Positions 1-53,819 of a stretch of DNA of 53,819 nt are shown in pieces (the first letter of the stretch is position 1; each line of letters opens with the position of its first letter). Made by a program: the position numbers and the translations under genes. Where the stretch lies: positions 1 to 53,819 of the forward strand of contig DAHVNW010000008.1 in the NCBI GenBank assembly GCA_027319095.1, in the 5' to 3' direction. The DNA is from a bacterium. GTDB taxonomy: Bacteria > SZUA-79 > Acidulodesulfobacterales > Acidulodesulfobacteraceae. The notes below the pieces were generated by a model. It was not told the origin of the DNA. It did no database searches and saw nothing but the letters and a program-made list of their open reading frames with translations.

Positions 1-332
1 AAATTTCCTGATTTTAAAGCGCCCAGAATAGGATTTTTATAAGTCTTGCGGTTTAATTTAAATGCTTTAAATTCAGCCATTTTTGCCGCAATAATAAGGT
101 GCACCTGATTTTTAGACAGATGCAGTTTCCTCTTGAGCATAAAAAGGTTAAACATCGCAACTTTCATAAACATTTTATGACGACGCATCATAAATTTTCG
201 ACACATAAAATTATTTCTTTGCATTGCGGAAGCGTTCCCCGTAAAATATGTTCCGGTAAAGATTAATATTGCCGAAAGCAATAAAAGAAACAAAACATTA
301 AATTTTTTAACTTTGCTTAGTTTCTGTTTCAT
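1..332 (-). CDS. Hypothetical secreted protein, 5'-complete but 3'-truncated by the window edge (N-terminus MKQKLSKVKKFNVLFLLLLSAILIFTG... signal-peptide-like)
   Basis: Manual reverse-complement translation from the ATG at 330-332 stays open to position 1. It has a hydrophobic N-terminus. It is absent from the ORF track because no stop lies within the window. Confidence 0.35.
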   Translation of the reverse strand, partial: MKQKLSKVKKFNVLFLLLLSAILIFTGTYFTGNASAMQRNNFMCRKFMMRRHKMFMKVAMFNLFMLKRKLHLSKNQVHLIIAAKMAEFKAFKLNRKTYKNPILGALKSGN

Positions 333-605
333 GATAGTTCCCCTTTTGATTTTTAAAGTTTGATTTATTTAATTTTTATGATTACGATAATAGCATTATT
401 TATTAAATGCATTATAAACCCTTTGTTAACGTATCAAAAAAATATCAAAGGAAGAATATATCCGGTTTATTTATTTTATTTTGCAGAAATAGCGGAAAAT
501 ACAGACGATTTAATAATTACCGTAAATAAACTTTATTTTGCAATAGAAGATTAGTTTTTGTCAGGCGTTCAGCTTGGCGTATAAACAGGAATGGCCGGCG
601 CTTTC

Positions 606-944
606 TTAAAGCAGGTCTTTTATAACTACAGCTTCGTTATGCTCCTCGTCTTTTGCGGCATATAGCAGCGTAACGGTTTCGTTATTTTGAATTATTTCCC
701 TAAGTTTATTAAGGACTTCGCCGTTAGCCGCTATCTCGCGGCTATATCTGTCTTGAAAATCGCTCCATTTTAGCGGGTCGTGTCCAAACCATTTTCGCAG
801 TTCGGCAGATGTGGCAATATCTTTTAGCCATAAGTCCAAAGCCGCTTTTTCCTTAGATATGCCCCTCGGCCACAACCTGTCGACAAGCACCCTGAATCCG
901 TCGCTTTTTTCCGCCTTATCATAAATCCGCTTGATTTTTATCAT
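606..944 (-). CDS. DUF488 (YeaO-like) family protein
   Basis: 112 aa; YeaO-like hallmarks RVLVDRLWPRGISKE...DLWLKDIA...LRKWFGHDP...TLLYAAKDEEHNEAVV. Confidence 0.7.
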   Translation of the reverse strand: MIKIKRIYDKAEKSDGFRVLVDRLWPRGISKEKAALDLWLKDIATSAELRKWFGHDPLKWSDFQDRYSREIAANGEVLNKLREIIQNNETVTLLYAAKDEEHNEAVVIKDLL

Positions 945-966
945 ATAATATCCGACGTAGTAATAG

Positions 967-1800
967 TTACGTATCGATATTGTCGAATTTTTTGGATTGT
1001 TTTTTTAAAATGTCGAATTGCCACGCAAGTTCCGTAACTATCTCGTTATTAGACGTTATAGTAATCTTTCCCAACAAGTCTTCCCTATGAGAAATTATTC
1101 CTATCGATAATTCTTCCGATATCGCAAAACTTGCGTACGGCAATATTTTATTTAAATCGTCTTTAAAAATATAAAATACTTCAATATTATTTTCTGCCTG
1201 TTCCGCCATAACCTCTTTCATTTTGGAAAAATCATCCTCGTTTTTCAAAATAAATATGCGTTCTATGAGGACGCCTTTTTTTGCCTGCTTGTAATTCATT
1301 TGAGCATGTTCGGAGACTTCCTTGCCGGATTTCCAATAAAAAGGTTCTATCAGATTGCTTGCAACCTTAAATGACTGGCCTGCCTTTAATTCGCTCACTA
1401 CAATAAATTTAGCGGCATAAATATCATGAAAGGTAAAATCGCCGCCTTTTTCGGCTTGTCTCAACAGTTTATGGATTTTTTCAAAATCGGAAAGAGCTAT
1501 TTTCGTGGCAATATCTGTTTTTTTCTTTTTAAGCCTGTTATATAGCATGATAGTTTCATTTACGGCTATTTGTTCTTTAAGGGAGAGTTCCAGCGACGGA
1601 AATGCAGCCTTTAGTCTTTTTTCGAGGCTGTCGATAGCTATTATCAATTCCGCAAAAATTGTAGCTAATGCGAATGCCAATACTATTACTATTTTTGTAG
1701 ATATCCTTAAATGAAAAAAAGCGCCTATCCAAAATGTCAGCACTATAAAAATAATGCCGAATAAACCGATAGATAGACGAAAAAATGTAGCTCTTGACAT
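967..1800 (-). CDS. Membrane protein, two N-terminal TM helices plus a cytoplasmic domain of unknown function
   Basis: 277 aa; hydrophobic segments at residues ~10-30 and ~35-58, then a charged soluble region. Lies directly downstream of the histidine kinase (HK) / response regulator (RR) operon on the same strand. Confidence 0.5.
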   Translation of the reverse strand: MSRATFFRLSIGLFGIIFIVLTFWIGAFFHLRISTKIVIVLAFALATIFAELIIAIDSLEKRLKAAFPSLELSLKEQIAVNETIMLYNRLKKKKTDIATKIALSDFEKIHKLLRQAEKGGDFTFHDIYAAKFIVVSELKAGQSFKVASNLIEPFYWKSGKEVSEHAQMNYKQAKKGVLIERIFILKNEDDFSKMKEVMAEQAENNIEVFYIFKDDLNKILPYASFAISEELSIGIISHREDLLGKITITSNNEIVTELAWQFDILKKQSKKFDNIDT

Positions 1801-1899
1801 TATAATCCATCAACCTTTTTTAAATTAATATAAATATTATTATATATATATAAAAAACTCATAATATGCATCTAAATAATTTAATCTATTCTTCCAATT

Positions 1900-3147
1900 T
1901 TATAATATTATCGGGTGAAGGTCTATCGAAAAAATATTTTCGTTCCGTATATATTTATACTCGATTTTTAAACCGTGTTCTTCGAATATCCGTTTTGTAA
2001 TATAAAGCCCGAGACCGAATCCGTCCTTATTTTTAATGTTTGCATCCTTTGAAAACGGTTCGAACATCATGCTTTCCGAAATAGCCGGTTTATTTCCAGC
2101 ATTTATAAAGCTTAAAATGCCGTTTCTTATGTGGACGGTTACTTTTTCGTTATCGCCGAATTTAATCGCGTTATCGATTAAATTTTTTACGGCTATACTT
2201 AGCAGTTCGAAGTCGGCTTTAACGGAGTAATTTCTGTCTGCCGTAACCTCGATATTTTTATCTCCGCCCTCGCTTTCGTTTACGAACAGAAACTCTTTGG
2301 CCCTATCTATAACGTCGTCAAGGTCGCAAAGGGTTAAATTTAATTCCCTGTTTCCCGCCGCAATTTTTTCGGACGAAAATAGTTCGTTTATGAGAGTTTC
2401 CATTCTCGTGAAAATATCCGCAAACACTTTTTTCCTGTTTTCGTCCTCGTTTTTTAGCAGTTCCAAGGCAATTTTTCCTTTTGTAATGGGCGTTTTTAAT
2501 TCATGTGCTATATTTCTGATAAACCAGGTTCTCGCATTGAGAGTTTTTTTTACGCTGTCCACGGCCTCTTTAAATTCTTTAGCGATGTAGCCGATTTCGT
2601 CCTTTCTGCCGGTATATGCGTCTAAATTTACGTCGACGTCGCCGTTTTTAAATGCTTCTATTTTATTCCTAAGCCCGCTAAGAGGGCGTATAGAGCGGTA
2701 TATGCTTATATAAAGAAGAATAAGAAGAAAACATAGGCTTAAAGCTATAGCTAACAAAATTTCCTGCCTGTAATATGCCCCGCTGTTTCTTTTTAATAAA
2801 AAATCGCTGCGCCCGGTTTTTGATTTTAAGTATATATATTCGATTCCTTTAAACAGCAGGAGCGATAATGTATATTTAAGACGCGGCGGTTTTCTTTTTA
2901 AAAGGAGTTTTCCGCTTTCTAAAATTTTCAGTACGGTTTTTTTATTATTTATAATGTGTATTCCCAGAAACTTGCCGTCCCCCCATTTATTTTTTTTTGC
3001 TAAAAAGACGGTTTTTCTAATGAAATGAAAAGTTTCGATACGCGTTACTATCCTGTATGCAAAAAAAATAGAGAATAGAAGAATAATAAAAATCAATAAA
3101 AAAGCGATGTTTATTTTAAACAGTATGGAATGGATGTTAATCTTCAT
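1900..3147 (-). CDS. Sensor histidine kinase (2 TM, HAMP, HisKA, HATPase_c); candidate PhoR-like
   Basis: H-box FIRNIAHELKTPIT; ATP-lid NLIDNAIKFG...GFGLGLYITKRIFEEHG; two TM segments flanking a ~90-aa extracytoplasmic loop. Its start overlaps the RR stop by 11 bp. Confidence 0.85.
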   Translation of the reverse strand: MKINIHSILFKINIAFLLIFIILLFSIFFAYRIVTRIETFHFIRKTVFLAKKNKWGDGKFLGIHIINNKKTVLKILESGKLLLKRKPPRLKYTLSLLLFKGIEYIYLKSKTGRSDFLLKRNSGAYYRQEILLAIALSLCFLLILLYISIYRSIRPLSGLRNKIEAFKNGDVDVNLDAYTGRKDEIGYIAKEFKEAVDSVKKTLNARTWFIRNIAHELKTPITKGKIALELLKNEDENRKKVFADIFTRMETLINELFSSEKIAAGNRELNLTLCDLDDVIDRAKEFLFVNESEGGDKNIEVTADRNYSVKADFELLSIAVKNLIDNAIKFGDNEKVTVHIRNGILSFINAGNKPAISESMMFEPFSKDANIKNKDGFGLGLYITKRIFEEHGLKIEYKYIRNENIFSIDLHPIIL

Positions 3148-3817
3148 AAAATTTATATCCGTAACCCCTGATTGACTTAATATATATTGGATTTTTAGGG
3201 TCGTCGCCTATTTTCTTTCTAATTCTTCCTATTAAAACGTCCACGCTCCTGTCGATGCTTTCGTAGCTCATGGTTTTAATGTTTTCTAAGATAAAATCCC
3301 GTGTAATTACGCTGCCCCTGTTTTTATACAGTATAAGGAACAGTTCGTATTCGGCGGACGTTAAATCCAAGGTTTCGCCGGCTTTTTTTATTGCCATTTT
3401 ACCTTCGTCTATTTCAAAAAGATTCGTTTTGCCTTTTCCTCCGTTTTTCCTCCTGATTAGAGACCTTATCCGCGCCACTAATTCGCGCGGGTTATAAGGT
3501 TTAGCGACATAATCGTCGGCGCCTATTTCGAGTCCTGCAACTATGTCCGAATAATCGCCCCTTGCGGAAGATATAATGATAGGTATGCCGGAGGTGCGTG
3601 AAACGGTTTTGCAAATCTCTAAACCGTCCATATCCGGAAGAGTAAGGTCCAATATTAAAACGTCGAATCCCCCATTTTTTTTACTTATTGCGCCTAAACC
3701 TTCCGAGGCGTTTTCGAAATTCGTAAGTTCTATATTAAACCGATTTAGATATTCTTTTAAAAGTTCGGCGATTTCCCTATCGTCTTCTATCATTACGGCT
3801 TTTATCATATTTTCCAT
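3137..3817 (-). CDS. OmpR/PhoB-family response regulator (receiver + winged helix)
   Basis: Receiver motifs (VMIEDD, DVLILDLTLPDMDG, K in YVAKP) and a winged-helix C-terminus (YIKSIRGYGYKF). Operon with the HK and divergent from Pho-box copy 1. Confidence 0.9.
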   Translation of the reverse strand: MENMIKAVMIEDDREIAELLKEYLNRFNIELTNFENASEGLGAISKKNGGFDVLILDLTLPDMDGLEICKTVSRTSGIPIIISSARGDYSDIVAGLEIGADDYVAKPYNPRELVARIRSLIRRKNGGKGKTNLFEIDEGKMAIKKAGETLDLTSAEYELFLILYKNRGSVITRDFILENIKTMSYESIDRSVDVLIGRIRKKIGDDPKNPIYIKSIRGYGYKFYED

Positions 3818-3924
3818 AAATTTATATATATATTTTTTATTATATTATAATTATAGCGGGATAATGTAAACGAATAATAAATATATTATGAATAAGCAAA
3901 AAGGTATCGATGCAAAAATCGAGT

Positions 3925-3979
3925 GTTACAAAAATTTAACATAAATGTCATAAAAATGTAACATTAATTTGATAAAATT
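3925..3979 (+). promoter_or_regulatory. Pho-box-like array copy 1: five tandem 11-bp units (GTTACAaaaat TTAACAtaaat GTCATAaaaat GTAACAttaat TTGATAaaatt), last unit overlapping a TGnTAAAAT extended -10
   Basis: Direct 11-bp periodicity read from the sequence. It is one of eight near-identical copies in the window. It resembles E. coli Pho-box half-sites (TGTCATA + 4 bp). Confidence 0.6.
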
Positions 3980-4062
3980 ATAAAGTAATAAAAAATTAAA
4001 TAAGCGCGTCAAGTAAATCGGCGTTAAATAATTTAGTTAAATAAATTATTTGGAGCAGTCAT

Positions 4063-4407
4063 ATGGAAGATTTGTCCGAATCATTTCAAAATTCCTTTAT
4101 GAATGAAGCGCAATACTTAAATAATAGCAAAATGGATAACGGTAAGGTCGCAGGCGTTGATTCGCCCGCCGCTTCCTCTGACATAAAGCCTTCGGCTTCA
4201 CAAACGTCTGACTGCGCATGCGGGAGAGTTCCTAAAAAATGCGCGATAACCGTAGAATGCGGGTGCAGGGAAAGTAACTTTTATATCCTGCTGACCGGGA
4301 AAGATATCGAAAACATATATGACAAGTTAATTAAAAAGTGCCCTTTATGCGGTTTTCCGACGACGGTTACTTTCGATTTCAGAGTTTCAACCATAACTGA
4401 ATATTAA
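4063..4407 (+). CDS. Small Cys-rich (zinc-ribbon-like) protein, paralog of 13845..14111
   Basis: The C-terminal ~50 aa (KKCAITVECGCRESNFYILLTGKDIENIYDKLIKKCPLCGFPTTVTFDF) aligns with the 13845 product (KNCVMNVKCSCEENNFNVLVSEEDVSRVYDRFAKKCINCGQPIKITFKF). Sits downstream of Pho-box copy 1. Confidence 0.55.
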   Translation: MEDLSESFQNSFMNEAQYLNNSKMDNGKVAGVDSPAASSDIKPSASQTSDCACGRVPKKCAITVECGCRESNFYILLTGKDIENIYDKLIKKCPLCGFPTTVTFDFRVSTITEY

Positions 4408-4532
4408 TATGGGCAAAAGTTAAGAGTGCAATTGCGGAACGTTTAGCATATCGCTTGAAAGGTTTCATCCGGCTATACATGAGATAAATAGATATTCGAC
4501 GATATAATTATTATATAATCTAAGGTTATCCC

Positions 4533-5387
4533 ATGCATGACGAGAAAGACCATATATTGACCTCTAAGAATACCATTTCGCATATAAAACTGCCGGCTTT
4601 ATATGAAAGCGAGCCGGCTTTTTCCGTAGTATTCGTAATAGGCATGCATAGGAGCGGAACGTCTCTTACTACCCGCATCGTGAATATAGCCGGATATACG
4701 ATTGGAAATTCTGCGGATATAATAGGACCGGATTCTGGCAATCCTACAGGATATTGGGAGCATCGTTCATTTGTTTCGCTTAATAGAAAAATAATTGCAT
4801 GCTATTTAATGCCGAAATTTTTATCCGCGCTCTTTTTTTCTAAACTTAAAAAGAAGGCGGTCGAATTGATTTCGAGTTTTAAAGATTGTCGCAAAATAGC
4901 TTTAAAGGACCCTATCGCTTCCATAACGCTGCCGTTTTGGATTAGTGCGGTCAGAGAGGCTCTGCCGGAAAGGGACGTTAAAATACTTGTTATAATATGT
5001 GTTCGCAATCCGCTCGACGTTTCTAAATCACTGCAAAACAGAGGTTTGATTATAACGAAAATTAATTGCGGCCTCTGGGAAAAATATATTTCGTCAGCTT
5101 TTAAAAATTCCGAAGGGTTGCCGAGGCACGTAGTTCATTACGAGAATTATTTCGATGGCGAATGCGATAACTTGATAAATAACTTAAGCTCTTTTCTGGG
5201 GATAAATTTAACTGTGGAGCAAGCCTTATGGATTAAAAGTTTTATCGACCCTAATTTAAGGGAAAGCGACATAGGCGACGGCATATGGAGAAGCAATCTT
5301 TCTATAGGTGCGAAGCAATTATATTTAAACCTGCTAAAGCAAAAAAATAAGAGAATAAAAAATAACGGTATGTTGAATTTAACATAG
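4533..5387 (+). CDS. Sulfotransferase-family protein (PAPS-binding 5'-PSB GMHRSGTS and 3'-PB RNPLDVSKS motifs)
   Basis: 284 aa; both sulfotransferase signature motifs are visible in the translation. Confidence 0.6.
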   Translation: MHDEKDHILTSKNTISHIKLPALYESEPAFSVVFVIGMHRSGTSLTTRIVNIAGYTIGNSADIIGPDSGNPTGYWEHRSFVSLNRKIIACYLMPKFLSALFFSKLKKKAVELISSFKDCRKIALKDPIASITLPFWISAVREALPERDVKILVIICVRNPLDVSKSLQNRGLIITKINCGLWEKYISSAFKNSEGLPRHVVHYENYFDGECDNLINNLSSFLGINLTVEQALWIKSFIDPNLRESDIGDGIWRSNLSIGAKQLYLNLLKQKNKRIKNNGMLNLT

Positions 5388-5423
5388 CTAAATCAAAATA
5401 ATCGGAATAATTATAATATTTAA

Positions 5424-5681
5424 ATGCGAAGAGGTTCTATTATGATAAACTTTAAGGAATTTTATAACGAAGAAAACCAGATAAGAGGGTGGATGTTTGC
5501 ACCAGAGGATTACGATACTGTTTTTGTCATAGGCAATATCAGCGAAGACGAAATACAGGACGCGATAGAAGACGATTATTGCGACGTCGTCAGATGCGAA
5601 AAGTATGTCGTGGAAAGCTGGAATATTCCCGAAGAAATCTTGGAAGAAATCGAAGCGGATAGCGGAAATGACATGGAATAA
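5424..5681 (+). CDS. Small acidic hypothetical protein
   Basis: 85-aa ORF, D/E-rich. The start may be the internal Met at 5442. Confidence 0.35.
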   Translation: MRRGSIMINFKEFYNEENQIRGWMFAPEDYDTVFVIGNISEDEIQDAIEDDYCDVVRCEKYVVESWNIPEEILEEIEADSGNDME

Positions 5682-5765
5682 TAATAAAATAGAGGCATCG
5701 ATAACAACCGTATCTAATTTTAATTCTTATATGGTTAATTCTTATTTCTAAGAAAGATAACGTCC

Positions 5766-5892
5766 AAAATTGCCGATAGAAAATTATTTTTCCCGATTTT
5801 AATTTTTAACCTATCCGGTTTCGTTCCCGCCTACGTGGTAATCCAGTGTTTATATATACGAAGCTATTTAAAAATTCCCATAGGCAATTTTG
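5766..5892. repeat. Inverted-repeat element A (left arm CAAAATTGCCGATAGAAAATTATTTTTC, right arm TTCCCATAGGCAATTTTG), upstream of the polyphosphate operon
   Basis: The 28-bp left arm is identical to 26111..26138. Arms are inverted copies about 18 bp long and ~80 bp apart. Confidence 0.6.
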
Positions 5893-5952
5893 TGATGACA
5901 TTGTAAAATTTATTAAATTAATATAATATGAAAAAATGGAGGGAAGCGGGCT

Positions 5953-6969
5953 ATGCCGAAAAAATCGTTAAATGAGGCAGATAAAAAAATGTCTGCGCCG
6001 GAGTTAATCTTTAAGATATTATTTTCCTTGACCGATAAAATAAAAAGCGATATTCCGGGAGTTATCGACGGGAAAAACGGCGATGCCCTCCATAATTTAA
6101 GGGTGAGGGCCAGGAGGATAAAAATTTTATTTAAGATATTCGGAAAATACCTGAGCGAAGACGGAATTACGTTCAAGAGGAAGTTTTCCAAGATAATGAA
6201 AGAGACTCAGCAAAAAAGAGATTTAGACGTTCTTTTTAGCTCGTTAAATTCCTGCATAAATAACGATAACGATAACGTTAGTGCCGAAGCCGCCAATAAT
6301 ACGGCTGCAAAAGATAAGGACGAGGACGGAGAAAAGAAAGGGGACGCGAACGCGGGCGCGGATGAAAACGTAAACGACAAAAAAGAAATAGTATCGGATA
6401 TCTTAAAAGAAATCGAGCTTGAGCAGGACAGGATGTTGTCTTTTCTCGGTTCCCGCGAATTCAACGGCTTTCTGCAGGACTGGGAAGAAGCCGTTTCAAA
6501 AGGCGTATTGTTTGCAGGCGATATATCCGACGCTTGTCCCGCCGAATATTTTTCTTTTAAGATAAATAAAATTTACAAGAAATTGCGAAAGTTTATTAAA
6601 AACGCTTCTTTCGACGACGAAGAATTGCACGAGTTAAGGCTGATTTTTAAGGAATTCAGATATACCCTCGAGTTTTCTGGCGGAACGTTTAAAGAAGATA
6701 TACCGTCTATAATTATAGAGGACGTAAAAAAAATTCAAGACGCGCTCGGAGGCGCCCACGATAAAATCTTTCAAATAAGCTATTTGAAGAAATTCGATGG
6801 CGGCAAAGAAATCAGGAAAGATATAAAAAAATCCCTCGAAAAAGACAGGGAAAAAGTCGTAAAATTGGCAGAAAAATTCAGGGAAGACGACAGGATAAAG
6901 TCTTTTATATACTCGCTGAGCGAATATAGTCGAAAACAAAATTCAAAACAAAATTATAATAAAGGTTAA
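5953..6969 (+). CDS. CHAD-domain protein (polyphosphate-granule associated)
   Basis: Conserved-His alpha-helical pattern (ALHNLRVRARRIKILFKIF..., HELRLIFKEFRYTLEF). Operon context with ppx/ppk. Confidence 0.65.
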   Translation: MPKKSLNEADKKMSAPELIFKILFSLTDKIKSDIPGVIDGKNGDALHNLRVRARRIKILFKIFGKYLSEDGITFKRKFSKIMKETQQKRDLDVLFSSLNSCINNDNDNVSAEAANNTAAKDKDEDGEKKGDANAGADENVNDKKEIVSDILKEIELEQDRMLSFLGSREFNGFLQDWEEAVSKGVLFAGDISDACPAEYFSFKINKIYKKLRKFIKNASFDDEELHELRLIFKEFRYTLEFSGGTFKEDIPSIIIEDVKKIQDALGGAHDKIFQISYLKKFDGGKEIRKDIKKSLEKDREKVVKLAEKFREDDRIKSFIYSLSEYSRKQNSKQNYNKG

Positions 6970-6972
6970 GCA

Positions 6973-8496
6973 TTGGAATTATTAAATAAATTTGCGACGA
7001 TAGATATGGGGAGCAATTCAGTAAAGCTTCAAATCGTCGAGGCAAATGGAAGCAATTGCGCTATTTTACAGGAATATAAGGAAACGTTAAGGATAGGCGA
7101 CGACTGTTTCAGATTCGGTTATATAACGGATGAGTCCAAAGAAAGGCTTTTTAAAGCGCTCAAGTTCGTCAAGAAAATCATAGAATTGCACCACGTAACT
7201 GAAGTTAAGGCTGTCGGAACGGCGGCTTTCAGAGAGGCAAAAAACAAGGAAGAGATAACGCTCGATATTAAAAAAAACTACGATATAGACTTAGATATAA
7301 TAAGCGGAATGGAAGAAGCAAGACTATCTTACTTAGCCGTTTCAAGAGAATTAGACCTTAAAGAATCGAATGCTTTAATATTGGATATAGGCGGCGGAAG
7401 CGCAGAATTTACGATAGTAAAGGGGGGGAAGGTAACGGCGTTCGAAAGTACTCCTCTTGGCAGTTTAAGGCTTAAAAACGAATTTAGGGACGAAATATCG
7501 GAAATAAAAAGTTATATAATGAAAGAACTTTCCCGGTTCGAAGGTTTTCGAGCGGAATATGCCGTCTGCATGGGCGGAAGCGTAAACGGTCTCGCCTCCG
7601 TTTATTTAAGGCGCGTTAACGGAAAAAAAACAGATTTCCGGATAAATTACGTAGATGGCAGTTTTTTAAAAAATTTTATCGAGGTTAATAAAAATGCCGC
7701 GGTAACCGATATGGAAAAAATAGCGGGAGTTGATCCGAAAAAGGCGGATATTATTCTTCCTTCCGCAGTAATACTTAACGAAATAATTAATTATTTTGGT
7801 TTAGACGGCTTTTATTCGTTTTCCGGCGGACTAAAAAGGGGCTTGTTGATAGATATTTTAAGTAAAAAGGGGTTTAATATGACCGTCCAAAAAAAATCCA
7901 GCGAAGAAAAAGAAGCAGATATGATTCTTTGGCTTACCGAAATCGGCAGAGAGTTCAAATTCGACGAAAATCATGCAAAACATGTTGCTTTTTTGTCGAA
8001 AGAGATTTTCTGTGCTCTTAAAGAAGCGTTAAACCTGAAAACGGAATATATTAACTATCTGATAGCGGCTGCAATGTTACACGACATAGGGAATTTTATT
8101 TCGTTTTCAAAGCACCACAAGCATTCGTTTTATCTTATAAAAAACATCGAGTTGCCGGGTTATAGCTGGTACGAAAGGGGCATTATAGCAAATATAGCAA
8201 GATACCACAGAAAAAGCCTTCCCAAAAAAAGCCATGATTTATATTCGGACGTCAAGGCCGAAGATATAGATGCGGTAGAGAAGCTGGCCTCGATACTCAG
8301 GCTTGCGGATGCGCTCGATAGTAGCCATAGCGGAATCATAAAAAACGTGAAGCTGTATGTTTCCAATAAAAGTATTTACATAAATCCGGCATCGGGCGGG
8401 GATATATCCTTTGAAGCCGAATCCTTCGACGCCAAAAAAGACCTGATGGAAAAGATTGCGGGAAAGCCCGTTTATCTCGAACTTAAAACTGCATGA
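6973..8496 (+). CDS. ppx: Exopolyphosphatase / guanosine pentaphosphatase (Ppx/GppA) with C-terminal HD domain
   Basis: N-terminal ASKHA fold (IDMGSNSVKLQIVE, LDIGGGSAEF). HD motif (MLHDIGNFISFSKHHKHS). Its stop overlaps the next start (ATGA). Confidence 0.8.
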   Translation: MELLNKFATIDMGSNSVKLQIVEANGSNCAILQEYKETLRIGDDCFRFGYITDESKERLFKALKFVKKIIELHHVTEVKAVGTAAFREAKNKEEITLDIKKNYDIDLDIISGMEEARLSYLAVSRELDLKESNALILDIGGGSAEFTIVKGGKVTAFESTPLGSLRLKNEFRDEISEIKSYIMKELSRFEGFRAEYAVCMGGSVNGLASVYLRRVNGKKTDFRINYVDGSFLKNFIEVNKNAAVTDMEKIAGVDPKKADIILPSAVILNEIINYFGLDGFYSFSGGLKRGLLIDILSKKGFNMTVQKKSSEEKEADMILWLTEIGREFKFDENHAKHVAFLSKEIFCALKEALNLKTEYINYLIAAAMLHDIGNFISFSKHHKHSFYLIKNIELPGYSWYERGIIANIARYHRKSLPKKSHDLYSDVKAEDIDAVEKLASILRLADALDSSHSGIIKNVKLYVSNKSIYINPASGGDISFEAESFDAKKDLMEKIAGKPVYLELKTA

Positions 8497-10103
8497 ACGA
8501 AAAAATTTTCTGCGTTATAGACGTCGGAGCCGGAAGCATAAGATGTCAGATTTCCGAAATTATACCAGTCCTTAAGCATCGCGTAAAAACGTTGGAGTAT
8601 ATAATTTTTCCTTTAAGTATCGGGATGGATACGTTCCTTAAAGGGTATATAGCTTTAGATACCGTTTATCTTGCGGCGGACATTTTCAATAAAATCAAGC
8701 TGAAATTCAAAGAATACAAAATACCGGAAAAAAATTACAGGGCGGTTTGCACGAGCGCCGTCAGAGACGCTGAAAACAAGCAGTTTTTCATTAACCATAT
8801 AAGGGTGAGGACGGGTATAGAACTGGAGATAATCGACGTAAACGACGAACTTTACATAAAATATCTCGGCATAAGCGAAACGCTTAAAGGGTTTAAAAAA
8901 ATGGAAAGCAGGGGAGCCGTATTGGTAAATCTTTCCAGCGGAAACGTCGGAATCAATATCCGGAAAAATAAAATCAGCCTTTTTTCGTCTACTCTTCCGT
9001 TCGGGGCGCTAAGAATTTTTCAACTCTTTAGCGACATAGAAGAAAGGGTTAAATACAGGGCATACGAGCAGTATATAAATAAATTAATCCTGCTCTTAAA
9101 AAAAAGCTGCGGCGATTACGGAAAAATATCGACAGTGGTCGGCTCGGATACCTCTACCGGACTATTGTTAAAAATATTCAATCCGGAAGGAAATTATTTC
9201 GATATATCGAGTCTGGTAAATCTTTATTCGGAAATAAAAACCATGTCTGCTGAAGAAATTAGCGCCAGACTGCCGATAAACGATTACGATGCTAAAATTT
9301 TAAAGCCGGTTTTATATCTTTATATTTCAATAATGAAATCGGTCGGGGCAAGGAAGCTTTATTTTTCCAATCAAAATTTTTCCGAACAGCTGACGCACTT
9401 TTATATCAAAAAAACCAAAGAAAAAAAATTTAATAAAAAACTCGTTAACTATTTTTTTTATTACGGAAAAAAATTTAATTTCGACGATAAGCATGCCAAA
9501 CAGGTCCTTTTATTCGCAAAGGAAATAGCGAGGTCATTAAAAAATATCCTTGCCATGAAGCCGCAGGAGCGAATCGTCCTTTCGGGAGCTTCGATCCTTC
9601 ACGACATAGGGTATTATACCAATATACGCGAACATAACGAGCATTCATACAGAATAGTAAACTCTTTGAATATACCTGGTTTGGACAGGGAAATGCTCGA
9701 GAATATCGCTATTTGCACATATTTTCACAGAAACGGGGATTATGCGGCGTCTAAAGGAACGGCGGGGTCTGAGTGGCATGCTAGGGACGGAATAAGCCGC
9801 ATTTTAAGCAATGCTCCTGGCGGCGGGGTAGGTGCCAAAATAGCCGCAAGCATTAGTCCGGAAAGAGAACTTACGATAAAAAAGATAGTTTCCATACTTA
9901 AGATAGCGGATGCTCTCGACGCAAGCCATATGCAGCTAATAAACGGCATAGACGTCGATGTACTTGACAAGGCTGTAAAGATAACGGCGGCAGCTTCCAT
10001 TAATCCGTTCCTCGAAATAAAAATATTTAAATTAAAATCCAACGATTTTCTCGAAACGTTTGGAATACCCGTCGAACTTACCGTAAAACTCGATTATGAA
10101 TAG
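8493..10103 (+). CDS. Second Ppx/GppA-HD family phosphatase (tandem paralog)
   Basis: IDVGAGSIRCQI N-terminus; HD motif ILHDIGYYTNIREHNEHSY. Overlaps ppk1 by 8 bp. Confidence 0.75.
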   Translation: MNEKIFCVIDVGAGSIRCQISEIIPVLKHRVKTLEYIIFPLSIGMDTFLKGYIALDTVYLAADIFNKIKLKFKEYKIPEKNYRAVCTSAVRDAENKQFFINHIRVRTGIELEIIDVNDELYIKYLGISETLKGFKKMESRGAVLVNLSSGNVGINIRKNKISLFSSTLPFGALRIFQLFSDIEERVKYRAYEQYINKLILLLKKSCGDYGKISTVVGSDTSTGLLLKIFNPEGNYFDISSLVNLYSEIKTMSAEEISARLPINDYDAKILKPVLYLYISIMKSVGARKLYFSNQNFSEQLTHFYIKKTKEKKFNKKLVNYFFYYGKKFNFDDKHAKQVLLFAKEIARSLKNILAMKPQERIVLSGASILHDIGYYTNIREHNEHSYRIVNSLNIPGLDREMLENIAICTYFHRNGDYAASKGTAGSEWHARDGISRILSNAPGGGVGAKIAASISPERELTIKKIVSILKIADALDASHMQLINGIDVDVLDKAVKITAAASINPFLEIKIFKLKSNDFLETFGIPVELTVKLDYE

Positions 10104-12129
10104 CATATATGTTTTTAACAACAGGGAACTGTCATGGTTAAATTTTAACGAAAGAGTGCTTATGCAGGCGGCGGACGAAACCGTTCCGCTCTGCGAAAGG
10201 CTTAAATTTATAGCAATACACTCGACGAATCTCGACGAATTTTTCATGATTAGGGTTGCAGGCTTAAAAGACTTAGTTTCGGCTCATTACGACGAAAAGG
10301 ATATGTCGGGATTTACGCCGCCTGAAGTCTTGAAGGAAATTTCCGTCAGGGTTCGCCGTCAGGTCGAAAAGAAGGCGGAGATTTTTAATTCGGTTTGCGA
10401 GGAACTTAAGTCGCGTGGAGTTTATATTTTTGATAAGGAAATTTCTTTTTTAGATATGGAAATTTTGGACGAGATATTTTACGCCGAAATTTTTCCATTA
10501 ATTACGCCGCTAATATTGACGAATTTAGACAAAATGCCGTTTATTTTCAACATGAAATTGTGTTTTTTTATCGAACTCGAAAGGGAAGGCAGAATGTTCT
10601 ATTCGCTGATTATCGTTCCAGAAAACGTAAAGAAGTTTTTTAAGATTAAAAAATTGGGGAATTCATACTATTTTACCGTCGAGAACATAATAGAAAGATA
10701 CATCGACAAAATTTTTCCCGGCTATAAAATAAAGGATTTTTTTTTATTCAGGGTGACAAGAAACGCAGATCTGCCTATTAAGCACGAGGACGTGGAGGAC
10801 TTGTTATCGGCAATAGAAGAAAATATTTCGAGCAGAAAATGGAGCAATATAGTCAGGCTCGAAATAGACAGGGCGCACCCCATAGATTTGACCGGAAAAA
10901 TAAAATCTTACCTTGGAACCGAAAGCGGAAACGGAAGCGGTTTGAATGAAGACTTATATATCACCGGGTTACCGCTTGACCTTTCTTTTTTGTTTAATAT
11001 CAAAGAGAAAAAGAAAGGTTTATATTATAAGGCGTTTAAACCCGCCGTCCCCGGTTATCTTAAGGGAGCGAATATTTTTGACGCCGCAAAGAAGAAAGAT
11101 ATTATCCTTTTCAGGCCTTATACCGACTTTAAAATTATCTCGAAATGGATTTCGGATGCCGGAAACGATAAAGACGTTCTTTCTATAAAAATGACTCTTT
11201 ACAGGACCGATAAAAATTCCAAAATAGTGGAAGCGCTGGCAAACGCCGCTTCCAAAGGAAAACACGTCTGTGTCGTCGTAGAGCTTAAGGCAAGGTTCGA
11301 CGAGGAGAATAACGTTAAATGGGCGAAAAAGCTCGAAGAGACGGGATGTATCGTAACATACGGCTTTTCCGACAAGAAAATACACGCGAAGACCTTTTTG
11401 ACGGCGAGAAAAGAAAACGGCAGAATCGTAAGATACGTTCATATATCGACTGGAAACTACAACGAATTTACGGCTGGAATTTATACGGACGTCGATTATA
11501 TTACGTCGGAGGAAGAGACCGGCGCGGAAATAACGAATCTGTTCAACTACATGATGGGATATGCGGACGTGTATGAGTGGAACAGGCTCAAAGTATCGCC
11601 GGTAAACTTAAGACAGTCGTTATACGACCTAATAGGTTTCGAAACGAATGAGGCGGCATCCGGCAGACCTGCAAAAATAATAATTAAAGTCAATTCCGTA
11701 TTCGACGGGAAAATAGAAAATAAGATTTACGAGGCGGGCGCCGCCGGTGCGGATATTAAGATGATAGTCAGGGGAATATGTTCTTTAATGCCAGGGGTGG
11801 AAGGCTTAAGCGAAAACATTTCGGTAAAAAGTATAATAGGAAGATTTTTGGAACACGCAAGGATATATTATTTTTACGCAGGCGGGGCGGAAAAGGTTTT
11901 TATATCTACCGCAGATTTGATGGCAAGAAATCTCGGTAAAAGGGTGGAATTATTTTACGAGGTTAAAGATGCGGCGGCAAAAGAGGTGCTCATGAACATA
12001 CTGGAATGCAATCTTAAAGACGATATGAAATCATGGGTTCTTACCGGAGAAAACTACGTTAAGACCGGCGTCGGAAAGAATGTCAAAAACGCCGGATTTA
12101 ACTGTCAAGAGCAAAATTTTCAAAAATAA
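10096..12129 (+). CDS. ppk: Polyphosphate kinase 1
   Basis: 677 aa. N-terminal FNNRELSWLNFNERVL...LKFIAIHSTNLDEFFMIRVAGL. Two PLD-like HxK-type regions (KIHAKTFLT; RFLEHARIYYF). Confidence 0.9.
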   Translation: MNSIYVFNNRELSWLNFNERVLMQAADETVPLCERLKFIAIHSTNLDEFFMIRVAGLKDLVSAHYDEKDMSGFTPPEVLKEISVRVRRQVEKKAEIFNSVCEELKSRGVYIFDKEISFLDMEILDEIFYAEIFPLITPLILTNLDKMPFIFNMKLCFFIELEREGRMFYSLIIVPENVKKFFKIKKLGNSYYFTVENIIERYIDKIFPGYKIKDFFLFRVTRNADLPIKHEDVEDLLSAIEENISSRKWSNIVRLEIDRAHPIDLTGKIKSYLGTESGNGSGLNEDLYITGLPLDLSFLFNIKEKKKGLYYKAFKPAVPGYLKGANIFDAAKKKDIILFRPYTDFKIISKWISDAGNDKDVLSIKMTLYRTDKNSKIVEALANAASKGKHVCVVVELKARFDEENNVKWAKKLEETGCIVTYGFSDKKIHAKTFLTARKENGRIVRYVHISTGNYNEFTAGIYTDVDYITSEEETGAEITNLFNYMMGYADVYEWNRLKVSPVNLRQSLYDLIGFETNEAASGRPAKIIIKVNSVFDGKIENKIYEAGAAGADIKMIVRGICSLMPGVEGLSENISVKSIIGRFLEHARIYYFYAGGAEKVFISTADLMARNLGKRVELFYEVKDAAAKEVLMNILECNLKDDMKSWVLTGENYVKTGVGKNVKNAGFNCQEQNFQK

Positions 12130-12250
12130 AAACTAAAAGCTATCAAAGGATAATTAAACAAAAAAAGCATCCAATTTATTTATTTTTCCTCGTTCACTTC
12201 CATTTACAGGCGTTTATCTGCAAATAAATAAGTAAATCGGCAATTGGATT

Positions 12251-12305
12251 ATTACAAAAAATTAACATAAACTTAACACAATTGTAACATTAGTTATGTT
12301 ATGAT
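12251..12305 (+). promoter_or_regulatory. Pho-box-like array copy 2a (ATTACAaaaaa TTAACAtaaac TTAACAcaatt GTAACAttagt ...)
   Basis: Same 11-bp unit structure. Lies ~160 bp upstream of copy 2b. Confidence 0.5.
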
Positions 12306-12410
12306 TTTAACAATACTGTAAGCGAAATTTGTTTCGCCTCCATGTTTTACCCCACATCCCGGGATTGATGATTTAATTCATCCCGGGATTAATTTTATTA
12401 AATCTAAAAT

Positions 12411-12465
12411 CGTAACAAAATTTAACATAAACGTCATAAAGCTGTAACATTTGTTTTATATAATA
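12411..12465 (+). promoter_or_regulatory. Pho-box-like array copy 2b with TATAAT -10 (12459..12464), upstream of the phosphoesterase gene
   Basis: GTAACAaaat TTAACAtaaac GTCATAaagct GTAACAtttgt TTTATAtaat. Confidence 0.6.
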
Positions 12466-12551
12466 TATATATAGCAAAACTAAGCGTGCGCGCATGCGTA
12501 TGACGATTATGAAATTGAATTATGAAATTAAAAAGAAAAGGAGGCCGGTAT

Positions 12552-13736
12552 ATGAACAGAAGGGAATTCGTAAAACTCACGGGATTAAGCCTATTATCGG
12601 GGTTGTTTTTAAACGGCGGTAGTTTTAAAAAAGCTGAAGCATCGGAAGATTTAAGCAAAAGGAAAACCTTGGGCGGCAATTTTAAAAAACCCGAACATAT
12701 CGTTTTGATAATGCAGGAAAACAGGAGTTTCGACCACTATTTCGGCAAAATGGACGGAACGGTAGACGGACAGCCCAAAAGGGTGATGGAACTTGGAGTT
12801 ACCGACGGAATGGGCGGAAGCGTAAAACCTTACGATTTAGGGTTCAATTACGTCACTCCGAACCATGTGGACCCAAATCATTCCTGGGATGGCCTTCATA
12901 CCATATATAATAACGGTAAAATGGACGGATACTTTTTAAACGGCATAAACCAGCCGGTAAACGATTATAAAGTAATAATGGGTTATTACGACGCCAAAAA
13001 AGCCCTTGCGCCATATTATTATTACGCCAGAAATTATACTCTCTGTCAAAATTATTTCCATTCGATTATGGCGCCTACCCAGCCTAACAGGCTTTATCAG
13101 ATTGCGGGGCAGTCTAACGGACACATTACCGATGCCCCTCCGCATAAGCCTTATGAGTTCCCGACAATTTTTAACAGGCTCGAAAAAGCCAAAATCTCAT
13201 GGAAGATATATGTTCAGGGATGGCCTAATCCTAAAAAATACGTTCACCATTGGGTGCCGGTTATATGGTTCGATAGCTTTATGAAGGATAAAAAGCTATG
13301 GAATAAAATCAGGCCTGCGGACGAATATTTCGAAGACGTAAAAAAAGGAACGCTTCCTCGATTCAGCTGGCTCGTGCCTGATTTTAAACATTCGGAACAT
13401 CCGCCGGCAGACGTTAAAACCGGTATGCTTTACACCGTCAAAAGAATAGAAGTTCTAAGAAAAAGCCCGCTGTTTTCAAAATCGGCAATATTTTTGAACT
13501 GGGACGAGTGCGGGGGGTTTTACGACCACGTCGTTCCGCCGGTCGTCGATTATTACGGTCTGGGTATGCGCGTCGGATGCATAATTATTTCCCCCTTCGT
13601 TAAAAATGGCTACATATCCAACGTAAGGCACGAACACGCTTCCGTTCTTAAATATGCCGAAAACCTCTGGGGTATCGAACCGCTGACCGACAGGGACAGA
13701 TATGCTAACGGTTTCGAAGATGCGTTTAGCTTATAA
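12552..13736 (+). CDS. Tat-exported phosphoesterase (phospholipase C / acid phosphatase AcpA family)
   Basis: Twin-arginine signal MNRREFVKLTGLSLLSG. Family signature MQENRSFDHYFG. GGAGG Shine-Dalgarno 8 nt upstream of the ATG at 12552, which is preferred over the longer track ORF from 12522. Confidence 0.8.
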   Translation: MNRREFVKLTGLSLLSGLFLNGGSFKKAEASEDLSKRKTLGGNFKKPEHIVLIMQENRSFDHYFGKMDGTVDGQPKRVMELGVTDGMGGSVKPYDLGFNYVTPNHVDPNHSWDGLHTIYNNGKMDGYFLNGINQPVNDYKVIMGYYDAKKALAPYYYYARNYTLCQNYFHSIMAPTQPNRLYQIAGQSNGHITDAPPHKPYEFPTIFNRLEKAKISWKIYVQGWPNPKKYVHHWVPVIWFDSFMKDKKLWNKIRPADEYFEDVKKGTLPRFSWLVPDFKHSEHPPADVKTGMLYTVKRIEVLRKSPLFSKSAIFLNWDECGGFYDHVVPPVVDYYGLGMRVGCIIISPFVKNGYISNVRHEHASVLKYAENLWGIEPLTDRDRYANGFEDAFSL

Positions 13737-13844
13737 TATTTAAAATACATAACGTATGACGTTATATTATAGTAATTATAATAGCCGCAATTAAAAATTG
13801 CCTTTTAAGGTAGTTCGCATAAAAAAACGGGTGGTGAGATTGAT

Positions 13845-14111
13845 ATGGCAGAAAGTTTGTCTTTTATCGATAAAATAATAGAAAAGGCAAGTCAAAATGC
13901 CGTTTTAATGAGAGCAAAATATCTTTCCCTCGTTAAAAGACAAATAAAATCTTCCGAATCTAAAAATTGCGTTATGAACGTAAAATGCTCATGCGAAGAA
14001 AACAATTTCAACGTTTTAGTATCGGAAGAAGATGTATCCAGGGTTTACGACAGGTTTGCCAAAAAATGCATAAATTGCGGACAGCCGATTAAAATAACGT
14101 TTAAGTTCTAA
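13845..14111 (+). CDS. Small Cys-rich (zinc-ribbon-like) protein, paralog of 4063..4407
   Basis: See the alignment under 4063. Immediately downstream of the phosphoesterase gene. Confidence 0.55.
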   Translation: MAESLSFIDKIIEKASQNAVLMRAKYLSLVKRQIKSSESKNCVMNVKCSCEENNFNVLVSEEDVSRVYDRFAKKCINCGQPIKITFKF

Positions 14112-14248
14112 TATTGACGACCGCCTTTAATTTATTTGTTCTTTTAATATTCTTTAATATGATTTTTAATTTCGCCGTGGTATAATAGCTTTTGCCGCCC
14201 TATCATTTTAATATATGTTTATTATAAATTCAGTTAGGAGGAAAAATT

Positions 14249-14731
14249 ATGAGAAACATAAAAATACGCTTAAATCCACCAGTGTTTACAATATTTATTT
14301 TTAGTTTCGCAATTTTTGCTCTTACGGTTATGATTAACAAAAACGTATCGGCGCAAGGCGTGCGTCAAGGCAAAGCCGCTTACGGTTCAAAGCTGATAAA
14401 CCGCGGCAGGTATTTAGTAGAGGATGTTGGCAAATGCTCGGATTGCCATACGCCCAGAGACAGGTTCGGCCGTCCCATAAAAGCGAAATGGCTCGAAGGA
14501 ACTGTCTTAAATATGAAGCCTATTCATCCGGTACCCGGTTGGGCTGAGAAAAGCGTTAATATCGCCGGCCTTCCAAAGGGTTGGACTGAAAACAATATGA
14601 TTAAATTTTTAACGACGGGCATAAATCCAAAAGGCAAATTTGCCAGACCGCCTATGCCTGTTTACAGGCTTACAAAAGAGGATGCTATTGCCGTTACTTA
14701 TTATCTTAAAAGCTTAAAACCTAAAAAATAA
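14249..14731 (+). CDS. Mono-haem c-type cytochrome with signal peptide
   Basis: CSDCH haem-binding motif, N-terminal hydrophobic leader, AGGAGG Shine-Dalgarno. Confidence 0.7.
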   Translation: MRNIKIRLNPPVFTIFIFSFAIFALTVMINKNVSAQGVRQGKAAYGSKLINRGRYLVEDVGKCSDCHTPRDRFGRPIKAKWLEGTVLNMKPIHPVPGWAEKSVNIAGLPKGWTENNMIKFLTTGINPKGKFARPPMPVYRLTKEDAIAVTYYLKSLKPKK

Positions 14732-15167
14732 ATAAATTTTAGGATGATGGGCGGCACTAATCTATAGCAATAAATTAAGTTAACAATAAGAAGGCTATCG
14801 ATTTATTTGAAAGTAATATTACAAAGAATTGCAAGCCGAGAGATGAAAAAACGTTAGCCTCGCAACCTAAAAAGCGTATTTATATCCTTTCTTTAATTAG
14901 CCACATTTGTTATAATTGCCGAAATTCCAAATTAGCGCCCGTAAAATTATTAAAAAGTTCCAAAAGGGGATTTGAATCTGCCCCCGGTAATTCCTTCAAT
15001 GCTATATGAAAAACTTAAATAAAAATTCCCCCATTACGGAGAATTAAATTTACCTGCTGAATATGGTAAGAAAGTTTTAAAGTTTTAAGGTAGCCGGCAA
15101 CGACAAATATAATTTTGAATATTGAAAATAAATAAATCAATAGGATACCTTTATTTTATTCGATGCC

Positions 15168-16328
15168 ATGAAAATTCTTCACGTTATTTCTTCGAGAGGA
15201 TGGGGTGGAGCGGAAAACAGCGCCGTATATCTTGCAAAAAAACAGATAGAAAAAGGAAACAAGGCTTTTTTTTTGATTCATTCGCCCAACGAAAAGCTTA
15301 AAAATATATTAAACGATAACGGCGTTCCATATTATTCCATATTTAATCCAGAAAGAAAAAACATATTTGCTATAAGTAAAATTATTGAAGTTTGCAGATT
15401 AAAAAATATAGACATTATACATACGCATCTTGGAACGGGGAATTATCTAGGCGTTATCGCAGGCAGTTTTTTAAAAATACCGGTCGTAAGCACGGTTAAT
15501 ATATTCAGCGGATATCCATATTATGCGCAGTCTGATGCAATATGTTTCTGCAGCAATGCCGTCAAAGAATATTATATAAATTATTTTTCATCCGAAAAAT
15601 ATTTAAATTACAGGCCGTCTTTTATAGAATCAGCCATAAACAGGCTGTTTAAGTTTAATTATAAACCCGTAACGAATATCGAAGAATTAAAGAATAAATC
15701 CCATATAATATACGAAAGAATAGACGAGACTAAGTTCATAGGGTATAAAGAAAAATTAGACGAATTTAAAGATTATTTCAACATAGGCATAACGGGAAGA
15801 ATAGACGAACAAAAAGGGCAGATATATTTTATCGAAGCCGCCGGGCTTTTACTTAAAGAATATAAAAACGGCAATATAAGCGAAAAACGTAACGACTTAA
15901 TGTTCCATATAGTTGGAAGCGGCAAAGGGGAAGGTCAATTAAAAAGAATCGTGGATTCCAAGGGTTTAAGGGGCAATTTTAAGTTTTGGGGATACCAAAA
16001 AGACGCAAGGAAGTTCATCAACACTTTCGACATTTGCGTATCGTGTTCTTTAAGCGAACCGTTTGGAACGAATAACATAGAATATATGTTTATGAGGAAG
16101 CCGTGCGTTGTGACTAATACCGGCGGGATTCCAGAAGTTTTCGGCGACACTAATATGTTGATACCTCCGAAAGACCGCTTAAAGTTAAAAATCGCTTTAA
16201 AATTATATATCGAAAATAAGAATTTAAGAGAAGAACAAGGAATTAAAGGGTTTAAAAGGGCGAAAGATGTTTTTGCCTCCGACATATGTTTAGATAACAT
16301 TATGGATGTATATAAATTAATAAGTTAA
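15168..16328 (+). CDS. Glycosyltransferase family 4 (GT-B; EX7E-type)
   Basis: SEPFGTNNIEYMFMRKPCVVTNTGGIPEVF C-terminal motif. N-terminal HVISSRGWGGAE. Confidence 0.75.
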   Translation: MKILHVISSRGWGGAENSAVYLAKKQIEKGNKAFFLIHSPNEKLKNILNDNGVPYYSIFNPERKNIFAISKIIEVCRLKNIDIIHTHLGTGNYLGVIAGSFLKIPVVSTVNIFSGYPYYAQSDAICFCSNAVKEYYINYFSSEKYLNYRPSFIESAINRLFKFNYKPVTNIEELKNKSHIIYERIDETKFIGYKEKLDEFKDYFNIGITGRIDEQKGQIYFIEAAGLLLKEYKNGNISEKRNDLMFHIVGSGKGEGQLKRIVDSKGLRGNFKFWGYQKDARKFINTFDICVSCSLSEPFGTNNIEYMFMRKPCVVTNTGGIPEVFGDTNMLIPPKDRLKLKIALKLYIENKNLREEQGIKGFKRAKDVFASDICLDNIMDVYKLIS

Positions 16329-16509
16329 AAATACGGCAGAATTAAATTGTTTTTTCGTCCAAATACGGCGGATATTTTCACCATGCTTTATAACCATTTC
16401 AAAAAATATATAAAAGTGTAATTCCCAATCTATTTTCTAAGATGCTTATGTAAATGCCTATATAGATATCCAGGTCTCTTTTGATAAATATTTATAATTC
16501 TTTTTATAA

Positions 16510-16716
16510 TTATTTCTCAGATTCTATCGTTCGTTTTATTTTATAAAAGAAAATTCTAGATTCTTCGAGCCATATTAAGGTTTCTTTTATGGAAAGCGGG
16601 CTGCCGCCCAAATGTTCGTCTGCCGAAAAAATAGAGGAATTACCTTCGTTCTTTATATCGTTTAAATTTACGATATTACATTCAAACGCAGCCTTTTCAT
16701 TTTTTATATTATTCAT
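16510..16716 (-). CDS. Hypothetical small protein, downstream partner of the NTase-like gene
   Basis: 68-aa ORF in an operon position. Confidence 0.3.
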   Translation of the reverse strand: MNNIKNEKAAFECNIVNLNDIKNEGNSSIFSADEHLGGSPLSIKETLIWLEESRIFFYKIKRTIESEK

Positions 16717-16750
16717 ACCGATTTTAAATTTCTAAAAAATTTAAAATTTT

Positions 16751-17233
16751 TCAGTTATTTTGCTTTCTTAGTTCTTCTATGTCCGAAATATCTTTGTCTC
16801 GTCCTGCTATAGACTTCAAAGCTATCAGGTCATCTTTATTTATAACATATATTTCAAAATCGTTATATTTAACTATTTTTTTTCTCTTAAACATTTCATC
16901 GAAATTAATCAAGGGCTTTAAAAAAATATCTACAGAATGATAAGATTCATCCTGTTTATAAAAATTTAAAGCAATTAGATTTTTCTCGTTTATCCATCTG
17001 TTTCTTATAGTTTCCGATTTAATATCGTTAACGTTAATCGGAAGAGCCGAAATCATTTTGAGACCCTGGAATGTTTTTAAAAGTTTATCGAGATTTTCTT
17101 CGCTTAAATCCAATAAGATGTCTATATCGTAAGTGGACCTGATAATTCCATAAATATTGACGGCATGTCCGCCGCCGAGAAGATATCTTACTTTATTTTT
17201 ATATAACTTCAAAAAGAAATCATCGTAAAACAT
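16751..17233 (-). CDS. Minimal-nucleotidyltransferase-fold protein (GG-x13-DID motif), possible TA/abortive-infection component
   Basis: GGHAVNIYGIIRSTYDIDILLD matches the G[GS]..D.D NTase signature. Confidence 0.45.
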   Translation of the reverse strand: MFYDDFFLKLYKNKVRYLLGGGHAVNIYGIIRSTYDIDILLDLSEENLDKLLKTFQGLKMISALPINVNDIKSETIRNRWINEKNLIALNFYKQDESYHSVDIFLKPLINFDEMFKRKKIVKYNDFEIYVINKDDLIALKSIAGRDKDISDIEELRKQNN

Positions 17234-17687
17234 ATATAAATTATAACATAAAAGGAATAAGAAGTTTATATTATAAAATTGAATATTAGAAATTTTTTGA
17301 CTCTTCTTAGTGTGCGTACCGGAAATTGATAAATCAAATCACTACTGCTTATCCTTTATATTGAGGACGACTTCGGCGTACAACTGGAGCAAACCGCTTA
17401 TGCTTTCGACTTTATCACAATAGACCTCTGCCTGAATCTTTTTCCCTGGGCAAAGTTCCGCAAAACAAATAATAGCCTGCATGCCGGCTTGCCTAAAGCG
17501 GCGATTATTAAACTTACTGTTTTGAACCTGCTAAACCATAAATATAATGAATATGAATATATTACCCACGGCGGTTATTTCTGAGGAAATAGCGCAGGAT
17601 CTGTTTTGGCATACCCATGGATGCCTATAGCAACGTATTTTACGGCAACTTTTAAATTCTAATAACAAGAATAGACCAAGTACCTAC

Positions 17688-17727
17688 TTATGCGGAAGAA
17701 ACACATAAGCCTTCCGCATAATTTTTA
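17688..17727 (+). terminator. Rho-independent terminator-like hairpin (11-bp perfect stem TTATGCGGAAG/CTTCCGCATAA, then TTTTT)
   Basis: Read directly from the sequence. Confidence 0.5.
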
Positions 17728-17779
17728 AGCATATAACACATTATTATAAAACGATATTGAAACGATATTGAAACAAAAT

Positions 17780-17834
17780 ATTACAAAATTTTAACCTAAT
17801 TGTCATAATACTGTAACATTAAATTGATATAATA
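17780..17834 (+). promoter_or_regulatory. Pho-box-like array copy 3 (ATTACAaaatt TTAACCtaatt GTCATAatact GTAACAttaaa TTGATATAAT)
   Basis: Exact 11-bp register; extended -10 TGaTATAAT at 17825..17833. Confidence 0.6.
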
Positions 17835-18045
17835 ATAATAAATTTAAGTTAAATTTAATTATATATTTTTTTGCTTTTAGGCTTTATCTTTACCTCCTCT
17901 CTCTAAAGTAAAGCAATTATATGGAGCGGCGTTAAGCCGCTCCATATATACTTAAAACGGCCCGAAAGATTAAAAAATTATTTGTAAAATAGGGATGGTC
18001 GGGAGTTAAATTTTAATTTATATATCTTATAACCGGGAGATACTT

Positions 18046-18825
18046 ATGAAAGTAAACCACAATATTTCATATTCTTCAAAGGCAATACTTTTTTTGTTTC
18101 TTCTTATTTTATCCGTAACGTTTTTAATACCGATAACTTTTTTAACTTCTTCGGCTTTCGCAATGCAAAAATGGCAGGCAAATTACGACAAATCGTTAAA
18201 ACTTTTTAAATCTAAAAAATATGATTCTGCATTGAAATTTGCATTAACCGGGGTCAAGGAAAACAAAAACCCATATACGCTGGAATTAACGGGAAATATA
18301 CTTCAGCTTTTAAAAAAATTTAAATCGAGCAGCCGTTATTTTAAGAAATCTATTGCGGCAGCCGTATCCGGCTCGACAAAAACAGGTTCAAAAGAACAGA
18401 TAATAGTAAAAAATAAAATGAAGTTTATAAAAATGGTTAAAAATAATATAGGGCTAAATTATTTATTGACCGGAAATATGCTGCTAAGAAAAGCGAAAAC
18501 CAAGGCGGCTATTAAAAGCTATAAGGAAGGAATGACGTATGCCGACGAGAAACGATTGTCGGATATACTTATGCTAAGCTCTGCCTTGGCTTATGAAAAC
18601 TTAGGAAAATTTAACAATGCGGTAAATTATGCAAAAAAAGTCACCGATAACGATCCAAAAAGCGCTTTCGCTTATTTTATTAAAGGCAGAGGCGAATATG
18701 ATTTGAAAGAAATAGACGCTTCGATAAAAGACCTTAAAAAAGCCTTAAAATTGAAACCCGAAAATAAATTATTTAAAAAATCGCTTAAAACTGCCGAATT
18801 AACAGAAAAATCGATAAAGAGGTAG
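18046..18825 (+). CDS. TPR-repeat protein with N-terminal signal/TM
   Basis: Hydrophobic N-terminus; repeated A/Y/L helical TPR-like pattern. Confidence 0.55.
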   Translation: MKVNHNISYSSKAILFLFLLILSVTFLIPITFLTSSAFAMQKWQANYDKSLKLFKSKKYDSALKFALTGVKENKNPYTLELTGNILQLLKKFKSSSRYFKKSIAAAVSGSTKTGSKEQIIVKNKMKFIKMVKNNIGLNYLLTGNMLLRKAKTKAAIKSYKEGMTYADEKRLSDILMLSSALAYENLGKFNNAVNYAKKVTDNDPKSAFAYFIKGRGEYDLKEIDASIKDLKKALKLKPENKLFKKSLKTAELTEKSIKR

Positions 18826-18987
18826 CGGAATGTCGATCCGAAGGAGGTAAATAATAAAATAGTACAAAAGTTAAAAAATGCCGAACAATATTTTTTTTGC
18901 CTCGAAAATATTATTTTTATATTTATTTTTTTTTTAGCATTAATCGTATTTGTATAATTTATTAATAAATAATAAAAGGGGTGAGAA

Positions 18988-19260
18988 ATGAAATTTGTTC
19001 CGTCAAGAGATTTAAGGCTTAAAACGGCCGAAGTGTTCGAAGATTTAAAAAAAGAAGGCGAAATTATCGTAACTTCAAACGGCATACCTGTTTCTTTAGT
19101 TATGCCTATCGACGAAAGGAATTTAGAACATACTCTATTTTTAATAAGATCGATAAAGACAAAGGGCGCTATAAGAAATATGAGAGAAACATTAATAGAA
19201 AACGAATTAACAAACGAAGATATAGTAGAAGAAATTAATGCAGTAAGAGAGGGAAAATGA
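18988..19260 (+). CDS. Phd/YefM-like antitoxin
   Basis: MKFVPSRDLRLKTAEVFEDL...EIIVTSNGIPVSLVMPIDE fits the Phd/YefM N-terminal pattern. Overlaps the next gene (ATGA). Confidence 0.5.
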   Translation: MKFVPSRDLRLKTAEVFEDLKKEGEIIVTSNGIPVSLVMPIDERNLEHTLFLIRSIKTKGAIRNMRETLIENELTNEDIVEEINAVREGK

Positions 19261-19655
19261 CATTCGTAATCTGTACGGATGTTTTTATGCAGGGTTTTGT
19301 GCCTAACGGCAGCTATAGTATGCGTCTTATGGATTATTTATCGGACGAGAGGTTCATTCTTGCCTTAGACGACAGGATTTATTTCGAATATGTTGCCATG
19401 TTAAGACGGCAAAGATTCGGGTTCGACAAAAACGACGTCAACTATTTTTTAAAATTTATAAAGGAAACCGCTAAATTTGTTACCGCCGAAAAACTTAAAA
19501 TCAGTTTAATCGATTTGCACTATTTGAAATTTGTCGAAGCCGCAAAAAGCGTAAAAGCCGACGCTTTAATCACAAAAAACACAAACGGATTTAAATCTGC
19601 AATAGGAGTTATTCCCGTTTTGACACCGAGGGAAGTTTTCGAAAAATTGATTTAA
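19257..19655 (+). CDS. PIN-domain-like toxin (VapC-like)
   Basis: N-terminal acidic D (ICTDV) and C-terminal ADALITKNTNGF, resembling the VapC D.LIAA...LVT.N..DF motif. Translationally coupled to the antitoxin. Confidence 0.4.
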   Translation: MTFVICTDVFMQGFVPNGSYSMRLMDYLSDERFILALDDRIYFEYVAMLRRQRFGFDKNDVNYFLKFIKETAKFVTAEKLKISLIDLHYLKFVEAAKSVKADALITKNTNGFKSAIGVIPVLTPREVFEKLI

Positions 19656-19774
19656 AACAATAAACGATAATTTTTGTTTACACGCAATAAACCCCCAAAA
19701 ATACCGCTATAAATCCATAAAAAATCCATAAAAATGATTTAAAAAGGTAAAAAATTACGATAATGCCACATTAT

Positions 19775-19829
19775 TGTAACGAAATTTCACAAAACTTTCA
19801 TAAAACTGTAACATTCGTTTGATATAATA
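19775..19829 (+). promoter_or_regulatory. Pho-box-like array copy 4 with TGaTATAAT extended -10 (19820..19828)
   Basis: TGTAAC..TTCACA..TTCATA..GTAACA..TTGATA at 11-bp spacing. Confidence 0.6.
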
Positions 19830-19880
19830 TAAATATTTAAAAAATATTATAAAAATTTAATTAAAATGGAGGATTGAAAA

Positions 19881-22367
19881 TTGAACAATTTAGTCAAATT
19901 AAAGGAAAACGCCGATAATCCGCGATGCCTGCGAAAAATTACGGCAAAAAAACGAATTATATTTTTGTTTCCGCTGGTTTTAGTTCTTGCCGTTTTTTTG
20001 TCCCCGCTTGCGGCTAACGCGCGCGTCATCGTCTTAAAAGCCGAAAAGAAGGCAAGGAAGGTTAAAAGAACGCCGTTTACGGTTTCCAAGATTAAAAAGA
20101 AGGTTATTAAAACCATGACCAATACGATGACTTCCTTCGAGAGCCTTTTAAACGTATCCCCTTCTATCCATGCAAGCACGAGCGGACCCAATAATATCAG
20201 GTCGAGGGTCGAGCTAAGGGGATTTGGAACCGGAGAGGTTTCCGAAACCTTCGACGGCATACCCCTTAATAATATGTTTGACGGGGACTCGAGCAATTAT
20301 ATGGACATAAGAAACAATATTCCATTCACCCTCGGGGATATTTCCGGCGTCAACATCAATTACGGCGTTAACAATCCGAGCGTTGACACATTCGATTCCT
20401 TAGGCGGGCAGATAGGCTATGAACCCGTTATGCCTGCAAGCAAATTTAACGCGTCCATATTCGGCAGCTACGGTTCTTTTGCCACCAGAACCTACGGTTT
20501 TTCGTTAAACACGGGAAAACTATGGGAAGGGATTAGAATGTATTTGAGGGCAGAAGGGGACGACGCGAACGACTGGTATGACGGCTCAAGTTATCCAAAT
20601 AACGACGACTCTTATTACTTATCTTTAATAAAGCCGTATAACAGGGGCAGGTCGCGTATAAGCTTAATTTATATGCGCAACGACGATAACGCAAACGACC
20701 CGCACCTTGTTCCAGTACCTCTCTTAAACCAGTTTGGCTATAACTGGGGATGGCCGACTTCCGTAGAAAATGCCCAGGCTTACAATCAGGAATATTATTT
20801 GATATTAGGATGGAAGGATTACGTTAACAGGCATTTTACGTTCGACAATAAGACTTTTTATTCGCAGGACGATATGTATAAAAATCTTTATATTAATCCG
20901 GCATGCGAGCCTTATCGTTTTTGGAATAACGGTGTTAATCCTAATATTTCTCAATGCTCAATTCCTTCAAGTATAATTGTTCCCGACGGGGTTCAGCCTT
21001 TACAGCCATTTAGTCTTGGCTTTAACTCTTTTCCCCAGAGCCAAAGTCCTGCGGCATCATCCACACCCGCAGTAGATAGTTATTTAAATCAATATAATGC
21101 TTCTACGCAATATAATGCATTGGCATACGCAACCGACAATCATATTAAGGCTGTAAGTCTCTCGCAATATGGCGATTATCCTATGTTTATAATCAGCCTA
21201 CCCAGAAATACCGTTACCTTAGGCGCCCAGTTAAATTTTGGCAATTTTCATAAAACCGAAGGGGTGTCTAATTATGCATTTGCGCCGATTCTTCTCGGTT
21301 ATAACGCTATTAACGATATGAGGGGCAGCATGTCTATGCTTGCAACGTATGTCCAGGATAGACTGAGCATTATTCCGCATAAGCTGTTTCTTGAGCCGGG
21401 CGTTAAATACCAATATGTGAATGAAAGCGTTTCTTCCAATATAACTTATAATGATCCTTATGGCGGACAGGCTTCCGATAATTTTAAAGAGATAGAGCCG
21501 ACGGTCGGATTAAGTTACAATTTATTGCAGAACTGGAACTTTTATGCAACCTACGGAAAGACTATGAAAGCCCCTAATTATAACGAGTACGAGTCAGTTA
21601 TTAATAGCATTGGACCGAATCCGACGGTAATTGAACCTTCCACATCGATGAGCGCTATTAGGCCGGAAATAGTTACCGATTATGAGTTGGGAACAAGGTA
21701 CAGGCTTCAAAACTTAAACCTTTCTGCAAATATTTATAAAGAAGACTTCACCAATACATTTGGCACGTTTTCAAGTACCGTAAACAATATTACTACCTCG
21801 TATGAATATAGCGGCGGTTCTTCAAGATACGAAGGATTTCAGCTTGAAGCGCAGTATGACATTAATAAGAATATAAATATTTACGGCAACTATTCTCTTA
21901 ATACCGGCACATATACCAGCACTTATGTAAGTAAAGCGGCTGGGTTAGGTGGTGCAAGCATGATAGCGGGAGAGAATGTTCCTTTTATACCGAGGCATCT
22001 TGCAAATATCGGCATCGATGAAGATTATTTTAATATCGACGGTAATTTATCCGGCACTTATACCGGTGAGCAGTTTGTTACGGATATAAATTCAAATCCC
22101 ACAAGCGCTTATCATCTCGGAGGATACTGGCTGTTTAATTTAAATTTAAGCCATGAATTTAATTTCCGGAAGTTATCGTTTTTTAAGGCTGCCGATTTAA
22201 AAAGCATGGAGCTAAGTTTTACCGTAGATAATATATTTAATAGAAAATACTTAGAGGGCGCAATACCCGGATTTGTAACAACGACGAGTCAAACCAATGA
22301 GTTTTACGCCGAGTATTTACCCGGCATGCCAAGATTCTACTGCGTATCGACGTCGTTTAAGTTTTAA
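19881..22367 (+). CDS. TonB-dependent outer-membrane receptor (TTG start, signal peptide, plug domain, C-terminal aromatic)
   Basis: Plug-like SFESLLNVSPSIHAS...IRSRVELRGFG...DGIPLNN. Beta-strand-rich body; terminal ...SFKF. GGAGGA Shine-Dalgarno before the TTG. Confidence 0.75.
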   Translation: MNNLVKLKENADNPRCLRKITAKKRIIFLFPLVLVLAVFLSPLAANARVIVLKAEKKARKVKRTPFTVSKIKKKVIKTMTNTMTSFESLLNVSPSIHASTSGPNNIRSRVELRGFGTGEVSETFDGIPLNNMFDGDSSNYMDIRNNIPFTLGDISGVNINYGVNNPSVDTFDSLGGQIGYEPVMPASKFNASIFGSYGSFATRTYGFSLNTGKLWEGIRMYLRAEGDDANDWYDGSSYPNNDDSYYLSLIKPYNRGRSRISLIYMRNDDNANDPHLVPVPLLNQFGYNWGWPTSVENAQAYNQEYYLILGWKDYVNRHFTFDNKTFYSQDDMYKNLYINPACEPYRFWNNGVNPNISQCSIPSSIIVPDGVQPLQPFSLGFNSFPQSQSPAASSTPAVDSYLNQYNASTQYNALAYATDNHIKAVSLSQYGDYPMFIISLPRNTVTLGAQLNFGNFHKTEGVSNYAFAPILLGYNAINDMRGSMSMLATYVQDRLSIIPHKLFLEPGVKYQYVNESVSSNITYNDPYGGQASDNFKEIEPTVGLSYNLLQNWNFYATYGKTMKAPNYNEYESVINSIGPNPTVIEPSTSMSAIRPEIVTDYELGTRYRLQNLNLSANIYKEDFTNTFGTFSSTVNNITTSYEYSGGSSRYEGFQLEAQYDINKNINIYGNYSLNTGTYTSTYVSKAAGLGGASMIAGENVPFIPRHLANIGIDEDYFNIDGNLSGTYTGEQFVTDINSNPTSAYHLGGYWLFNLNLSHEFNFRKLSFFKAADLKSMELSFTVDNIFNRKYLEGAIPGFVTTTSQTNEFYAEYLPGMPRFYCVSTSFKF

Positions 22368-22391
22368 CTAAAGAGCTTAAGAGCCTTAACG

Positions 22392-22448
22392 AAGGAGATA
22401 GTTCGAACGTCGTTTTCGCGGACGGATTATCTCCTTATTTTTAATTTT
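22392..22448 (+). terminator. Rho-independent terminator (9-bp stem AAGGAGATA/TATCTCCTT, U-rich tail)
   Basis: Read from the sequence, directly after the receptor stop. Confidence 0.55.
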
Positions 22449-22455
22449 TAGAAAT

Positions 22456-22510
22456 GTTACAAAAATTTAACATAAACGTCATAAAAATGTAACATTCTTT
22501 TTATAAAATA
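22456..22510 (+). promoter_or_regulatory. Pho-box-like array copy 5 (GTTACAaaaat TTAACAtaaac GTCATAaaaat GTAACAttctt TTTATAaaat)
   Basis: Closest to the consensus. Confidence 0.6.
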
Positions 22511-22622
22511 ATATAAATCAAATAAAAACTAAATATGGAACTAATAGTTAGAATATCTATCGTAATAATATATTAAAAATAACGACTGCTAATTATTTAT
22601 TTATTAATAGGAGGAAAAATAT

Positions 22623-23348
22623 ATGAATGCTTTATTTTCTACATTCGGCTTTCTGTTAAGGGGCGGACCGCTTATGTATATTATGTTTGCGCTCCTGCTC
22701 GTTGCGTTGACCGTCATAATAGAAAGGTTTTATTTTCTGCACGGCGTTATAAGAACAGGTTCGGTGTTTAGCGAGGAAATTAAAAAAATACTTAAAAGCG
22801 ACGGAGGTTTGGAAAAAGCAAAGAGCTATTGTTCGGAAAACCCGGGAATTTTTTCGTCGCTTCTTTTAGTGGGCTTTAATAATATCTGCCTTACCAAGGA
22901 CGAAAGAGACGAAGTTATGACCGAAGAGGCAATGAAGCACACAAGGGAAATGGAAAGGTATATGTGGGTCATCGATACTTTAATCACAATGGCGCCCCTG
23001 CTCGGTCTTCTTGGGACCATTATAGGCATAATGGTTTCGTTCAACATTATAAGCAAAACAGGAGTTTCAGATCCTACGGCAATCACGGGAGGCGTCGCCC
23101 TTGCGCTTTTAAATACCGCTTCAGGATTAGTTATAGCGATAATATCGCTCGGCTTTTTTAATTATTTCCAGAACAAGATTTTATCCATTAAAAAACAGAT
23201 GGAATATGTAACCCTGCAGTTCGAAAACTTTATTACGAGAAATGATTTAACAGATAAAAATAATTTTAATACTAACGGTAAAAACAGAATTAACCTCGAA
23301 AACAGGAAAACCGCTTCTGCGGTAGCCGGAGAGTTAAGCCGGGCATAA
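22623..23348 (+). CDS. exbB: MotA/TolQ/ExbB proton-channel protein
   Basis: Three TM helices; conserved MAPLLGLLGTIIGI and ALLNTASGL segments. Confidence 0.85.
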   Translation: MNALFSTFGFLLRGGPLMYIMFALLLVALTVIIERFYFLHGVIRTGSVFSEEIKKILKSDGGLEKAKSYCSENPGIFSSLLLVGFNNICLTKDERDEVMTEEAMKHTREMERYMWVIDTLITMAPLLGLLGTIIGIMVSFNIISKTGVSDPTAITGGVALALLNTASGLVIAIISLGFFNYFQNKILSIKKQMEYVTLQFENFITRNDLTDKNNFNTNGKNRINLENRKTASAVAGELSRA

Positions 23349-23365
23349 CGGGCTGGCGGAAGAAT

Positions 23366-24076
23366 ATGGAAAATATTATTAAAGAATTTCCCGATAAAAA
23401 CTCAAGGTTAAAGTATTCTTTTATATTTGCTTTAATTCTGGAAATAATGTTTTTAGTCGTTTTGGCGGAGGTAGTAGCGCTGGCTAAGCAATATGCCAAG
23501 CAGGCTAAGAAAAGCCATCCTCTCCTTATTTCAGTCGTTACCATGCCGCATCAAAAGAAATTGGCGGTGCCTCATAAAAAAAAGGTTGTTCATAAAAAAA
23601 AGGTTAAAAAGACAGTCATAAAAAAAACCATAATAAAGCAGGTCCCGGTGGCAACGCCCGTTATGCCCATTATGCCGGTTATTGCAGCAAGGCAGGTAAA
23701 ATCCCCTTCCATTCCTTATATTCCTTATAGCGCGCCGGCAGTAAAACCGCGCCACTCCATAAGCGAAAAAATACCGGCAAGCGTGTTGGACAAATATTTC
23801 GGCGAGATAAAAGCAAAAATCGTCAGCAACCTAATATACCCTATGTATGCAAGAAAAGAAGGAATGGAAGGCTATGTAAACGTATTATTTAAAATTTTAA
23901 AAAATGGCGATTTAGTTTTTGCGAGGATAGAAAAAAATTCCCAATACGGCACGCTGAACAGGTCGGCGATTAAAACCGTTAAAATATCGGCGCCTTTTAT
24001 TCCGTTTCCAAAACGCATTAAAAAACATTCCCTGACTTTTTTAATAAAAATACATTTTAAATTAAAAAGAAGATAA
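23366..24076 (+). CDS. tonB: TonB-family energy transducer
   Basis: N-terminal TM, Lys/Pro-rich spacer (KKKVVHKKKVKK...PVATPVMPIMPV), C-terminal TonB domain (YPMYARKEGMEGYVNVLFKI). Confidence 0.75.
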   Translation: MENIIKEFPDKNSRLKYSFIFALILEIMFLVVLAEVVALAKQYAKQAKKSHPLLISVVTMPHQKKLAVPHKKKVVHKKKVKKTVIKKTIIKQVPVATPVMPIMPVIAARQVKSPSIPYIPYSAPAVKPRHSISEKIPASVLDKYFGEIKAKIVSNLIYPMYARKEGMEGYVNVLFKILKNGDLVFARIEKNSQYGTLNRSAIKTVKISAPFIPFPKRIKKHSLTFLIKIHFKLKRR

Positions 24077-24097
24077 AATTTTAAAGGTAAAAAAACT

Positions 24098-24502
24098 ATG
24101 AAATTAACCGAAGAAAACAGCATTAAAAGAGCAAGAATAGAGTTAGTTCCGATGATAGACACGATGTTTTTTCTTTTGATTTTTTTTATAATGGTAACCC
24201 TTACTATGGTTCATCAAAAAGGCTTAAGCGTCAATCTGCCTAAATCGGGGCAGGGAAGCCATGTTAAGATTCATAATTTCGTCGTAACCCTTAAAAAAAA
24301 CGGATCGGTATATTTAAACAAAGAAAAAACCTCCCTGCGCAATCTTCCCGCCCTTTTAAAACAAAAAATTGCAAGTAAAAAAGACCTGATAATTATTAAC
24401 GGCGATAAAATGATTTATCTGAAAAAAGTGGTAAAAACGATAGACGACATAAAAAAAGCCGGTTTTTACAAAATTTCCATCGCCGTAAAACCCGCAAAAT
24501 AA
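24098..24502 (+). CDS. exbD: ExbD/TolR biopolymer transport protein
   Basis: VPMIDTMFFLLIFFI TM segment followed by a periplasmic domain. Confidence 0.85.
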   Translation: MKLTEENSIKRARIELVPMIDTMFFLLIFFIMVTLTMVHQKGLSVNLPKSGQGSHVKIHNFVVTLKKNGSVYLNKEKTSLRNLPALLKQKIASKKDLIIINGDKMIYLKKVVKTIDDIKKAGFYKISIAVKPAK

Positions 24503-24538
24503 AATATTCGGAATTATTTAATTTTCATTATTATAATT

Positions 24539-24593
24539 GTTACAAAAAATTAACATAAACGTCACAAAATTGTAACATTCGTTTGATAAAATA
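24539..24593 (+). promoter_or_regulatory. Pho-box-like array copy 6 (GTTACAaaaaa TTAACAtaaac GTCACAaaatt GTAACAttcgt TTGATAaaat)
   Basis: Exact 11-bp register; TGaTAAAAT -10. Confidence 0.6.
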
Positions 24594-24664
24594 TAACTAT
24601 TTTTACGGGTTTAATTTATAGAACGTTAAAATTTAATTAAATTTTAAACGCAGGGGGTTAATGT

Positions 24665-26098
24665 ATGGAAGAAGCAAAAGATTTAAGAAGCGAATTGCTT
24701 AATAAGGTTGACGAGGTTGACCTTGTCAGGCATCATTTTAGGACTATGTTTACGGCGGGTATGGGTTTTTTTACGGATGCGTACGACCTGTTTATAATTG
24801 GAGTGGTTATAGCTCTCTTAACGCCTATATGGCATCTTACGACTTCGGAGATTGCGATTCTCGGAAGTTCGTCGCTTATAGCGGCGGCGCTCGGAGCATA
24901 TATTTTTGGCAGGGTAGCGGATATTTTCGGCAGAAAGGCGATATACGGACTGGAAGTGATTATTTTAACTATAGGGGCGATAGGCTCCGCATTTTCGAAG
25001 GATATCACCCAACTTATAATATGGAGAATTATTCTGGGCATCGGTATAGGCGGCGATTATCCGATAAGCGCGATTATAATGAGCGAATACTCGAACAGAA
25101 AAGACAGGGGGAAATTAGTTTCTATGGTTTTTTCGCTGCAGGGAATAGGGTTGATAGCCGGCCCAATGGCGGCTATTCTTATTTTAATGCTGGGGGTTCC
25201 GCACGTCTTGGCATGGAGAATATTGCTCGGATTAGGCGCCATACCGGCCGCAAGCGTTATTTATTTAAGAAGAAAGATTAAAGAAACGCCTTACTTCAGC
25301 CTTCAGGCAAAGGGCGACGTCAACGAGACCGTAGCGGCTATTAACGATTTAACGGGAGCTAAGATAAAAAACTCCGAAAGCAAGCCTAATAATGGTAACG
25401 GGGTAAAATTAAATACGAAATGGTATGATTTGTTTAAATATCCAAATAATTTAAAACTTCTTGGAACGGCGGGCTCATGGTTTTTATTAGACTGGGCTTT
25501 TTACGGGAACTCGATAAGCTGGCCGTTAGTTATGAAGTCGATAATGCCCCATGCGACATTCATACAAGGGCTTGCCGCGGCTACGATTGTTTTTGTAGTT
25601 TTTGCCGCACCCTTTTATTGGGTTGCCGCATTCAGCATGGATAAGCTCGGAAGGAAATTTATCCAGATTTTGGGTTTTGCCGGAATGGCGATTTGCTATC
25701 TTATAATTTCGCTTACGAGCTTCGGCGGTTTCGTGCTTATTCCTGCAATGTTCGTTCTTATATTCGGTTTAAGCTACGTATTTGTCGAGTTTGGACCGAA
25801 TACTACCACCTTTGTTTATCCGGCGGAAGTTTTTCCTACCCCCATAAGGGGAATGGGAGACGGCATATCCGCTGGAACTGGAAAATTCGGAGCATTTTTA
25901 GGAACGCTTTTGTTTCCGTTTCTTATGGGTGCAATTAAAGTTCAGGGAACTTTTATGGTTTTAGTGGTAATTTCTATTCTTGGAGCGGTTCTTACGGCTT
26001 TTGCGCTACCCGAACCCAAGGAGATGTCGCTAAGAGACGTAGCTGAAGAAAACAAGTATGCCGGAGACGAAGGACGGGTCATATCTCATAAGGCGTAA
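24665..26098 (+). CDS. MFS inorganic phosphate:H+ symporter (PHS/Pho84-like)
   Basis: 12-TM MFS topology; GIGIGGDYPISAIIMSEYS signature. Confidence 0.8.
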   Translation: MEEAKDLRSELLNKVDEVDLVRHHFRTMFTAGMGFFTDAYDLFIIGVVIALLTPIWHLTTSEIAILGSSSLIAAALGAYIFGRVADIFGRKAIYGLEVIILTIGAIGSAFSKDITQLIIWRIILGIGIGGDYPISAIIMSEYSNRKDRGKLVSMVFSLQGIGLIAGPMAAILILMLGVPHVLAWRILLGLGAIPAASVIYLRRKIKETPYFSLQAKGDVNETVAAINDLTGAKIKNSESKPNNGNGVKLNTKWYDLFKYPNNLKLLGTAGSWFLLDWAFYGNSISWPLVMKSIMPHATFIQGLAAATIVFVVFAAPFYWVAAFSMDKLGRKFIQILGFAGMAICYLIISLTSFGGFVLIPAMFVLIFGLSYVFVEFGPNTTTFVYPAEVFPTPIRGMGDGISAGTGKFGAFLGTLLFPFLMGAIKVQGTFMVLVVISILGAVLTAFALPEPKEMSLRDVAEENKYAGDEGRVISHKA

Positions 26099-26108
26099 AA
26101 ATATTTAA

Positions 26109-26184
26109 CCCAAAATTGCCGATAGAAAATTATTTTTCATATAATTTTAAAGCCGTTTTAGAGATTTCTATAGGCAATTTTGGG
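26109..26184. repeat. Inverted-repeat element B (CCCAAAATTGCCGATAGAAA ... TTTCTATAGGCAATTTTGGG), 18-bp arms with 17/18 match
   Basis: Left arm identical to 5766..5793. Confidence 0.6.
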
Positions 26185-26225
26185 ATTTAACGTGAAAATA
26201 TGAAATATGATAAAATTAAATTAAC

Positions 26226-26942
26226 ATGAACTATTCGAAGGCGGATACGCATATACATACCAGCTACAGCGACGGCAACAATTCTCCGGAAGATATAGTC
26301 GAGACGGCGGCTGGAAGACTCGACGTTATTGCCATAACCGACCACAACAGAATTAAGGGCGCCTTTAAGGCTAAGGAATATGCCCTGAAAAACAGCTTTC
26401 TGGAGGTGGACGTCATAATAGGCGAGGAGATTTCGACTAAAAACGGGCATGTAATAGGCTTGTTTTTAGAAAAAAAGATAATTCCGGGCAAAACCGCCCA
26501 AGAAACGATAGACGAAATACATTCGCAAGGGGGGCTGGCCATAGCCCCCCACCCTTATTATCCGGTTTCTTACGCCGAAAAGGGGTATCCGACGATAAGA
26601 AAGCTATTGCCCACGCTAGATTTCGACGCCGTCGAGGTTATTAATAATTCCAGTACTTTTTCAATATTTTCAAATGCGGCGGCTTCGCTTGCCAATGTGT
26701 CTATCGGGCTTCCGCCTGTTGGCGTAAGCGATGCCCATATGAGTAATTTTATCGGCAAGGGTTATACCGCCTTTTACGGAAAAACCGCCTTAGACCTCAA
26801 ACTGCAAATAAAAGAAAAGAAAACAACGGCGCATTTTAGCCATTATTCATTTAAGGAATTTAAAATAAACACCTTCCAATCCATAAGGTCCCTCTATTTT
26901 TATTTCTACGGCGGTAAAGCCGGCAGAAACGATGCCGCCTGA
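26226..26942 (+). CDS. PHP-domain metal-dependent phosphoesterase
   Basis: HIHTSYSDG and ITDHN motifs. Confidence 0.75.
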   Translation: MNYSKADTHIHTSYSDGNNSPEDIVETAAGRLDVIAITDHNRIKGAFKAKEYALKNSFLEVDVIIGEEISTKNGHVIGLFLEKKIIPGKTAQETIDEIHSQGGLAIAPHPYYPVSYAEKGYPTIRKLLPTLDFDAVEVINNSSTFSIFSNAAASLANVSIGLPPVGVSDAHMSNFIGKGYTAFYGKTALDLKLQIKEKKTTAHFSHYSFKEFKINTFQSIRSLYFYFYGGKAGRNDAA

Positions 26943-26992
26943 CCTATATATACTACCCGAATGTATATTTGTGAGCTGCCATATGTTATAAT

Positions 26993-27673
26993 ATGTATAT
27001 GGAGTTAAAATTGCAATACAATAATACATCAAATATTCTTATAGCTACGGGCAATGCTCATAAATTTAAAGAAATTAAGGAGATAATAGGCGGTTGCGGC
27101 GGTTTAAATCCTATATTTTTAGATAAAAGTTACGGGATCGAAATTATCGAAGACGGAAAAACTTACGAAGAAAACGCAAAAATTAAAGCCGCCGGATATA
27201 TCGATTATTTAAATAAGAAACCTGATTTAAAAAAATTCTTAGACATTCAATTTATATTGAGCGAAGATTCCGGATTAGAAGTCGAACGCCTTGACGGAGC
27301 GCCAGGCCTTTTTACTGCAAGATACGCCGGGGAAAATGCTTCTGATAGCTCTAATATCGAAAAATTACTTATGGAAATGTCTTTAAAAAAGGAATGTGCA
27401 TCGAACAGGCGCGCTAAATTTGTCTGTTATGCCTGCCTTTATGATACTACAGAAAATAATTTTCAATATTTTTATGGAGAATTAAGTGGTTTTATAGCGG
27501 AAAACGCAAGCGGAACGAAAGGTTTCGGCTACGACCCCGTTTTTATAGTGCCTGAATTTAATAAAACCGCAGCTTTGTTGGATTCAGCCCAAAAAAATGC
27601 TATATCTCACAGGGGAACCGCTTTTAGAAAAGCGGCTGATGCAATAAAATCAAAATTAAATATTCATGGGTAG
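26993..27673 (+). CDS. rdgB: RdgB/HAM1 non-canonical purine NTP pyrophosphatase
   Basis: ILIATGNAHKFKEIKEI, SEDSGLEV, FGYDPVF motifs. Confidence 0.85.
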   Translation: MYMELKLQYNNTSNILIATGNAHKFKEIKEIIGGCGGLNPIFLDKSYGIEIIEDGKTYEENAKIKAAGYIDYLNKKPDLKKFLDIQFILSEDSGLEVERLDGAPGLFTARYAGENASDSSNIEKLLMEMSLKKECASNRRAKFVCYACLYDTTENNFQYFYGELSGFIAENASGTKGFGYDPVFIVPEFNKTAALLDSAQKNAISHRGTAFRKAADAIKSKLNIHG

Positions 27674-27704
27674 GTATAATAAAAAATAAAACAATGTCTT
27701 AATC

Positions 27705-29078
27705 GTGAATAGAAAAATCATAGAGGAATTAAAAGCTTTACTTGGCAGCGGGCGCGTATTGACGGAAGCCGAGGAACTAATCTGCTATTCCTACGACGCT
27801 ACGCCTAAAGAGTTTATGCCGGACGCAGTCGTATTTCCCCATGATGCCGGCGAAATATCGAAAATAGTTAAACTATGCCTGCAATACGATACTCCTTTAG
27901 TCGGGCGGGGTTCAGGAAGCGGGTTTTCCGGCGGCAGCCTGCCGTTAAAAGGCGGAATAATAGCTTCGTTTACGCAAATGAACAGGATTTTGGAATTAGA
28001 CGAAGAAAATATGTTTGTTTCCGTCGAACCGGGCGTAATAAATGCGGATCTAAAAGCATATCTTTCGGATAGGGGTTATTTTTACCCCCCTGACCCGGCA
28101 AGTTACGAGTTTTCGACTATTGGCGGCAATGTCGCCGAAAATTCCGGGGGACCGGGAGCCGTCAAATATGGCGTTACTAAAGATTATGTTGCCGCGCTCG
28201 AGGTTATTACCGGAGAAGGCGTGATAATAAATACAGGCTCAAAAACCGTCAAGAATGTTTCGGGGTATAATCTTACCCAGCTTTTTGTGGGTTCGGAAGG
28301 CACTCTTGGGCTTTTTTCCAAAATTACGCTTAAAATTTTGCCTAAGCCGGAGGCAAATTCGTTGATTTTAGTTTCGTTCGACGACATAAATAATGGGTAT
28401 AAAGCGGCCGTAAAACTGCTAAGGCTTTTAAACAAGCCTTCGATGCTTGAATTTATGGATAAATCTTCCATAGAATCCGTCAAGAGTTATTTTAAAAGCG
28501 ATAAAATAAAAATAGACGGCAATTTCTTATTTATTATAGAAGCGGACGGTTCGCGCGCAGAAGTCGATAAATCTATAGCGGAATACGAAAAAGTTTTGAA
28601 AGCATTTTCTCCTATTTTTATTTTTTCTTCCGGCGAAGACGAAGATAAAAAAGAAATAATGGAGGCAAGAAAAGCAATTTCTCCTTCTCTAAGAAAGTAC
28701 GGCGACTTTAAAATAAACAACGACATAGCCGTTCCTATAAATAAAATTCCCGAAATGCTTTTATTTTTAGAAGAAATATCGAAGGCTTACCGCGTTCCCA
28801 TAATAAATTTCGGTCATTTCGGCGACGGCAATATTCACGTAAATATAATGCTCCATAAAAACGACGCCGAAATGATGGAAAGAGGCGAATCCTCAAAGTA
28901 CGAAGTTTTAAAGAAGACGGTAGAAACCGGCGGAAGTTTGTCCGGCGAACATGGAATCGGCCTTGAAAAAAAAGAATTTATGAAATTAAAATACGACGGC
29001 TATTATATGAATATTTTAAAAAATATTAAGCGCGTATTCGACCCAGGAAATATCATAAATCCAGGGAAGATATTTTAA
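27705..29078 (+). CDS. FAD-linked oxidase (GlcD / D-lactate dehydrogenase family)
   Basis: FAD-binding PCMH-fold N-terminus, RGSGSGFSGGS. Confidence 0.8.
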   Translation: MNRKIIEELKALLGSGRVLTEAEELICYSYDATPKEFMPDAVVFPHDAGEISKIVKLCLQYDTPLVGRGSGSGFSGGSLPLKGGIIASFTQMNRILELDEENMFVSVEPGVINADLKAYLSDRGYFYPPDPASYEFSTIGGNVAENSGGPGAVKYGVTKDYVAALEVITGEGVIINTGSKTVKNVSGYNLTQLFVGSEGTLGLFSKITLKILPKPEANSLILVSFDDINNGYKAAVKLLRLLNKPSMLEFMDKSSIESVKSYFKSDKIKIDGNFLFIIEADGSRAEVDKSIAEYEKVLKAFSPIFIFSSGEDEDKKEIMEARKAISPSLRKYGDFKINNDIAVPINKIPEMLLFLEEISKAYRVPIINFGHFGDGNIHVNIMLHKNDAEMMERGESSKYEVLKKTVETGGSLSGEHGIGLEKKEFMKLKYDGYYMNILKNIKRVFDPGNIINPGKIF

Positions 29079-29087
29079 CCGCGCATT

Positions 29088-30359
29088 ATGGAAAATAACA
29101 ATAAATACAAAGATGCAAGCTATCTAAACTGCGTTCACTGCGGTAAATGCCTGCCTGTTTGTCCTTCATACAATGCCGTTTTAGACGAGTTTTTCAGTCC
29201 AAGAGGCAGAATCCGCTTGATTTTGACGGATAACGGCGGCAAACTGCCCTTAAAAGCGTCTAAGATTTTCGAATCCATGTCTTCATGCCTTTTATGCGGA
29301 AGATGCGTAAAAATCTGTCCTAACGACGTAAAAATAGGCAGCCTGGTTATTAACGAAAAAATAAAATTAAACAAATATGCAGGCAATTTTCAGCCTAAGG
29401 AAAAATTCGTATTAAAAGCCCTTAAAAATAAGAGAAAAATTATACTTAAATCTGCTTTAAAAATCGCTAATATTTATCCGGTGGAAAAATTGGCGGACGG
29501 ATATTTCCCCGAACCCGAAGGTAAATCTTTTATTAGAAACAGGGATTTAATATTCAATGTAAGCGGAAAAAATATTTTAAAAGCCGGCTATTTCAGCGGG
29601 TGCGTTTTTAATAACATATATCCGCTCGTATCTTTAGATACGATAACGGCTTTAACGGAAAACGGCGTCGCGGTGTTTGTTCCTCAAGCGCAGGGTTGCT
29701 GCGGATTGCCTTTTATTTCGAGCGGCGACGTAAAATCATTTAAAGAGTTTGCGTTAAAAAATGCGACGGCTTTTAACGGCGAAAACTTAGACTACATAAT
29801 TACATCCTGCGCATCATGTTCTTATTCCGCAAATAATCTTTATCCTTTATATTTTGACGAAAACGACGAAGGGTATTCCGAAGTTATAAAATTTTCTAAA
29901 AAACTGATTAATATTTGGTCTTTTTTTAAAGAAGCCGAAAAAATAGGAATGGAAATAAAAAGCGGACAATTGAAAAAAGAAACGGACGCCGTATTTCATA
30001 TTCCTTGCCACCTTGCAAACGCTGCCGGTTTTAAGCCGTCCTCCCCTAATGAAAGATTAATCGGGGAGGCTGGTAAAATAATAGATAAAATCGGGGGCTT
30101 AAAATTAAAACCTTTGAAACATAATTATTGCTGCGGAAACGGCGGAATGTTGAACATCAAGCATTATAATCTGTCTAAAAAAATTACTAAACGCAAATTC
30201 GACGAGATTAAAGAATCATCTCCAAAAGAAATATTAACGTCGTGTTCCGGATGCATGTTTTCGTTGAAAGACCAAAAGGGAATTTTTAAAGAAAACGAAA
30301 TGTTGCCGGTAAGCCATTTAATAAGCGTTTATGCGGAAAGTTTAAATAATAAAAAGTGA
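29088..30359 (+). CDS. Fe-S oxidoreductase (GlcF-like; 2x 4Fe-4S motifs + CCG domains)
   Basis: CVHCGKCLPVCP, CLLCGRCVKICP, CCG motifs. Confidence 0.75.
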   Translation: MENNNKYKDASYLNCVHCGKCLPVCPSYNAVLDEFFSPRGRIRLILTDNGGKLPLKASKIFESMSSCLLCGRCVKICPNDVKIGSLVINEKIKLNKYAGNFQPKEKFVLKALKNKRKIILKSALKIANIYPVEKLADGYFPEPEGKSFIRNRDLIFNVSGKNILKAGYFSGCVFNNIYPLVSLDTITALTENGVAVFVPQAQGCCGLPFISSGDVKSFKEFALKNATAFNGENLDYIITSCASCSYSANNLYPLYFDENDEGYSEVIKFSKKLINIWSFFKEAEKIGMEIKSGQLKKETDAVFHIPCHLANAAGFKPSSPNERLIGEAGKIIDKIGGLKLKPLKHNYCCGNGGMLNIKHYNLSKKITKRKFDEIKESSPKEILTSCSGCMFSLKDQKGIFKENEMLPVSHLISVYAESLNNKK

Positions 30360-30385
30360 GGCGACTGACAAACAACGATGTTGTT

Positions 30386-30412
30386 AGGTACCCGATTTAA
30401 AATCGGGTACCT
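30386..30412. terminator. Bidirectional terminator hairpin between convergent genes (GGTACCCGA-tttaaaa-TCGGGTACC)
   Basis: Perfect 9-10-bp stem read directly. Confidence 0.6.
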
Positions 30413-30414
30413 GA

Positions 30415-31386
30415 TTATAATAACGGGAAATATTTAGGGTTTACAAGCATCGTTATTGCATTTTTTATTTTTTCTATTTTTACCGGAAGGTGTCCGGCAA
30501 ATTCACCGTCGCATTGATAGTATATATTATTATTTTCTGAAGGCTCTGAAGACGAAATCGTCATTTTTTCCGCTTTAATATAAAAATCAGGGTTTTGTTC
30601 GTATTTTTTATATAGCGTAAGCGATTTGAGAATGGAAAAAATAACGTCTATTCTTCCTTCGGCATTTTTCACCAATCTTATGTCGAATTTTTCGTTTAAA
30701 GGCGAATTTTTTGGGAACACTTTAAAGGGTCCGCCGTAATGCCTTATATTGGAAACTATAATTTCTTTAGCGGAATATTCTCCGTTTATTTCATTTCCGT
30801 AGGAAATTCCGCCGTATTCATTTTTATCGTTTATTTCTAAATGTAATTTACGAAAATTATAATTTTTAGACAGTTTAATTATATTCTTTATATAAGATAA
30901 ATATTTTATAAGGTTATTATATAATCTTTTTTTATTTTTTCTAATTTTTTCTTCCATGTTTTTTACGATGTAAGCATCGAAACCTATTCCTGTCATAGCA
31001 AAAAAATATCTGTCGTTTGCTTTCCCCAGATGTATTTTTACCGGCTTATATTTTAAAAAAATCTCTTCGAGCGCTTTTTTCAGAGAATAGGGCGTTTTGT
31101 TTTCGAGAGCGAAAAGATTTACCGTTCCCATCGGCAGATGACCGATAGGTATGTCGGTGAAGACCAGATTATTTATAACGTGGTTTAGGCTTCCGTCGCC
31201 TCCTGCAATTAAAACGGCATCGAATGAAACGGCAACCCTGTCTTTTACTATACAATTTTCGATTGCATCGAGGGTTTCAACCAAAATATTCCTTTTTCTA
31301 AAAAAATCTAAGATGAAAGTAAGTTTTTTTTTCGAGAAACGTCCGGATTTAGGGTTGTAAATAATTAATATTTTTTTTATGTTCAT
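30415..31386 (-). CDS. Diacylglycerol-kinase-catalytic-domain lipid kinase (YegS/BmrU family)
   Basis: IAGGDGSL motif and size. Confidence 0.75.
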   Translation of the reverse strand: MNIKKILIIYNPKSGRFSKKKLTFILDFFRKRNILVETLDAIENCIVKDRVAVSFDAVLIAGGDGSLNHVINNLVFTDIPIGHLPMGTVNLFALENKTPYSLKKALEEIFLKYKPVKIHLGKANDRYFFAMTGIGFDAYIVKNMEEKIRKNKKRLYNNLIKYLSYIKNIIKLSKNYNFRKLHLEINDKNEYGGISYGNEINGEYSAKEIIVSNIRHYGGPFKVFPKNSPLNEKFDIRLVKNAEGRIDVIFSILKSLTLYKKYEQNPDFYIKAEKMTISSSEPSENNNIYYQCDGEFAGHLPVKIEKIKNAITMLVNPKYFPLL

Positions 31387-31576
31387 TTAAATGTTTAATG
31401 CAACGAATTGCGTTATTTAACGGGCACAATTTGACTTTATCGGCATGCTCTATTATAATATAAAATAATAAAAATTATTATAAAATATTTTAAGGCAAAT
31501 ACTTAAATAATAATAACATGTAAACGCAAAAAATATGCATATTGATTTAATTAATTTATTTTAGGCTGGGGTTTTT

Positions 31577-32812
31577 ATGCATCATACAAATACAAGCATT
31601 GTAAATAAAAAGGTCTACATTCCTTATATGTCGGATGCGGCATATGCGTTAAGCGCAGCATTCAGAAGATGCGGAGTCGATTCGGAAGTTATGGACGAGT
31701 CCGACGAATCTACCCTAGATTTCGGTCTTAAGTTTACCAATGGAAACGAGTGCATGCCGTGTTTCGTAACAACCGGAGATATTGTTAAAGTAATAGAAAA
31801 ACCGGATTTCGACGCCAAGAAATCCGTTTTTTTTATGCCTACTTCAAAGGGGCCTTGTAAATTCGGACAGTATAACAGGCTTCACGAATTAGTCCTGGAT
31901 AATTTGGGCTATAATGAAGTAGAATTTTTAGTTCCCAGCGCCGCAAAATCATATACGGATTTCATCGGGGATAAGGCGACCGTTTTCAGAAGGGCCGCAT
32001 GGCAGGGCTGCGTCGCCGTAGATACTTTAGAAAAGGCCTTATATAGAGTTAGGCCGTACGAAACGACAAAAGGCGATACCGCGGCCGTTTACAAAGAATG
32101 CGTTAAATTGGTGGAAGATGCTGTCGAACTAGGAAAAGATATATTCTATACAATGGAGGTATGCGCTAAAAAGTTCGAGAAAATTCCTAAAAAAGACGAA
32201 GAAAGGCCGCTCATAGGAATTGTCGGCGAAATATTTTTAAGGTTAAATAAATTTACCAATAATTTTACCGCGGAAAAAGTTGAAGCGCTCGGCGGGGAAG
32301 TGTCGGTCGTTCCTACTTATAAATGGATAACGTTTACGACTTACGAGTATACCGTGAATTCTTTTAGAAACAAAAAGGTAAAAGATATGCTTTTAAGTTT
32401 CCTGGTAAATTATTATCAGAAAAAAGACGAAACAGGCATGTTTAAGCCTTTCAAAAAATTACTAAGAAATCATAAAGAAACGAACATTAAGGATATTCTG
32501 TCATATTCTAAAAAATATTTAGACTTGTCTTTAGGAGGGGAAGCGATTTTAACCGTAGGCGAGTCGGTCGATTTTGCTAAAAAAGGTTATTCCGGCGTAA
32601 TAAGCATACATCCTTTTCACTGTATGCCCGGTTCGATTGTTCAAATAGTTTCTAAAAAATTCAGGGAAGACCTTAATAATTTTCCATGGATAAATTTATG
32701 GTTCGACGGACAGGAAAGCACTAATTTAATGCTTAGATTAGAAGCGTTTATGCATCAGGCAAAACGGTGGAATTCTAGGGGGGTGAAAAATGAAAGTTTC
32801 GAAGCTGCGTAA
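31577..32812 (+). CDS. Hypothetical protein (possibly acyl-CoA dehydratase/activase-associated family)
   Basis: 411 aa. The family call rests on weak resemblance only. Confidence 0.35.
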   Translation: MHHTNTSIVNKKVYIPYMSDAAYALSAAFRRCGVDSEVMDESDESTLDFGLKFTNGNECMPCFVTTGDIVKVIEKPDFDAKKSVFFMPTSKGPCKFGQYNRLHELVLDNLGYNEVEFLVPSAAKSYTDFIGDKATVFRRAAWQGCVAVDTLEKALYRVRPYETTKGDTAAVYKECVKLVEDAVELGKDIFYTMEVCAKKFEKIPKKDEERPLIGIVGEIFLRLNKFTNNFTAEKVEALGGEVSVVPTYKWITFTTYEYTVNSFRNKKVKDMLLSFLVNYYQKKDETGMFKPFKKLLRNHKETNIKDILSYSKKYLDLSLGGEAILTVGESVDFAKKGYSGVISIHPFHCMPGSIVQIVSKKFREDLNNFPWINLWFDGQESTNLMLRLEAFMHQAKRWNSRGVKNESFEAA

Positions 32813-33896
32813 ATATTTAATTCTAATTTTAATTTCTTCATTTTTAACCGCTTTATCCTGCGGACTGTTAATTCAAAAATCATCCGCATATGGTTACAAT
32901 GCAGTCTCGAGAGGCTCCTTAGTCGAGCGTCTTTTTAACAAGCTCAAACCGAGCATAGTTCATATAGAAGTTTTAGGGTTTGTCAGGCTGAAAAACGGCG
33001 CCATAATGCCGCAAGAAGATATAGGGACGGGGTTTTTTATCAACAAGAACGGGGATATACTTACAAATTTTCATGTTATAGGAAATGCCGGTAAAATTTT
33101 TATCAGTTTTTTGAAATATAAAGATATAAGAGCCAATGTCGTCGGAACTGATCCGACGTCCGATATAGCCGTTATACATATTAATCCGGCAGGCAAAAAG
33201 ATAATGCCGCTAACCTTGGGCAATTCCGGAGATTTAAGAGTCGGGGAAAGGGTTATGGCCATCGGCAATCCTTATAACCTTTATCAAACAGTTACTACCG
33301 GAATTATAAGCGGCTTAAAAAGGTCGCTTTTTTTCCCCTCAGCAAGTTTTTACGGTAACATAATACAGACCGATGCGGCGATTAATCCAGGCAATTCCGG
33401 CGGGCCTTTGGTCAATTACAGGGGCCATGTTATCGGAATAAATACGGCCAAACTTGCAAATAGCGCGCAAAATATAGGGTTTGCTATTCCTATAAACCTT
33501 GCAAAGAAAAACATGCGCGAGCTTATTAAATACGGAAGAGTTATTCGTCCGTGGCTGGGGATAGAAGCCATAAAACTTACCGGAAGCCTTGCTAAGCTTC
33601 TTGGTATAGCTTATGTCAAAAGAGGATTGCTGGTAGAAAAAGTTTTTCCGGGCAGCCCGGCATCGGAAGCCGGTCTTGTTGCCGGCAATAGGATTATAGC
33701 TATGAAGAATATTACTTATATAATAGGCGGAGATATCATAACGCGCATCGACAATAAAAAAGTTTATTCGTTTTCCCGTTTAGAAGAATTAATAAGCACG
33801 TTTACTCCGGGACAGATTATTACAGTTAAGATACACATGGAAAAATCGATAAAATTAATTAAAGTCAGGCTGTCGAGCATGCCGGTATTGAAATAA
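32790..33896 (+). CDS. HtrA/DegP-family serine protease with PDZ domain
   Basis: Catalytic GNSGGPL. A C-terminal PDZ-like region is assumed from the family call and was not checked in the translation. Confidence 0.85.
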   Translation: MKVSKLRKYLILILISSFLTALSCGLLIQKSSAYGYNAVSRGSLVERLFNKLKPSIVHIEVLGFVRLKNGAIMPQEDIGTGFFINKNGDILTNFHVIGNAGKIFISFLKYKDIRANVVGTDPTSDIAVIHINPAGKKIMPLTLGNSGDLRVGERVMAIGNPYNLYQTVTTGIISGLKRSLFFPSASFYGNIIQTDAAINPGNSGGPLVNYRGHVIGINTAKLANSAQNIGFAIPINLAKKNMRELIKYGRVIRPWLGIEAIKLTGSLAKLLGIAYVKRGLLVEKVFPGSPASEAGLVAGNRIIAMKNITYIIGGDIITRIDNKKVYSFSRLEELISTFTPGQIITVKIHMEKSIKLIKVRLSSMPVLK

Positions 33897-33915
33897 AGTC
33901 ATAGAGGTTCAAAAT

Positions 33916-34554
33916 ATGTTTTTGACAGAAAAAAAAGATATACTTGAAATAGACGAGTCGTTAAAAAAATATAAAAAAATAGGAATTATCGGATGCGCTT
34001 CCTGCGCTTCGGTCTGTCTCACAGGCGGCAGTAAGGAAGTTGCCGACATGGAAAGACATATGACGGCTATCGGCAAAGATGTAACTTTTACTATTTCTAT
34101 AGACGAACCATGCGATAAAAGAGTATTAAAAGAAGATATAAGATTTGTCGAAGACGAAATTAAAAATACCGAAGCCGTAGTGGTTTTGTCTTGCGGCACG
34201 GGTGTGCAGACTATAGGCGAATTCATCGGAAAAAAAGTTGTAGCCGGGACTGACAGTAAATTTATTGCACGGACCGAACATATCGGAAAATATGACGCAT
34301 TGTGCGGCGGATGCGACGAATGCAGGTTAAATTTTACCGGAGGAGTTTGTACTATAACGCTATGTCCTAAAGGCTTGCTTAACGGACCCTGCGAGGGCCA
34401 TAACGGCATTAACTGCGAAGTTTATGAAGATAAAGAATGCGTGTTTATAAAATCATACGAACTACTGTTAAAATATTCGGAAGAAGAAAATTTAAATAAA
34501 ATATTCAACCCCAGAGATTACGGCAAGTTAGCAGTTAAAAGCTCAAAAATATAA
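33916..34554 (+). CDS. Cys-rich MetV-like protein (MTHFR-associated zinc-ribbon family)
   Basis: GIIGCASCASVCLTGG and multiple CxxC motifs. 212 aa, upstream of a MetF-like gene as in acetogen metV-metF. Confidence 0.35.
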   Translation: MFLTEKKDILEIDESLKKYKKIGIIGCASCASVCLTGGSKEVADMERHMTAIGKDVTFTISIDEPCDKRVLKEDIRFVEDEIKNTEAVVVLSCGTGVQTIGEFIGKKVVAGTDSKFIARTEHIGKYDALCGGCDECRLNFTGGVCTITLCPKGLLNGPCEGHNGINCEVYEDKECVFIKSYELLLKYSEEENLNKIFNPRDYGKLAVKSSKI

Positions 34555-34661
34555 TTTATTGTATATAGCCTTATATTTATAATTGTAAAAGAATATTAGA
34601 GTGCCTGAATAAAAAATAAGCGCGTTTATTTCCGTTAATCTCGGAGCAGACAATAAAGCAT

Positions 34662-35492
34662 ATGTATATTATACCGCAAATCGAAACGCCTGTCAGCGAA
34701 AATTATCTCGTTTTTGAAGAAAACTTAATTAATCTTTTAGAAACAATAGAAAAATCCGGATTAAACGTAAACGATAAAAATCCGGAAAAACATTTTCCGG
34801 ATTTAATATTAGAGCAGAATTTCGGAGTAAACGGCTTGGTTCTGTGCAGCGATTTAATAAAACGCGGATGCGGCGGTTTTAAAACGGCTTACGCATTTAG
34901 CATGAGAGATAAAAACCGCATATCTATTTTATCGGACCTTATAACCCTCAAACAGATTGGAATTAAAGACATAATAGTTTCGGAAGGCCTTCATCCCTCG
35001 AAGACAGAGTTTAAAACCGCTAAGCCGGTTTACGATATAGACGTTTTAGGTTTCGGATTAACATTAAAAAGCCGATTAATGAGCGATTTTTCAGATTCAA
35101 ACGGCAATAACGACGGTGATGTTACATGCAATAATATAGATAATATCGGTAAATTCGATTTTTTTAATTTTGGAGTTGTTTCGGGGATGACATCGTTTGC
35201 GGACGTTTTAAAAGTAAAAAAACTTATTAAAATAGGCGCAGACAGGATTATATTGAATTTGGCAAATCGTACGGATTATAGCGCCGAAAATCTTGAGAAA
35301 CCTTTAATGATTGATATAATAAATAATATAAAATCAGAAAAGAAAGAGGTTTTTTTATATGTTAAAGAACTAAGTATAGGCTATTCCCTTGAAGATTTTT
35401 TAAAAAAAGTCGAAAATTTAAATATAGACGGCGTTATAGTAAAAATTATCGACGAAAAAGCAAATGTTTTTATACACAAGGCGTTAAAGTAA
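34662..35492 (+). CDS. Methylenetetrahydrofolate-reductase-like TIM-barrel protein (tentative)
   Basis: Size and weak similarity to MetF; gene order with the MetV-like gene. Confidence 0.3.
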   Translation: MYIIPQIETPVSENYLVFEENLINLLETIEKSGLNVNDKNPEKHFPDLILEQNFGVNGLVLCSDLIKRGCGGFKTAYAFSMRDKNRISILSDLITLKQIGIKDIIVSEGLHPSKTEFKTAKPVYDIDVLGFGLTLKSRLMSDFSDSNGNNDGDVTCNNIDNIGKFDFFNFGVVSGMTSFADVLKVKKLIKIGADRIILNLANRTDYSAENLEKPLMIDIINNIKSEKKEVFLYVKELSIGYSLEDFLKKVENLNIDGVIVKIIDEKANVFIHKALK

Positions 35493-35525
35493 CGGTTAAT
35501 AATCTAATCTAAGAAATAATTTAAG

Positions 35526-37550
35526 ATGGGAAAAGGCAATTTATTCGTAAACGGCATTGACGCCGACAAAGCTATCGTTCTTGGCAACGAAGCCATAGCC
35601 CGGGGCGCTTTAGAGGCGGGTATCGGCTATGCTTCTATGTATCCTGGAACTCCTGCTTCCGAAATCATAGCCGTTCTAGATAAAAATAAAAAATATATCG
35701 AAAATTTATATACGGAATTTAGTTTAAACGAGCACATATCCCTGCACGGCGCCATAGGCGCATCATGGTCCGGCATAAGGTCGCTTTGCGCTATGAAAAA
35801 CGTCGGACTTAACGTTGCAAGCGAACCCGCTCAGTTTTTAGCTTATACCGGCGTTAAAGCAGGTTTAGTTCTTGCCATAGGATCCGACCCAGGCGCTCCT
35901 AGCAGTTCGAACGAACAGGACGACAGATGGTACAGCCTGCATACTTTTATGCCGGTATTGGAACCCTCGAATATTCAAGAAGCCAAAGATTTTACTAAGA
36001 ACTCTTTCGACGTGTCCGAAGAGTTTTCTTTCGGAATAGTTGTAATGGCTCCTTCCAGACTGTGCCATAATGCCGGCACGCTTTATTTCGGTGATTTAAG
36101 GGACAGGTCTAATATTAAAGGTAATTTTAAAAAAGACCCGGAAAATTATCTAAATCTTTTTGGTATGGCAGTGAAAAATCATGCTAAATTTTTAGAAAGA
36201 AGCGAACTCCTTAAAAAGTTTCTTGCAAAGTCGGATTTCAATAAAATTATTAACGGCGGTCGGTCGAAAACAGGATTTATATCTTCAGGCGTAATTTATG
36301 CCCATTTAATGGAAGCTCTCGATGTTCTCGGCGTGGACGACCATAAGATATTGAAACTTGGTTTTACTTTTCCGTTATCGGAAGAACTTTTTAAAGAATT
36401 TTTTAAGGGATTGGATGAAATTTTAATTATAGAAGAGGCGGAAGGTTTTTTGGAATTTCAGATTAAAAAGATAGCATACGAATTGGGATTTAAAGGCCGG
36501 ATTTATGGAAAAGAGTTTTTTAAACGCACGGGAGAATTAACGTTAGACGGCGTTATGACAGGGATAAGCCGGTTTCTCGAAAAACCGCTCCCGGCTTATT
36601 TTGACTTTGCCGTCCGTAAGGATAAAGAATTATCCGGCAAGCTTCCCCAAAGGTCGGGTACATTTTGTATAGGTTGTCCGCATCGCGCGACTTTTTATTC
36701 TATACTTAAAGCGGTAGGGTTTTCAAATGCAAACGGCAAAGAAAGAGACGTGGTTATCGCCGGAGATATAGGATGTTATACTCTTGGACTTTTGCCGCCG
36801 TATAGCGCAATGGATTTTCTTACCTGTATGAACGCCGGTCTAGGAATAGGCCAGGCGATAAGTATTTTCGATAAAAAGAAAAAAGTCATTGCTCTTGTCG
36901 GAGATTCTACGTTTTATCATTCGGGAATACCGGTTTTAATTAACGCCGTCCGGAATAATGCCGACGTCCTGTACATTATTCTCGATAACAGCTGGACGGC
37001 TATGACTGGACATCAAGGAACGCCGTCCACACAAAAGGACGCCTTTGGCATTGCAACGGGGAATGCTATAAATTTGAAGGATTTGGTAAAAACGCTCGGA
37101 GTCTCCTATATAAAAAGCATTGACCCAAACAGCGTTAGAAGATTTGCGTCCCAAATAAAAAGCGCCTTAAAGGAACCCGGCGTTAAGGTATTGATTGCCA
37201 AAAGAGAATGCGTTTTACAGGAAATAAGGAGAAATAAAATATTAAAAAAGAATGAAAACGGAATTTCGGGGACAGGCGAATCTTTATATGAAATTCAAAA
37301 AAATAGATGCGTTAAATGCAACGAATGTTTCACGGAGCTTGCATGCCCGGCTATTATTCTTAAAAAAGGCGTTCAAGGGGAGGAAAATTATTATTATATA
37401 GACCCGGCTTCCTGCGTAAAATGCGGCGTATGCTACGAAGTATGTCCAAACAGCGCAATACGCAAGGTGGAATTCGATTTAAGACCGGAATTTAAGTTAA
37501 TTGAAAAAAAAATAGACGAAGAATTAAGCGAAGTTCCGGCTAATATATGA
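35526..37550 (+). CDS. iorA: Indolepyruvate:ferredoxin oxidoreductase alpha subunit
   Basis: TPP-binding GDIGCYTLG; two ferredoxin-type clusters (CVKCNEC...CP, CVKCGVCYEVCP). Confidence 0.8.
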   Translation: MGKGNLFVNGIDADKAIVLGNEAIARGALEAGIGYASMYPGTPASEIIAVLDKNKKYIENLYTEFSLNEHISLHGAIGASWSGIRSLCAMKNVGLNVASEPAQFLAYTGVKAGLVLAIGSDPGAPSSSNEQDDRWYSLHTFMPVLEPSNIQEAKDFTKNSFDVSEEFSFGIVVMAPSRLCHNAGTLYFGDLRDRSNIKGNFKKDPENYLNLFGMAVKNHAKFLERSELLKKFLAKSDFNKIINGGRSKTGFISSGVIYAHLMEALDVLGVDDHKILKLGFTFPLSEELFKEFFKGLDEILIIEEAEGFLEFQIKKIAYELGFKGRIYGKEFFKRTGELTLDGVMTGISRFLEKPLPAYFDFAVRKDKELSGKLPQRSGTFCIGCPHRATFYSILKAVGFSNANGKERDVVIAGDIGCYTLGLLPPYSAMDFLTCMNAGLGIGQAISIFDKKKKVIALVGDSTFYHSGIPVLINAVRNNADVLYIILDNSWTAMTGHQGTPSTQKDAFGIATGNAINLKDLVKTLGVSYIKSIDPNSVRRFASQIKSALKEPGVKVLIAKRECVLQEIRRNKILKKNENGISGTGESLYEIQKNRCVKCNECFTELACPAIILKKGVQGEENYYYIDPASCVKCGVCYEVCPNSAIRKVEFDLRPEFKLIEKKIDEELSEVPANI

Positions 37551-37554
37551 ATTT

Positions 37555-38172
37555 ATGAAAAAATTTAATATTGCCATAATAGGTTTGGGCGGTCAGGGTA
37601 TTATTACAATGGGAACTGTAATGAAAAATGCCGCATTAAGTTCCGATTTGCGGGATGTGTCAGGTTCTGAAAGAAGAGGCGGCGCACAAAGGGAAGGATA
37701 TGTCGAAACTTTCGTGAAATATATATTTTACGAAAATCGCAGCGAGATGTCCGACCCAAGAAAAAATATGCATTCTCCAATGATAGAATCAGGCGGAGCT
37801 AACGCTTTAATTTCTTTGGAACCTTTGGAAACGCTCAGGGGCATTCGGTATTTAAACGGAAATTCCACGGTAATATTCAATATGACCCCTTATATACCGG
37901 TAAGCGTAAGAATGAATAAAACTGAATATCCCGAAATTTCTTTCATAGTTTCGGAGCTGGAAAAAATAACCGAAAATATATTTTATTACGATTTCGATAA
38001 AATTTCGATAGAAAATTTTAATTCGCTTACTCAAAAAAATATTGTGGCTTTGGGAGCGCTGTTTGCAAAAACCGACATACCGATTCACACATCGGCTATA
38101 GAAAAAATACTTGCGTCCGGTAAGGGTGCCAAGGATAATTTAAGAGCATTCGATATAGGGCTTAAACTGTAA
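37555..38172 (+). CDS. iorB: Indolepyruvate oxidoreductase beta subunit
   Basis: IAIIGLGGQGIITMG N-terminus. Confidence 0.75.
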   Translation: MKKFNIAIIGLGGQGIITMGTVMKNAALSSDLRDVSGSERRGGAQREGYVETFVKYIFYENRSEMSDPRKNMHSPMIESGGANALISLEPLETLRGIRYLNGNSTVIFNMTPYIPVSVRMNKTEYPEISFIVSELEKITENIFYYDFDKISIENFNSLTQKNIVALGALFAKTDIPIHTSAIEKILASGKGAKDNLRAFDIGLKL

Positions 38173-38188
38173 ACAAAAAAATAAAAAA

Positions 38189-38926
38189 ATGGAAAAAAAA
38201 ATTCTTGCATACGGGGTTGAATTAAAACGACTGATGGAAGACGTAAAATCTTTTTTTTCCGATAAAAAAGACTTTTTTACTTTAATGTCCGCTGTCGAAG
38301 ACTATATGCTCGAGCATGAAACTAAATCTCTAAATAAATCCAATAAATACGTCTTGAAATCAAATGCTCTAAAATTTTTAAAAGATATAAAAATAAACGA
38401 ATGTATGCAATGCGAATTAAGCAAATCGCGAAATAAAATCGTTTTCGGAGAAGGCAATGCAGACAGCAGGCTAATGTTTATAGGGGAAGCGCCGGGAGCC
38501 GACGAAGACAATACCGGCAGGCCTTTTGTAGGAAGGGCGGGGCAGCTCCTGACTAAAATAATTGAATCTATAAATCTTAAGAGGGAAGACGTATATATTG
38601 CCAACATAATTAAATGCAGGCCGCCCGGAAACAGGAACCCCTTGGAAGATGAGATAATTTTCTGCGCTCCGTTTCTAAAAGAGCAGATTTCTATAATCAG
38701 GCCGAAAATAATATGTACGCTTGGAAAATTTTCTACAGAATTTATTATAGGCAAAGATAAAGGAACAATATCTTCCGTAAGAGGTAAAGAGTTCGATTAT
38801 GAAGGGATGACCGTTATACCCACCTATCATCCGTCTTATTTATTGAGAAATCCCGCAGCAAAAAAAGAAACGTGGGAAGATATGAAAAAAATAAGAAGTT
38901 TATATTTTAGTAAAACTGATATATAA
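38189..38926 (+). CDS. Uracil-DNA glycosylase family 4
   Basis: GEGNADSRLMFIGEAPGADED...GRPFVGRAGQLL. Confidence 0.85.
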   Translation: MEKKILAYGVELKRLMEDVKSFFSDKKDFFTLMSAVEDYMLEHETKSLNKSNKYVLKSNALKFLKDIKINECMQCELSKSRNKIVFGEGNADSRLMFIGEAPGADEDNTGRPFVGRAGQLLTKIIESINLKREDVYIANIIKCRPPGNRNPLEDEIIFCAPFLKEQISIIRPKIICTLGKFSTEFIIGKDKGTISSVRGKEFDYEGMTVIPTYHPSYLLRNPAAKKETWEDMKKIRSLYFSKTDI

Positions 38927-38973
38927 TTTATATAGATTAACAAGTATTTGGCTGATAAAGTTTCTATTAATTT

Positions 38974-39423
38974 ATGGTTTATTTTGCGGACTTTTTAATA
39001 TTTTTTGCCTTCCTATTAGTTATTACCGATTTTTTTGCTATGAGTTACGGCGTTTTTACGGCTGCAGGGGCAATTTTTTTTGTAGTGGGAACTATTATTC
39101 TTTTTTACATCGTGCATAGCGTTCCCATTTTTTTCGTAAGAATAGTCCTTCCGACTTATATCGTATTAACCGTATTTGTAGCTATTTTTGTTTATCTTGG
39201 CTATAAGGCCTACCGGTCTAAGGTAAAAACAGGAGAAGCGACTTTATTGAACGAGGTCGGAGAGATTAAATCGGACGTTAAGCCGGGGAAAGACGGCAAA
39301 ATTCTTATAAACGGAGAGTTGTGGACGGCTTTTTCCGACTACGAGATATTAAGCGGAAGCAATGCGGTAGTTTTAGAAATAGATAAGAGGCTGAGGCTTA
39401 AAGTTAAATCCGCAATTAAATAG
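38974..39423 (+). CDS. NfeD-like membrane protein (stomatin operon partner)
   Basis: TM helices plus a C-terminal OB-like domain, preceding an SPFH gene. Confidence 0.65.
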   Translation: MVYFADFLIFFAFLLVITDFFAMSYGVFTAAGAIFFVVGTIILFYIVHSVPIFFVRIVLPTYIVLTVFVAIFVYLGYKAYRSKVKTGEATLLNEVGEIKSDVKPGKDGKILINGELWTAFSDYEILSGSNAVVLEIDKRLRLKVKSAIK

Positions 39424-39581
39424 ACTTTAGTACCCAAATTTAATCCGGGTATTTAAACCAAATAAAATGCAAGGATATCCGGTTAAATCGGGTATCTAAC
39501 AAATAACATAGATCGACGAATATTTACACTCTAAAAGTCGCGAAGCGACTTGATTATAATATTTAAATGTGAGGAGGATAT

Positions 39582-40358
39582 ATGAACGACGGAGGAGCTA
39601 TTTTTTTTGCCGTTATAATAATCGTAGCTATTATCGTAATTTTAAACGCCGTCAGGATAATAAACGAGTACGACAGGGCGGTTATCTTCAGGCTTGGAAG
39701 GGCAATAGGGGTCAAAGGTCCAGGAATTATACTTTTATGGCCGGTTATAGATAGAATGATTAGAGTAACGCTCAGAATAATTACGCTCGATGTTCAGCCG
39801 CAAGACGTTATTACTAAAGATAACGTGACTTTAAAAATAAGCGCTGTGGTTTATTACAAGGTGGTAGATCCTTTAAACGCCATAATTCAGGTGTACGACT
39901 ATAATTATGCCGTGTCTCAGTTAGCCCAGACGACTTTAAGAAGCGTATGCGGCGAAGGGGAATTAGATAAATTATTATCGGAAAGAGAAAAGATTAACAG
40001 CGAAATTCAAGATATATTAGATAAACATACGGGTCCTTGGGGTATCAAAGTTACCGTTGTAGAGTTAAAACAGATAGATATGCCACAGGATATGCAAAGG
40101 GCGATGGCAAGGCAGGCCGAAGCGGAAAGGGATAGAAGGGCAAAAATAATAAACGCCGACGGCGAATATCAGGCGGCTCAGCGTTTAAGCGATGCCGCTA
40201 AGATTATAGCAGAAAATCCAATGGCTCTTCAGTTAAGATACCTGCAAACGCTCAATGAAATATCTTCGACGAACAACACTACAATGATAATGCCTGTGCC
40301 GCTCGATATTATAAGAGAAATAGGAAAAGCCATAACCGGTAACGTCTCAAAGGCATAA
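39582..40358 (+). CDS. SPFH/Band-7 (stomatin-like) protein
   Basis: RAVIFRLGR...[14 protein letters not shown]...TKDNV. Confidence 0.85.
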
Positions 40359-40417
40359 GTTAGCAAAAATTAAATAATTATGAATAAATATATTTAATTA
40401 ATGCGAGGAGGCAAATA

Positions 40418-41317
40418 ATGAAATTAGGCATGATAGGTCTCGGCAAAATGGGAATGAATATGGTTTTCAGGCTTCTCGAAGGGGGACACGAGGTTATAGT
40501 TTTTAACAGGACATTGTCTAAAGAAGAAATTGCGGTAAATAAGGGCGCAATCGGTTCAAAATCCATAGAAGAATTTGCGTCAAAATTACCTTTTCCAAAA
40601 ATAGCATGGCTTATGGTCCCCAGCGGACAGCCCACAGACGATATGCTTAACGAAGTTTTGAAATATTTGCAAAAGGGAGATATAGTAATAGACGGAGGAA
40701 ATTCCTATTTCAAAGATTCCGTTAGAAGGGCAAAGTTATGTTCCGAGAAAGAAATTAAATTTATGGATTGCGGCACCAGCGGGGGCATCTGGGGATTAAA
40801 GAACGGTTATTGCTCCATGATAGGAGGAGACGACGAAACGTTTAAATACTGCGAACCTATTTTTAAAACTCTTGCGCCGGAAAACGGCTATTTACATATC
40901 GGGCATCATGGTTCCGGGCATTTTGTTAAAATGGTGCATAATGCTATAGAATATGGAATGATGGAAGCGTATGCAGAAGGGTTCGAGATAATGAAAACCG
41001 CTGATTTCGATATAAACCTCGAAAAGGTTTCCGGTCTTTGGAATCATGCCTCAGTAGTGCGTTCATGGCTTTTGGAGCTTGCGCATAATGCTCTTAAAGA
41101 AGACCCCGAACTTAGTAATCTCAAGCCTATCGTAGATGATTCCGGCGAAGGAAGATGGACGCTCAAAGAGGCGATAGATAAAGCCGTTCCTGCCCCCGTT
41201 CTTGCAGATTCCGTTTTTATGCGTTTCAGGTCGCGGCAGGAAAATTCGTTTGCCGCAAGAATGCTTGCCGCACTGCGTCATCAGTTTGGCGGACACCCTA
41301 TTTATAAATTAAATTAA
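40418..41317 (+). CDS. gnd: 6-phosphogluconate dehydrogenase, short decarboxylating form
   Basis: MKLGMIGLGKMGMNM Rossmann motif; ~300 aa. Confidence 0.8.
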   Translation: MKLGMIGLGKMGMNMVFRLLEGGHEVIVFNRTLSKEEIAVNKGAIGSKSIEEFASKLPFPKIAWLMVPSGQPTDDMLNEVLKYLQKGDIVIDGGNSYFKDSVRRAKLCSEKEIKFMDCGTSGGIWGLKNGYCSMIGGDDETFKYCEPIFKTLAPENGYLHIGHHGSGHFVKMVHNAIEYGMMEAYAEGFEIMKTADFDINLEKVSGLWNHASVVRSWLLELAHNALKEDPELSNLKPIVDDSGEGRWTLKEAIDKAVPAPVLADSVFMRFRSRQENSFAARMLAALRHQFGGHPIYKLN

Positions 41318-41384
41318 GTAAAATATAAATTTTATTTGGATATTTTGAGAAATTTTTTGTTAATAATATGGAGTAAAAACCCGA

Positions 41385-42011
41385 ATGTATATTGACGTAA
41401 GCATGGACATAGAAGACGGCATGCTACATTGGCCGAGCGATCCTGCAATCGAGATATACAATTATTCCCAAATAAGTAAAGGGGATGCTGCAAACAACAG
41501 CAAAATAACATGCGGCGTTCATACCGGAACCCATATAGACTCTCCGAAACATTTTATCGACGATGGATACGGCATAGATAAAATCGATTTAGATAAATTA
41601 ATAGGGTCCGCGAATGTTATTGAGGTTCCCGCCGAGCTTTCGGTTATATCCAAAGATTTTATCGAACAGCTTAAAATTAAAAAAGGCGACAGGATTCTTT
41701 TTAAGACGAAAAATTCTGAATTAATTAATGCCGGCGACAGGAATTTTCATACAGATTATGTTTATGTAAATTCCGAAGCGGCAAAATATATGGTCGAAAT
41801 GGGAGTTGTACTGGTGGGAGTAGATTATCTTTCGGTCGAAGGTTATCGCGTCGGACATGATGCGCATAAAACTTTGCTTGGAGCGGGGATAGTTATAATA
41901 GAAGGACTAAACCTTTTTAATGTGCCTGCCGGGGAATACAAACTCTTTGCCCTTCCCGTTAAAATTAAAGATTCGAACGGCGCTCCCGCCAGAGTTATAC
42001 TGGAAAAATAA
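41385..42011 (+). CDS. Cyclase-family protein (kynurenine formamidase-like)
   Basis: HTGTHIDSPKHF motif. Confidence 0.7.
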   Translation: MYIDVSMDIEDGMLHWPSDPAIEIYNYSQISKGDAANNSKITCGVHTGTHIDSPKHFIDDGYGIDKIDLDKLIGSANVIEVPAELSVISKDFIEQLKIKKGDRILFKTKNSELINAGDRNFHTDYVYVNSEAAKYMVEMGVVLVGVDYLSVEGYRVGHDAHKTLLGAGIVIIEGLNLFNVPAGEYKLFALPVKIKDSNGAPARVILEK

Positions 42012-42127
42012 ATAAAAATATAGGAAGACATGAGTTTATAAAGTTAAAAACTTTATATCTGCCGTAGTGTTTAATCTTAAAAGTCGCGAAGCGATTAGAA
42101 AAATATTTTTAAATGCGAGGTGGCAAA

Positions 42128-43627
42128 ATGGCTGAATTAAAGCCATCTGTAATAGTAATTTTTGGAGCAAGCGGAGATTTAGCGCATATAAAAATTTTTC
42201 CGGCTCTTTATAGTTTGTGGGAAGAAGATTTTTTACCCGATAATTTTTTTATCGTAGGATTTTCGAGGACAAAGTTCGACGACGGCGCTTTTAGAAAAAC
42301 TATTTTTGATTCCCTCAATGTGAATTGCAGGAAAAGTCCGATAGGCGAAGATGAATTTTCAAATTTTTCGAAGCATGTATTTTATTTAACTTCAAAATAC
42401 GACGATGATTATAGCTATAAAGAATTGGGACGTTTTATAGAATCGAAAGCAAAAGAATATAATATGTCCAAAAATGTGGCCTATTATCTTTCTACGCCGC
42501 CGAGCATTTATATAAGCGTAATAGACGGCATTAACAATGCAAAGCTTGTTTCAAATGAGTATAAAGGAGACGGTTTTTCGAGGATAGTAATCGAAAAACC
42601 TTTCGGATACGATTATGAAAGCGCTAGAGAATTAAACGGTAAAATCCTTTCGGTATTCAAGGAGGAAGAAGTTTACAGGATAGACCATTACCTCGGAAAA
42701 GAAACCGTGCAGAATATACTTGCTTTCAGGTTTGCCAACGCAATATTCGAGCCTATTTGGAACAATAAATATATAGACCACATTCAAATATCGGCTTTAG
42801 AATCAATAGGCGTAGGTTTTAGGGCAGGCTATTTCGATAAAGCCGGCGTTATCAGGGATATGATGCAAAACCATATGATGCAGCTCTTGTCGCTTGTAGC
42901 AATAGAGCCTCCGCCTGTTCCGGATGCCGACGATTTAAGAAACGAAAAAGTAAAACTTTTAAAAAGCGTTAGGTCTTTAAGCCTCAACGACATAAAAAAC
43001 TATACGGTTAGAGGTCAATACGACAGGGGCGTAGTTGGAAATAAGGATGTTTTAAGCTATAAAGAAGAAGAAGGCGTTCCTCCCGACACAATTACGGAAA
43101 CATATGTCGCCATAAAGCTTTTTATCGACAATTATAGATGGGCAGGAGTGCCTTTTTACCTGAGGTCGGGAAAAAGACTAAAAACGCATAAAACCGAAAT
43201 AGCCATTTATTTTAAAAAATTACCTTATAGTTTGTTTGCTAAAGTCGGAATAGAAAATATAAGACAAAATTCTATAATTATAACCATTCAGCCCAATGAA
43301 GGCATAGCAATAAATTTCGGCGCAAAGGCGCCGGGTTTTAAATTTGACATAGAACCCGTCAATATGGTATTTAAATATAAATCTTCCTTTAAACTTTCGC
43401 CTCCTGATGCTTACGAAAGGCTGATATACGATGTAATTACAGGAGACCAGACGCTTTTTGCAAGGTATGACGATATGCTTATAGCATGGCAGCTTATAAC
43501 GTCCATAATTAACGGATGGGCTAAAACGGAGCGGCCGTCTTTTCCAAATTACGAAGCCGGCTCGTATGGCCCGAAAGAAGCCGATGGTCTCATCTCTGCA
43601 GACGGCAGAGCCTGGAATAATGAATAA
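42128..43627 (+). CDS. zwf: Glucose-6-phosphate dehydrogenase
   Basis: IFGASGDLA, DHYLGKE, RIDHYLGKE motifs. The start at 42128 has a GAGGTGG Shine-Dalgarno (the track ORF begins at 42113). Confidence 0.9.
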   Translation: MAELKPSVIVIFGASGDLAHIKIFPALYSLWEEDFLPDNFFIVGFSRTKFDDGAFRKTIFDSLNVNCRKSPIGEDEFSNFSKHVFYLTSKYDDDYSYKELGRFIESKAKEYNMSKNVAYYLSTPPSIYISVIDGINNAKLVSNEYKGDGFSRIVIEKPFGYDYESARELNGKILSVFKEEEVYRIDHYLGKETVQNILAFRFANAIFEPIWNNKYIDHIQISALESIGVGFRAGYFDKAGVIRDMMQNHMMQLLSLVAIEPPPVPDADDLRNEKVKLLKSVRSLSLNDIKNYTVRGQYDRGVVGNKDVLSYKEEEGVPPDTITETYVAIKLFIDNYRWAGVPFYLRSGKRLKTHKTEIAIYFKKLPYSLFAKVGIENIRQNSIIITIQPNEGIAINFGAKAPGFKFDIEPVNMVFKYKSSFKLSPPDAYERLIYDVITGDQTLFARYDDMLIAWQLITSIINGWAKTERPSFPNYEAGSYGPKEADGLISADGRAWNNE

Positions 43628-43668
43628 AGGTAATTTTTTATATATAATGTGATATAATATATTCCATT

Positions 43669-43980
43669 ATGAGTTATATATTATCCATCAGTATGTTTCC
43701 GGTAGATAAAGGGGAATCCTTAAGCCGGTATGTATCAAAGGTATCCAAAATAATCGACGAATCCGGCTTGGAATACGTGATTGCTCCGATGGCTACTATG
43801 ATAGAGAGCGAAAATATCGAGGATCTTTTTAATATCGTAAGAATGGGTTTTGAATCGCTTAAGGAATACTCAAACCGCGTTTATGCAAATATGGCTATCG
43901 ATTACAGGAAATCCGGACTTGGAAGGCTTAACCAAAAAGTAAAGTCCTTAAAATCCAAAATTAATAAAAAGTCCGAATAG
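43669..43980 (+). CDS. MTH1187/YkoF-family small protein
   Basis: ~100-aa YkoF-like pattern. Confidence 0.65.
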   Translation: MSYILSISMFPVDKGESLSRYVSKVSKIIDESGLEYVIAPMATMIESENIEDLFNIVRMGFESLKEYSNRVYANMAIDYRKSGLGRLNQKVKSLKSKINKKSE

Positions 43981-44016
43981 TGCCATATTAATTGTATAAG
44001 TACAGCCTTTTTCTTT

Positions 44017-45960
44017 TTATATGGTTAAATTTCCCTTTACCAATTCGTACAGGTCTTCCGGAGACAATCCTGTAAGCCTGTAGAGGTCTTCCGGCTTGCC
44101 CGACGAACTGTAAAACCTTACGCCCATTTTTCTAAATTTTACGGATATGCCGTTCTCTGCCAGTATAGAACCTATTGCCGTTCCTATGCCTGTTTTTACG
44201 TTGTGGTCTTCTATCGTAACGATAAAGCCGGTTTGAGCGGCGAGTTTAATGTCGTCGATGTTTATGTCGCTGGGGCAGGAAACGTTTAACAGCATAGGAT
44301 TTATTCCGTCTTTTTTAAGCGCTTCGCATCCTTTTAAGGCATGTTCTAGCATATTTCCGGCAGATATGACCGTAACGTCTTTTCCTTCCCTTATCACGTC
44401 CATTTTCCCGTATTGAAATTCATAATTTTCTCCAAAAAAAGGTTCGCCGTTTTCTTTGAGAATTACCGGAACAACGGATCTTCCCATTATAAGCCCGAAA
44501 TTTCCGGAGTGGCAGGCTATATAACGTGTAGTCCTGTCGGTTTGGTTTGGGTCGGCAGGCAGTATGACTTTAAAGCCGAATGTAGAATTTAAAAGGCCGA
44601 AATAATCTATGCATTGGTGGGTTTTTCCGTCTTCTCCCACGTCTATGCCGCAGTGCGTGCATATTACTTTAAGGTTTGCATGATTTATATCGTTGAGTCT
44701 TTGCTGATTATAAGTTTCGTCAATGCCGAAAACGCCAAAATCGGCAAAAAAAGTAAGAATATTATCGGTCGAAAGCGCGCCTGATATAACAGCCGTGTTA
44801 TGTTCTTCGATCCCAGATTCGAAAAAATTATCAGGGAAGGCTTTTCTGAAGGCGCCGGTTTTAACGGAGCCCTCTAAATCGCAATCGAATACAGCAATTG
44901 GAATATTGCGGGAACCGCCGGTTTTTTCTTTATAAGCAGTTGCAATATCCGCTAATGCATTTCCGAAAGCAGAGCGGTTATCGGTATTTTTCTCGCGTGT
45001 ATAAATTATTTTTTTGTTATTTTGGTCGATATTGATAAAGTTAACCGGCTTTTTTGGCAATGGCTTTATGTTCAATCCGCTTTTCTTTTTATCGATAAGT
45101 TCATCCAGATTGTTTTCCTCGCCTATTTCCGCTAAAGCTTTTCGGCAATCTTCCAAATTTAAAGCTGAGCCGTGATATTTTGCCTGATTTTCCATAAAAG
45201 AAACCCCTTTTCCCATAACGGTATTTGCTATTATGGCTACCGGCGATTTTATTAAGCGAGCTTTTTTGATTGCTTGGTAAATTTCGTTAAAGTCATGCCC
45301 GTTAATTTCTATGACGGCAAACCCGTCCGCTTTAAAATTATCCGAAATATTGTTCGGCATTACCTCGCTCGTTTTGCCGCCGATTTGAAGCCCGTTTTTG
45401 TCAACAATTACGGTTACGTTGTCGAGTTTATATTTGACGGCAAACCTTCTTGCTTCGCCTATTTGTCCCTTTGTCTGCTCACCGTCTCCCATAACGCAGT
45501 ATATTTGATTATTATATCCGTTCAATCTCGAACTTATTGCGAAACCGCAGGCCGCCGAAAGCCCTTGCCCTAAATTTCCCGTATCCCATTCAACCCCCGG
45601 GACTACTTTTTCGATATGTCCTTCGAAAGGGTATCCGGCGGTTCTAAAAGAAATTATAGCATCGTTAATATCGAAAAATCCGTAATTGCCCAAAGCGGAA
45701 TAGACTCCGGGGGATGTATGGCCGTGGCTTATTACAATCCTATCTCTTTCAGGCTTAAAGGGATTTTTGGGGTCTATATTGCAAAAACCGTACAAAACTG
45801 CGTAAATATCTATAGAAGACATCGAACCGCCGGGATGTCCGGATGCCGCTAAAGTCGTCATTTTTAAAATATCGCCGCGGCATTTTTTAGTAAAATCTTT
45901 TAAAAAATTTATTTCGTTATCCGTAAGTTTATCAAGGTTAAAATTTCTTTTTAATTCCAT
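44017..45960 (-). CDS. tkt: Transketolase
   Basis: 647 aa; TPP-binding GHPGG...GDGE motifs. Confidence 0.9.
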   Translation of the reverse strand: MELKRNFNLDKLTDNEINFLKDFTKKCRGDILKMTTLAASGHPGGSMSSIDIYAVLYGFCNIDPKNPFKPERDRIVISHGHTSPGVYSALGNYGFFDINDAIISFRTAGYPFEGHIEKVVPGVEWDTGNLGQGLSAACGFAISSRLNGYNNQIYCVMGDGEQTKGQIGEARRFAVKYKLDNVTVIVDKNGLQIGGKTSEVMPNNISDNFKADGFAVIEINGHDFNEIYQAIKKARLIKSPVAIIANTVMGKGVSFMENQAKYHGSALNLEDCRKALAEIGEENNLDELIDKKKSGLNIKPLPKKPVNFINIDQNNKKIIYTREKNTDNRSAFGNALADIATAYKEKTGGSRNIPIAVFDCDLEGSVKTGAFRKAFPDNFFESGIEEHNTAVISGALSTDNILTFFADFGVFGIDETYNQQRLNDINHANLKVICTHCGIDVGEDGKTHQCIDYFGLLNSTFGFKVILPADPNQTDRTTRYIACHSGNFGLIMGRSVVPVILKENGEPFFGENYEFQYGKMDVIREGKDVTVISAGNMLEHALKGCEALKKDGINPMLLNVSCPSDINIDDIKLAAQTGFIVTIEDHNVKTGIGTAIGSILAENGISVKFRKMGVRFYSSSGKPEDLYRLTGLSPEDLYELVKGNLTI

Positions 45961-46057
45961 TTAATTACCCCTTTTTTTTATTTGTTAAGTACCATAACTA
46001 AATTCTGATACAGCCTATTAATTTTTTCTTAAAAAATATATTAAATTATTGCAGGAA

Positions 46058-47209
46058 TTAAATTCCGCCTGTATTTTTAATTGTTTTCAATAGCTTTTCG
46101 TAAGCGTCTTCAAAAGATTTTACGCCGTCCAGCTGTAGTTTTTCTCCCGCCAAATTTAAATCTATTCCAAATTCGTCAAGCCCTGATATTATTTGTTTTG
46201 ATTCGTCGAATTCGCAGGCGGCAGTGTCGGCAATAATGTTTCCATGGTGGGCTATATGTTCTATAGTTTCATCAGGCAAAGTATTAATAGTATTTTTGCC
46301 GATGAAAGGCTCGACGTATTTTAAATCGTAATACGCAGGATTTTTTGTGCTTGTGCTTGCAAATAAAAGACGTTGAATATTAGCCCCTTTTTCTTTAAGG
46401 CCGTTAAAATTTTTCCAGTTAAAAATTTCATTAAATTTATTAAAAATAATTTTTGAATTGGCTACGCCCGTTTTGCCGAGCAGATTGATAAGTTTTTCTT
46501 TTTTAGCGGATCCGTTCGTTCCGTTAATTAATCCATTAATTATTTTGTCGACCATAGTATCTACGCGGCTGATAAAAATGCTGGCTACAGAATGTATTTG
46601 AGAAATATTAAGCCCGTTTTGCGATGCTTTTTTTATTCCTTCTATATATGCATTTGCTGCTTCAATATAATGATTTATAGAAAACATTAAAGTAACGTTA
46701 ACGTTTATTCCCTTAGATATTAACTCCGAGACGACGCCAAGCCCTTCTTTAGTTGCCGGTATTTTAATAAGAACATTTTTTTCGCCTATAAGCTTGAATA
46801 TCCTAATTGCTTCATTGACGGAAGATTTTGCATCCGTTGCAATATCCGGCGGAACCTCAATACTTACAAAGCCGTCGTTGCCGTTTGTTTTTTCATATAT
46901 GGGTTTTAATATTAGAGCGGCAGATTTAATATCTTCCCTTGTTATTGTGTCGTATATCTCTAATGAGGTAAGTTTTTTTGACGACATCGCTTTAACAGCT
47001 TCTGGATATCCGCATTGTCCGGAATTAATCGATTTTTCGAATATTGAAGGATTTGATGTTATGCCGGTTATAATTCCGTTTTTGACTAATTTTTCGAGGT
47101 CTCCGGAATCTATCATGCATCTTGAAATATTATCGAGCCAAGGGCTTTGCCCGTACGATTGCATTTTTTTGAATATTTCGCTTTTTGAAACGACAAAATC
47201 GACATTCAT
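46058..47209 (-). CDS. tal: Transaldolase (long form)
   Basis: Family call from length and overall similarity; no specific motif was matched in the translation. Confidence 0.8.
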   Translation of the reverse strand: MNVDFVVSKSEIFKKMQSYGQSPWLDNISRCMIDSGDLEKLVKNGIITGITSNPSIFEKSINSGQCGYPEAVKAMSSKKLTSLEIYDTITREDIKSAALILKPIYEKTNGNDGFVSIEVPPDIATDAKSSVNEAIRIFKLIGEKNVLIKIPATKEGLGVVSELISKGINVNVTLMFSINHYIEAANAYIEGIKKASQNGLNISQIHSVASIFISRVDTMVDKIINGLINGTNGSAKKEKLINLLGKTGVANSKIIFNKFNEIFNWKNFNGLKEKGANIQRLLFASTSTKNPAYYDLKYVEPFIGKNTINTLPDETIEHIAHHGNIIADTAACEFDESKQIISGLDEFGIDLNLAGEKLQLDGVKSFEDAYEKLLKTIKNTGGI

Positions 47210-47355
47210 TATTTTGCCTCCTGCTATTTTAAAAATTAAATAATAAATTAAATAATTAAATAAGGCAATTTAAATTCTAGGTTGTTCTCTTTAATTTTGG
47301 ACAGAACTACCGGTCTTAAGATTTATAGAAACGTATGAATTTATTTTAGGCTATT

Positions 47356-47727
47356 CTATTTATTTTTAAAAAAAAGCCAGTTATTTTTTCCGGCTTTGGC
47401 AAATTTTAACATCGTGTATTCCCCTTTTAATTTATTTCCTGCAAAATAAAGCAAATATTTTGATTCGTCTTTTTTTATTATATCGTATGTTCCTTGATCC
47501 CAAATTATAACTTTCCCGGCTCCGTATTGTCCTTCCGGAATAGTCCCTTCAAATCGGGCATAAGAGAGCGGATGGTCTTCGACCCTTATTGCAAGATTCT
47601 TGTTGCCGTGTTCTAACGGCGGTTCTTTAGGTAAGGCAAAAGAAGTCATGACCCCGTTTTCTTCTATTCTTAAATCCCAGTGAAGATGGCTTGCGTGATG
47701 TTCGTGAACCACGAATATTTTATTCAC
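47356..47727 (-). CDS. LigD-N-terminal (3'-phosphoesterase-like) domain protein
   Basis: FVVHEHHASHLHWDLRIE...ALPKEPP. Confidence 0.6.
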   Translation of the reverse strand: MNKIFVVHEHHASHLHWDLRIEENGVMTSFALPKEPPLEHGNKNLAIRVEDHPLSYARFEGTIPEGQYGAGKVIIWDQGTYDIIKKDESKYLLYFAGNKLKGEYTMLKFAKAGKNNWLFFKNK

Positions 47728-47887
47728 TAAAAAATTATATCATAAAAATTATATTATAAAAATAAATGGAGAAATAGAATGAAGGAAATGAAATAGACAT
47801 AAAAAATTTTTCATGGTATTATTTGATATTATTAAAATTAATTTTTTTTAATTAAAGATAAATAAAATAATAAAATATATAAAAATA

Positions 47888-48319
47888 ATGGCGGCAAAAA
47901 ATTCAAATATCTGGAATGCTTTGTTGAGGATATATATAGGGTTGTTTTTTCTTCATGCGGCGTATTTTAAACTTAACCAGGCTTTCTTTACAAATTTACA
48001 TAACAAGCTTTTATATTTCTCAAACCATGACCCATTATGGTTTTACAATATATTTTTAAGCAAAATTGCTATTCCGAACGCTTTTTTATTTGCAATTTTT
48101 ATAGTAATGGGAGAGCTGTTTGCCGGCATTTTTTTAACTGCCGGTTTTATTACGAGGATAGCAGCCCTCGTTGCAATATTTTTAAATTTAAACTATCTGT
48201 TTGCAATGTATTGGATAAGTCCATCCGAATTAGGCATTAATCTCACGTTTATCGTATGCGAATTAGTTATAATATTCACAGATTCAGGAAAAACGTTGGG
48301 ATTAGATTCGTTATTCTAA
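47888..48319 (+). CDS. DoxX-family membrane protein
   Basis: 4-TM protein with RIYIGLFFL...GELFAGIFL pattern. Confidence 0.5.
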   Translation: MAAKNSNIWNALLRIYIGLFFLHAAYFKLNQAFFTNLHNKLLYFSNHDPLWFYNIFLSKIAIPNAFLFAIFIVMGELFAGIFLTAGFITRIAALVAIFLNLNYLFAMYWISPSELGINLTFIVCELVIIFTDSGKTLGLDSLF

Positions 48320-48425
48320 ATAAATTAAATTAAAAATTAAATAGTTTTAAATTAATTTAAAATTTGATAAAATCGTATAATGAAATTAAATTTAAGCAAG
48401 ATATTTTGTAACGATTTTTCATAAC

Positions 48426-48502
48426 GGTGGATGTAGCTCAGCTGGTAGAGCCCCGGATTGTGACTCCGGTGGTCGCAGGTTCAAAACCTGTCATCCACCC
48501 CA
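48426..48502 (+). tRNA. tRNA-His (GUG) with G-1
   Basis: Manual cloverleaf: extra 5' G pairing with C73; anticodon loop TTGTGAC; CCA encoded. Confidence 0.85.
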
Positions 48503-48677
48503 CTTAAAATCGCATATAATAAAAGCCTTTACCGGTTTTCAAGCTTTTTCGTATTTAATCAAATATTATCGTTTTTTACCCCTTTTTGCCTTTTTTACGG
48601 CGGAATTTTCAATATAACAGAAAGATTAAAATCCGGTTTCTTTTATAATTTAATGATATAATAAAAAAAGCGCGTAA

Positions 48678-48872
48678 ATGAAAATAAGGGATGTTATAAA
48701 ATTAATAGAATTGGACGGTTGGCGTGAGGTAGCGGTTAAAGGCAGCCATAGGCAGTTTAAACATTTGTAGAAGCCCGGCAGGGTAACGATAGCCGGACAC
48801 CCCAACGACGATTTGGCTCCCGGAACGCTAAACAGTATATTAAAACAGGCGAAAATAAAAGAGGTAAAATAA
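48678..48872 (+). pseudogene. hicA: hicA toxin gene interrupted by an in-frame TAG (48768..48770)
   Basis: Translation MKIRDVIKLIELDGWREVAVKGSHRQFKHL*KPGRVTIAGHPNDDLAPGTLNSILKQAKIKEVK matches HicA on both sides of the stop. Confidence 0.7.
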
Positions 48873-48873
48873 A

Positions 48874-49083
48874 ATGCACCGTTTTTTAGTCGTAATAGAA
48901 AAAGCCGACGGAAATTATTCGGCATATTCCCCAGACCTTCCGGGGTGCGTGGCAACCGGCGCTACCAGAGAAGAAGCTGAGAAGAATATGCATGATGCCA
49001 TAAATATGCACGTTCAGGGATTAAGGGAAGATAATATGCCTATACCCGAAACTTATTCTTTTGCTGAATATATGGCCGTCTGA
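48874..49083 (+). CDS. hicB: HicB-family antitoxin
   Basis: MHRFLVVIEKADGNYSAYSPDLPGCVATGATREEAEKNMHDAI... Confidence 0.75.
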   Translation: MHRFLVVIEKADGNYSAYSPDLPGCVATGATREEAEKNMHDAINMHVQGLREDNMPIPETYSFAEYMAV

Positions 49084-49219
49084 AATTGCATATAACCGCA
49101 CTTAGCCAAAAAAGACAAGTAGAAAAACCAATTTATATTATGGCAAGATTTTCACATAGGCATTTTTTTAGTTAGCTTATTTATTTAATAAAACAAACTA
49201 CTTACATAATGAGGGCTTT

Positions 49220-49263
49220 GGATTGTGACTCCGGTGGTCGCAGGTTCAAAACCTGTCATCCAC
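49220..49263 (+). repeat. 44-bp perfect direct repeat of the tRNA-His 3' half (= 48455..48498); att-like boundary of a mini-islet
   Basis: GGATTGTGACTCCGGTGGTCGCAGGTTCAAAACCTGTCATCCAC present twice. Confidence 0.8.
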
Positions 49264-49440
49264 TCCAAATTTTTAACCTTATTGGACTATTAGGCAAAAA
49301 ACAGAGAGTATCGTTATACCGCATTATCTATTTTCGGAGATATAATTTTATTATAACGGTCAGGGCATATTCTATAAATATATAAAAATATAAAATTAAC
49401 GACAAATTAATTTATAATCAATAAAAAATTACAGGGGTAA

Positions 49441-50433
<993 letters not shown>

Positions 50434-50535
50434 TAAAATAAATTACTTATACAATCGTCAAAGTATTTCGTAAAAAATATTATCGTCATGCAGATTTTTT
50501 TGAGAGGCGCATATTTTTTAGCGCCGGTGTAAGTC

Positions 50536-50832
50536 TTAGTTTTTTGATTCAGATTTTGCCACAATTACAGCTTTGTCTTCTATCTCATTCTTTTTTTGAG
50601 CCTCTCTCATTTTTCTGCGTTCTTCAAGAATAGCGTTATTTCTTTGTTTAATTTCCCATTCTTCCATTACGGCTTTAGGGTCTAACACCAATATGCGCTT
50701 AAATAGTTCTTCCATCTCCTGCCTTTCTCTTTGAACGGCGTATATTTTATCTACGAACTCCTGATAGCTAAGCCTTTTTTTTGCATCTTTTAATTTAGTT
50801 CTTCTCTTTTTGCGCAGTTTTCTACCGTCCAT
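50536..50832 (-). CDS. Hypothetical highly charged (K/R/E-rich) coiled-coil protein
   Basis: 98-aa ORF downstream of minus-strand Pho-box copy 7. Confidence 0.4.
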   Translation of the reverse strand: MDGRKLRKKRRTKLKDAKKRLSYQEFVDKIYAVQRERQEMEELFKRILVLDPKAVMEEWEIKQRNNAILEERRKMREAQKKNEIEDKAVIVAKSESKN

Positions 50833-50946
50833 AATAAAACCTCCATGTTTAATTAAATTTTAGTAAGTTGCGATTCAGATAAATTAACGTTTAAATTTAT
50901 ATTTAACCAGGAGTTTTTATTTATATCATAAATTGTGTTAAAACAT

Positions 50947-51007
50947 TATGAAGTTTTTATTACAATAACGTTAAATTTTTGTTACGTTTATGTTAAAAAT
51001 TTTTAGA
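50947..51007 (-). promoter_or_regulatory. Pho-box-like array copy 7 on the minus strand (TTAACAtaaac GTAACAaaaat TTAACGttatt GTAATAaaaac TTCATAATg)
   Basis: The reverse complement shows the same 11-bp unit register. Confidence 0.55.
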
Positions 51008-51172
51008 TTTTGCAGAAAATAAAGAATTTAGAAGGTTTTAAATTGTTAATTTCAGGTTTTTTTATAATCTTTTTTAATTTATCACGGCCTTAATGTAATT
51101 AAAGTTAAATGACTTAAATGTCGGGAACTGAATACCGATAAAAGAATACGGAAAAATTAAATTAAGTTAAAT

Positions 51173-51778
51173 TCATAACAGCCGGTATTTATTCAATAGC
51201 GGAATTAGTTTGTCTATGCAAAGCCCTAGAATGTTTTCGAAAGATCCGGCATAATTTTCAACAATGCCGTTTTCGTCTTGTATGCCGTAGCTTCCGGCCT
51301 TGTCGTAAGGCAGATATTTTTTTATATAATCCCTTATTTCGGCATCGGTTAAGGATTTGATTTTAACAAGCGATTTACCAACGTCCGTTTCGCATATGCC
51401 TGTTTTGCGGTTGACCAAACTTATTCCGGTATAGATTTCATGAGTTTTTCCAGAAAGACTTTTTATTATTTCCGAGGCTTCAAAAAAATCGGAAGGCTTT
51501 CCGTATACCTTTTTGTCGAAATATACGAGCGTATCTGCGCCTATAATAAAATTATCGGGATAGTCGTTTTCTATGCTTTTTGCCTTGTCCGCCGCAAGAT
51601 TCATGACAAAATTTTCGATTGAAATACCGCTTTTTTTAGAATATTTAGGCTCCATTTCAATCTTATGCCCGACCGCGGAAAAATTTAATCCAAGCTTATC
51701 AAGAAGATAAAATCTTCTTTCCGAAGAAGATGCAAGTATTATATCTATTTCTTTATTTTTAGGATTTTCAGGCTGCAT
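51173..51778 (-). CDS. maf: Maf-family nucleotide pyrophosphatase
   Basis: IILASSSERRFYLLDKLGL. Confidence 0.85.
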   Translation of the reverse strand: MQPENPKNKEIDIILASSSERRFYLLDKLGLNFSAVGHKIEMEPKYSKKSGISIENFVMNLAADKAKSIENDYPDNFIIGADTLVYFDKKVYGKPSDFFEASEIIKSLSGKTHEIYTGISLVNRKTGICETDVGKSLVKIKSLTDAEIRDYIKKYLPYDKAGSYGIQDENGIVENYAGSFENILGLCIDKLIPLLNKYRLL

Positions 51779-51796
51779 TTCATATTTGATTTATTT

Positions 51797-52423
51797 TTAT
51801 TTATATGCGTCCTTCTGCGGCCTTTTTCCGAAGACGACGGTTCCAAGCCTTACAATCGTAGCTCCTTCTTCTACCGCAACCTCGAAGTCGTGGGAAGTTC
51901 CCATAGACAGGGTATTAAGTTTGCTTCCATAAATACCCTTGCCGTTTATTTCTTCCAGCAGTTCTTTTAGTTCTCTAAAGTATTTCCTGTTTTCCTCCGG
52001 TTCTTTCGCAAGTGGAGGCATCGCCATTAAGCCCAGCAGTTTTAAATAAGCGAGCCGCCGTAATTCCTTAACTAAGTTTAAAGTATCTTTTCTTTGTATC
52101 CCGTTTTTGGTGTTTTCCTCCGTGAGATTAACTTCTATTAGAATATTCGTTCTAATATTTTTGTCACCGGAATGTTTGTCTATTATTTTTGCCAGTTCCA
52201 TACTGTCTATCGAATGGATTAAATCGATTTTTCCTATAATGCGCTTAACTTTATTTTTTTGGAGGTGCCCGATTAAATGCCACGAAATGTTTCGGCGTTT
52301 ATTCAGAGTTAAATCATTATATTTTGACAAAAACTCTTGCACGTAATTTTCTCCGAATACTTTAAAGCAGCAATTAATAGCTTTTTCAATTTCTTCAGGG
52401 GTTCTGGTTTTAGAGACGGCCAA
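51797..52423 (-). CDS. yggS: YggS-family PLP-homeostasis protein; true start probably further upstream
   Basis: The track start is a TTG. The conserved N-terminal region (NIEDIRIRVGDAAVRSGRTLSDITILAVSKT) continues in frame upstream to ~52510 with no ATG/GTG. Confidence 0.75.
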   Translation of the reverse strand: MAVSKTRTPEEIEKAINCCFKVFGENYVQEFLSKYNDLTLNKRRNISWHLIGHLQKNKVKRIIGKIDLIHSIDSMELAKIIDKHSGDKNIRTNILIEVNLTEENTKNGIQRKDTLNLVKELRRLAYLKLLGLMAMPPLAKEPEENRKYFRELKELLEEINGKGIYGSKLNTLSMGTSHDFEVAVEEGATIVRLGTVVFGKRPQKDAYK

Positions 52424-52751
52424 AATCGTTATATCAGAAAGCGTTCTTCCGCTTCGAACCGCAGCATCCCCAACCCTTATCCTAATATCCTCGATATTTT
52501 TTTTAATATCGTTCTTGAAATCTTCCGTTTGCTATGCCCCCATAAAAGTAATGGTTTTTAGTTTTTGATTAAATAATGCAAAACATGCTTATTATATATA
52601 ATATTATGTATCGGTCATTATGTCAAAATAATATGCCGTAAAAATTTAAATGACAAATGCATATTTAAATCAGGTTTAGAAAATATTTATAAATTTTAAA
52701 GTTAACCTAGATAATAAATTTATAAATCGAGTTTTGGAGCATAAAAATTTG

Positions 52752-52790
52752 TTGACAAGTTTATAAAAAATTTGTTATTATTAAAATTTC
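52752..52790 (+). promoter_or_regulatory. Candidate sigma70-type promoter for the tRNA array (TTGACA -35 at 52752..52757, AT-rich -10 ~17 bp downstream)
   Basis: Hexamer read from the sequence. Confidence 0.35.
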
Positions 52791-52822
52791 TAAATTATTA
52801 TGGACGGGGGGATTTTTGCCTT

Positions 52823-52897
52823 GCTGGCGTAGCTCAATGGTAGAGCAGCTGATTTGTAATCAGCAGGTTGCGGGTTCGATTCCCATCGCCAGCTCCA
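52823..52897 (+). tRNA. tRNA-Thr (UGU)
   Basis: Manual fold: acceptor GCTGGCG/CGCCAGC; anticodon loop TTTGTAA. One C-A mismatch in the T-stem. Confidence 0.8.
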
Positions 52898-52938
52898 AAA
52901 TAAAGATTAACGAAAAAGATTTAAAGATTGCGTGTTGA

Positions 52939-53024
52939 GGAGAGGTGCCCGAGCGGCTAAAGGGAACAGACTGTAAATCTGTCGGCGCGAGTCTACGAAG
53001 GTTCGAATCCTTCCCTCTCCACCA
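52939..53024 (+). tRNA. tRNA-Tyr (GUA), long variable arm
   Basis: Near-identical in layout to E. coli tRNA-Tyr; anticodon loop CTGTAAA; CCA encoded. Confidence 0.85.
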
Positions 53025-53065
53025 TCTAAAAAGATGGGTTAATAATAATTGTTATATTTTACGTA

Positions 53066-53121
53066 AGTTGGATAGAGAGGATCACGACCAAAGGGAGGCA
53101 TCCTTCCCTCTCCACCATACT
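53066..53121 (+). pseudogene. Truncated pseudo-tRNA-Tyr copy (acceptor/D-arm remnant joined to the T-arm/acceptor 3' end; anticodon region deleted)
   Basis: GAGAGG..CGAcCAAAGGGA..ATCCTTCCCTCTCCACCA. 19 nt are identical to 53007..53025. Confidence 0.6.
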
Positions 53122-53209
53122 AAAATAAAGATTAGTTGGCATGTTTACAAAAAAGACCAGACGGTAAAAGCGATTAAAGTGGTTATATATATATTTTAAT
53201 TTTTTTAAT

Positions 53210-53286
53210 GCGGGAATAGCTCAGTCGGCTAGAGCGTCAGCCTTCCAAGCTGAGGGTCGCGGGTTCGAATCCCGTTTCCCGCTCCA
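53210..53286 (+). tRNA. tRNA-Gly (UCC)
   Basis: Anticodon loop CTTCCAA; acceptor GCGGGAA/TTCCCGC. Confidence 0.85.
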
Positions 53287-53315
53287 TTTTTATGTTGGAT
53301 AGATTTTAAAATAGC

Positions 53316-53390
53316 GCCCATGTAGCTCAGTGGTGGAGCACTTCCTTGGTAAGGAAGAGGCCATCGGTTCAATCCCGATCATGGGCTCCA
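53316..53390 (+). tRNA. tRNA-Thr (GGU)
   Basis: Anticodon loop TTGGTAA; acceptor GCCCATG/CATGGGC. Confidence 0.85.
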
Positions 53391-53446
53391 AAAATAACAA
53401 GTTTAAGTTTAAATACATTTTTTTTAATTTTTCATAGGAGGAACTA

Positions 53447-53819
53447 ATGTCCAAAGAGAAATTCGACAGATCTAAGCCACACGTAAACATAGGAACTATA
53501 GGTCACGTAGATCACGGCAAAACAACCTTAACTGCCGCCATTACCAAGGTTCTTGCAAGAAAAGGACAGGCTACTTTCAAATCCTACGACCAGATAGACA
53601 ATGCGCCTGAAGAAAGGGAAAGGGGCATAACCATAGCTACTTCCCACGTGGAATATCAAACAGACAAAAGGCACTATGCGCATGTAGACTGTCCCGGCCA
53701 TGCGGATTACGTCAAAAATATGATAACGGGAGCTGCCCAGATGGACGGAGCGATACTCGTGGTTTCAGCCGCAGACGGACCTATGCCCCAGACCCGCGAG
53801 CATATACTTTTAGCCCGCC
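53447..53819 (+). CDS. tuf: Elongation factor Tu (3'-truncated by the window edge)
   Basis: [28 protein letters not shown]...[14 protein letters not shown] Shine-Dalgarno. Classic thrT-tyrT-glyT-thrT-tuf arrangement. Confidence 0.95.

Follow-up and report, generated by a model that had tools for sequence, protein, structure and literature searches.

The window analysed here is the whole stretch of 53,819 nucleotides; its GC content is ~37%, as in Ca. Acidulodesulfobacterium (PMC6776010). It encodes two small cysteine-rich proteins, ORF A and ORF B, which lie among the following features (PWM, score in a position-weight scan):

1900..3817, minus strand: divergent two-component system, the presumed box-binding regulator (Pfam, NCBIfam)
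1900..3147, minus strand: ArsS-family histidine kinase (NCBIfam ArsS_fam_HK, 314 bits against a cut-off of 250)
3137..3817, minus strand: OmpR-family response regulator (Pfam)
3923..3966, plus strand: box copy 1, four 11-bp-periodic repeats, 96 nt before the ATG of ORF A (PWM 62.7)
4063..4407, plus strand: ORF A, 114 aa, the A-type paralogue (ORF list)
4234..4380, plus strand: Cys4 core of ORF A, residues 58-106, with C66, C68, C93 and C96 (BLASTP, alignment columns)
12249..12292, plus strand: box copy 2a, upstream of a short structured RNA (PWM 56.6)
12315..12402, plus strand: candidate small RNA or leader, with an invariant 5' ACUGUAAGC, a CCUCC motif, a GC hairpin and a T-run
12409..12452, plus strand: box copy 2b, upstream of the phosphoesterase gene (PWM 56.9)
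12522..13736, plus strand: phosphoesterase PF04185 (PLC/acid-phosphatase family), upstream of ORF B (Pfam, E 1.2e-76)
13845..14111, plus strand: ORF B, 88 aa, the B-type paralogue (ORF list)
13962..14108, plus strand: Cys4 core of ORF B, residues 40-88, with C48, C50, C75 and C78 (BLASTP, alignment)
14249..14731, plus strand: cytochrome c-like gene, downstream of ORF B (Pfam Cytochrom_C, E 5e-4)
24537..26942, plus strand: box, MFS and PHP operon (PWM 65.3, Pfam, NCBIfam)
24665..26098, plus strand: Pi:H+ symporter-like MFS (TIGR00887, 314 bits, below the cut-off)
26226..26942, plus strand: PHP phosphoesterase (Pfam)

The first-pass annotation had claimed that the C-terminal ~50 residues of the two products are alignable, and BLASTP of A against B bears this out: the ungapped alignment spans residues 58-106 of A and 40-88 of B, with 21 of 49 positions identical (43%), 65% positives and an E-value of 2e-16. 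The residue pattern it had given is also right, except for an offset of one position (L-x4-D, not L-x5-D). In a MAFFT alignment the N-terminal helices also pair up ('LSESFQNSFMNEAQYLNNSK' of A with 'IEKASQNAVLMRAKYLSLVK' of B); the homology therefore extends over the entire protein. ORF B consists of a helix (residues 3-36) and the Cys4 core; ORF A has a short N-terminal helix, a disordered Ser/Ala-rich linker and the C-terminal Cys4 core, the linker containing a low-complexity insertion of ~26 residues (MAFFT) and an additional CxC (DCACG). A tblastn search of the window for a third paralogue returns only A and B; a boxed 98-aa ORF (50536..50832), considered as a further copy, is unrelated to either.

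Five cysteines had been described as conserved. All five are common to A and B, but only four, arranged as CxC-x24-CxxC, are invariant family-wide, the first (K-x-C; C42 of ORF B) being replaced by Ala in members P0019, P0026 and P0027; the invariant residues in the family alignment are C, C, D, Y, K, C, C and F. AlphaFold predicts an N-terminal helix and a beta-beta-alpha-beta core in which the CxC lies at the end of strand 1 and the CxxC in the loop leading from the helix to strand 3; the AF2 model of ORF B has a mean pLDDT of 81, and the core of ORF A (58-106) has the same predicted topology (pLDDT 76-84). This prediction departs from the zinc-ribbon fold that had been suggested: in a classical zinc ribbon a CxxC/CPxC knuckle occupies each of two hairpin turns, whereas the first pair here is CxC, and none of the zinc-ribbon Pfam models matches significantly. 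The four-Cys set probably binds zinc. We rejected the possibility of a secreted or membrane protein, as members have neither a signal peptide nor a TM or hydrophobic segment (GRAVY -0.2 to -0.5).

ORF A has a ribosome-binding site (GGAG) 8 nt upstream of its ATG, and that of ORF B is GGTGGTGAG; the exact ORF A protein is recorded in NCBI, ENA and Logan assemblies. Among nine B-type orthologues dN/dS is 0.05-0.21, with synonymous sites near saturation. The purifying selection and the conserved ribosome-binding sites agree with the earlier view that these are functional genes. That A and B are instead spurious or decaying ORFs without a protein product could be argued from the copy in locus L023, in which the start codon and the N-terminal half are missing; this reading conflicts with the dN/dS values, the conserved ribosome-binding sites, the residues invariant in four or five subfamilies and the confident AF2 fold, and because of the selection signal we regard it as effectively refuted.

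Homologues outside this genome, on which the first-pass annotation had made its proposal depend, are found by profile search (HMMER), in few clusters and from acid-mine MAGs. A set of 5.8 billion proteins contains 25 family clusters at the 90% identity level, and HMMER, run exhaustively over 1.84 billion representatives, detects 8 clusters at the 50% level; the orthologues of ORF B form 15 clusters at 63-70% identity plus one remoter cluster, P0016, at 52%. All members come from acid-mine-type MAGs, one named member being Ca. Acididesulfobacter diazotrophicus, and a genome often contains two paralogues. The impression that no named family applies also holds, that is, Pfam, NCBIfam and PADLOC give no significant match to either ORF or to 13-18 family members; a PDB profile search at E-values up to 10 returns only two matches, both at chance level. 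In the supplements of the metatranscriptome paper on Ca. Acidulodesulfobacterales, no family gene is listed and phoU, phoB and phoR rows are absent. We conclude that A and B belong to a genuine family, so far undescribed and very narrow in its distribution, restricted to Ca. Acidulodesulfobacterales and related acid-mine MAGs.

Both paralogues are linked to a Pho-box-like module, as had been noticed: copy 1 precedes ORF A, and copies 2a and 2b precede the phosphoesterase gene that lies before ORF B. The repeats of copy 1 (TGTTACA / TTTAACA / TGTCATA / TGTAACA, then a -10-like TAAAAT) have three mismatches to the E. coli Pho box consensus. The boxes share the defining features of a Pho box, that is, 7-bp direct repeats with an 11-bp period that overlap the -35 region, with a -10-like hexamer immediately 3'. 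Copy 1 would drive ORF A and probably also the sulfotransferase-CHAD-Ppx-Ppx-PPK1 genes; copy 2b would drive the phosphoesterase gene and probably ORF B as second cistron, and the interval 13736-13845 contains neither a box nor a terminator-like site. The position-weight scan identifies five further boxes in the window (0 in five shuffles). Matches to the E. coli Pho box number three, all within the modules, against 0.12 expected; B. subtilis-type TT(A/T/C)ACA-N5 repeats number 14, against 4.3 expected. The association recurs elsewhere: when the 320 nt upstream of each non-redundant family copy are searched, 16 of 18 have a box, located 49-271 nt upstream (binomial P ~5e-25). Acid-mine bacteria thus place the family gene almost always directly behind a phosphate-starvation-type box. 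Two exact-pattern scans of metagenome contigs yielded no pstS-linked box.

The arrangement of box 2a and the candidate RNA is kept in nine loci. An alignment of these 9 distinct loci supports the GC hairpin (12354-12391, followed by the T-run) with 16 pairs, 6 of which show compensatory changes (RNAalifold); Rfam at the gathering threshold identifies tRNAs only, none at the candidate RNA. The structured RNA adjoins family genes in the nine loci and is their 5' leader in two of them (L005 and L024).

The genes that follow the family member differ between genomes and include the symporter and PHP genes, a polyP operon, and GGDEF-EAL, fn3 and cytochrome c genes. The phosphoesterase upstream of ORF B has a twin-arginine-like N-terminus and matches the NCBIfam PC_PLC and acid_phos_Burk models below their cut-offs; its adjacency to a family gene is unique to this window, so we rejected the earlier suggestion that the family is a partner of the secreted phosphoesterase. 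In most relatives the MFS-PHP operon begins with a B-type small gene (absent there in the window), and in Acididesulfobacter the family gene lies 24 nt upstream of PHP. In L023 a cytochrome c gene (1942-2376) follows the family copy (1536-1667), as with ORF B.

Two-component genes adjoin family members in the window and in L005, L021 and L023, and the OmpR-family response regulator encoded beside ORF A presumably binds the boxes. By model the response regulator is not PhoB (TIGR02154, 141 bits; cut-off 296) and the kinase is not PhoR (75 bits; cut-off 334). Together with the ArsS-family score, which passes its cut-off, these values invite the reading that the box is not phosphate-type, with a kinase that senses acid or metal stress and a regulon for acid, iron or envelope stress to which the small protein belongs; the boxes at TonB, ExbBD and TBDR genes and the acidophily of the host lineage (PMC6776010) are consistent with this. 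However, phosphorus functions, that is, a symporter-like MFS, two phosphoesterase classes and a whole polyP operon, dominate the boxed genes (Pi:H+ symporter-like MFS, PHP, PF04185 phosphoesterase, CHAD-Ppx-Ppx-PPK1, TBDR and ExbB-TonB-ExbD), and the boxes resemble canonical Pho boxes. In addition, Campylobacter senses phosphate with a non-classical two-component system (PhosS/PhosR). We consider an acid or metal stress regulon unlikely.

Our preferred reading, to which we assign a probability of roughly 40%, is that the paralogues are controlled by a Pho-like operator and are cytoplasmic, metal-clamped accessory or feedback proteins of a Pi-limitation-type regulon. A and B would be small soluble proteins in which an N-terminal amphipathic helix packs on a compact beta-beta-alpha-beta domain; the CxC...CxxC set, on loops at one end of the domain, would most likely clamp one Zn(II), possibly Fe. 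The four-repeat, 11-bp-periodic operator would control transcription directly and would presumably be occupied by the response regulator beside ORF A, so that the protein would be made whenever the phosphate-limitation-type regulon is on. That regulon would comprise the Pi:H+ symporter, PHP and PLC-type phosphoesterases, polyP kinase/phosphatases, the TonB system and the small RNA. Because the box is constant and the partner gene variable, a general accessory or feedback role by protein-protein contact seems most likely; by such contact the protein could adjust the activity of the kinase/regulator pair or of the machinery for Pi uptake (cf. PmrD; PhoU and Pit-accessory proteins). Thus, we infer that the Pho-like two-component system acts directly on the family genes, whose product is probably a metal-stapled, protein-binding accessory/feedback factor.

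Our working analogies are PmrD and MgrB, small proteins that connect or feed back on two-component systems, and the Pi-transport accessories PhoU and PhoU_div (the latter the 'Pit accessory protein', whose gene opens the orfA-pit operon). As in these cases, the family would consist of lineage-specific small proteins encoded by direct response-regulator targets; its genes often lie beside two-component genes or at the head of a Pi transporter operon. The family shares neither sequence nor fold similarity with these, which are all-helical (PhoU, PhoU_div), a beta-barrel (PmrD) or a membrane peptide (MgrB). ACT/RAM-like ferredoxin-fold modules, defined by a beta-alpha-beta-beta-alpha-beta fold and a family model match, were also compared (TM1266, the NikR C-domain, Lrp/AsnC RAM and ribosomal protein S6). 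If the preferred reading is correct, the phosphate-starvation response of this acid-mine lineage, which is uncultivated and ecologically important, would gain a previously unnamed core member, and the Pho-type operator and regulon of the lineage would be defined; small regulator-induced proteins often tune two-component systems, and outside model organisms most have yet to be discovered. A family so small and so confined taxonomically is of limited general significance unless either a kinship with CSL or a regulatory mechanism can be shown. A bolder version, that is, a new response-regulator-induced connector/feedback class, with non-classical phosphate sensing by an ArsS-family kinase, descent as a bacterial CSL (Kti11/DPH3) offshoot and, jointly with the box-driven small RNA nearby, a two-part output layer of the Pho response in Ca. 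Acidulodesulfobacterales, strikes us as a long shot.

A role in metal handling, which we judge rather unlikely, would have the Cys cluster bind Zn, Fe, Cu or As(III) and buffer or deliver it, either as a metallochaperone that serves metal-dependent phosphoesterases of the same regulon (trinuclear PHP, the PF04185 enzyme) or as a sink for metals freed by polyphosphate hydrolysis in a metal-rich acid-mine habitat. In its favor are the Cys content (four invariant, one near-invariant) with a CxC typical of metal-binding proteins, the proximity to PHP in Acididesulfobacter and in the MFS-PHP operons of most other genomes, and the position of ORF A, with its additional linker CxC, at the head of the polyP operon; a polyP-based model of metal detoxification also exists for acidophiles. 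However, a single CxC/CxxC set at the end of a domain looks structural, not exchangeable, neither window paralogue adjoins PHP, the partner genes vary (GGDEF-EAL, fn3 and cytochrome c among them), and Pfam and NCBIfam show no likeness to known metallochaperone families. PhnA/YjdM is a small Cys4 protein with no assigned role in the E. coli phn (Pho regulon) cluster, and the family resembles it as a small Cys4 protein from a Pho-regulated gene cluster; however, PhnA has two N-terminal CxxC knuckles and an SH3-like C-terminal domain, whereas the Cys domain of the family is C-terminal and begins with CxC, and the PhnA/YjdM models (PF08274/PF03831) give no match at E-values up to 1 among 18 members. 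The DksA/TraR C4 zinc finger (PF01258; CxxC-x17-CxxC) likewise gives no match at E-values up to 1, and its Cys spacing differs.

The basic B-type members (pI 9.0-9.2) and the adjacent structured RNA would suit a nucleic-acid-binding protein, for instance one that partners or chaperones the small RNA behind the box, or a small co-regulator that binds DNA, but ORF A (pI 4.9) and P0016 (pI 5.7) are acidic, no known nucleic-acid-binding fold or family is matched, and the adjacency may simply reflect a common regulon island; we think this very unlikely. Equally improbable in our estimation is a redox-active Fe(Cys)4 protein, that is, a bacterial relative of CSL (Kti11/DPH3) acting as a rubredoxin-type one-electron carrier, with which the cytochrome c genes after ORF B and the L023 copy would agree. 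The eukaryotic CSL zinc finger is the nearest sequence pattern, at sub-threshold scores: Zn_ribbon_CSL (PF05207) stays below its gathering threshold (best E-value 0.024; E < 1 in 2 of 18 members), and the C-S-L tripeptide at the last Cys is absent, the family having C-G-x, C-N-D or C-H-R. The four-Cys arrangement of that model (CxC ... CxxC) is present, and like Kti11/DPH3 (~80 aa) the family is small, with one putative metal site formed from CxC and C-P-x-C in a common order (strand, CxC, G/x-D/E-x-F strand, linker, CPxC, I-x-V-x-F strand). In hhalign, C48, C50, C75 and C78 of ORF B are in register with C25, C27, C47 and C50 of Kti11 (P 0.0014-0.002), and the score of 21.8 is higher than any obtained with shuffled Kti11, be it shuffled in full (150 sequences) or with the Cys fixed (150 sequences).

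The first-pass annotation described two small Cys-rich proteins as paralogues that share their C-terminal ~50 residues:

4063..4407 (+), ORF A, 114 aa
13845..14111 (+), ORF B, 88 aa

BLASTP bears out this relationship: residues 58-106 of ORF A and 40-88 of ORF B align without gaps with 43% identity and 65% positives (E 2e-16), and the residue pattern proposed for the pair is right overall, with one spacing to be corrected (L-x4-D instead of L-x5-D). In a multiple alignment the N-terminal helix is also alike in the two proteins, the main difference being a stretch of low complexity inserted into the linker of ORF A; tblastn finds no third paralogue in the window. Shine-Dalgarno sequences precede both genes. 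Among nine B-type orthologues the pairwise dN/dS is 0.05-0.21, with synonymous sites near saturation; this purifying selection excludes a non-coding or spurious ORF, in line with the first-pass annotation.

With ORF B as the query, a word-indexed search of 5.8 billion proteins identifies 16 clusters, of which P0016 is 52% identical and the other 15 are 63-70% identical; with ORF A as the query, the sole match is ORF A itself. A profile search brings the family to 25 clusters. When 1.84 billion representatives at 50% identity were scanned exhaustively with HMMER, only 8 clusters came up at E <= 0.001, so the family is genuine, yet very narrow. The sequences all come from metagenome-assembled genomes, which bear the label 'Deltaproteobacteria bacterium' or 'bacterium', and one cluster member is annotated as Candidatus Acididesulfobacter diazotrophicus; the GC content of the window (~37%) matches that of the sister genus Ca. 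Acidulodesulfobacterium (35.5-37.4%; PMC6776010). The family contains at least four subfamilies, that is, the B-type, the A-type (ORF A and clusters P0020, P0021 and P0028), the 'MKNTAF' type (P0016 and P0018) and the Acididesulfobacter type (P0019 and P0027); two types occur together in several genomes, including that of the window. The members are lineage-restricted, small, soluble Cys4 proteins under purifying selection.

The Pho-box-like module reported for this region is a real element. It consists of four 7-bp repeats with 11-bp spacing (TGTTACA, TTTAACA, TGTCATA, TGTAACA) and has a -10-like hexamer at a constant distance downstream. With a weight matrix derived from six copies in the window, eight sites are identified there, and five shuffles yield none. 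Together the eight sites outline a regulon.

Box sites in the window
3923-3966, before ORF A
12249-12292, before a short RNA
12409-12452, before the phosphoesterase
17778-17821, before a TPR protein (18046..18825)
19773-19816, before a TonB-dependent receptor (19881..22367)
22454-22497, before exbB-tonB-exbD (22623..24502)
24537-24580, before a Pi:H+ symporter-like MFS protein and PHP (24665..26942)
51009-50966 (-), before an unrelated Lys/Glu-rich 98-aa ORF (50536..50832, -)

The E. coli Pho box consensus has three matches, all within the modules (0.12 expected), and the B. subtilis TT(A/T/C)ACA-N5 repeat has 14 sites (4.3 expected). Phosphorus functions predominate among the boxed genes, which include the Pi:H+ symporter-like MFS protein (TIGR00887, 314 bits, below the cut-off), the PHP metallophosphoesterase, the PF04185 phosphoesterase and the CHAD-Ppx-Ppx-PPK1 operon. 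The divergent two-component pair encodes an OmpR-family response regulator (3137..3817, -) and a kinase (1900..3147, -) that exceeds the NCBIfam cut-off for the ArsS family (314 vs 250 bits) and falls far short of PhoR. 'Pho' is, therefore, a functional label with good support that makes no claim of orthology, and a non-classical kinase seems to control the phosphate-type regulon to which the boxes belong. A sulfotransferase-like protein (PF00685, E 3e-5) and an acidic 85-aa ORF without a family match are located between ORF A and CHAD-Ppx-Ppx-PPK1, within 4533..5681 (+). Two of the boxed genes are separated by a PhdYeFM-PIN toxin-antitoxin pair (18988..19655, +), and in L008, a locus from a relative, a comparable pair is found after the family gene.

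We examined 27 loci from relatives; after removal of redundant loci, 18 family gene copies remained. Of these, 16 are preceded by a same-strand box at a distance of 49-271 nt; given a background density of ~1 box per 7 kb, the binomial P is ~5e-25, an optimistic value because the genomes are related. One of the two exceptions is ORF B, the second cistron after the boxed phosphoesterase, with neither a box nor a terminator-like site between the two genes. The other (L023 1509..1670) is a truncated copy without an in-frame start codon that retains the C-terminal Cys core only, possibly a decaying paralogue; like ORF B, it immediately precedes a gene for cytochrome c. The gene that follows the family gene differs between genomes.

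Genes following the family gene
Pi:H+ symporter and PHP: most genomes
PHP alone: Acididesulfobacter
Membrane GGDEF-EAL protein: L017, L018
1210-aa fn3 protein: L024
Toxin-antitoxin, then TonB-dependent receptors: L008
Sulfotransferase and polyP operon: ORF A (window)
Cytochrome c: ORF B (window) and the L023 copy

The family gene adjoins two-component genes in the window, L005, L021 and L023. The operator, not any enzyme, is the constant partner of the family gene and, as judged from promoter sequences, the family genes are immediate targets of this putative Pho-box-type operator. The protein in L017 (1663..3951, 762 aa, 21 nt after the family gene), like that in L018, belongs to one sublineage and was judged GGDEF-EAL-like by eye; L015 encodes a 112-aa N-terminal remnant of such a protein (10285..10623).

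Among 18 representatives of the family, CxC, D, Y, K, CxxC and F are invariant. The first Cys of the earlier pattern is replaced by Ala in three of them, so four Cys, not the five originally counted, define the family. The family proteins contain no hydrophobic segment, and their pI values range from 4.9 (ORF A) to 9.2. Using the family alignment, AlphaFold2 predicts the following elements for ORF B (mean pLDDT 81):

3-36, helix
41-47, strand
55-60, strand
64-71, helix
83-87, strand

In the model of ORF A, this beta-beta-alpha-beta core recurs (pLDDT 76-84), and the N-terminal half is disordered. The CxC is predicted at the turn between strands 1 and 2 and the CxxC in the loop between the helix and strand 3; this topology would bring both to one end of the sheet, which fits a single metal clamp. 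The zinc ribbon suggested from the sequence, in its classical two-knuckle form, is not supported by this core; PhnA/YjdM and DksA/TraR are also unsupported as identities.

The first-pass annotation recognised no named family, and we likewise obtained no significant match to Pfam, NCBIfam or PADLOC models or to PDB sequences; Foldseek against the PDB gave no match under E 0.5. In sequence pattern, the family comes nearest to the CSL zinc finger (Kti11/DPH3), one of the Pfam matches below threshold (best E 0.024; 2 of 18 members). With Kti11 and DPH3 sequences that were checked against the PDB, hhalign brings the four Cys into register along with the Phe and the I-x-V-x-F strand at the end (P 0.0014-0.002, probability only 14-18%). 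None of 150 full or 150 Cys-fixed shuffles of Kti11 reaches the score of 21.8; structure searches gave no match to Kti11. We regard CSL as the apparent closest known pattern and do not claim that the family belongs to it. None of the libraries searched has a name or model for the family, and we found no paper describing it; a small Cys4 protein that is restricted to one lineage and belongs to a stress regulon is, even if undescribed, no new kind of biology.

A distinct '2a-type' box is followed by a conserved RNA of ~80 nt, which starts ~7 nt downstream of the -10.

Loci of the RNA
Window, 12315..12402 (+)
L001, 9753
L005, 9802
L012, 9663
L014, 1631
L015, 11163
L017, 5544
L020, 4388
L024, 7903

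Its features are an invariant 5' ACUGUAAGC, a CCUCC (anti-Shine-Dalgarno-like) motif and a GC hairpin, then a T-run; compensatory changes occur in 6 of 16 hairpin pairs, and no Rfam family matches. The small Cys gene of L005 and that of L024 have this RNA as their 5' leader. We regard the RNA as a candidate for a small RNA or an attenuator under Pho control. The by-product of this analysis, that is, a defined operator with its regulon and a conserved structured RNA under box control, with compensatory changes, may equal the protein in usefulness.

We consider it likely (probability about 0.8) that the family proteins bind one structural metal ion and, jointly, that they are induced with the phosphate-limitation regulon. 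A less likely view of the regulon is that it senses acid or metal stress and not phosphate; the ArsS-family kinase speaks for this view, and the phosphorus functions of the boxed genes speak against it. As to the role of the protein, we tentatively favor a factor that would act via protein-protein contact, as an accessory to the machinery for sensing or uptake or in feedback on it. PmrD and MgrB are regulator-induced connector proteins, and PhoU and Pit-accessory proteins are encoded before Pi transporters; the likeness to all of these is by analogy alone, without sequence or fold support. A metal-handling role linked to polyP hydrolysis and metal-dependent phosphoesterases is a less likely alternative; it would suit the polyP operon after ORF A and the genomes with PHP after the family gene, and less so the loci in which other genes follow. 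Less likely still is a CSL-like carrier with a redox-active Fe(Cys)4 site, a reading that would draw on the Kti11/DPH3 alignment. The protein might instead, with similarly low probability, be a partner of the neighboring small RNA, binding RNA or DNA; the two loci with the RNA as leader would be consistent with this.

Four tRNA genes are clustered at the end of the window (52823..53387, +), and a fifth is located at 48427..48499.
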